Assembly (NCBI RefSeq): GCF_001194135.2
Contig: NC_068982.1
Location: 34,004,290-34,055,230, forward strand
Source: Octopus bimaculoides
Taxonomy: Eukaryota
Direction of reading: 5' to 3'
DNA length: 50,941 nt
Position numbers and translations under genes: made by a program. Below are positions 1 through 50,941 of this stretch, in pieces. The notes under the pieces were generated by a model. It was given only the letters and a program-made list of their open reading frames with translations. It searched no databases and was not told the DNA's origin. Numbering within the stretch: position 1 is the first letter of the stretch; every line of letters begins with the position of its first letter.

Positions 1-45
<45 letters not shown>

Positions 46-80
46 ATACACACACTTACACATACAAACATACACACACA
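1..80. repeat. (CA)n microsatellite
   Basis: Direct: long CA run at the window start. Many more (TA)n, (TATG)n, (CA)n and (GAT)n tracts occur, e.g. 450-630, 1243-1515, 2278-2492, 4920-5200, 8245-8430, 16600-16705. Confidence 0.95.
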
Positions 81-448
81 TATAGATTCAAAATAACAAA
101 GAACATTCTGTTCCTAATTCAACTCCAGATTTTTTCAACTAACTCAGATATATATAAAAGCATAAACTGTAGATAAATCATTCATGATGAATCTCTCAAA
201 ATTAGGTGAAATGACTAAATAATTAATTACCTAAAAATCTGACTACCTCCTTTTTCTTTATAATAAAAATCTGCACACCAAACAATCTATACATACATAC
301 ATGCATGCATGCATGCATACATACATACATACATCCATACATACATGGGGCTATAGCAGAAGACACATACCAAGTTACCACACAATGGGACTGAACCCAG
401 GACTATGTGTTTTGGAACCAATTTTCTTACCACACAGCCACACCTGCA

Positions 449-526
<78 letters not shown>

Positions 527-674
527 TACATATGTATGTATCTATGTATATATATATATGTATGCATGTGTATATATATATGTATGTATATATGTATGTA
601 TATGTATATATATATGTATAAATATATGTATGCATTTGCCATGATAGATCACTAACTATTACACACATTTTTTT

Positions 675-822
675 CTCTCCTTGTTTCTTTCCATGTTCCT
701 TTCTGTAGAAGAGCGTAGGCTCGAAATGTTAAAGACTTTCTCAATTCCCAAGCGTTATACTAATACATTTATTTGTTTTCAACACCACCTATCTTTGTCT
801 GTTGTTTTTTGTGAATTTTCCC
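675..822 (+). mobile_element. Penelope-like element terminal fragment carrying a degenerate minimal hammerhead-like core
   Basis: TAGAAGAG-CGTAGGCT-CGAAA at 706-726 resembles the CTGANGA-G...C-GAAA core of PLE-associated hammerheads. The surrounding sequence resembles a repeat I recall from octopus genomes; not database-verified. Confidence 0.4.
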
Positions 823-1450
823 TATATATATATATATATATGTATGTATNNNNNNNNNNNNNNNNNNNNNNNNNNNNNNNNNNNNNNNNNNNNNNNNNNN
901 NNNNNNNNNNNNNNNNNNNNNNNNNNNNNNNNNNNNNNNNNNNNNNNNNNNNNNNNNNNNNNNNNNNNNNNNNNNNNNNNNNNNNNNNNNNNNNNNNNNN
1001 NNNNNNNNNNNNNNNNNNNNNNNNNNNNNNNNNNNNNNNNNNNNNNNNNNNNNNNNNNNNNNNNNNNNNNNNNNNNNNNNNNNNNNNNNNNNNNNNNNNN
1101 NNNNNNNNNNNNNNNNNNNNNNNNNNNNNNNNNNNNNNNNNNNNNNNNNNNNNNNNNNNNNNNNNNNNNNNNNNNNNNNNNNNNNNNNNNNNNNNNNNNN
1201 NNNNNNNNNNNNNNNNNNNNNNNNNNNNNNNNNNNNNNNNNNCATATACATCTATATATATATACATCTCTATATATATACATTACAATAGAGAGATGTT
1301 ATATGTATGTATGTATGTATGTATGTACGTATGTATGTATGCATGTATGTATGTATATGTATGTATGTATATGTATGTATATGTATGTATATGTATGTAT
1401 AATAGTATGTATATGTATATATGTATAAATATATATATGCATCTATAATT

Positions 1451-1481
<31 letters not shown>

Positions 1482-1616
1482 GTATGCATGTATGTATGTA
1501 TGCCTGTATATATGTGAGATAATAGTTCCACTTAATAGTTTCAGTATTAATAGTGAAACTATTAAAGTATCTGACAATACAATAGCGAGATATTATTGTT
1601 TCATTTTTGACACAAT

Positions 1617-1830
1617 ACTAGAATAGTGGAAGAGATAAAAGATTGCTCTGGGCTTGCATTAGGCAAGAAATTGAAAATGTTTTTGGCCCATGACACTACT
1701 TGGACCCTATGTAAGGTATGTATAAAATTTGAATGAAATCGGTTGTGTACTTCTCGAGTTTCAGGGATTCATACAGACAGACGCACACACACACACACGC
1801 ATACACATTCTCATCTTTATATATATAGAT
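1617..1830 (-). mobile_element. Possible non-autonomous Helitron-type element (decayed)
   Basis: Minus strand starts A|TCTATATATATAAAGATGAGAATGTG and ends CTAG|T (+ strand ACTAG at 1617-1621). It contains the AAATCGGTTG...ACAGACAGAC block typical of such elements. The subterminal hairpin is not clear. Confidence 0.35.
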
Positions 1831-2423
1831 TATTAATAATAATAACAATCAGGAAATATTAATAGTAAGAACGACAATGATAGGCGTGGTGATAAAGTAG
1901 CAGGTATAGTAGTAAACCAATGAAGTAGGAATGACCAAACTAGAAACATTAATTACAGTAAATTGATCTTAAGAACTTAAAAGTGATGAATAGTAGTATA
2001 GCCTACATTTATGGTAATTAATTCCTCCCTTTGACCGGTATGGTCAAAAGGTTAATTCAAGCTAATTTTTCTAGTTGGAATTATTTTCCATTTTGAAGAA
2101 ATCCAAATAGTAGTCAAAATGCACTGAAGAAACCTTTGATGGATCATAACGAACTCCAAGATGATGCACCCTGATAGCAGCGGAAACGTTATGTTAGTGA
2201 AAATATAAGAAACTGAATGACTGCATAAATAAGAAATTGGATATTCTCTATTCTCTGTTTTTCTTCAACTGATTCAGTATGTATGTATGTATGTATGTAT
2301 GTATGTATGTATGTATGTATGTATGTACGTATGTATGTATGTATGTATGTATGTATGTATGTATGTATATGTGTATGTATGTGTGTGTGTGTGTGTCTGT
2401 ATGTATGTATATGTGTGTATGTA

Positions 2424-2492
<69 letters not shown>

Positions 2493-2495
<3 letters not shown>

Positions 2496-2651
2496 AAAAT
2501 TACATAGAAATATCTTTTTTTTTTATTCAATATATATTTATACATCATCATCATCATCATCATCGAAAGCGGACGTTAAACGATGATGATGATGATGATG
2601 ATGTATAAATATATATTGAATAAAAAAAGATATTTCTATGTAACTTTGGTA
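2493..2651. repeat. Near-perfect fold-back palindrome (arms about 72 bp, 15-nt loop)
   Basis: Direct: 2493-2565 is the reverse complement of 2581-2651 except for one substitution and a poly-T length difference. Confidence 0.9.
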
Positions 2652-2713
2652 AATATATCTGTTATTTCCATTTTTGCATAATTTAGACGACAGTTTATTC
2701 ACCGCACCCTGTA

Positions 2714-2750
<37 letters not shown>

Positions 2751-4704
2751 GTGTGTGTGTGTGTGTAATAAATATAAATTATAATAAAATTTGAAATACT
2801 GAGTGGTCCTGTCACACTGTGAGCCTTTAAAATGTCACATCTTTAGCTATTGCCTAAAATCACTCCTGAACATAAGTGAGTACTCTTGCTCTCTGGATAG
2901 CATTGGGAACAACTTCCCTGTTACCCTCTCTAATGCTGTCAAAAGATTTCAGCTCTCCACTGCAAGCTAACAAACTCTAGTTCATTATATTCTGCTCTTA
3001 CTTCAGTTAATTGTATTTTAGTTAGTTGTACTCTGCTCTCATTCTAGTTAGTTGTATTCTAGCTAATTGCACTCTAGTTAGTTATATCCTTCTCTCACTC
3101 TAGTTAGTTCTTCCTGAATTAGTTACACTCTGCTCTCTCTTTTTAAAACTTTTGAGCTGTAGTTTATTCCATATCTAGCTAAATTGATTGAACTAGCAAC
3201 ATATAAGCATTATGGTCACTGGTCTATATCAGAACTAAGGATGGGATATGAATACTGACCTTTTAGCAATAACGCAGTTAGCTATGAATCTAACATGTAT
3301 AGTTCACCCTACCAATCATTATCTTGCAGCGTTATATTTTAAGTATGGTCTATACTTATATAGCTTTAGATATGAAATTATAACATGATATTGTGTGAGG
3401 TATTTATGATCAAAATGTTATCTCTATTTATGGCATGTTATAAAGATGTCAAAAGGACAGTCTTATTTAGTAAAGTTTAGTTTTATGAACATATGGTAAG
3501 TACCGAGTGAAGTGTTACTGAGATACTGGAGAAGCAATTAAATATAAATGATTACAGGGTAACTATTCAAAACTTGCTGACATATTGCAGAAACCTTAAA
3601 ATATGAGATGAGACAATAGATTAGCAATTAGAGGAGAATTACACCTTACTGCATAGGAACCAGATATTCTTGATTTTGTGCATGTACACTTGAGACACAG
3701 AAACAGAGTTAGTTCATTTTTGACAGTGAAGTACTTTCCAGAATCCCCCACATTTTATATGGTGTAGTGGTTAGTCCACATTACTTAGTAAGGAGCTTAG
3801 GGCCAGTTTCCTGGTTTCTCTGGTGTATATCTTTCCTGGACAGGATGCCAGTCCATCACAGGATTACTCATTTTTTCTAGCTGAGTGGACTGGAGTGACA
3901 TGCATTGAAGTGTTTTTCTCAAGAACACAACTTATTGCCCAATCCAGGAATTGAAACCACACTCTTATGATCATGAGTCCAACACCTTCACTAGTAAGCC
4001 ATACACCTCCTTGTTTGTACTACTATGATGTAGTTCACACATTTTATTTTTACTGGCCAATAGATAGAGTCTGCATGAATTGATTTGCATATGATTATCA
4101 TGGTGATTATGTTACTAGCAAAAATTCAATCAGTGCAATAAGGGTTAAGCTGTTGGTGGTGTTAGTGGGAGTGTTGGCAGTTACGATAAAGGCAGGGTGG
4201 TTATGATAATGATGAAGAAGAGGAGGAAAATGATAGTAGTAGGGGGTAGTTATGAGGATGATATTGGTCGTAGTGATGGTAATGGTAGTAGTGTTGATAG
4301 TGATGGTGGTAGTAGCAGTGGCAGGTGGGGGAATGGTAGAGATGATAATGATTTCAAACTGGCACAGTGACACAAATTTGGTGGGGAATATGGGAATAGA
4401 TGATTATATGACCCCAGTACTTGTCTGATACTTATTTTGTCAGTCTTGAAAGGATGAAATGCAAATGATAGTACTGATAATGATGGTGGTGGTGGTGGTG
4501 GTGATGATGATGATGACGACAATGACATTGATGACAATTGATGTCAACAATGATGACAATAATAACAAATTCTCTGATGGTATCCTTGCTTATTGTCTGC
4601 ATCAATAAGAAGAATTTTGTGAGACTGAAGTCTTTGAAGTGAATGTAAAAGAATATATTTTTGAACAATAACTTCTCATTTGTCTTCCTTTTCTATATCG
4701 TCAG

Positions 4705-4796
4705 AAAAACTCGAGTATTCTTGAAGTATGCACATATAGGACAGCTAGATGATGAAATGAATACTGTTAATTCAGCTGCAATCCAGGTGCAACGAG
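4705..4796 (+). CDS. Myosin exon: converter end and start of IQ ([30 protein letters not shown])
   Basis: Pyrimidine tract + TCAG acceptor, GTAAA donor; matches the myosin GKTKVFLK motif. Confidence 0.88.
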
Positions 4797-4948
4797 GTAA
4801 ATTATCAATTTATTAAGATATCTGAAATTCAAAATTCTAATAACACATATAATATGATAACACTCGATTGAAGTCAAACCAATTACTTTAGTATAAATTT
4901 AGTAATTTTCTTTCTTTCTGTCTATCTATCTACCTATCTATCTGTCTG

Positions 4949-4990
<42 letters not shown>

Positions 4991-5007
4991 AGTTTGTCTG
5001 TCTATTG

Positions 5008-5050
<43 letters not shown>

Positions 5051-7428
5051 CATATATATATGCATATACATATATACATATTTATAAATATATATACATA
5101 CATGATGATGATGATGATGATATATACATACATCTAGATGCTTTCTCACACACACACACATATGCATATACATATATATAAACATATACAAACATACACA
5201 TATTTATGAATATATATGACGATGATGGTAATGTGTGTGTGTGTGTGTGTGCTCAATCAATAATAGGCTGTTGAGGATGTTGTTATATTGCAGTAAATCT
5301 AAATGGGATTGACTTGCATGCATAAATTTTACATCTGTTCATACATTAATTGTACCCAACAGCTTTTTATCAGGACAGACATCATTAAACATATAATTAC
5401 ATAATTGATTACTTTCTAATTAAATTAATTCAAATTAAATAAATTGAAAAGTTGTGTTGACTCAAATTAGCAGGAATCTTGTGCTATGACACAACATTAC
5501 AATTAATGCAACTTAATTTGAATTATTTAATTAAGTATCAGAATTATGTAATTATACATTTAATGATGCTTATCTTAATGAAACAGCTGTTGAGTAGAAT
5601 TAAATATGAACAGATGTAAAATTGTGTGGAATTTATGCTTTTTCACATTTATGCTATATATTTTGTAAGGAAAAGAAAAAAAGACAGTACTTTTGTTTGA
5701 GGCTATTTTTGTCTGTATGATTAGCTGGGAGAGAAAGTGTAAAACAGAGAAAAAAGAAAGATTGTAAATAAAATATGGCTTGTAATTTCAACCTAGTTGG
5801 TCTCATCAGTTTTTATGCATAAGCTTCTTTGAACCATCCATGCTAGACTGTATAGATTTTGTTTTCCGATCTGGTATGGATTGGACGAAACTCCATGAGA
5901 TAGTATTCTGTGACCAGAATGCCTTGTCTAATACCAACTCTTATTTTATATTTGAAAACAAAGTACTTATTTCACATCTTTACATGTCAAACAAAGTGAA
6001 TCGTTAGACATTTTGTTTATACCAGAAGATAAATAACTTCACTGTTGCCCAAGTAGTGTCAATCCAAATACAAGCAGAGACAAGCATGTGCACACTCACT
6101 CATATATAATCATCTTTTAAGTATATTTATTACTCATAACCCATTCAATATTGGTATTCTAGTATTTACTGTCAAGCTGTCAATTTTGTAACATTAAGTA
6201 AATGAGTTGTGCCTTATACAATTTTATTTACCTTTTAATAATGAGTAACCTTGTGATACTTATCAAGCTGTGGAAACAAGATTGCACCGGTGGTGATCTG
6301 GCAGATTTATTCAAGAGTCAGATAAAATAATATATTCACGAGTCAGAATGAGAGTCAGATAGAATGGTGTATTTAAGAATCAGATTGAATAATTTGTTTG
6401 AGAGTCAGATAGTATGATTCATTTGCAAGTTTGATAGAAAGATTTATTTGAAAATCAGACTAAATGATTTATTTGAGTCAGAAAGATTTATTTTAAAGTC
6501 AGAAGGAATGATTTATTTGAGAGTCAGACAGAATGATTTATTCAAGAGTTAGATAGAATTATTTATTTGAGGGTCAGATAGAATGCTTTTTCACATTTTC
6601 TGAAGTATAATCAAAGCCAGTGTTTTGTTTAGGCTCAAAGGTCCAGGTACTTCTGCCTTGCAAGATACCACATGTTGAAACACTGGTATCCCAAAATCCC
6701 TTGCACCAACAAGCCAAGTGTGTTATGAACACACTGTTGAGTAAAAGAGAAAAGTTGTTCTCCTGTGACGTACACCACAGTAACTAGCATATTTGTATTT
6801 GAATCTTTCAGAAAATACTAAGAACAATATAAGAATAAATTCCAAGAATAAATACAAATAAATATCATCATTTCAAATCTCACTGTATGTACTATACATA
6901 CATATATATAATTTCATACATATTTTAGATATATATAATTTTTTTAATTAAAATTTCAATAATTTAATTTTTTTATTTTCTAAACTTTTATTTATCATTT
7001 TTGTTTTAATAATCTTTTGAATAGTGGCTCGGGGTTTTGTGGCACGAAGAAAATATAAGGATCTCCAAGAAAAGAAGAGAAAGTACCAAATGGAACTGGA
7101 TGAACTTGCTAAATCAGTTACAGAGCATGGAGACAATGTCTACGAAGAGGTACAAGCAAGCAACAAATATAACAAATATGACAGAAGTAAGAATACATAT
7201 TGCCTGAGAATCTTTATAAATTGGGCAATATAAAAATAGATTTTAATACTTTTCTTTTTCTTTTCTTTTGTGAAAGTTTCTCCACATAGACCATGTAGTT
7301 TCAGGTTCAGTCCCACTGTGTGACACCTTGGCAAGTGTCCTCCACTCTACAGTAGCCATGGGCTAACCAATTCCTTGTGAATGAATTTAGTAAATGGAAA
7401 TTGTGTGGAATTCCAGCATGCATGCATG

Positions 7429-7459
<31 letters not shown>

Positions 7460-8243
7460 GCACACATACATACATACACACATACACACATACATACATA
7501 ACCTAGGCATTGCAGCACAAGAAAAAAACAAACAGAACGGTTGGAAGTAGTGCCTAAACGGAAGAAATATTAAACTTCCCTAGGAGGAAAATCTCAAAAA
7601 GTGACATGTGATGAAAGAAAAATAAATAAAAATAAATAAAAATAATATTAACTTCCAATGGAAGTCAATTTCAAAGGGGGAAATGTTGTGGTGAGAGTCA
7701 TTGACACCCTTGGGGGATTAGAAGAATGGACTAGCCAAACTCTTATAAAGAGTAGCGTATTAGTTGAGATGAAGAGGTCGGTAGGAGTTGTTGAGAGAGC
7801 ATTTTGGAGTCTTGCAAAGCATGTCATGCGAACACATTGATTTTACCTCTGCTCTGTTAAATTATATATCCCACTTTTGTCTAGGATATAAAAGTAAGTC
7901 GGATCTATTAATATAAATATCTATATATCTATACTTAAATATTCATTGTATTAAAATCTCCATTTTTTGCTTTCTCACATTTTGCATGTATACATATATA
8001 CATATTTTATATTTCACACCCAAACTGTTATATTTACTATATCTAATTTGTTTATCTACATAATTGCCTCCATATCTGCTCAACTTCATCCCTCTTATAG
8101 CCATTCTTTACCCCATGGAATTGATCCCCTGTAAAGACATCAGAGTCTACGTTTGATTCAATTGAGCACTACTAAGTGTCTTCTATACTGAGAATCTCTG
8201 GATCTCATTTGTTGACTATAGACAGACAGATAGATACTCATAC

Positions 8244-8341
<98 letters not shown>

Positions 8342-8370
8342 ATGTATATATCATATTTAATATATTTATG

Positions 8371-8434
<64 letters not shown>

Positions 8435-11400
8435 ATAGTATATAATATATAATAACATGTAATATACTTCTATTTGAACATATTTAGATAATCATCCAGA
8501 AAAATACCATGCACCTGACGATGAGAAACCAGCCAAGGTAATCTTGTTTCTTCATTGCACCCTCTATTTATCTCTGTCTTTCTCACACACACACACACAC
8601 ACACACACATATGTTAACCTTAAGCCACATTTACTTCTAGTAGTGAAATTTAAAAAAAAAACAAAGAATGGAAACTGCAATTTAAGTTATTTATTTGCAG
8701 CCAGAGCCATCAGATGAAGGCTTTAAATCAAGCCGACGTGAAGCCCACACTTCATCTTTGAAATCAGTTGATTGGTTTGTCAAAACTCAGGTGGATGAAG
8801 TGAAAAACACTTCAGGAGATTTTGCAGTTTGGTTTCATGGCATTATAAGTCGCAGGTAAATCTGTAATCTTTATCATTAAATTTCTTTTTTGAAAAATGT
8901 TATATCCTGAATAAATTTGGAGTTTGCTTTATTCTTTCAGTTTTGATTTACATATTTACAGTTGCATAAAATTTCCATTTTAGGCATAAACTTATGAGGG
9001 AAATTATTAAAAAAACATCAGAGTCAGTACATTTACCCTAAGCTCCCAATCAATCAGCTTAGTGTGGTTGCCTTTATTATATAATATGTTTAAACACAGT
9101 ATAATTACCACAGTCAAGGTTCATGGTCAAGTGGTTAAGATGTGGCACTAACAATTGCAAGAATGTGGTTTTGATTCTCCAACTGGCAGTATGTTGTGTT
9201 TGTGAGCAAAACACTTCATTTCATATTGCTCCAGACCACTCAGTTGCAAATGGTTTACCCTGTGATGGACTGGTGCCTCAGTCAGGTGGAATGTTGACCT
9301 GCCCACCTAATCAATGAGGTGGCATCGTTTGAAAGCTACAACAATGCAAGGAAGTGTCTTGTGACCAGTGATGTATTACCACATCCAACAATCTGGTTGA
9401 TACGATACAATAATAGTTACCACAGCTGAATAGATTAGAAAATTAAAACCACGTGAGTTACAAGAAAAAAATGAGCCTGTAAGCAAGTTGTAAATAAAGG
9501 TAACTGAAAAAAACTTGTAAATATATTAATGGGAACATAATGGAGATAAAAGACAACATATTTTAACTATTTAACCTACTCAAACTATACAACAGTTCAT
9601 ACATATAGCATGCTAATCAGTCAGCTTATATTTATTAGATTACACCACTGAAATATCTTATTATATTGTATACTCAAGATTAAAAACCATAGATTAATTA
9701 AAAATCAAAGCTACATCCATATTTCACAGATGGAGTTAAAACATGAAATAATATTTTTTTTTTTTTCAGAAAATCAGAAGAACTATTAGAGAATTGTTGT
9801 CTTGGGGCTTTTCTTGTGAGAGTCAGTGAAAGTCGATTTGGTTACTCCTTATCAATCAGGTAAGGATAGTTCTGTTTAATTCTCAATATACTTTCAAAAA
9901 CAATTGAAATAGTGGAGATGACATAAAAGATAGAGACAAAAAAACTAGGTATTGCTTTAAAATAATACCTAATATGTTGACCCCAGAGTCACTGCTCATG
10001 ACAATATTGGCTAAGATTACTAGCATTATTCTAGAACAAGTCGTCGTCGTCGTTTAACGTCCGCTTTCCATGCTAGCATGGGTTGGACGATTTGACTGAG
10101 GACTGGTGAAACCAGATGGCTACACCAGGCTCCAATCTGATTTGGCAGTGTTTCTACAGCTGGATGCCCTTCTTAACGCCAACCACTCAGAGAGTGTAGT
10201 GGGTGCTTTTACGTGTCACCCGCACGAAGGCCAGTCAGGCGGTACTGGCAACGGCCACGCTCATCTTGCTCGAGAAACCTCATGTGTCACCCGCACAAGA
10301 GCCAGTCCAGGGGCACCAGCAACGATCTCGCTCGAAAATCCTACAACAATTATAAACATTTGTAATGAAATACATCTGAATCAGTTAATGACATAACTGT
10401 GTGTGTGAGTGCATGCATGTACATGTGTGTGTATGATGGTGGGGTGGAGAGAGAGTATGCATGCATATGTGTATGCATTTGTTTGCCAATTAGTTCTTTT
10501 CTTTAAAAAAAAAGTTAGTTTAGCTCAAACGGCACTGCACCTTACCAATAAAGTCAGTCACTTCAAGGGGAAGAAGTTAAGTGTACTGCTTGGTCCTTAT
10601 CCAGACAGGAATATAGAATGTCTGAAATGCCAGACAAGATTACTCTTGAGCATTTTGCAGAGCTGCTAACTAGGACTACTGAACTATCAAACAAGAATAA
10701 TTCGAGAAAACAAATGTTTCTGACTTTTGGTTCAAGGTCTGTGATGGCACCTGTGCCCAGCGTCGCCTTTCTGGCACTTGTGCCCGCGGCATGTGTAAGG
10801 ACTTTCGAGCGAGATTTTTGCCAGTGCCCCTGGACTGGCTCTTGTGCAGGTGGCACATAAAATAAACCATTTTGAGCGTGGCCGTTGCCAGTACTGCCTG
10901 ACTGGCCTTCGTGTCGGTGGCATGTAAAAAGCACCCACCACACTCTCTGAGTGGTTGGCGTTAGGAAGGGCATCCAGCTGTAGAAACTCTGCCAAATCAG
11001 ATTGGAGCCTGGTGTAGCCATCTGGTTTCACCAGTCCTCAGTCAAATCGTCCAACCCATGCTAGCATGGAAAGCGGACGTTAAACGACGATNNNNNNNNN
11101 NNNNNNNNNNNNNNNNNNNNNNNNNNNNNNNNNNNNNNNNNNNNNNNNNNNNNNNNNNNNNNNNNNNNNNNNNNNNNNNNNNNNNNNNNNNNNNNNNNNN
11201 NNNNNNNNNNNNNNNNNNNNNNNNNNNNNNNNNNNNNNNNNNNNNNNNNNNNNNNNNNNNNNNNNNNNNNNNNNNNNNNNNNNNNNNNNNNNNNNNNNNN
11301 NNNNNNNNNNNNNNNNNNNNNNNNNNNNNNNNNNNNNNNNNNNNNNNNNNNNNNNNNNNNNNNNNNNNNNNNNNNNNNNNNNNNNNNNNNNNNNNNNNNN

Positions 11401-14147
11401 NNNNNNNNNNNNNNNNNNNNNNNNNNNNNNNNNNNNNNNNNNNNNNNNNNNNNNNNNNNNNNNNNNNNNNNNNNNNNNNNNNNNNNNNNNNNNNNNNNNN
11501 NNNNNNNNNNNNNNNNNNNNNNNNNNNNNNNNNNNNNNNNNNNNNNNNNNNNNNNNNNNNNNNNNNNNNNNNNNNNNNNNNNNNNNNNNNNNNNNNNNNN
11601 NNNNNNNNNNNNNNNNNNNNNNNNNNNNNNNNNNNNNNNNNNNNNNNNNNNNNNNNNNNNNNNNNNNNNNNNNNNNNNNNNNNNNNNNNNNNNNNNNNNN
11701 NNNNNNNNNNNNNNNNNNNNNNNNNNNNNNNNNNNNNNNNNNNNNNNNNNNNNNNNNNNNNNNNNNNNNNNNNNNNNNNNNNNNNNNNNNNNNNNNNNNN
11801 NNNNNNNNNNNNNNNNNNNNNNNNNNNNNNNNNNNNNNNNNNCCCAGTGTTTGATTCACAAATCTTCCAAACTTTGATCCCCCATTTTGTGGGCTTTCCT
11901 GGCATATACTGTTTACACAAATAATCACGTGTTTTCACGAATGTACTAACGAAATTTGCTCGGATATTCTCATTTAAATATGAATAGGTGATTACGGGCG
12001 GTTTTGGGCGGCTTGGTCACATGAACCAAAATTCTTTTCGGGCTGCTTTGGGCAGTTTGGTAACGAAAGGGTTAAGTGCTCATATGGTTGTGAGTAAACA
12101 CAGAAGCTCTCTCGGACCTCATGTCCTTGATTCAGAAAACCATTCAGATGTGAGAGCTAAAGAGAGAGATATCTGCACTAAAATTGGTCTGGTACTTTTG
12201 TCAACAACTCTGAAAGGTTTAAAGAAGCAGTGGACCTCACTAGGAATTGAATTAAGAGTGCTGGGAGCTCTAACAAATATTGCAAGCCACCCTATTAGCA
12301 TTCTACTAAGTGTACTAATCACATGTCTTTTAAACTAATAATGTTTTTGAATTTTGGCACAAAGCCAGTAATTTTAGGGGCAAGAGGATTAATTATTTAT
12401 ATTGACCTCAGTATTTGACTGGTACTTTATTTTATTAACTCCAAGAGAATGCCAGGGGTGTAACCAGCCCACTTATGCATACCTTTCCTTCATTGGACAC
12501 TAAACTCTGCTTGCGAAGACCTGTTGAGGCAAGTAAAATCAAAATCAAACCAAATTCGCAAATTTGATGACTGGTACCCGTGGCAGTGGAACGCTAAGAG
12601 CACCATCCAAGCGTGATCGCTACCAGAACAGCTGACTGGCACTTGTGCTGGTGGCACGTGAAAAAACATTCAAGCAAGGTCGTTGCCAGTGCCACTGGAC
12701 TGGCTCCTGTGCAGGTGGCACGTAAAAAACACCACTTGAGTGTGGCTGCTGCCAGTACTGCCAGACTGGCCCTCATGCCGGTGGCATGTAAAGGCACTCA
12801 CTACACTCTCGGAGTGGTTGGCATTAGGAAGGGCATCCAGCTGTAGAAACTCTGCCAAATCAGATTGGAGCCTGGTGTAGCCATCTGGTTCACCAGTCCT
12901 CAGTCAAATCGTCCAACCCATGCTAGCATGGAAAGTGGACGTTAAACGATGATGATGATGATATATATATATATTTTAAGGTTTTCATGTAAAATTTAAA
13001 GTAACTTTACTGCAGGTATGGCTGTGTGGCTAAGAAGTTTGCTTCCCAACCACATGGTTCTGAGTTCAGTTCCACTGAATTTTTACTATAGCTCTGGGCT
13101 GACCAAAACCTTGTGAGTGGATTTAGTAGATGAACACTGAGAGAAGACACCACACACATCTACAAGCACATGTATGCGTGCGCGTGCACACACACACACA
13201 CACACACACCATCGTCATCATTACCATCATTTAACGTCAATGGCATGGGTTGGACTATTGTATATATGCATGTGCATGCGTGTGTGTGTACTTGTGTGTA
13301 TGTACGTGTGTGTGTGTGAGTGCATGCATGTTTATGTTTGTGTTTGTCCCTTGAAAAGAGACTGATAGAATAAGTACCAAATTTTTTAAAATAAGTACTG
13401 GGGTCAATTTGTTTGACTAAATTCTTCAAGGTAGTGCCTCAGTATGACCACAGTTCAATGACTGAAAGAAAGAAAAGATGAATGATAATTGATAATTTAG
13501 TACTAAATGAAAAAAAAAGCAAAAAAAAAAACAAAATAAAAAATACAAAACTAAACATCTTTTTTAATTCATTTAATGTGTAAAAATTTCTTTGCATTGT
13601 TTCAACTTTCATAACTAAAACTTAAGGTCTGTCTTTATTTGTTTCTCAGAGATAAGACTCAGTTCCGGCATTATATGATTGATTATCTACCCAATGGAAA
13701 ATATGTCATTATAGGAGAGCCAAAACCTCATAAAACATTGTATGACTTAATTAAGTATCACCAAAAGGTATAATTATAAAATTGGTTCCTTTCTTACATG
13801 TTTTTCTTTCTTTTTTAATCAAACCCTCACCCATAATCACACTCACATTTCAGAAAATTATGTTTCTATTATAACTGTGTAGCTCTTTACCTTAGAGATA
13901 ATTCTGTCAATGCTTCTATCCCTCCTGCATGTTTCTATTATAACTGTGTAGCTCTTTACCTTAGAGATAATTCTGTCAATGCTTCTATCCCTCCTGCATT
14001 TACTTCTCTAATTGATGGTTGAATTGGTAGTATTGTTAGAGCAGCAAATAATGTCATCCAGTATTTATTCCAACTCCCTATTCTCAGAGTTCCTGCCAAA
14101 CTCAATTTTGCCTTCATTGTTTCAGAGTTGATAAACAAAGTACAAGC

Positions 14148-14185
<38 letters not shown>

Positions 14186-16646
14186 TCACCACCCCCAACA
14201 GAAATTAGTTGTGCTTATCTCTTCAAAGTTTAAAATGTCCAAGTTACACCCTAGATCACAGCATTGCTCCTCCTAAAACTCCATTATTTTTCTGTCCCAC
14301 TTCCTTTCCCTACTTTTCCAGATTTCATTGAATTCCTCTCCACTTTCACTCTCATACATTTTTGCATTTAATGCAGATGGTGCCTCTGTATAATAGTGAG
14401 GGTTGTTAGAAATAGAAACTACCATATTTGACAACATATACTATGCACATTTTTTTTTTAATGTCTCAAAGAATCATCCTGGGTCCTATATATGAAAAGC
14501 TAATTTTCCCTCATGTTCATTTTTCTCAATATGAGCTGATGAAGTTAGACTGTGTCTAATATGCTTTTACATCTTTTATGCCATCAAATACAGTAAGTCT
14601 CCTTCAAATCATACCCCATTGTCGTGAAAAAGTAGATACATTAGATAATGTAGTCCTAAATATTCCAAATCTAATAGACTGGTCATGACTAGAATGCCTT
14701 TGATCAGTGGTCTGTTCAGTAAAATTTGACTAAGCATAAGCAAACAACAACATCAATGACATTACCATTTCTTTTACTCAAGACTGCTCCTTGTCAACAC
14801 TATTAACCCTAACCATTTTCCCAAGCTCTCCCCACAAGGTCCAGTCCTTGTTGCATTTTGATGACTTGCGTATTCTGAGAGCAATGCCAGCAAATTGCAA
14901 GCTTCAGGTAGGCCCTCCCATGCTGGACAGGTCAAAGGATAGAGGTCAGACTAATATGGACCACCTCTTTCCTGAGGTAAAAATGGGTTTGTGTAGGACC
15001 AGCATGACTACCTAGAAAAAGCAAAGGTACAAAAGCATCAATGAAAATTCAAAGCCAACAAGACTTTGGAGAGAAAGACCTTCCTTTAGGGAAACATACA
15101 GGGCAGCAAAATTTGCATGGATATGGATGCAGAGCTGAAAAAGCAGGGGTTCAACTGGAGAGAAGTAGAAAAAAACAACTCAGAGTCAAAAACAGAGGAG
15201 AAAAGTCATTGAGTGAATGAAGGGGTTAAGAAGATTATCCAAAGCACAAACAGGTTGTAGTAAACATTTTATTATTCATATACCTACCACAGATACTTTC
15301 CAGTCAACACCTGCATCCAGAGCAGTGTCTCTCATGATTGGGAGGCTGTGACGATTGTAAAGAGAGTGAAAGAATTGCCATGTTTAATATAATTAAGATG
15401 TTAATGATTTGTAGAGACATGGTATTTTGTTATGCAACCATAATATACTACAAAGTATATTAAACAATTTTATAAGTCAATACCTTGTACTACTGTGTTA
15501 GCAGTGCCCTTGCATTACTTGTTAAGGCTATCTCTACAAATTTTCTATAGAAATTAAAGCCAGCACTGATCTTGTTTCAACGTTCTGTATCTGAGGTACC
15601 AGAAGGATACAAAACATTATAATAAAATAAGTGCTGACATAATTTCGATAGAAAATCTGTAGAGATAACCTTAACAAGCTAAATTATGATGGTTTCCCAT
15701 TTAAAATGTCCAACACAATGGCAAAGAAAGGAGGGCTATATGAATGCAAATTCTGTTTTGTTTTCTTATTAATGAAGAAGAGAGGGGGTAAAAGTTACAC
15801 TAATATTTTGGTGTTGGCAGCAGTGACAATGGCAACAGTCGTGGTGGCAGTGAGCCTACCATTTGTTAGTTTGAGAACTGCCACTCTAGAACAGTTTTGC
15901 TGAACTCCAATTACTGTTACCTACTCCAGACCATTGTGAAACAAACTTTCCTCCCATTTATTCATGTCCTCTTCTATCTACTTCTTTAGTACTATTAGGA
16001 TTGAAACTCAAATTTAACTGTTTATTTTAATTTTATTTTATCATATAAAACCATTAGAACAAAATCTCCAACTGGGATTATTTGCTGACTGAACCATGTA
16101 GAAGGGTGAGTATATAATTATATCTATGTTTATGCATTTTAGTATATCTAATATGAATATTATACTGGGCAGACCAAAGCCTTGTGAGTGCATTTAGTTG
16201 ATAGAAACTAAAAGAAGTCTATCATATATATATGTGTGTGTGTGTCTTGTATCTATGTTGTTCACCTCATCACTGTTTGACAACTGGCATTAGTGTGTAC
16301 ATGTCCTTGTAACTTAGTAATTCAGCAAAAGAGACCAACAGAATAAGTAACAGACTTTAAAAAATATAAAATAAATACTGGGGTTGATTTGTTTGACTAA
16401 AATTGTTCAAGGCATTGCCTCAACATAACCAGTCTAGTGACTGAAACAAGTAAAAAGGTGAAAAGATAAAAAAAAAAAAATACAGATGTCTGCCTGTGTG
16501 CATGCAAATACATATATACACATACACATAAACACACACACATATATATACAAGGTATGACCACACAAGCCTATGTGACTTTATGCTATTTTAACATATA
16601 AATAAAACATACAATATATACACATATACACACATGCATGCACACA

Positions 16647-16708
<62 letters not shown>

Positions 16709-18062
16709 TTGATGTGAAAAGAATTTATAAATTTTCAAGAGTAAAACTAAATAATTATTTTTCGGAAAGTGGATCTCAAAGCACATGAAGCTATAAATTA
16801 TAGTACCATGTAAATATTAAGTTGAAAAATCTTCTTGAATAAAAAAAGTTGAACTTAAGTTTTTGGAAAATATTTCAGAATGTCAGTTCAAATCATTTGT
16901 GTGCTACTATTTTCTATATTGAGCATCTGTAGATCTCATTTGTTGACACTATATATACATATAGCAATAGAAAAATATTTTCCAATCAATCATAAATATT
17001 ATAGAATTTTTAATAAGCATAAGATTCACATGGCTTATTGTCTCAGCAAAAATATTGCACAAATTATAGGAACAGATAATGTAAAAATAATGTTGAAATT
17101 TCAAAAAAGCTATTATAATCAGAGTAGCATAGTAAATATTAAGCATAATAATGTCAAATGGAATGAAAAAACTCAGATAGAAGAGAAGGCTAAGAAATTA
17201 AAAGTCATTGAAAAGAAAACAAACCAATTTAACGTAGTTAATAATGTTGAATCAAATAAAAGTTCAGCTAGAAATAGAACCAAGATAACATTATCTAAAG
17301 GGGTAAATAATAATAAAAAACTTAGCGGAAATTGTTTATACCATGTGTTGTGTGGAAGTAGAACACCCCTATTGGTTAGCTCCTAATGGACTGTGCCACA
17401 ATATAAATGGACATACGCAGAGAGCCTTCAGCACAGAGTAAAGCTGAGAGTTGCATATTGTCAAGGGTTATTACCAGTATCTTGAGTAGAACAATTTTCA
17501 AGGACATTATTATTATTCCGTTGTATTGTACGTCAAACGTGTGATACAACTGTGGTGATGAGGTTTCGAATAGTACCGAAATGAAAGAGTTACTGAAAGC
17601 AGTTGTAAAAGAACAAGAGCAGCAACTACAGAAGTTAACAGAGTTGTTACTGCAGTCGATAAATATGACAGAATCATTTTCAGTGGACAGTGTTGCATAC
17701 TCCATCGAAGAATTTCAGTATAAACCGGATGAAGGAACTACCTTTACCACATATTACAGATGATACAAAGACATATTCAGAGAGGAATGCAATGAAAACT
17801 TGAATTGGAGATTGTTCATGACTAACTTAATGGACAACTCTACATCAAACAACGCAGAGTAGATAAAAAAAAAAAACTTTAAACAGTTAAATCGAAGGAT
17901 ATTAAGTAAACTGCACTGGTATTAGAGTGGGGTTGCAATTGCAATGGTTACTAATCAGTGCAGTTGAAACATGTGTAGGTCTATGTAAAACTGTATATAT
18001 ATGAAAAGAATTAAAGGTCATGTTATGCAATTTCATAATAATCTTCACTATTATTATTGTTG

Positions 18063-18106
<44 letters not shown>

Positions 18107-19323
18107 TAATAAATGACAAACATTGTTGCAGGAGTTTCCTTGTTCATCCTGTAATGACATCCTTTATGACTATGTTGGCTATTTGGAAATGGAGGAATTG
18201 AAAGAATCTGTAAGTATATACTCTCTCTTTTACATACAAACACACATATACACATCGATGTATACTGCTGCCTCACAATCATCTCAACTCAAAAGACAAT
18301 TGATATTATAGTTATTGATCCAAGACAATTTTCTTTCAAATATTATTCGTCATTTGACACATTCAAATTATTAAACATTTTCAATTCCTCTGATTTAAAC
18401 ATTTCTATGAGAATTTCAGAAATATTTCTTCTATACCTCTAGGTAAAAGGCACTCCACCAAAGCTTCCAGATCGGAGATATAAGCCAAAACCAGTAGAAA
18501 CCGGAGTAAGTACATTCATCTTAGTCAGAGTATAAAATTAAAAAATGTAAAGTGAATGAAAGACAAAGAAATAAAGATGAAGTTGGCCTTCCTTTCTGTC
18601 GTTTTTTCATATAGTTATGTTTTGTTTTGTTTTGTTCAGTGCTTTTTTTTTTGTATCAGGGAACATAACTCTTCGGTCCTTCTGAGCCATTGTTCTTGCA
18701 CTAAAAATATTAATTCTTTAGTGGGGAAAGAAAAGTTTCATTTACTTTTCCGAAAACTGTAGTGCTTATGATCCACTTCCTTTTCCAGCTATTTTTGTAA
18801 AACCTGTCTCATATCCAAGCAGGCACATTTGATAATGTACCTATCTACTAGACTTGAGAAACTCCTTATTATGTAATGTATTTGTATGATTGTTATAAAA
18901 TTAAATATTTATTCTTGAGCGAGATTGTTGCCAGTGTCCCTGGACTGGCTCTTGTGCAGGTGGCATATAAAATACACCATTTTGAGCGTGGTTGTTGCCA
19001 GTACCGCCTGACTGGCCTTCGTGGCGGTGGCACGTAAGAGCACCCACTACATTCTCTGAGTGGTTGGCATTAGGAAGGGCATCCAGCTGTAGAAACTCTG
19101 CCAAATCAGATTGGAGCCTGGTGTAGCCATCTGGTTTCACCAGTCCTCAGTCAAATCGTNNNNNNNNNNTCCAGCTGTAGAAACTCTGCCAAATCAGATT
19201 GGAGCCTGGTGTAGCCATCTGGTTTCACCAGTCCTCAGTCAAATCGTCCAACCCATGCTAGCATGGAAAGCGGACGTTAAACAATGATTTATTTAGAATA
19301 CTAAATTCTTCTTTGATTATGAA

Positions 19324-19363
<40 letters not shown>

Positions 19364-19373
19364 NNNNNNNNNN

Positions 19374-19413
<40 letters not shown>

Positions 19414-20558
19414 CACGCACAGAGAAAGAGAGTGGAGTGAAAGTGGAGAGATAAATAAACAGAAAAAAGTAGCATTCAGCAAATATACTGTATTTTCTGG
19501 CATACAACTTGAATTTTTCAGACCAAAATTTATAGTAAAAAAAAGTTCAGTTGACTTATACACGTAAATGACTTTGGAAGACAAAAACTCCCATGTGAAG
19601 TGCAACAGGATTTGGAAAAAAAAAGTGCTGCTGTTTGAATGTTTACATATGTTTACACTGTATACTTGGACAACTTGTATGCCAAAAAATCCAGTAGTTG
19701 GAGATGTATTCTACATTAAGTTGGTTCTACTTTACTCAAAGTTTCATAAAGGCAAACATATATTTACATCTATAAATGCAGAAATTCAGAAAGAAGTTTT
19801 AAAGATAACTTCTGATTGAAAATATTTGGCTAGGGTATTTATATCGGTCACATGAATAGACTGATGATACACCAATATTGGATAATTACATATATGCTAC
19901 TGGGGGTGGCTGGCTGGTTGGCCAAGAATCTATCTGAAATAATACTTTGTTTGGAACCAAAATCTCCTGTAGACATGACAGGTGTATGCATGCATACATG
20001 CATGTATGCAGTTTTTTAAGTGATGGAATCTGGAATCCTTGACTTTAGTATAATTTTTAAGATTGTTTCCAGGTGCAAATTTTGACAGTTGAATCCTGGA
20101 CTTGTCCTTGAATATACAGATATATGGCAACCCTAACATAGTAGAGAAGACAGTCTTGTATCAGATAATAAGTGGTCTGTAGTGTTTGGATATTGTGTTA
20201 GATTCTGACTGAAGTTACTGGTGTGGTAGTGTTGAGCATACATCAACACTACCACCCTTTGCATGTTGTAGCAGGGTATGATCATGTTACATAGAAGGAT
20301 GGTCAGACAGACATTTACTATTGTTTTAGAGTCCACTTCAGGCTTGCATGAGTCACTTGGAATTTGTTGAGGCAGAATTTCTATGGTTGGATATCCTTTG
20401 TAAGATTACCAAACTTGACCTGTCCAAGTAAAGTAACATTTCCCCATAGCCAGGCATGTTTTTCAGTGAAGACCAGAAACAAGGAGCATCGTTTGTATGT
20501 AGATATTGCTTGTTTTTAAAACCAGCAAATGATGTCAAGACAAGAACAGATACACTTA

Positions 20559-20597
<39 letters not shown>

Positions 20598-20607
20598 AAA
20601 CACACAC

Positions 20608-20639
<32 letters not shown>

Positions 20640-21518
20640 GCACATATGCATGCATGCATCCACAGATGCATATGGTGTGCGTCTTTTAGTTTCCATCTAC
20701 CAAATCTGCTCACAAGGCTTTTGTCGGCTCGAGACTATATATAGTAAGAGACACTAGCCCAAGGTACCATGCAGGGGGACTGACCCTGAAACAACATGAT
20801 TCGGAAGCATGCTTTTAGTCATTTTTTTCCCATACCTGCTGTCTCTGATGAGCACAATTATTAGGTAACTAGTGTGCCTGTGCCATCAGAAATGACGGCA
20901 CGAAAATGATACAGAAAATAGAATTAAAATTAACAGATTACAACTTTTATCTTAGGGATTGCTTCAACACCATTTTCTTGTGAAAACCCTACCACAAATG
21001 AGTTTGCCTCTTGTTTTGGATGGTCCTTTACCAACATTTTAATATTATTACTGCTTCTGCTTCTACACATTGCAACATAACATTGTCCTTGGCTGAATAC
21101 TGGTGATGGTAGGATGATGCCAACATTATTGATGTTCTGGCCTTGTTATTCATTTATAGCCATTGCAAATGCTGGAATAACAGGAAATTGTCATCTACTC
21201 ATATTAAAGGGAAAGGTTGTCTCACTGGGACAGAGACTGATGTGCAGAATAAAGGCCGCCTCTTCTTTCTTACTTCCACTAAGTATTTTTCCATGAATGA
21301 AAAAGTCCTTGATGAACAGCACTAAGATCCAGGTCCAGGTGCTGTATAATGTACATTAATATACTAATTAATATGAGTGCCTATTTTTCTGACATAGATT
21401 CTTAGATGACTGTGTATGTGTGTGTGTGTCCTTTCCCGAGCGTCCAGTAACACAATCTGTATCACGTCCTCACGTTGTTGTTTTTTTGTTGTTTTTTTTG
21501 TATTTTTCCTTTTTTGAA

Positions 21519-21551
<33 letters not shown>

Positions 21552-21722
21552 CGCACCCTCTACACTCTCGAAGTGGTTGGCGTTAGGAAGGGCATCCAGC
21601 TGTAGAAACTCTGCCAAATCAGATTGGAGCCTGGTGTAGCCATCTGGTTCACCAGTCCTCAATCAAATCGTCCAACCCATGCTAGCATGGAAAGCAGACG
21701 TTAAACAATGATGATGATGATG

Positions 21723-21753
<31 letters not shown>

Positions 21754-23913
21754 GGAGGGAAATAAACACATACACACACACATGTATGTTCTCATATTTT
21801 CTTGCAAAGCATCTGGACATATCATCAATAATATTATATGTGTGTGTGTGCTTGCATGTGTGTGGTTGTATGAGTCAAGATTGGAAACTGAATTCTAAAT
21901 TCTGACATTGTTTGTGTCTTTTTAGAAAGGAAAAGAAACTGCTGCTAAAAGGACATCAAAGAACAATCCGCTGCAAACTTCAAAACTAGAAAAACTGGTG
22001 AGTAATGTTTAATGGTATTCTTTATAGAAATTATTGTTTGTCTTTTGAGTTTTCTACAATAATGATTTATTTTACATGCATTTTATATTATATGCAATGT
22101 GAAATGGAAGGGGTGTGACCTTTATGGAAAAAAAGAATATGATTGTCAAGAAATAAATATATAGAAAACAAAATTTCATATTATTCATTGCTATAATGCA
22201 CAGATCCTCATCCACTTGTATGTTATTGTTGGCACTGTAATAAACTCAACTAGAGCTACTAACAAGTTTTCCATACAACTTTTCATACAAGTTTTCATAT
22301 AAGTTTTCATACAAATTTCCATACAAGTTCCATACAAGTTCCATACAAGTTTCATACAAGTTTCCATACAAGTTTTCTAACAAGTTTTCCATACAGGTTT
22401 TCAAAATTTCCTGCGTGAATTCTTTATATCCTCGTCGCCACTGTTATAGTGTGGATCCTCGTCCAATTGTATGTTATTGTCGGCACTGTAATATTCTTGT
22501 CGCCACTATTATGTTGTGGTGGTATTCCACACCTTATTATCTTTGACTCATCTATCGTGCTGTGATAGCTTTGCAAGACGACTTTGTAACATCTACCTTG
22601 ACGGTAACTCAAACTTGTATATATCACATAACTGACACTGACTCCAACTGAGAACTCATACAACGACTCCACTACTATTGACCTCCTACAACAACTGACT
22701 GTCTGACTTTATAGTGGCTTCTCATACTACTTTGTCACTTTGCTTCCTCCATCTACTCTTCACAAGCCACTGCTAGTAATATTTCATCATGGACAAAAAC
22801 TGCAGTATCATCCTGTCAGTGGTGTATGTACATTAAGTATGATACATAAATGGCTATTTTAATTTAATACTGCTTCAATTAATATACACCAGATTTTTCT
22901 GGAGCCTAGTTGCTTTTCACTATATCAGTGAATATATTAGTTACTGTTCCCTTTATCTGAAGTGAGAATTTTTTTCTAAGGATGTGGTTGTATACGCACA
23001 TTATTGACACGGTCTAATAAGGCTGAAATACATCTGGCTTTCAAAGGAAAGTCAAGGCCAGTATATCAGAGAGAAAAAGCGAGAGACAACCACATGCACA
23101 ATTTGCCATGAGAGTCAAAAATGCTAGACTAAAAAACTTGAAGAGAGGAGGAGACTCAAATTGTTGGTTTAATGGATAGCTGGTTATTCTCCATTGAGTT
23201 AATCTGCCCTTGTAAACAGATGTTTTTTAAGTATGTCAGGGTATCTGTCCACAGTACACACACAAAGAGGAGAATCTTGAGTGATGTTGCTGCTGTAGTT
23301 GGCAGTGGCCTGGATCTGAAGTAGGTGGTATTAGTTTACATGATTACCAGTTACCAGTAGCTGATCATTTTCATTTGGCCTGACATAGTTTCATATCAGA
23401 GTAACTATTAGCTGGCAAGACATTCTTCTAGTGTGACAGTCTGAAATAGTAACATGTTGCTTTGGAACTATTTCACTGAAAAAGCAAGGTATTGCTCTCC
23501 TTTTCATTTGAATGCAAATAACATTGATTCTAATATACAAAACATTTTTTCTTAATTATTGACCTGAGTTTCTAGTTACAACTCCCAGATGCTCTGGAAT
23601 GCACCAACAGTAATGTTCCTGAGGTCACATGAGGTGTTTTAACAGCAGACCTCATCACAGTTGTTGATCCAGCCAGGATTGCATCTCAACATCAATAAAG
23701 CACAAACCTGCCTTCATTACCCAAAGCCACTTAATAGCTTTCTTAGTGGCTTCTGTGATAGAATGTATGACTGCTTAAAATTGTTGCATTATAAGAAATT
23801 TTTTTGTCATTTTATAATTTTGTATTTGTTAAATATCAATGAATATTCTTATAATTTTTGAATGAATTAATTTTAAATTTCAGAAAAAGGGATTTAAAGG
23901 ACTCTTGGAATAG
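4705..23913 (+). CDS. Myo28: Unconventional myosin with IQ + coiled coil + SH2 tail (class XXVIII-like); 3' portion, 11 coding exons, about 318 aa in window
   Basis: Exons 4705-4796, 7025-7186, 8488-8537, 8701-8855, 9770-9859, 13650-13767, 16058-16105, 18132-18209, 18443-18505, 21926-21997 and 23884-23913 all have AG/GT boundaries and phase-compatible, stop-free joins. The translation gives converter (G)[10 protein letters not shown] motif [16 protein letters not shown] and SH2 WFHGIISR...FLVRVSES...RHY...L..YH. The class name rests on domain architecture only; the motor domain lies upstream of the window. Confidence 0.85.
6303..6595. repeat. Degenerate minisatellite, unit about 25 bp (ATGATTTATTTGAGAGTCAGATAGA), roughly a dozen copies
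   Basis: Direct: recurring GATTTATTTGAGAGTCAGA core in a myosin intron. Confidence 0.85.
7025..7186 (+). CDS. Myosin exon: IQ motif and coiled coil ([30 protein letters not shown]...NVYEEV)
   Basis: AG acceptor at 7023-7024, GTAAGA donor at 7187; completes the IQ motif in frame with the previous exon. Confidence 0.88.
8488..8537 (+). CDS. Myosin exon ([16 protein letters not shown])
   Basis: TTTAG acceptor, GTAATC donor; phase 1 in, phase 0 out, fitting both neighbours. Confidence 0.75.
8701..8855 (+). CDS. Myosin exon: linker and SH2 start (…[12 protein letters not shown])
   Basis: TTTGCAG acceptor, GTAAAT donor; canonical SH2 opening motif WFHG.ISR. Confidence 0.9.
9115..9400 (+). mobile_element. 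Old tRNA-head SINE (related copies at about 3750-4010 on minus and 48713-49010 on plus)
   Basis: A/B-box-like head (GTGGTTAAG...GGTTTTGATTCT) followed by a TGAGCAAAACACTT...CACTCAG core shared among the copies. Confidence 0.5.
9770..9859 (+). CDS. Myosin exon: SH2 core ([30 protein letters not shown])
   Basis: Poly-T + CAG acceptor, GTAAGG donor; FLVR.SES motif. Confidence 0.92.
10040..10340 (-). mobile_element. (GAT)n-tailed SINE / RTE-type 3' repeat, reverse orientation
   Basis: Reverse complement of the copies at 10745-11091, 12452-12962, 18910-19285 and 21550-21722. Confidence 0.85.
10745..11091 (+). mobile_element. (GAT)n-tailed SINE / RTE-type 3' repeat
   Basis: Ends CATGCTAGCATGGAAAGCGGACGTTAAACGACGAT; near-identical to the other copies. 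Confidence 0.85.
11842..11990 (-). mobile_element. piggyBac transposase fragment
   Basis: Translation [24 protein letters not shown] matches the conserved piggyBac/PGBD motif QYMPxKPxKWGIKxWxxCDSxTG. The rest is hidden in the N gap 11092-11841. Confidence 0.8.
12452..12962 (+). mobile_element. Longest copy of the (GAT)n-tailed SINE / RTE-type repeat
   Basis: Its 5' part matches the reverse complement of 41265-41370, its 3' part matches the other copies, and it ends in (GAT)n. Confidence 0.85.
13650..13767 (+). CDS. Myosin exon: SH2 C-half ([39 protein letters not shown])
   Basis: TTTCTCAG acceptor, GTATAA donor; betaD RHY and alphaB L..LI.YH pattern. Confidence 0.9.
13861..13998. repeat. 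Perfect tandem duplication, 2 x 69 bp
   Basis: Direct: 13861-13929 equals 13930-13998. Confidence 0.92.
16058..16105 (+). CDS. Myosin exon: SH2 end ([16 protein letters not shown])
   Basis: TTAG acceptor, GTGAGT donor; L..PC closes many SH2 domains. Confidence 0.8.
17440..17790 (+). mobile_element. Gypsy/Ty3 LTR element 5' remnant (LTR end, PBS-like site, gag start)
   Basis: ...GATACA followed by TGGTGATGAGG (17553). ORF 17581-17763 ([24 protein letters not shown], then a stop, then YKDIF) resembles the F.Y.PD.G.TF..W..RY.D.F gag N-terminus of invertebrate gypsy elements. Confidence 0.55.
18132..18209 (+). CDS. Myosin tail exon ([26 protein letters not shown])
   Basis: TTGCAG acceptor, GTAAGT donor, phase 0-0. 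Confidence 0.7.
18443..18505 (+). CDS. Myosin tail exon, Pro-rich ([21 protein letters not shown])
   Basis: Pyrimidine tract + TAG acceptor, GTAAGT donor, phase 0-0. Confidence 0.72.
18910..19285 (+). mobile_element. (GAT)n-tailed SINE copy, split by a 10-N gap with duplicated overlap
   Basis: Same family as 10745-11091; 19085-19159 is repeated at 19170-19247. Confidence 0.8.
21550..21722 (+). mobile_element. 5'-truncated (GAT)n-tailed SINE copy
   Basis: Same 3' sequence as the other copies; begins directly after a (TA)n run. Confidence 0.8.
21926..21997 (+). CDS. Myosin tail exon ([24 protein letters not shown])
   Basis: TTTTTAG acceptor, GTGAGT donor, phase 0-0. Confidence 0.7.
22258..22400. 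repeat. 11-13 bp minisatellite (CATACAAGTTTT variants)
   Basis: Direct: about a dozen tandem units. Confidence 0.85.
23884..23913 (+). CDS. Myosin terminal coding exon (KKGFKGLLE-stop)
   Basis: TTTCAG acceptor, TAG stop, followed by an AT-rich UTR with three AATAAA. Confidence 0.62.
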   Translation, partial: KKGFKGLLE

Positions 23914-24133
23914 ATTAAATTTACTCTCAAGTTAGTTTTGAGAGCAAGAACAAACTTCACCTGACCATCAGTAATCAATATGGATGACACAAAGATATTT
24001 TAATTCCATATGACCTAATAAGTGTTGACAAAATCATGGCATTTTACTTGGAACAATATTCTAATCCACTAATTCAGTTATGTTAATCAGAAGACTGTGT
24101 GACATTTTCCCTCATTTTTATCAAATTTTATCC

Positions 24134-24230
24134 AATAAAAGTACATTTAATACATCAAAAAAAATCTATTTTCTTACTGATTGTTTATGAAATAAAATGT
24201 GATGGTAAATCATTTATTTAAATCAATAAA
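24134..24230 (+). terminator. Cluster of polyadenylation signals for the myosin gene
   Basis: AATAAA at 24134, 24191 and 24225, 220-320 nt after the predicted stop. Confidence 0.5.
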
Positions 24231-24994
24231 GCATATACAAATAAATATTATAGATTAATTCAAACTAATGCATAAACTGTTATTAACTGGTAATTTTACC
24301 TGTGTTTTTGTTTTTTTTTATTTGTTTTGTGCTGTTCTGATGTGTCATCTGTGCATTTCACAAAGAAAATGCAGTTTATAGTGAAAAGCATCAGAGAATT
24401 ACTAACGAGTGTTCGTTATTTCAATCTATTCTTCTGAAATACAAATATAAGGTTCTCACAGTTATTCCTGTAATTATGAATGCCAATTCTGATGATCTTG
24501 AGCTGTTGTATTATTCAACTTATTCCACTGCTTTTTCAGTATGAACACAGAGGTGTTCAGCAGATTTTTTATATAACCTACAACTCAAATATAGTTCCTT
24601 TGAAGCAATACATTTAACTATTTTCTCTGTTCAGATCATCTTTGTTAATGTTACTATCATCTATCATTAAGCTCATGATTATATTCAGAGCCACAACAAC
24701 ATCCTTGTTTGCATGTAGTAGTAAATGATCTGATCCTGCAGCACAGCATTCCCAATCATTTCAATGTAGGCATCCTCATATAAATGTGAGCCTTACTGCA
24801 GTCAAATGATGTTGCACACAAAATGGCTACCACACTTCTCGTTTTTATTCAGTAATCGTCATTGTCATCGTCATCATCATTATTTTAACGTACACTTTTC
24901 CATGCTTCTGTGTATCAGATGGAGTATGTTGAAGCAGATTTTCAATAGCTGGATGCTCATGGAAACCTCACAAAACTACTGTTGCCCAGACCAC

Positions 24995-27830
24995 TGAAAC
25001 AAGTGTCCTCTCCCTATCCTCCTCATTCTACTGGTGCATGTTCAAAGTAGGCTTGTTTACTCAAACTATCTTGGCACTCATCCACCTTTCAACAAAATTT
25101 GCTTGGAGACAGCATTTTCCTCTCTACTCTCATTTTCCTTTTCAAATGAAAAGTTGAGGCCTAACCAAAGAGGATGGTGTGTTTTCAGCCCTTTCAGTCA
25201 AATCTACCACACAACCTCTTTCGTTAAGGCCACCAAGCAGATAAAAATTGCCAGTCCTTCTTGGCCAAAGATTGCTGGATCCATCCTACACATGACAACA
25301 TGTATTCAACATAACTTCGTTAATAAGCAATGCTTAGGCACCGGACGAATGTGTAAAATGTGTTTTGTTGTTTTGTATGCATCTTGGACATGCCTGGTTG
25401 AGATATTTATTAAAATTAACAATAAGCCCCAGCTCGAAAGTCCTCTGGAAATTCCAATTGATTCTTGTTGAATTAGTCCCCTTAAGAACTTCGTTGCTCT
25501 TGCCCTCCACGGACCCTCAATGGAACCCAAAAATAAGACTTCCCCTGACTGCATTGCTTGCCCAGTAAAAAGTTGTGGGCACCTGACAACATTCCAGGTG
25601 TCAGGTACCTTTGGTCTATGCATGATCCAGGACTGAAGCTTGTCAAAGGAACGAACTGTGGAAAAGCGAGTCTGACAAACAGCAATCACAACTGCTTACC
25701 ATCAAGGAAATGCTGGAGATGTTGCAGCATTAGCACATGTCTACACATCATCAGTCGCGATATACCCATTCCTACATTCAACGGGTGTTAATAACAAATG
25801 GAGCTCCTGGCTAGTGAATGCGTCCCTTCTTCAGAAAATGGCAGAGCAGGCGCTCCAGTCCAGTAAGATATGAACTGGGCAAAGTACGACAGCCATGCAT
25901 AATGTAAGCGTTCGCCACCTCTACTCAACCTTTTAGGGATAGCTTTGTCTAGGCCAATTTCATCCCAGTTCCTTTTTGCTTGGCAACCTGGACCAAATTA
26001 GACCCCGAGCAATTTAACCGATCCGTCTGTCCAGCGCGCCATGACGTTGTTGGATAGCATAGGCCTTCTTCTCTAGGCGTTGAACTGCAGGCTCATTGGA
26101 TTTTCATGGTTGATTTTTACTCATGTCATTGCCTAGTAATCCCTTAGAACAGTGCTGATCACGTAGATATGTCTGATATCGACACTATGACCGTGACGTC
26201 GTCCGTGTAAGCTGATACGGTTCTTCCACATTCTAGTTGACGCAAGACACCTTTCGAAGTATCTAGTTTCTGAAGTTGCACATACAGAAGAGACCACTAG
26301 GGACAGCCTCGGCGGACCGAACGCACAATACGATAGTTGATCGTTTACAAAAGCCACCGTGCAGATATCGCAGTACATTACAACAATCCAACTGCGGAAG
26401 ATAGGACTAAGACTGGCCGCCATGTGAAGAGCCGCTAAGTATTGATGGTCAACCTAATCAAAAACTTTTGATTGATCTAAATTGATCATGGCCCCAGTCA
26501 CAGCAGTTTCTTTATCCACCCTCTCTACGACGTATTACATGAGGCGGAAATCGTCGTGGATTGATCTGTTCGGAACAACGTACCGCATGTTTGCGCATCA
26601 CTAATTAGCCTATCGACGATAAGCGCCAACCTCTTTGCTAACACCTTTGCCAAAATTTTGAAATCTGCGTTTAACAGAGTTATAGGCCGAAAATTATCAA
26701 AGATATTTCCCTTTATTTGAGTCCTTTCTCAGCAGTACCACCGTTCTTCGACTCAGAACTGGGAATTATCCTGTTCTGCTGCCAGCTGCAGTAGATATCT
26801 GTCAAATGGTTTCCTCACAAGTCTGGCATATAAAAATAAAGCTTGTCCCGTAGTTTTTGTTGGTGTTGTATTGTAGCGACGTGGGATGTGTTGACTGCGT
26901 GAAGAATAACTGAAGCAAACCCACGAACCTTTGACGTTAATATTTATTGCCGAACATGATATTTTGTGTTGGTTATTTACAATGAAAGATGCTAATAGTA
27001 CAATTGCCGACTGGGAGAAGAGAAAACTGCGCAGTATCAGTAGAAAACTGCCTATAAGACATCGTATGAATGTTCAAAATCAGTCTGTCCGAGTACCCCA
27101 AGTTGTCTGCGCAGAAGTCTGAAGCCATCTGGTCGTCTGCTTGGTGAATTAGGCGCCAACGGTAAAAAGAGGATAAATTCTAGAACAGCCGAGAAGCCAA
27201 GTCAGAGTAGGGTTCGAATCTCTACAAGCTGGTGGGGACAGACCATTCACGCCAAGAGATTTGCACTCACCTTCCGTGCAAACAACCATGGCTTCCTCTA
27301 TTCCCTGCGACTGTTATCGATTTTTCACAACACTCTGCCTCTCTTACCTTGAGTCGCGGCTGGCCGTCGAAGGAGGTACTGAAATCCATCCTGCGTTCCG
27401 GTCCGCTATTCATCCTGAAAAGCTCGACCGAAATGGTGCTGCAAAACCGAACACATTTACTTGAAATCAAGTAACATGCGCCTATTATGGCCCGCCAAAG
27501 ACCGAATAGTATCTTTGTTGCAAAGTTGCGCCTCCACCACTTGGGCCATCTCCTCGTGTTTTAGAGCACGAGCCTTATCTCTGACAGTGCAGCTTCCGTG
27601 CTTTGCATTGAAGAATTGGATGAGGAGCAATCTTACCGCGAGCACATCGGTTGCGATGCCTCTCCTGAACGCCTCTTCAAAATGTCCTTTTATTCTATTT
27701 CTCTTTATCGCTACGATCTTATACCTTATCGTGTCTACTCTAATCTCCCTTTTCAGGGCGAACCATCATTTGTTGTTCATGATTGCCCCCGTTAACTGAT
27801 TTGCTAATCCGGTCACTGTAACCTTGGCAA
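24995..27830 (-). mobile_element. Decayed Tx1/L1-clade LINE (ORF1 remnant, RT and C-terminal region, internally deleted)
   Basis: Minus-strand 26420-26700 translates to DNFRPITLLNADFKILAKVLAKRL...MINLDQSKVFD*VDHQYL, the RT domain 1-3 motifs of L1/Tx1. The 25030-25170 region gives FHLKRKMRVERKML, C-terminus-like. Many stops and frameshifts. Confidence 0.8.
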
Positions 27831-28639
27831 CGCGTCCAGCTTCCAGTAACCAGATCCCCGCATGTGAAGCCTATCTAGGTCAACCAAACATATCACAAAT
27901 GTATGGTCTGTGTAGCTGACGATTTTTAAAATGTAGATACTCTATGCTGGTCTGATGTCGTTTGTCCATATCTGTATTGGCGCATTCAAGAAATCCATTC
28001 GGTACCCGTCAGAAGCTGGAAGCGTTAGAGCAGGTTTGCGGGAAGGTGAATCTGAAAGCATCAAATTCAGTACTGGTACTTATTTTAGCGACTCCAGAAG
28101 ATGAAAGGCAAAGTCGACATCGGTGGCATTTGAACTCCGAACGTAAATAGCCGGAAGAAATGTCGCTAAACATTTTGTCCAATGCATTAAGATTCTAAGA
28201 AGAACGTTAATGGTATCAATCTCACCAGTCTAGGAGGCCTTCGGAGCCCATGAGCACTGCTCCTTCCCCCAAACCTAGAAAAAAAAAGTGTGGAAGACAA
28301 CTTAGGGCATGTTTTGGTCTTATTTAGTTACGGCAGCGAGACTTCATTGTATCTTTGACTTCATTTGTTAAAGTAGCGATGAGAGAATCACTACAAGGTA
28401 GGACGGGGGAAATTATATTAAAAAAAAAGGTAACGTTTATCACTCCTGGGTACCATCCACAGTTTGGCGAGTTGGGTGCTAATAAAGGGCTAAAAAATGA
28501 TAAACAAGAAAGAAGTATAGAAACAAATGCGAAAAGCGTATTCAGATGCGATGATTCTCAAGACACTGTGCATCAGCATGCATGGCACTTATTTAAAAAC
28601 AAGAAAACAACAGGTGGGATGTGGAGAATCTAAGACTGT

Positions 28640-29160
28640 AGCTTGGTTGTATCGAAAAGTTTTGATGGCTACCTTTCATTTGTTGGTCAGAAAGCTCTGA
28701 ATCCAGTTTCGAAGCACTTTCACTTAATATATGCGAAAAACATGGGTTTTAAAGTTCACTTTTGTCGGAAACCCCGAGGAGAAAATTCGAGTTTACACAA
28801 CTCCCTGCTTTTTATTTCTCACTGTTCTAGAAAACACAATAGATGTGCTTCTGGAAATGACTTTGACTGTGAGCAAGGATTGTCAATAAACATATAGTGT
28901 CGCTTCTCTGTTATAATATCTTTAAAAAATTGTCGAAAATGTTAGGATCAAACTGTCTCAGGTGGATGATTGTAGTTTCCATTCAGCTTTTGGATTATGT
29001 GACTCGAGTAAATGTTTGGAATATCAGACTAAAGTTATGGGAGACTTCAACCACAAATGCTAACAAGAAAGGAAAATACATTTATTGGGGGTCTAAAGAT
29101 GGCAGCAATTTGAAGTTGATTAGTCAATTCTTTTCAATGAATCCAGAGATAGCGCTACTA
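28640..29160 (+). mobile_element. Possible decayed hAT (Charlie/Buster-like) transposase remnant
   Basis: Weak peptide echoes: FDGYLSFVGQK (cf. TDGAPxMxGxK) and RLKLWE (cf. AFxxKLxLW). Fragmentary. Confidence 0.3.
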
Positions 29161-29804
29161 CAGCAACTGTGAATGGTCATTGAATGCGATTGAAATTTCA
29201 TAAGAAAGAATCACAAGGCGGATTTTTCAAGCCTAGCCAATCGGCAGGAAACTTGGAGTACACCAAGAACGAAATAGTTGGATAACATCTCTAGCAGGGA
29301 TTCTCAACGTGGGGTCTAGGAAAATTGTGGTGGGACCTAAGATCCAATTTTTTTTAATGGATGGTCATTGAAGCTAGAGCTTCTAGAGAGAGATAAATGA
29401 CTAAATATGACTACGTAATTTGACTTGTTTGTATATGTATACTTAATGATTCTGAATCGGTTATGCATAGAGACATAACTAACTAGTACTCTTCTACAAG
29501 AACATTATGTAACGAAAAAGTGCTTCGTGAACATGCAGAGATAAGCTCAAATCCTCTCAAGTCCTTTCAATAAGAAATGTGAAAGTCATGCCCTGTATGA
29601 AGAATATACTAAAGGAATCAGTTGCATCTGGTATAATTTAATGTTCCCACGTAATTTTAAAGCTACATAATTAGACTTAAAAAATCATACCTTTCTACGA
29701 TAAAATAGTAAAGCATTAGGGTTTTTCGTTTTTTACTGAAGCACAAAGTTAAAAATTTGAGATAAGGATATAATCGACTAAATGGACTCTAATATTGGTT
29801 TCAA

Positions 29805-29982
29805 ATTTCGGTACAAGGCCAGCAAGTTCGGGGAAGGGGACAAGTCGATTACATCGACCCCCAGTGCCCAACTGGTACTTATTTTATCAATCCTGAAAGG
29901 ATGAAAGACAAAGTCGACCACGGCGGAATCTGAACTCAGAACGTAAAGACAGACGAAATGCCGCTAAGCATTTTGCCCGGCA
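29805..29982 (-). mobile_element. tRNA-derived SINE (further copies at about 12345-12450, 27975-28200, 33060-33225, 43585-44700, and on plus at 42730-42915, 49915-50060)
   Basis: Minus strand carries a B-box (CTGAGTTCAGATTCCGCC) and a shared body GTCGACTTTG...CAGTTGGCACTGGGGGTCGATGTAATCGAC; multiple dispersed copies in the window. Confidence 0.75.
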
Positions 29983-30467
29983 TAAAACAAAATGGACTGT
30001 TATATTGACTAGTATTATTTTATCAACATCATTTTCATAAATTTATTCGTAACATCCACGCTTGTTTTCAAACTTTTAGTTAGCCCTTGTTTCATTTGTT
30101 ATAAAGAAAGATTTATATCTTTCCTTTCATAAATTTCAAATTACTCTGGTAGTTAAAAAAAATTGGGAGTGTGTATCTTATATAATGCATGGACGGCAGG
30201 GAAATTAGTCCTGTTTATCACATATGATACATGAACAGGCAAAGAATAAAAGACTAAATTAACCCGAAATCTTCTACTACCGCTTCGCTTCCACCAGTTA
30301 ATTAAAGTCAGAACGTAACTAAATAAAGCAAAGTATTAAGTCTGGTGCGCTACAGATTTTGTTAACAAATTTTGAAATATGAATTAATTATTGACTTTCA
30401 TAATCAATTAAAAAAGAAGCAAAATTTTCAATAACCGTATAAGCAATGTATTTCTTAATGAATACAA

Positions 30468-32120
30468 TTAACCGTTCATAATAATGTTGGATGCTGTACG
30501 AATGTGAGAAGCAGCAATTGGAGACATGGGGAATGTGGTTCTCATACCAAGACATTTTTCTCGATCGATAAATAATGTATTGTTCTTAATAGCGAGGTCT
30601 TCTTCAAGTGTCGATTTCATTCGAAGTAAATCTTGTAAGGCATCTTCAGCATTATTTAGCTTCTTTTTCAAAATTTCCAGACTGTCGTATATTTCCTCAA
30701 CTTCTTCTACCAGACGTATCTGGGCATGATCACGACAGGCTTCAACATCCGGGCGTCGTAGACGTGTATTCAATCGACTCTGTGCTACTTTAAGCGGATT
30801 CTGTTTGTCTTGTATACACTTTTTAAGGTATTCAATATTTTTGTTCATATCAAATATTTCCTGAAGTACTTTCGCTAAGTGGGCCTGTAATTTATTTCTT
30901 GCAAGTAGTGTTTCTTGAATTCGATCGGTTAGATTTTGGTTGGTTTGATTCCATTGATGCCACATATCATTGCAACAATTCAATAATGTAGTATCAATTT
31001 CATTTCGAAGATGTTTCGATGCTGCTCGTTCGGCTTGTGAACGTTTGATATTATTGTTTGTAAACATACACCATGTTTCAGGAGTAGATACGGTATTATC
31101 AATTCTTTCAACACCAAAATGGTAGTTGACACCTACAGATGGAGCTCGCATTTGGAAAGCAGATTCATCTAGGTTGTTTGCAATAAATTTTGCACCTGAA
31201 TCTCTCTCGAGTTCGTGTAGAGCAGCTCGTAGAAGATTTAATTGCGCATTAGCTTTCTCTATCATGTTCCGAAATTTATCTTGACATCTCCTAATTGTTT
31301 CTACTTCTTGAATTAATGCTTTTTCCGGAGCATCGTGAACTAGATCAATACTTTGTCGTTTTTCTCTGTTGTAGAGACATTCTCGTGTTAAATTCAGAAC
31401 ATTTTCTGATTCAGCCAATGCTTTTTCCACTAAACGTTTTGCTTCTGTCAAAGCAGATATTTCGTTCAAGATCGCATCTGTTTCTATAAGGAGTTCGTTT
31501 TTCCAGAAAGTAGTGTCATTTATTCTCTCGCCAAGTTTTTTTCCAACATCCCCCTGAGTGCGGCTGGTTTTGTCGTCAACTTCTTTACATGTTCGCAAAG
31601 TGTTTAATCGAAGTCGTTCTGCGCCGTGCCGTAAATAGTCCGACGTATTGTAGTTAGCATTATTAGAAGCTGCCCATTCATTAGGTGTATAACGTGTATA
31701 CAAAGCATTGCGAGATGACTGGAATATTCCTGGCAGAGAGACGGGGTCAATTTTTCCGATCTGTGAGCAACAGCATATTGGATCAGAGACTCGCTTACAA
31801 ATTGGTCGAGATGTGTTCACTTTGGAAGCTTGGTAATAAGTTCCGGGCCTCCATGGTAAAACAGTAAGTGACTGACGTACATATGGTGGTGCCATAATGT
31901 AATCTTTTGTTGGAAATACAGATTGACTCTGAGCAATTGAAGGCAAATTCGTTGAATTCATCAATGGTTCTCTAAACTGTCCTTTGCACTGCCCCCGATG
32001 ATATATATCTGTAGACAATGGATCTTCCGGACGGTTTCCCAACCTAATGCGATCACAGCTGTAAAGGGCAGAAGAATGAGGTGCATTTTCACAAAACGAT
32101 GTTTCGTTAAGAGTCTCCAT
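30468..32120 (-). CDS. TEKT3: Tektin-3-like (tektin 3/5 class) axonemal filament protein, 550 aa, intronless
   Basis: Single uninterrupted ORF. RYTPNEW...R..AERLR...T, LGERINDTTFWKNEL, CLYNREKRQSIDLVHD and the signature RPDVEACRD followed by LV.EV.EI all match the tektin family; the long N-terminal extension is typical of TEKT3/5. Confidence 0.93.
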   Translation of the reverse strand: METLNETSFCENAPHSSALYSCDRIRLGNRPEDPLSTDIYHRGQCKGQFREPLMNSTNLPSIAQSQSVFPTKDYIMAPPYVRQSLTVLPWRPGTYYQASKVNTSRPICKRVSDPICCCSQIGKIDPVSLPGIFQSSRNALYTRYTPNEWAASNNANYNTSDYLRHGAERLRLNTLRTCKEVDDKTSRTQGDVGKKLGERINDTTFWKNELLIETDAILNEISALTEAKRLVEKALAESENVLNLTRECLYNREKRQSIDLVHDAPEKALIQEVETIRRCQDKFRNMIEKANAQLNLLRAALHELERDSGAKFIANNLDESAFQMRAPSVGVNYHFGVERIDNTVSTPETWCMFTNNNIKRSQAERAASKHLRNEIDTTLLNCCNDMWHQWNQTNQNLTDRIQETLLARNKLQAHLAKVLQEIFDMNKNIEYLKKCIQDKQNPLKVAQSRLNTRLRRPDVEACRDHAQIRLVEEVEEIYDSLEILKKKLNNAEDALQDLLRMKSTLEEDLAIKNNTLFIDREKCLGMRTTFPMSPIAASHIRTASNIIMNG

Positions 32121-32149
32121 TTGAAATAGATATATTTAGGCAGAAATCA

Positions 32150-32340
32150 AAATCTTTTTACCAATTGATCTACTTACTACTACAAATCAAACAATGACGT
32201 AAAGAAATCGCACATCTTAAGAGGCTGCTTCTCGACAACTAAACAATTTAAACAAACGCGATGAGTTATTTACATAACGTTCAAATTATTTGGCGCGTTT
32301 TATCGTTAGAAGCGTTCAAAATGGCGTCCGATGACAACAT
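32150..32340. promoter_or_regulatory. CpG-enriched promoter region of the tektin, possibly bidirectional
   Basis: Local CpG enrichment; CRE-like TGACGTAA at about 32195; X-box half sites GACAAC at about 32233 and ATGACAAC at 32331; YY1-like AAAATGGCG at 32318. Short motifs, weak on their own. Confidence 0.35.
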
Positions 32341-32392
32341 TCGATTAAAATTCGTATTGAATTGTGGATATTTCAATGAGAAACAAAAGCTG
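32321..32392 (+). CDS. Candidate first coding exon of an unidentified gene, head-to-head with the tektin (MASDDNIRLKFVLNCGYFNEKQKL)
   Basis: CAAAATGGCG start context, 24 open codons, CTG|GTGAGG donor, CpG-enriched surroundings. No recognised homology. Confidence 0.4.
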
Positions 32393-33511
32393 GTGAGGTC
32401 CTCCACTTCTGCACAGAAATACCGATTTTGTTTCTAAAGAATTTGTTTTTCAAATTTTATCAAAATAATCGTAATCTGCACATTCAAATTCTGAGAATAT
32501 CTTGTTGTTCCCACATACAAATTGTTCTCCAAATATAAGCTCTCGGAATTTATATAATCAGTCTTTTCTTCCAAAGTTGATCAGCAATTTGAAACTTTAA
32601 GAAATCTATTTTAACATCAGTAATTTCCTGTAAATTTGGAATTATGAAATAATCGCGGAAAGTCAGTTAAATTTGATTGTTGTTACTAATGGCGGAAAAA
32701 ATTAAAATGTAAGCCAATCGCGTAGGATTTGAATGAAAAAATACGGAGAACTAGACACTACAAAGCATTTAACTTGTTTCAACACTGTATGATCCAAAAA
32801 AGATTAGTAGCAAGAAATCAAGTAAGTTATTCCTAGAGTTTATTACTTTGTCTATAGATTGACTCTTATGAATCGTGTCGAGAGTATGTAGCTCATTAAT
32901 CTACGCTTATTAATCTTCAACATTATTTGAGAAGAATTTCAGCCAACGGAAGATCGTTTATTTATTTAGTTATTTTGTAAATGTTGCGCTGCATCCGAGT
33001 TTCAATGTCAGTTGGTTCAGTTTCAAATATTTTCTGATAAAATAATGACGTCTTACAAAGGCACAAGGCCACAAATTTATGGGTGGAAGGAGTCGATTAT
33101 ATCGATTCCAATACTTGATTGGTACTTTATCGACTCTGGACGGCTGAAAGACCGAGTGGATATCAGCGAGATTTGAACTTTGAACTTCTCCGACACCCTA
33201 ATAATTCTGCCAATCCATCAGCCTTTATGATGTAAAATAATAGAGATTATTCAATTTATACGGTTCTTTGTGAGATAAAAACACGAGAATGTTTTATCTC
33301 TTTAATTTTTATGAAAAACGACGTAATTTTGTTTATGATGTAAAATAATGGAAGTAATTTCATTATTATTATTTTTTTTAGTATGATACAAGAATATTTT
33401 ATTTATTTCTTTTTATGACGTAATACACTGAATATATATATTTTTTCAATGGTCGGAAGTTAAACAAACAGAAAATGAGGCATTGCAGACATTAAAAAAT
33501 ATAATGAGCAT

Positions 33512-34290
33512 GCTCTTGATTGAGTTGCGGATCTGTCATGCCTTCTTTGGTCATGGAGATGAAGGGCTCTTCCATTGTGATGACTACTGCTTTGTCTCAG
33601 GGCCATACCCGTAGACCCAATTCTCATCACTGGTGAGGATCCTCAACATGAAGAATGGGTTATCAGCAGCATGCTGGCGGAGATCTTGACAGACTTCGAT
33701 ACGATGTTCTTTCTGCTTAGTGGTCAGAAGGCAGGCAACAAACTTGGCAGAAACATGCTGCATGTTTAACTCAGACATTAGGATTGCCTGCATCGATCCA
33801 TAAGACAGACCAACAACATCAGCAATCTCATTGATTGTCCTCCGACAATGCTCATGCATAAGCTGATGAATTTTCTCCAGATTTCCGGTGGGAGGTGACA
33901 CTCGTGACAGGTCTTCCAGATCACTCATCGTCTTCCAAGGATATTCTTCTGCTTTTGAAGCGCCTGTGCCACTTGAAATATTGTGTACAACCCATTGCCT
34001 TGTTACCATCAGCTTGCTGACATACTCAATGTCTCTGTAGCAGACTTCCCATGTTTAATGCAAAATTTCCCGTTGGCTCTTTATTCCTGTCCATGACAAA
34101 ATCACAGACTACAGCATACACATGATCACAAAAACACAAATTTCACAACTTGTGAAGTAAACAGAGTGATGTCACTTGGCATACTCCCTCATGGAGATCA
34201 CTGCTAGCTCTCACTGTGCACACAACCATGTGTTGCTATCTGTTGGCGTGCTACAGAACTAGTCCAGGAACTTTTTGATACTACCTCGAG
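33512..34290 (-). mobile_element. Mariner transposon, 3'-truncated and decayed
   Basis: ORF 33584-34009 has an HTH region, SAKFVACLLT (cf. AKFVPRLLT) and ILTSDENWVYGYGPETKQ (cf. ITGDETWVYGYDPETK). TIR-like TA-CTCGAGGTAGTATCAAAAAGTTCCTGGACT at the 34290 end. Confidence 0.88.
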
Positions 34291-34846
34291 TATATATAGG
34301 TGTATATTATCCAAAATGTATAGTATTAAATATCCATCACGGCTGATCTTACCAATCGGTTTCATATAAAGAATACAATGGAGTGTTGGCGCTCATCAGA
34401 GTTAGCAGATATAGAAGGGAATATGGCGACGGCTCTCTATTGTTGGAGATGGATTAGCACAGGCACTAAAAAAAAAAAGATAGAGAGGGGAAACCTCTAC
34501 ACACGGACCAGGAGTACAATCTAGGGAGAAAGTCATGTGCATCTATAAGTAAACAGTAAGGGTGGAGGCATAATTTTTTTGCAAGCTGGACACTGTTTAT
34601 AACGTACATTAAGATTCAGAAAATTTACTATAATTATTATTATCAATGCACCGTAAGCCACATAATATTACAGATTAATGTTTCAAGCTATATATTATCA
34701 TATAAACATCGTAGGAGTATATGAAAAAACCATACTGTCCTGTTCTAACAGGATAGTATGTTCTGTCCTGTTCTAATTAGTATTTATACTAATCTAATCC
34801 ATATGCACATATATATATATGTAGTGAAACTCGCACGGTCGTTCCT

Positions 34847-34882
<36 letters not shown>

Positions 34883-35621
34883 NNNNNNNNNNNNNNNNNN
34901 NNNNNNNNNNNNNNNNNNNNNNNNNNNNNNNNNNNNNNNNNNNNNNNNNNNNNNNNNNNNNNNNNNNNNNNNNNNNNNNNNNNNNNNNNNNNNNNNNNNN
35001 NNNNNNNNNNNNNNNNNNNGTGTTGTTCCTGTTTTTAAGGCAGGAACTCCTTGAAATTTTGGGTATTTGAGTATATTTAAAAATTTAAGCAATGGAGAAA
35101 ACGCATGTTATAATTGCATACTATATTCCTACATATGTTTCAAAGGATTACAACCTATGTGATCCATAGGGGTCTGTGATATTAAAATTGTAACCTTCTC
35201 ATCAGGGAAAGCATGGGAATCATCTTAAACGTAAGACATTATGACCGAGTATGAAAACAATAGATGGATAAGGTTATGACGTGATTCATTTAAAAAAAAA
35301 CCGTTAGAGAATTGGACGCTGCCGGATAGTAGGTTGGACAACACATACATATAAATGTGTGAAAACATACAGGCATACATAAATACATATACACAAATAC
35401 ACATACATACATACATACATATACACACATATATACACATATCGTGGATCTGGATTCAGCCCAGAATGTTTTTAATTTACTCATGGAGTTGGCCTGATTC
35501 CAAATGGTATATGTTGGGCTACAGCCTCTAGGAGTAAAGTTGAAAAAGTGTGACACACTGACATTCGCATTTATTATATTATATAGGTGAACTGCGATAT
35601 GGCGAGTGATTACTGTATGAT

Positions 35622-35653
<32 letters not shown>

Positions 35654-35679
35654 CGTACATACATATATCTATATCTATA

Positions 35680-35832
35680 TCATCATCATCATTATTTAAC
35701 GTCCGCTTTCCATGCTAGCATGGGTTGGACGATTTGACTGGGGACTAGCGAACCAGATAGCTACACCAGACTCCAATCTGATCTGGCAGAGTTTCTACAG
35801 CTGGATGCCCTTCCTAACGCCAACCATTCCGA
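35680..35832 (-). mobile_element. (GAT)n-tailed SINE copy running into an N gap
   Basis: Same family as 10040-10340. Confidence 0.75.
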
Positions 35833-36249
35833 NNNNNNNNNNNNNNNNNNNNNNNNNNNNNNNNNNNNNNNNNNNNNNNNNNNNNNNNNNNNNNNNNNNN
35901 NNNNNNNNNNNNNNNNNNNNNNNNNNNNNNNNNNNNNNNNNNNNNNNNNNNNNNNNNNNNNNNNNNNNNNNNNNNNNNNNNNNNNNNNNNNNNNNNNNNN
36001 NNNNNNNNNNNNNNNNNNNNNNNNNNNNNNNNNNNNNNNNNNNNNNNNNNNNNNNNNNNNNNNNNNNNNNNNNNNNNNNNNNNNNNNNNNNNNNNNNNNN
36101 NNNNNNNNNNNNNNNNNNNNNNNNNNNNNNNNNNNNNNNNNNNNNNNNNNNNNNNNNNNNNNNNNNNNNNNNNNNNNNNNNNNNNNNNNNNNNNNNNNNN
36201 NNNNNNNNNNNNNNNNNNNNNNNNNNNNATATATATATATATATATATA

Positions 36250-39200
36250 AGGGTTGAAATTTATTGCAACGGCTTGTTGTAAGATGTGAAAGATGAACAA
36301 TGCATGAAGTTTTAAGGAAATATTTATTTTTTACTGTTACATTGTACATACCTTGCCTCAACAGGCAGGTGATAAAATCATAGAGCATGCGAAGTAAAAA
36401 AGTTAATTTCGACCTGTGTGTTCTTATTGTAGTAGTAAACCATAGAGAGAGATATGGTAATGTGCAGAGAAGAGAAAGTGAGTTAGTGAAAGTGAGAGAG
36501 TGAGGGTCGAAACAACTGCTTTGTTGGCAAGATACCATAGTTGTTCTCTTTGCCCTCTTCTTTTTGCAATGTCATTTTGTTTAGCCTGTCTGCAGACTCC
36601 ATTCTCACTAACTGAGTTATCACCAAGTGACTAACTGATTAAGTTGTCACTGAGTAACTGAGTTGTCACCAAGTGACTAACAGATTTTTGCTTGGGGGGG
36701 TTCTTGTTTTTATAACTATCCAGAAGGATAGACATATCGTTGAGAACAACAGATTTAGTTGGTGGTACTTGTTATCTTAATACTAGCTTTTGGTGGTTTA
36801 AAAGAAGTTAGAAGGGTCAAGTGGTGAAGACATTATTTCGGTCTCGCTGAAGCAATCTGGCAAAAGTAAAACTGCTGTCACAGAAAAAAACCATTGTTCC
36901 ACTGTGAGAAAAGTTCTGTTGAACTGTTAATTTAAATTTGGCTATGGTGGATGGATCAAATCCACTTCATGCCTGCAAGATCCACTATATCACTCCCTCC
37001 CCAGTGAAGTTCTGGGAAAGGAAACGAATGATTGAAGGAGAGGAGGAAATGCATTGTTGAGGAGAAATTTCGCATTTGAGGAGAGAAGATCATTGAAGTG
37101 TATACGGAACAGTTTTTTATTCAGATTAGTTTGAATAGCGGTATCCCTTTGCATACCAAAATGTGTGCAGTCAGTGACTGTGCAGTACAGCAAATGAGCA
37201 CATGTGTGCAGGTGCACGTTTCGAAATTGACCATAAAATAAGCTCAGGTGAGTGAGTGAGTGTATTCTCAATCTGTGATATGAAAGATCTTCCTGCAGGG
37301 TTGCAGTGTGTGAAATGCTTGGAATGTTTTTACAAAGTGAAATGCATCTGGTGCTGTTGTCGTGGTTAATTGCTGAGGTTTAGCAAGGATGACAGTGTAA
37401 TCATGCAGGAGTGATGTGCAAGACAGATAATTTTCTCTGTTAATAACGTGATCTAACAGGGGGAAATTATGTCTAAACATGAGTGCAGAGCATGTGAACA
37501 TCCAATGTGAATCGAGTCGGAAAAATAATTGAGCTGGCACAAATGTGTTGCAAAACAAGGCAGTAGATCCATAATAGAGGTGCATGTGCATGTGTGCAAA
37601 AGGGCTTGCAAGGCTAAGGCAGAAATGCTTGTACATTGATTACAAATACAGTGTACAGTATTGAATATGCCAGTGATTAAAGCAGTGTTGAATATGCCAA
37701 CCAGTGCATAAGGTATAATATGCCTCGGTCATGCAGGAGCAAAAGTGTGAAATGCTGGCACATTGTAAGGGACAAACAACTTTCTCTATGTATATGTGAC
37801 TGCCCTAGGGTATTACAGAGACAAGTTGTGTCTACAAGGTACAGGGAGCATGAAAAACAAGTGAGAAAGGCATGGTGTGGTGCATGAATGTGACAGAGTT
37901 AGCATGCGTGTGTGTATGAACCATGTGTGCAGATGCATGTGCAAGGCTGAGGAAAGGTGCATGCAAAGAAAGAAATTGCAGACATTCAAAAGGAGAACAT
38001 TTAGCAAAAACCATGTAATAAAAACAGGTGAACAATGCATGTGCAATGCAAATATAAAAGGAAATAAGCAAAAATTGACAAACTTGGTTAGTAAGTGTTT
38101 TGGTCCTGAAAAGCTAAAAAGTAGCATTTGAAATGCAAAAATAGGTGCATGCAAAGTAAATTCAAATCTATGGCTGTCAAAAATGTTGCACATGTGTGCT
38201 CCCATATTTTCTTCCAGTTAGTTTCTGGGCATGTAGCTGTCAAAATGATGCATTTATTGGCTTCCATGGTCGGCAAATTCCTTGTGTGTTGGCTGTGTTG
38301 CATTGTTGTGGATTGCATCGCAGTATAGAGCTTTCTGTAGCAGGTCGAAGGAGGGTGCATCTTGGAGGTGACAAAGATTGTCATTCTTTTCCTTTGGTTT
38401 AGTGACTGTTGATATGAAGATTGTAGTTCTTTAGTTTGAAGTCAGCAAAATACAACAGCATGTAGCATCAGAAGGTAACAATTCTCTTTACCCGGGGTCA
38501 CCAATTTGTTGGCAATATAGCTTCAGAAAGCAGTAATTCCTTTGCTCAGGGTCGCCAGTTGTAAAGATAAAAATTACTTTTATAACAGTTGGGTCTCTAA
38601 TTTGTTGTAAGCGATGAAAGATGAACAATGCATGAAGTTTTAAGGAAATATTTATTTTTTACTGTTACATTGTACATACTTTGCCTCGACAGGCAGGTGA
38701 TAAAATCATAGAGCATGCAAAGTAAATAAGTTAATTTTGGCCTGTATGTTCTTATTGTAGTAGTAAACCATAGAGAGAGATATGGTAATGTGCAGAGAAG
38801 AGAAAGTGAGTTGGTGAAAGTAAGAGAGTGTGGGACGAAACAACTGCTTCGTTCGCGAGATACCATAGTTGTTCTCTTTGCCCTTTTCTTTTTACAATGG
38901 CATTTTGTTTAGCCTGTCAGCCAGACTCCGTATGCGAAGTAAAGTTAGATGTGGTAGATTTTCCTTGTATAGTTTTGTGTGCATGTTTTCTTTGCAGTGA
39001 TCCACAGATAGCGATGGAATGATGTTGTAAAAGAACAGAATTAGAGCTAGTGAAAGTTGTAGGGTCGTGGGAAGTTGTCTCATAATTACTGACAGTAAAT
39101 TTCATTTCTCCCTCTGACCATTATCTTTAGTAGCTGCCTTGTTTGTGATCATGATTCTAGCATTCTGCTCTCTAACTGATGGTAGCTGTCTCTGACTCAA

Positions 39201-39560
39201 GTTGTCATTCATTGATTGAGTTGTCACTAACTGGCTAACTGAACTGCCACCAAGTGATTAGCTGATTTTTGCTTGGGGGTTCTTGTTTTTATAACTATCC
39301 AGAAGAATAAACATATCGTTGAGAACAATAGATTTCGTTGGTGGTACTTGTTATCTTAATACTAGCTTTTGGTGGCTTATAAGAGGTTAGAAGGGTTAAA
39401 TGGTGAAGACATTATTTCGGTCTAGCTGGGGCAATCTGGCAAAAGTAAAACTGCTGTCACAGAAAAAAACCATTGTTTCACTGTGAGAAAAGTTCTGTTG
39501 AACTGTTAATTTAAATTTGGCTATGGTGAATCAAATCCACTTCATGCCTGCAAGATCCAT

Positions 39561-39564
<4 letters not shown>
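36250..39564 (-). mobile_element. Non-autonomous or internally deleted LTR retrotransposon with paired LTRs, PBS and PPT
   Basis: 5' LTR 39564-38560 (TGTA...TACA) is followed by AC-TGGCGACCC (PBS). PPT GGGGAGGGAG (37002-36993) abuts the 3' LTR (36992 to about 36250). The LTRs align at roughly 90% by eye, with a segment of about 240 bp present only in the 5' copy. No RT or integrase motifs recognised in the 1.55-kb interior. Confidence 0.8.
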
Positions 39565-39596
<32 letters not shown>

Positions 39597-39628
39597 CATA
39601 CATACATACATACATACATACATACATA

Positions 39629-40034
39629 CAGCAATACCTTGACTATCGCGGATATTATGTTCCAAAACCTCCCACAGTAGGTGAAAATTTGCAAAGTAAA
39701 AACAGTACTGTATTGTATATATATATTTTTTAATTATTTTTATAATTTGTATATATTTATTTTATTATAAATGTAAAAGAACACCGCACACTTGCCTCCC
39801 GAGTTTCATTTTCCATACAATATGTGCGCTTCTTTGTTTGCTCATCAATGGTAGACTACATATTTACTTTTAATATATTTTAGTTAATGTGTTATATGGT
39901 GCAGTACTGTACTATATTTTTATTTATTAATTTATTAATTTTTAGAAATGAAAATGCTGATTTTACCACAAAAATAATTAAAATTTAAAAAAATATAAAT
40001 TGGCTGCAGAAACCCACGATATACTGTGGAGTCT
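39629..40034. mobile_element. Tigger/pogo-type MITE
   Basis: Starts TA|CAGCAATACCTTGACTATCGCGG; the opposite end AAACCCACGATATACTGTGGAGTCT is a degenerate inverted counterpart cut by the N gap; AT-rich interior. Confidence 0.45.
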
Positions 40035-40185
40035 NNNNNNNNNNNNNNNNNNNNNNNNNNNNNNNNNNNNNNNNNNNNNNNNNNNNNNNNNNNNNNNNNN
40101 NNNNNNNNNNNNNNNNNNNNNNNNNNNNNNNNNNNNNNNNNNNNNNNNNNNNNNNNNNNNNNNNNNNNNNNNNNNNNNNNNNNNN

Positions 40186-40665
40186 GTCCACTCGTGACCG
40201 AGGAAGACCATTGCCGGCCTTCAGGAACATTCTGCGCTCTAGTACTAACTTACATTTTGCATTTATGGCTCCATTGGTGGCTAATGAACCCTGCTCTTGA
40301 TAAGCATATACGACTGCAAACATTGCAGATTAAGCTTTCCCCATTCACTATACGAGCCATACACTTTCGCGCAGCTCGCTTAAATTCTTCATGCTGGATA
40401 CGTGCTCTCTCCAAAGTGTTGATCCCCTCCTTAACCTGCTTCCTCCATCTGTGGCGATGACAGGCATTATTCTCCCAGTCAGTGTCCTGCATATCACAGG
40501 CCTTTAATGAGGACTTGACACAGTCCTTAAAGCGTAGCCTTGGTTTCTGTCGGAGTCTCCGAAGGATGGACCTAGTGCAGGCTCAACAGCTATCTAGCAA
40601 TAGCACGGGTATGCAGAAATTCCGGGATGGTGTGTCCGGCGTGCTGAAAGACCACTGGGAGTGAG
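40186..40665 (-). mobile_element. RTE-clade LINE 3' end
   Basis: Minus translation ...WENNACHRHRWRKQVKEG...CNVCSRICLSRAGFISHQWSH is the C-terminal C2H2-type motif of RTE ORFs, followed by ATGGTCTTCCTCGGTCACGAG. Confidence 0.8.
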
Positions 40666-41019
40666 GCGCCCCTCACCTTTATATACATACATACATACAT
40701 TCCCACCCCACTCATACACACACGCATATATATGAAGTGATTCATTGGTTTAAAACTGTCAGAAAGTGACTGGAAGGATCTCAGCAAAATTTACATTGAA
40801 GATAAAACATTTTCATCATGAAAACTTATTTCACAGAAAATCTCCAACAGAATTCTACATGGTGCCTCACAAGCAGATGCTTCTTTTCCTCTTTTCCAGT
40901 TCAGATCATCTTGTGCTCATAAGTCTTCTTTCTATGTTTTGAGTATGTGTTCCAATGATAAGGTTAACAAAATGCTGACTGTATATATATATATATATAC
41001 ATATATGTATATGTTTGTG

Positions 41020-41205
41020 TGTCTGTTTGTCCCCCCAACCATCACTTGACAACCCGATGCTGGTGTGTTTATGTCCCTGTAACTTAGCGGTTCAGCAAAA
41101 ATGACTGATAGAATAAGTACTAGGCTTACAAAGAATAAGTCCTGGGGTCGATTTGGTCGACTAAAGGCATAGCCACAGTCAAATGACTGAAACAAATAAA
41201 AGGAA
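41020..41205 (+). mobile_element. SINE 3' segment (related copies at 13320-13480, 16240-16460, and on minus at 47985-48150)
   Basis: Shared GTAACTTAGCGGTTCAGCAAAA...GAATAAGTAC...GGGGTCGATTTG...GACTAAA...ATGACTGAAACAA in four places. Confidence 0.7.
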
Positions 41206-44200
41206 AATATATGTGTGTGTGTGTGTGCGTATGACTGTCTTCTTACATCCACAGGCACAAGTGCCAGAAAGGTGACGCTGGGCTCAGGTGCCATCACGAT
41301 TTCGCTTTCGCTTGCCCCAACAGGTCTTCGCAAGCAGAGTTTAGTGTCCAATGAAGGAAAGGAAAGGAACGCATATATATATATATATATATATATAAAA
41401 TAGAATTATATGGTTTATCCCTGTTGTTTGCAATTTTTGGCATATTTTTGTGTTATTGTCTATTTTCTAATGATCTTTTTTTTTTTGTATGCTTTAAAAT
41501 AAGTGTTCTATGTGAATGACATTATCAACTATACAGGTTTCTTTTGAACAATCTGTCCAAAACACATTGCCCAAAGTGATCATGGTGGTTGGTGGTGGTG
41601 ATAATGAATGATGATTTTCATGTGAATGTTTGTGTTTACTATTGAAATACATCATTATATTCCAGTGTTACTTAACTCAACAAATCCGTAATGAAATAAA
41701 GCATTTTCAAATGTTGCTGAAATCAAAAAGATTTATACAGTTGATCTTTGTTCCAGATTTTATTTCATTTAATTTTTATATAAGAAAAAACAAACTTTGT
41801 TCTTTTTTTTATCCACAACCATTAGTAACAATTCATTAGAAAAAAGTAATATGTACAACATTATTTGGAAAATGTTTTAATTTACAGCAACAAAAAAAAC
41901 CATATAATGCAAAATAGTGCTGTTATTTCTTCTTTTTAATTTAAAGATGAATGACATTTAATTAACTTGTATTTTCTAATTACAATATATTTATTAATAT
42001 TGCATTAAACTAAATTGTAAATGAGTTTAAAGAATTTTGAAACTAATAATTGCTAACCAATTCATCTGTGAAAAATGAAAAATAATTTGATCAGTAAATG
42101 TCTGTGGAATTTCCTCCTTAGCAAGTACACAAATTAAGCATTTACTTAGCATTTTCCCCTGTTTAAGGATATTATTGGCACTACTACTTATCTTCAATTT
42201 TATTTCCTTTATTGTCTTGTTAATAATCCTTGAAGTCTAAGAGTTTTAAACAGTGTAAATGACTGTTATGATGTTTATGCCTTGTCCAAGGAAATTAGCC
42301 ACGCAAATGAAGGAAAAATATACATAAGTAGTACTGAAACCAGATTGAAAATACAACTTGCCAGGAGCTTATCACTACTCTATGGTGCTTATTCTTTTAT
42401 TAATGCTATAACATAAAAAGAAACTATTCAGGCTATAAAGCATAGTTTTCCACATAGATTGTCTAATATTCTTTTTTAACAAAATAAGAATGAACAAAGT
42501 TATTTACAAGTATAATTTTTTTATAGAGCAAAAACGTTGAGTATATCAGAAAATTATGAATTTTAGATATGGAAGGCATATTATTTTTATTATTGACTTT
42601 CATCATAATCTTATTACATGTAAAAAATATTATATGTAACATTCTTTTCGCGGTAATAGAAGTATTAGGAGAATTTCAACAGTGATTAATTTTACAAGAA
42701 AATACTATTATAATTAACAAACAATTGAAGGCATCAAGTTGGCAGAATTTTTGGAGTATACTTTGCAGTATTTCTTCCAGCACTTTGTCTTCTGAGTTCA
42801 AATCCTTCTGAGGCCAACTTTCCAAATTTGCTTTTCATCCCTTTTGAGTCAATAACCAAAAGTACCATTCAAGTACCAGGATCAATATAATCAACTAAAC
42901 CTTTCCCCTCAAAATGCCTAAATCAAAAATAATTATTATTAAGTCTAGCATAAGTACAGAGTAGCAGAAATAGTAACTGACTTACAGTGCTGTATGATCA
43001 CTAAAAGCAATGTGAAAATTGAAGGACATAGTGGAATTGATGGGATACAAGCAAGAAAACCTCGAACTGATCCATATCTTGGTAATGAAATTGGTGAGCA
43101 AGAAATTTAATCAGTTTAACACTACAACCAGGTCTTTTGAGAGCCCTTTATCAGGGTTCACTCTGTGACTCTTCAGTCTGTAAATCACAAACGAAGGTTT
43201 CTTTCACCCCACCTCTATCAATCTCAAAAGCTCTATAAAAAGGTTATGCGGCTTTCCTAACTCCTTTGACAAAGTCATATAAAATATTTGATAAGCAAAT
43301 GCAGCAAATCAACTCAGAAGGAATATAAAAAAATGTCATGGTTGATAATATTGAATGGACAGTCAGTGAAAATGATTTGGAAAATATAGTTTAGAAAGAG
43401 CATAAAACCTCTAGAACAATTGAATCTGCAGACGTGGAAACCGTTTTAGTATTTCAAAATCCAGTGCAATCATGTAATAGAGCATTTGAACTCATACAAT
43501 AGAACATTTGAAGAAACAGAACCACAAGCATTTTTTTCTGATGTTCTGCTGGCTTGCCACCTTAAAAAAAATAATAGTTTCAAATTTTGGGCACAAGGCT
43601 CGCCAGCAATTTTAGCAGAAGAGGGTAAGTCAATTACATAAATCCCAATGCTTATCTAGACCTTATTTTATCAACTTTGAAAGGATAAAAGGCAAATTTG
43701 ACCTTAGCAGAATTTAAACTCAGACATAAAGAGCTGGAAGAAATATGGCTCAGCATTCTATCCAACATGCTAATAATTCTGCCATCTCACTGTCTAATAA
43801 TAATTGTCTCTATTCACTTTGTGATTCTTGTACATCACTGTAATTCACTCTTTGTCTAACAAAAGACATGGATCAAAACTATAAAGATGAAATTAAATAC
43901 AGGAGACTATACAGTCTCAGCCATACCCACTATCTGAAGTTATAATAATAATTGCTGACATAAGCACAGTGCCTGAATTTTGAGAGGAAGGGAGCAGTCA
44001 ATTATACCACATGCAATACTTCAATGTTACTTTGTTTCAATCCCAGAGGGATCTGCCTTCATAATAATAGTAATAATAGTTACAAAGCCTGAAATATTGG
44101 GGGAGCAATCCCAGTGCTCAAGTGGTGCTTATTTTATTTTATTGTAACTGAAAGGATGAAAGGCAAAGTATAACTCAATGATATTTGAACTTAGAACATA

Positions 44201-45144
44201 AAGCTAGAAGAAATATCAAGCATTTTGTCTGACACAAATGATTCTGGCAGCTCACCTCTCAAATACAAATAATTCAAAATTTAGGCACAAGGTATAAATT
44301 TTGGGGAGGGAGCAAGCCAATGACATCATCCTCAGTACTTGATTGGTACTTATTTTATCCACCCCACAGGATGAAAGGCAAAGTTAATCTTAGCAAAACT
44401 TGAACTTAAAAGCCAGAAGAAATGCCGCTAAGCATTTTGTCTGACATGCTAACAATTTTTCCAACTACTACTACTACTAATAATAATAATAATCCTTTCT
44501 ACAATAGGTACAAGGCCTGAAATTTTGGGGGAGGGCGTTAGTCGATTACATCGACCCCACTGTTTGACTGGTACTCATTTTATCGACATCAAAAGAATGA
44601 AAGGTAAAGTTGACCTCGGCAGAATTTGAACTCAGATGAAATGCCACTAAGCATTTTGCTCAGCATGCTAACAATTCTGCCAGCTCACTGCCTTAAATAA
44701 TAATAATAATTGACATGAGAACAGAGCATCCCACCACCACCGCCATCAAAAGAAAAATGCTCTATTGGGGACAGCTAGGATTTTGAGATTGATACTTAGG
44801 TTTTGAGTATCTTCCATAAACCTTATAATTTGTAAAAAGAGACCCTATGAGACCTTTGACAACAGGATGTTGTCCACTCTCACAAAATTAACCAGAGCAA
44901 GTAACATCTGAGATGTGGAATATAATAATAAAACTTACATGGATTTTTAGATTGCTGTTTGCAGATTTTTCTATTTATGAAAATATTTTGACTGGTTACT
45001 TTCAATTGTTCAGCATTTGTATGACAGACAGAGATGTATACAACTGGCTGTTGTCTTTAAGCCTGTTCATCTCAACTAAATAATGCTGCTATTAGTGGTT
45101 ATATTAGATTATGTTAATGTATGATGAGACAGAAATCCAATAAC

Positions 45145-45686
45145 TTACAACTGCCGCATGAGCGACGTGGCCGGTACCGTGTCCGACCCGCAAGTTTGCG
45201 GGTCGGACCCGGGGGAATAGTCACGCTCTAGGTGACCCTCACACCCCAAGGGGGTCCAGACTACTATGTAGAGTAGTCGTTGATCGGATGGGTTCTCCGA
45301 CTTGAAGGAATGGTTTCGCCTCTCCTTTATTCCGAAGGTCAGACCCGCGTAACCCACTGCGCGATCAACTCTACACAGCCGGCGCGTCCCTGATTCTTCC
45401 GCCAACCACCCATCCACCCACCTTGTAGTGAGCGCCCTCGCCCGTGCTGTCGCCGTCGTTCCACGCCCTGGCAGATCCGCTCGCTCGCCCGCCCACTGGT
45501 AGCCGCCTATCCGTTCATGCTGTCGTCATCGGCCTATCGGTTTCCTCCTCCTTGCCCACGCAGTCGCTACGACTCGAAGGGATGTCCTCGCCTCTCCTTT
45601 CTGCCGACGGTCGGACAAGCGTAATCCACCGCGCGCCCACCTTGGAGTGAGCGCCCTTGCCCTTACTGTCACCGCCGTTCCATACA
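45145..45686 (-). other. Unclassified GC/CpG-rich 540-bp insert with four tandem hairpins and an internal direct repeat (probable mobile-element terminus)
   Basis: Sharp composition edges against AT-rich flanks; hairpins at 45181-45278; repeat blocks 45299-45463 and 45570-45683; AATAAA on the minus strand at about 45326-45331. Confidence 0.6.
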
Positions 45687-46595
45687 CAGACAATATTCTT
45701 GTGGTCAGGATGGACTGATACTTATTACCTGGCTAAGTGTTATTAGGTAGGAAACCTAGATTAAGGACATAAGAAAATACTCTTGGTCAAAAGTCAAATG
45801 TCAAACACACATTGGAGAGGCTTAATAATCTGATTCATGACAAATTTTTGAGTTTATTTTTATTTGTTGTTTGTATTTTTTAAATTTTAATTTTGGGGGA
45901 AAAAATGGTGTTAGCAAATGAATTATAGAACAGAACTCAAAACACATTTAACCCAGAATCCCTTGCTGTCTCTCACACACAAACACATACACAACACATT
46001 CTCCCAATCAGTGCCCTTTAAGAGAGTATTAGTAAGAATAAAAAGCTGTGATCCAGACACAATATGGAATATTTGTGTGTATGTACAAAATGAATATAAA
46101 AAAAAAACAATTGTAATGCATCTTTTGTCAAAATGCATTGGAATAAATGGAAGCTATGCAAATAAGAATCTAAAAGCCTCTTAACAAAAGTATGGTATGG
46201 TTAGAAATTAAATATGATTCAATATAAATGAAGTTTTCTTTTTGACACATAACATGTCTTGTTTTCTTTTTCCCAGAGTAAGTGGATAGTACAGACTTGA
46301 GTGAGATGATCTGGTGCAGCTGTTTGGACGCAGATAATTTGGCACGACTAACTGGACATGCAGTGGATTTTGGCACTAGAAGAAAACACACACACATGCA
46401 GAAATATACACATACAAATAGAAAGAGTGGGAAAAAGAGACAATACAATATATTTATTGAACACAATTGACATAAATACTTTCTCCCTCTTTATACACGT
46501 AAAAAGAAATATGCTCCACACATAAACAGAGAGAGAGAGAGAGAAGGAGGAGAGACAAACAGACAGAGAGGTGGGGAGAACAAGAAAAACATTAA

Positions 46596-46809
46596 CCCTT
46601 TAGTATCCTAACCAGCCATATCACACCCAAATATTTTTTTTTTTTGTTCAAATTGACCTGATTGGGCATCTCACACCTGCCCTATACTGTCATTCTAAAA
46701 ATAAATAATCAGATTATTGAAATCTCAAAGCTACAAAATAAAGTATAAATCCAAAACAATGTGAATAAATAAGCATTATATTTGATAAAGCAATCTGAAT
46801 GCTAAAGGG
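46596..46809. mobile_element. piggyBac-type MITE with TTAA target duplication
   Basis: TTAA|CCCTTTAG ... CTAAAGGG|TTAA (TTAA at 46592-46595 and 46810-46813). Confidence 0.75.
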
Positions 46810-47156
46810 TTAAGACATCTGATGTCAAATAAATCAGCAATGCCAAATAAGGAGCGCCAAAACGGCTGTGCCAAAACATATCATGCTCATGTAGCTTAAT
46901 TACTGGAAATAATTAGATGATGAAGGAACACTGATTAGGTTTGATTAACTAAGGTAAAATGAAAATGTATACTAAGAAAAAGAGCTATTTTAAAAATGGA
47001 TGATTTAAATGGATGTAATCAAGTTTTAAAAAATATTAAAGTATCATGGTCTGTAAACTTGGAATAATCAATTCATCTTTAATAAGGGAAGTCATCACAA
47101 ATTTTTTCATATTTTCTGTATTTTTTTTTTTTTTTTGTTCTAATTAGAATTTTTCA

Positions 47157-47334
47157 TTAAGTTGAAATTGTTCCATAAACCGGTGTATAGTCGCTCCTGC
47201 GTTTTTTCCAGCACAAGAAGGCTCCACCAAGTATTATTAGCAGCACAGGAAGACCAAGACCAACAGCAATAATGATGATTGCTGCTACAGAAATTTTTTC
47301 TACTGGTGCCTCTCCAAAACCAGTTATGAAAAAC
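47157..47334 (-). CDS. GLMP: Terminal exon of a GLMP/NCU-G1-like lysosomal membrane glycoprotein (TM helix and cytosolic tail)
   Basis: TTTCAG acceptor. FFITGFGEAPVEKISVAAIIIIAVGLGLPVLLIILGGAFLCWKKRRSDYTPVYGTIST-stop parallels the GLMP C-terminus (G.G.PP.D.LS...IMAV.LG.P....GG...KK..Y). Upstream exons were not found in the window. Confidence 0.72.
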
Positions 47335-48147
47335 CTGAAAAATAAGCATAAAAAAAAAACTATCAATTTAATTTCAAATCTAGAGAGCTTCAAAACTAAA
47401 ATTTAGAAAAAAGAAAACAATTTTAAAAAAATCACTGGATTTTCAATTAGATCCCATAAAGAATGTTATATTATATACAAGGAAAATCTTTGTGTTGTTT
47501 ATTTATATCATTTTACATTCAACATTGAAATCTAGCCAGTGTCCATTTTGTTTTTAATTCTTGTGAGAATCAATAAAAGACTCAAGTACTGGGGTTGATG
47601 TAATTAATAATATAGCCTTGTGTGCCTGTTGGAAATCAATATTAAGTACCTCATACTGTTTAATAAGTGTCACTGTTTGTTCAGAGAAAGCAAAATCAAA
47701 GATTCTATAACATTCTACACATTATAGCAATCCCTACCTTATTAACATCACTTTCAATTTCAAATACATAGTACTGTTATAATTGTACAAGATTTTCATT
47801 CCACCTTCAAAGTTAAACAAATATCTTTACATTTTCTTTCCATTCATCATTACCATCATCATCTAATGTTCACTTTTCCATTCTTGTATGGGTCAGACAG
47901 AATTTGTTGAGGCAGATTTTTTTATAACTGGATGCCTTTTATGTTGCCAACCCAATCCTGTTTCCAAGTAATCTTTTATCTTTTACTTGTTTCAGTCATT
48001 TCAGAAATTGACCCCTGGACTTACGCCCTGTAAGCCTGGTGCTTATTCTATCAGCCTCTTCTGCCAAACAGCTAAGTTACAGGGACGCAAACACACCAAC
48101 ATCAGTTGTCAAGCAGTGGTGGTGGGGGGACAAACACAGACACATAA

Positions 48148-48184
<37 letters not shown>

Positions 48185-50941
48185 TCTTCTTTCAGTTTCT
48201 GTCTACCAAATTTACTCACGAGGCTTTGGATGGCCCAAGGCTATAGTAGAAGACACTCTTTAAAGTATAAAGTTGAATTTTGTGTAGCCACCTGCATTTT
48301 GCAGGGAGTATTACCCATTTTTCTGGGCTCTTTTCACAGCTATACCCCATTCGAAATTTGCATTAGATTTTGTATGAAAAGAAAAAAAAAACATGGAAGG
48401 GAGTGGGGCTTGCTTGTGGTTTGTAGAGAAAACGTTAAACGTATCTGAAAAAAAACATGAAGAACTGTGAAAGAAGGCGAATAAGTACCGGGGGTGGGGG
48501 AAAGAAAAGAGAACTAACACTTGATCATTCTAGAACTCCCAGAATAAAAACATAAACACCTGAAAAACTTTCCCTCTATTCATTACTAAATGTCTTCTTC
48601 ATTGTTAGAAGTAAAGAAGCTAGAAAAGATCGATCGTATTTCAGTCTAATTGTCATTGTAAATGACTGAGGCTTTCTTTTCTCTGTCTCTTTACGGTTAA
48701 GAGAGTGAAGGTGCATGGCTCAGCAGTTAGGGGTATTCATCTCATGATCATAAAGTCGTGAATTCCTTGCAATGCACTGTGTTCTTGAGCAAGGTACTCC
48801 ACTTCAATTTACTGCTGTCCACTCAGCTGGCAAAATTGAGTTGTAGCTGTAATTCAAAGGAGCTAGCCCTGTCATATTCTGTGTGAAGCTGAATCTCCCT
48901 GAGAACTACATTATGGTATGGATTTTTGTGGAATACTCAGCCACTTGCATGTTGATTTTACGAGCAGACTGTTCCATTGATCAGATAAACAGGAACCTCG
49001 TCGTCGTAACCAACGGAATGCCATTTTTTAAAAAGAGTAAAAGAAAAGGAAATGTTCCATATTGTAAAGCAAAAATGTTATGTGTTTGGTATAAGCAGTG
49101 AAAGCTAAGATGAAATAATTTCTATTCTGTTGCCCTCGACTCATGCTCAGTTTGATAACAACAGCCTGCACATCGGTGTTTATCTGGAGGCTTGGCCACC
49201 AGATCTGTGAGATCCAAAAATGCTGCTGTTAGGACCAGATTAACACCCACAGTGACCCTAACGACTAAAATAGATTTTCCTGCCCCTGTATTGGATCCTT
49301 TTTCATTTTCTTTCAACCACTTGAAGGTTTATCTTGCTCCAGTCTACTCAGCTGGTCAAAATGAGTTGTAGCTGTAATTAAAAGGGGCCAGCCTTATATT
49401 TTGTATGAGGCTGAATCTCCCTGAGTATTATGTTAATGGTATGCATGTCTGTGGATTACTCAGCCACTTATGAGTTAATTTTATCCTCGTGTGGTAATGA
49501 AAAGTGAAAGTGACATCCAATATTTGCTGTAGTTATTTATCTTTGATTTAACAATGTGTCTATGTATCTATGTATCAACTTTTTTTTTATCTATGTATCT
49601 ACTGTCTCTCTAACTTTCCCACTTCCTCTGTGTCCCTCCGCTCTCCAGCTTTTAATTTAACAATGTTTGTATGTATCTATGTATCAACTTTTCTTTCGAT
49701 CTATGTATTTACTTTTCTTGCGATGTGATAAACAGTTAAAAGCACAAAACAAACGTCGTCACCACTCACTGTCTCTTTCACTTCCTCTCTGTCCTCCTCT
49801 CTTCTGCTTTGCCACTCATTTCTTCCTTTGAAGTAAATTGTGACACACACTACAGGTACACATGCACAAAAACAACAAGTTGGTGCATTAATATTATTGA
49901 TTGTTATGTCTTCCAACTTTTTACACTGAGTTCAAATCCTACCAAAGTCAACTTTGCTTTTTATCCTTTCAGGTTCAATAAAATAATGTACCAACCAAGT
50001 ATTGAGACCAATGGTATCGATTAACCCTTCTCCTCAAAATTTCTAGCCGTGTGCCTAAACTAGTAAAATTTATATCATTAGTTTCAGTCATTGCACTGCA
50101 TACTAGGCATGGGTATCATCTTTAATGGTCTGTTTGATGATATTAACCCCAGTATTCATTTTCAAATCTATCTTATTTTATCGAATTCTATTTGTGAAAC
50201 TGCTAATTCACAGAACTCAAGTAAACATGAACTTGAAAACAGAACCAAATACAGGTAGGTAGTGTGTGTGTGTAATTTAATGTCTATTTTCCATGCTGGC
50301 ATGGGTTTGATGGTTTGACAGGCTGGCCAGGCAGAAGACTGCACCAGACTTCACTGTCTGTTTTGCAGGGTTTTTACAGCTGGATGCCCTTCCTAACACC
50401 AACCATCTTACAGAGTAGGCTGAGTGCTTTTTACATGGGAGCAGCAAGGTCTGCTTTGGCATGGTTTTTACAGCTGGATGCTCTTCCAAGCTAAATATAC
50501 ATGTATATGTGTATATATAAAAATATTCACACACACACACATATATATGGATATATATATACGGATATGTAATATATATATGTGTGTTGAAACCATAGCC
50601 CAAACCTGACTGAAATTTGTCTCTAACCCCCTTTAAAAATTACGATTTTTAACTCTCATTTCTGTTACTGATTTAAACATTTAATCTCACGTTTAAACAC
50701 TGCTGTGTTTCTTTCAACTTTTTTCTAAAAACCTAACGAATTTGACCAGCATGATGTACTGCTGCCGGTTCTCCCTCTCCCTCTCTCTCTCTCCCTCCCT
50801 ATTGTATTCTATCTCTCTCTCTCTCTGAATCACCACTTCTTCCACCATTTCCTCTTCGACTCGCGCGCGAACCCAAACACATAACCAGCTCGCTTTCCAA
50901 CTCCACCACAATTTCGTATTGGAATCTCTATACTAATAGAA

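What the first reader, a model, noticed from the sequence alone, without database searches (positions are those of the whole stretch)
45145..45686. GC-rich 540-bp island with four back-to-back hairpins, an internal repeat and TACA at both junctions
This is the most structurally ordered non-coding stretch in the window. Hairpins: a perfect 13-bp stem GTCCGACCCGCAA/TTGCGGGTCGGAC (45181-45208), GTCAC/GTGAC (45220-45236), ACCCC/GGGGT (45243-45255) and GACTACT/AGTAGTC (45259-45278). Blocks 45299-45463 recur, diverged and partly deleted, at 45570-45683. On the minus strand an AATAAA lies just before the hairpin cluster, like an LTR R/U5 layout, but the canonical TG...CA ends are not both present. 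TACA flanks both edges, which fits either a 4-bp target duplication or a recombinase crossover core as in DIRS/Ngaro-type elements. It may be a solo terminus of an undescribed element or a structured RNA module. It lies about 1.5 kb downstream of the GLMP-like stop on the same strand, so it could supply that gene's poly-A site.
Basis: partly seen in the sequence, partly recalled or inferred. Interest (0 to 1): 0.72.

Follow-up and report, generated by a model that had tools for sequence, protein, structure and literature searches.

The report
Orphan GC-rich insertion beside GLMP gene
A sharp-edged, 533-base, GC- and CpG-rich non-coding block with a hairpin cluster and an internal duplication lies 1.5 kb downstream of an octopus lysosomal-membrane-protein gene. 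It is most likely a fragment of a mobile element or another captured repeat, and nothing found here shows a function.

Summary
The window is Octopus bimaculoides chromosome CM046602.1. Positions 45150-45682 have 62% GC and CpG o/e 1.11, against flanks of 33-35% GC and CpG o/e 0.14-0.20, and the change happens within about 10 nt. One end carries five hairpins, including a perfect 13-bp stem seen in 0 of 2000 shuffles. Two blocks (A, B) recur at 80% and 87% identity.

The island has no ORF, no Pfam or Rfam match, no tRNA and no terminal inverted repeats. It has no relative in about 134 kb of octopod DNA (window plus four loci) or in any phage, plasmid, E. coli, viral, metagenome, prokaryote or protein collection searched.

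The island starts 1.47 kb downstream of its stop. Five poly(A) hexamers precede the island's own, so it is not needed as a poly(A) site. The syntenic Argonauta interval has no such sequence, so I read it as a lineage-specific insertion.

My best guess, at low confidence, is a 5'-truncated non-coding 3' end of a non-LTR retrotransposon on the minus strand. Rivals are a solo LTR, captured rDNA-spacer or satellite DNA, and a tyrosine-recombinase-element remnant. No octopus whole-genome assembly could be searched by DNA and no repeat library (Dfam, Repbase) was available, so the family is unresolved.

The parts
45150..45682 (-). The whole GC/CpG-rich non-coding island (533 nt). The minus strand is taken as sense because it is 59% purine (A>T, G>C) and carries the AATAAA.
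   Evidence: No ORF longer than 90 aa.
45181..45208 (.). Hairpin 1: perfect 13-bp stem with a 2-nt turn (12 bp plus a 4-nt loop in the RNA fold). It extends to 17-nt arms at 45177-45212.
   Evidence: (I1). 0 of 2000 shuffles reach 13 bp.
45220..45300 (.). Four further short hairpins: 45220-45236 (5 bp), 45243-45255 (5 bp), 45259-45278 (7 bp) and 45284-45300 (5 bp).
   Evidence: Each is at chance level on its own; they stand out only as a cluster.
45295..45370 (.). Repeat block A, copy 1. It contains the minus-strand AATAAA at 45326-45331.
   Evidence: (D1).
45567..45642 (.). Repeat block A, copy 2 (78% identical over 76 nt). The position matching the hexamer is not AATAAA here.
45364..45416 (.). 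53-nt stretch present between A1 and B1 and absent between A2 and B2.
45417..45463 (.). Repeat block B, copy 1.
   Evidence: (D2).
45636..45682 (.). Repeat block B, copy 2 (87% identical). Its end coincides with the right edge of the island.
45464..45566 (.). 103-nt spacer between B1 and A2. It is about the same length as the hairpin segment (109 nt) but only weakly alignable to it (z 2.5).
45159..45185 (.). Candidate third, strongly diverged B-like copy (70% over 27 nt, in register with A1).
   Evidence: (D3). Weak: z 1.6-2.6.
45146..45149 (.). Left TACA. On the minus strand 45145-45149 reads TGTAA, directly after the island.
45683..45686 (.). Right TACA.
47157..47402 (-). Neighbour, not part of the island: the open frame that holds the last exon of the GLMP-like gene (transmembrane helix plus short tail). 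The stop codon is at 47157-47159, 1471 nt upstream of the island on the minus strand.

Best explanation
The island is compositionally foreign, non-coding DNA that entered the GLMP-tektin intergenic region in the octopus lineage. It is not part of either gene. The most likely source is a retroelement. My first choice is the 5'-truncated 3' untranslated end of a non-LTR retrotransposon lying on the minus strand.

In that reading the hairpin cluster in the last roughly 150 nt, headed by the 13-bp stem, is the 3' tail structure that the element's own reverse transcriptase recognises. This is how 'stringent-type' LINEs work. The A/B duplication would be an old internal duplication of the UTR that was already diverged when this copy was made. 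The copy itself would be inert.

Shown: foreign composition, sharp edges, no coding capacity, a local structure cluster at one end, the internal duplication, absence from the syntenic Argonauta interval, and position relative to GLMP.

Inferred: the retroelement origin, the strand, the role of the hairpins and the young age.
For: - The edges are sharp to within about 10 nt. GC is 0.62 and CpG o/e 1.11 inside flanks with CpG o/e 0.14-0.20, so the DNA either arrived recently or is shielded from methylation.
- No frame is coding. The longest ORF is 90 aa. Pfam on all six frames found nothing. A six-frame search of 5.8 billion protein clusters found nothing at E<=1. phmmer of the 90-aa ORF against 1.84 billion representatives found nothing.
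- The structure is concentrated at one end only, as in LINE 3' tails, whose stem-loops are bound by their own ORF2 protein (PMC4176376).
- The minus strand is purine-rich (59%, A>T, G>C) and carries the only AATAAA.
- The minus strand reads TGTAA directly after the island. That is the unit that ends the eel L2 element UnaL2 (PMC3747384). This is a lead only, because it is a single 5-mer.
- There are no terminal inverted repeats. Read from the sequence, there are no Helitron ends and no canonical LTR ends with a matching target duplication.
- Another GC-richer stretch (about 50% GC) with an unclassified Cys/His-motif ORF lies in the same window at 40250-40650.
- The syntenic Argonauta interval between conserved anchors holds no related sequence.
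Against: - No second copy was found in the window or in 104 kb of O. bimaculoides, O. sinensis, O. vulgaris and Argonauta loci, 83 kb of it not overlapping the window. Family membership is therefore unproven.
- There is no reverse-transcriptase remnant, no microsatellite or poly(A) tail, and no convincing target-site duplication. The options are 4-bp TACA, or an 8/9-nt imperfect match 13 nt outside the left edge.
- 62% GC is extreme for a transposable element in a 36% GC genome.
- The AATAAA lies 176 nt from the putative 3' end, too far to be a LINE's own signal.
- An approximate 220-270-nt periodicity fits tandem-repeat DNA just as well.
Confidence: 0.3

Rival explanations
1. The island is a captured fragment of GC-rich tandemly repeated non-coding DNA, such as rDNA intergenic or external spacer sub-repeats, or a satellite or extrachromosomal-circle fragment. 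It would have been pasted into a double-strand break by end joining.
For: - The layout reads as about 2.2 diverged units of 220-270 nt: B0-hairpins-A1-extra, then B1-spacer-A2, then B2. Spacing is in register (136 vs 138 nt).
- It is non-coding, CpG-rich and hairpin-rich, and its fast-evolving sequence has no database relatives. These are properties I know from rDNA spacers.
- It has no transposable-element hallmarks at all.
- Only 5 of 20 differences between the copies are CpG transitions, so the source was not heavily methylated.
Against: - No rRNA segment or any Rfam family is attached.
- The third unit is statistically weak (z 1.6-2.6).
- The hairpin segment and the spacer are barely alignable.
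- The source could not be examined, because octopus rDNA is not in any collection available here.
Confidence: 0.25
2. The island is a solo LTR of an LTR retrotransposon in minus orientation. U3 would hold the duplicated A/B blocks, R would hold the AATAAA, and U5 would be the hairpin-rich part.
For: - 533 nt is a typical LTR size.
- The AATAAA lies about two thirds of the way along the minus strand, with 176 nt of structured sequence after it.
- Duplicated blocks upstream resemble enhancer repeats.
- A 4-bp TACA flanks both edges, and TG and CA occur 2-3 nt inside the left edge and at the right edge.
Against: - With TG...CA ends (45152-45682) the flanking 5-mers are ACAAC and TACAC, which do not match. 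With a perfect TACA duplication the ends are AC...CA.
- No short terminal inverted repeat goes beyond TG/CA.
- No second LTR or gag/pol remnant is present in the window.
Confidence: 0.13
3. The island is an internally deleted remnant of a tyrosine-recombinase retroelement (Ngaro/PAT type) with split direct repeats A1-B1-A2-B2.
For: - The blocks occur in the order A1, B1, A2, B2.
- A2 and B2 are contiguous at one end of the island, and A1 and B1 are separated by other sequence. This is the order defined for split direct repeats (PMC4157794).
- Such elements make no target duplication.
Against: - The definition asks that A2 be an identical repeat of A1 and B2 of B1 (PMC4157794). Here identity is 80% and 87%.
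- B1 and A2 are 103 nt apart.
- 145 nt, including the hairpin cluster, lie outside A1.
- No RT, methyltransferase or recombinase ORF is in or next to the island.
Confidence: 0.05
4. The island is a resident functional element: a lineage-specific structured non-coding RNA gene, or an unmethylated regulatory or promoter island serving GLMP's 3' end or the downstream tektin gene. Selection or protein binding would keep it GC- and CpG-rich.
For: - CpG o/e is 1.11 inside DNA at 0.14-0.20. If the block is old, that retention needs protection.
- The hairpin cluster folds better than shuffles (z -3.5 and -4.3).
- The sequence is unique in all DNA examined.
- It lies on the same strand as both neighbouring genes.
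Against: - There is no Rfam family even at E<=10, except one chance-level lncRNA hit.
- There is no counterpart in the Argonauta interval, although the neighbouring non-coding anchors are still alignable at 64-76%.
- The two internal copies give no covariation.
- A GC rise of about 30 points with razor-sharp edges is not what lack of CpG decay alone produces.
- No pol III boxes occur above chance and no T-run terminator is present.
Confidence: 0.1
5. The island is foreign DNA from a microbe, parasite or virus, either transferred horizontally or carried in by an assembly or gap-closing error.
For: - Its GC and CpG content are alien to the host genome.
- It is a single copy in all DNA examined.
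- The assembly is a scaffolded short-read draft with seven N gaps in this window.
Against: - The island is continuous with unique octopus sequence on both sides. The nearest N gap is 5 kb away.
- Nothing turned up in BLAST searches of phages, plasmids and E. coli genomes, or in exact-pattern scans of IMG/VR, JGI metagenomes and 185,579 prokaryote genomes.
- 533 nt with no coding signal in any frame is unlike prokaryotic or viral DNA.
Confidence: 0.07

Closest known systems
3' tails of stringent-type (L2-clade) LINEs such as eel UnaL2 and zebrafish ZfL2-1/ZfL2-2
   Same: Both are non-coding 3' regions with a stem-loop close to the 3' end that the element's own ORF2 protein recognises (PMC4176376). 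UnaL2 ends in TGTAA units (PMC3747384), and the island's minus strand is followed directly by one TGTAA. 5'-truncated copies consist of 3' UTR only.
   Different: The island has one TGTAA, not a repeat array. Its stem (13 bp) and the five-hairpin cluster have no sequence similarity to any known tail that could be tested here. No RT ORF, no partner SINE and no other copy were found. Its GC content is 62%.
Solo LTRs of LTR retrotransposons
   Same: Similar size, a poly(A) hexamer in the distal half, duplicated upstream blocks, and a 4-bp repeat at both edges.
   Different: Canonical TG...CA ends and the flanking duplication cannot both be satisfied. There is no terminal inverted repeat and no partner LTR or internal region.
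Split direct repeats of Ngaro/PAT tyrosine-recombinase retroelements
   Same: The A1, B1, A2, B2 order, with A2-B2 at the terminus (definition in PMC4157794).
   Different: The repeats are 80-87% identical rather than identical. B1 and A2 are not adjacent. There is extra sequence outside A1, and no RT or recombinase genes.
rDNA intergenic-spacer sub-repeats or GC-rich satellite units
   Same: Non-coding, GC- and CpG-rich, hairpin-rich, tandem units of a few hundred bases, and fast-evolving so that databases hold no match (from general knowledge of rDNA spacers).
   Different: The island sits alone in unique DNA with only about 2.2 diverged units. No rRNA sequence is attached, and its source was not available for comparison.

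Membership tests
Non-LTR retrotransposon (stringent-type LINE) 3' fragment | A stable stem-loop near the 3' end of the sense strand | tested here: met
   The 13-bp stem at 45181-45208 lies 31 nt from the 45150 end. 0 of 2000 shuffles reach it. Fold z is -4.3 on the minus strand.
Non-LTR retrotransposon (stringent-type LINE) 3' fragment | A 3' terminal short tandem repeat or poly(A) | tested here: not met
   Only a single TGTAA abuts the island. There is no array and no A-run, and TRF reports nothing here.
Non-LTR retrotransposon (stringent-type LINE) 3' fragment | Other copies share the 3' end, have variable 5' ends, and the long copies carry an RT ORF | not testable with these tools
   No octopus whole-genome assembly could be searched by DNA and no repeat library (Dfam, Repbase) was available. 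No copy was found in the window or in 104 kb of fetched octopod loci, 83 kb of it not overlapping the window.
Non-LTR retrotransposon (stringent-type LINE) 3' fragment | A target-site duplication flanking the copy | tested here: inconclusive
   There is a 4-bp TACA at the edges and an 8/9-nt imperfect match (45129-45136 vs 45686-45694). Both are within chance expectation (my estimate).
Solo LTR | 5'-TG...CA-3' ends with a matching 4-6-bp target duplication | tested here: not met
   The TG at 45152 and the CA at 45682 give flanks ACAAC and TACAC. The perfect TACA duplication gives ends AC...CA.
Solo LTR | Related full elements with paired LTRs, primer-binding site, polypurine tract and gag/pol | not testable with these tools
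   There is no second copy in the window. The genome could not be searched.
DIRS/Ngaro/PAT tyrosine-recombinase retroelements | Split direct repeats A1-B1-A2-B2 in which A2 is identical to A1 and B2 to B1 (PMC4157794) | tested here: not met
   The order is present, but identity is 80% (A) and 87% (B). B1 and A2 are 103 nt apart, and 145 nt lie outside A1.
DIRS/Ngaro/PAT tyrosine-recombinase retroelements | RT and tyrosine-recombinase ORFs | tested here: not met
   The island has no ORF longer than 90 aa and no Pfam hit in six frames. No RT or recombinase-like ORF was recognised among the >=90-aa ORFs of the window (most were not scanned against Pfam).
tRNA-derived SINE | A tRNA-like head with pol III A and B boxes | tested here: not met
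   ARAGORN finds no tRNA. Box-like matches at 2 mismatches occur at chance frequency across the window.
TIR DNA transposon / MITE | Terminal inverted repeats | tested here: not met
   No inverted pair joins the two ends.
Helitron | 5'-TC and 3'-CTRR ends inserted between A and T, with a hairpin just before the 3' end | tested here: not met
   Neither strand shows these ends at 45150 or 45682.
Any curated RNA family (Rfam 15) | A covariance-model score at or above the gathering threshold | tested here: not met
   There are 0 hits at the gathering threshold in the whole window. At E<=10 the only hit is HOTTIP_1, at 17 bits against a cut-off of 50.
rDNA spacer or satellite fragment | Sequence identity to the species' rDNA unit or to a tandem array elsewhere | not testable with these tools
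   The source sequence is not in any collection offered. Internal periodicity is only partly supported.

The most novel reading that the evidence does not exclude
The island is the first seen copy of an undescribed GC-rich, non-autonomous cephalopod element whose A-B-A-B repeat and terminal hairpin cluster are its working parts. Alternatively, it is an insertion that the host now keeps unmethylated as a regulatory or RNA module between GLMP and the intronless tektin gene.
Probability: 0.1. Interest if true: 0.55.

Novelty: new member of a known kind. Interest (0 to 1): 0.3.

Why it matters
If it is a transposable-element fragment, it is routine annotation. Its undecayed CpGs would still mark a family that was active recently in Octopus bimaculoides, and it would be a sense-strand insertion just past the 3' end of a housekeeping lysosomal gene.

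If it instead proves single-copy, conserved among Octopus species and unmethylated, it would be an unusual CpG island of foreign composition in an invertebrate with mosaic methylation, and worth an expression and methylation check.

On present evidence the ordinary reading is much the more likely.

Tried and rejected
- **RNA families:** Rfam at the gathering threshold on the whole window and at E<=10 on the island found nothing usable.
- **tRNA and pol III signals:** the tRNA/tmRNA scan found none. Pol III A/B-box scans were at chance level.
- **Coding tests:** all negative. These were the ORF list, Pfam on the 90-aa ORF and on six frames, the 90-aa ORF and a six-frame query against 5.8 billion protein clusters, and phmmer against 1.84 billion representatives.
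- **BLAST against annotated collections:** phages gave only chance-level hits (E 0.6), plasmids none, and E. coli genomes none.
- **Exact or degenerate pattern scans:** I used the 13-bp hairpin, the positions shared by the A copies, the positions shared by the B copies, and the hairpin 3-4 region. IMG/VR (4 scans), JGI metagenomes (2) and GTDB genomes (2) all gave 0.
- **Exact-protein look-ups:** the island ORF and two neighbouring ORFs were looked up to find independent contigs. None is on record.
- **Empty-site test:** the tektin orthologue fetched O. sinensis and O. vulgaris loci, but their 10-kb flanks stop at about window position 39.7 kb, 5.4 kb short of the island. Only Argonauta was available.
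- **Paralogous empty site:** the joined flanks have no other copy.
- **Plus-strand GLMP search:** I first looked for the GLMP-like gene on the plus strand at 40-43.8 kb and found nothing. The gene is on the minus strand.
- **Readings rejected from the sequence:**
  - Telomerase RNA: there is only a 6-7-nt piece of a telomere-template permutation.
  - Hammerhead or other ribozyme: no core motifs, and Rfam is negative.
  - ITS2: no 5.8S or 28S flanks.
  - TRIM-like miniature LTR element: the repeats are too diverged and the left end does not coincide with a repeat.

Full report
**Where the window comes from.** The intronless tektin ORF at 30468-32120 (minus strand; Pfam Tektin, E 2e-129) is an exact product on Octopus bimaculoides GCA_001194135.2, chromosome CM046602.1. 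The window is a scaffolded draft with seven N gaps. The nearest gap to the finding is at 40035-40185.

- Positions 45150-45682 (533 nt) have GC 0.621 and 55 CpGs (o/e 1.11).
- The 1.1-1.3 kb on either side have GC 0.33-0.35 and CpG o/e 0.14-0.20. The window average is GC 0.358 and CpG o/e 0.47.
- In 20-nt windows GC jumps from 0.3-0.4 to 0.65-0.75 at 45150 and drops again at 45682.
- A scan of four other octopod loci (104 kb; 83 kb of it not overlapping the window) found no 300-nt stretch with GC >=0.55 and CpG o/e >=0.8.

**Hairpins.**
- The first is a perfect 13-bp stem, reached in 0 of 2000 dinucleotide-preserving shuffles. The others (5-7 bp) are individually at chance level.
- Five distinct hairpins fall in 120 nt, against one in the remaining roughly 390 nt.
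- As RNA, 45145-45300 folds with z -3.5 on the plus strand and -4.3 on the minus strand. The island as a whole gives only -1.3 and -1.6. It is not a rod or a globally ordered RNA.

**Internal repeat.**
- The repeat is solid. Block A matches at 80% over 69 nt (E 4.6e-12) and block B at 87% over 47 nt (E 5.6e-11). A 53-nt stretch is present only in the first copy.
- A third, much weaker B-like copy at 45159-45185 stands at the same distance from A1 (136 nt) as B1 does from A2 (138 nt). This hints at about 2.2 diverged units of 220-270 nt.
- The statistics for that third copy are weak (z 1.6-2.6).

**What it is not.**
- It is not coding. The longest ORF is 90 aa. Pfam finds nothing in that ORF or in any of the six frames. 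Neither the ORF nor a six-frame query finds anything among 5.8 billion protein clusters. phmmer against 1.84 billion representatives returns nothing.
- It is not a described RNA family and not a tRNA.
- Pol III box-like matches occur at chance frequency.
- It has no terminal inverted repeats and no Helitron ends.
- It has no relative elsewhere in the window, in the fetched octopod loci, or in phages, plasmids and E. coli genomes.
- Eight exact or degenerate pattern scans of IMG/VR, JGI metagenomes and GTDB genomes gave nothing.
- The unique flanks have no paralogous copy that could serve as an empty site.

**Surroundings.**
In Argonauta hians the tektin orthologue is preceded, 4 kb upstream on the same strand, by a gene with Pfam PF15065 (GLMP).
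- Its last exon aligns with window 47160-47327 at 82% amino-acid identity. The window frame 47160-47402 itself matches PF15065 at E 1.4e-12, covering profile positions 308-352 of 353.
- The stop codon is at 47157-47159, so the island begins 1471 nt downstream on the minus strand. It lies 13 kb upstream of the tektin start.
- On that strand ATTAAA or AATAAA occur at +74, +699, +1266, +1293 and +1299 from the stop, before the island's own AATAAA at +1826. The plus strand of the island has no such hexamer.
- The island could be read through or used, but the gene does not need it.

**Synteny.**
- The GLMP-tektin spacer is 4.0 kb in Argonauta and 15.0 kb in O. bimaculoides.
- Collinear anchors are window 47418-46896 with L005 5774-6315 (E 3e-63), window 45998-45869 with L005 6821-6956 (weak, E 9e-5), and window 42603-42486 with L005 7619-7740 (E 1e-17).
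- The island lies between the last two anchors. The matching Argonauta interval (about 0.7-1.3 kb) contains nothing similar and nothing comparably GC-rich.
- Neighbouring non-coding anchors are still recognisable at this evolutionary distance. This argues against an old conserved RNA gene and for a gain in the octopus lineage.
- The sharper test would use O. sinensis and O. vulgaris, and it failed for a technical reason. Their loci, fetched through the tektin orthologue, stop 5.4 kb short of the site.

**Age and methylation.**
- Flanks at CpG o/e 0.14-0.20 indicate long-standing germline methylation, as expected for the body and 3' flank of a housekeeping gene (inference).
- An island with 55 CpGs at o/e 1.1 is therefore either recent or protected.
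- Of the 20 differences between the two A/B copies, only 5 are CpG transitions. The copies diverged in a largely unmethylated setting.
- I think the duplication predates the insertion, so that this copy arrived with already diverged repeats. That is an inference.

**Mechanism.**
- I consider it established that this is an inserted, non-coding, compositionally foreign block.
- For its source I rank a retroelement terminus first, and within that the 5'-truncated 3' UTR of a non-LTR element on the minus strand (confidence about 0.3).
- Reasons for that choice:
  - The structure is confined to one end.
  - The strongest stem lies 31 nt from that end.
  - The minus strand is purine-rich (59%) with A>T and G>C.
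  - A TGTAA directly follows the island on the minus strand. That is the unit with which the L2-clade element UnaL2 ends (PMC3747384).
  - Stringent-type LINEs depend on just such 3' stem-loops, which their own ORF2 protein binds (PMC4176376).
  - From general knowledge, 5'-truncated UTR-only copies are the commonest kind of LINE copy.
- Points against:
  - There is no tail array and no convincing target duplication.
  - There is no RT remnant and no second copy.
  - The GC content is extreme.
- The main rival (about 0.25) is a captured piece of GC-rich tandem non-coding DNA, such as rDNA spacer sub-repeats. That would explain the periodicity, the CpG richness, the hairpins and the lack of database relatives equally well.
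- A solo LTR (about 0.13) fails the combined end and duplication test.
- A Ngaro/PAT remnant (about 0.05) matches only the A-B-A-B order and fails repeat identity, contiguity and ORF content (definition in PMC4157794).
- A resident RNA or regulatory element (about 0.1) and foreign DNA or an artefact (about 0.07) remain possible.

**Limits.**
- None of the collections offered holds octopus genomes searchable by DNA, and none holds Dfam or Repbase.
- Copy number, family and the sister-species empty site are the three facts that would settle the matter, and none could be obtained.

**Verdict.** The feature is real and ordered as described. Its interpretation as an LTR or DIRS terminus, or as a structured RNA, is not established. 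The ordinary explanation, a fragment of a repeat, remains the most likely.

Noticed in passing
window 30468-32120 (-): An intronless 550-aa tektin-3-like gene. It is 96% identical in O. vulgaris and O. sinensis, and it is also a single exon in Argonauta (475 aa, 85%). A separate multi-exon tektin-3 (53% identity) lies on another chromosome in Octopus. This looks like an old, conserved intronless paralogue, possibly a retrogene.
   Followed up: partly
window 47157-47402 (-), and beyond the right end of the window: Only the last exon of the GLMP-like gene (transmembrane helix plus cytoplasmic tail) lies in the window. About 260 nt of its 3' UTR is alignable with Argonauta at 67%. No gene was listed in the 10 kb of the intergenic spacer nearest tektin (window 32121-42120) in the O. 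bimaculoides record.
   Followed up: partly
window 10035-10196, 10941-11084, 12804-12946, 19050-19284, 21563-21708, 50246-50397; also L005 3317-4653: An interspersed repeat recurs at six or more places in the window and also in Argonauta. One frame of it reads ...[11 protein letters not shown].... It appears as an inverted pair at about 10.1 and 10.9 kb, so it is an old family shared by octopods.
   Followed up: no
window 11843-11938 (-), next to the N gap 11092-11842: A PiggyBac-type transposase fragment (Pfam DDE_Tnp_1_7, E 1.1e-4, just under the cut-off), interrupted by an assembly gap.
   Followed up: partly
window 36240-36990 and 38603-39576: Both stretches align to the same segment of the O. 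sinensis and O. vulgaris loci (86-87%). They bracket a strongly G-skewed region at 37.0-39.5 kb and sit next to N gaps. This is either a local duplication or assembly redundancy.
   Followed up: no
window 40250-40650 (-): An 80-aa ORF ends in a Cys/His zinc-finger-like motif within a stretch of about 50% GC, directly before an N gap. It could be the C-terminal end of a retrotransposon ORF, but it has no Pfam match. It shares a 9-nt string (TGTAAGTTA) with the island's minus-strand end, which is within chance for a window of this size.
   Followed up: partly
window 27201-27550: A second, milder CpG-rich patch (GC 0.51-0.52, CpG o/e 0.8-1.1) lies inside a 45-48% GC region at 25.5-28 kb. The ORFs tested there have no Pfam match.
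   Followed up: no
window 13860-13999: A perfect tandem duplication of a 69-nt unit (2.0 copies, 100% identical).
   Followed up: no
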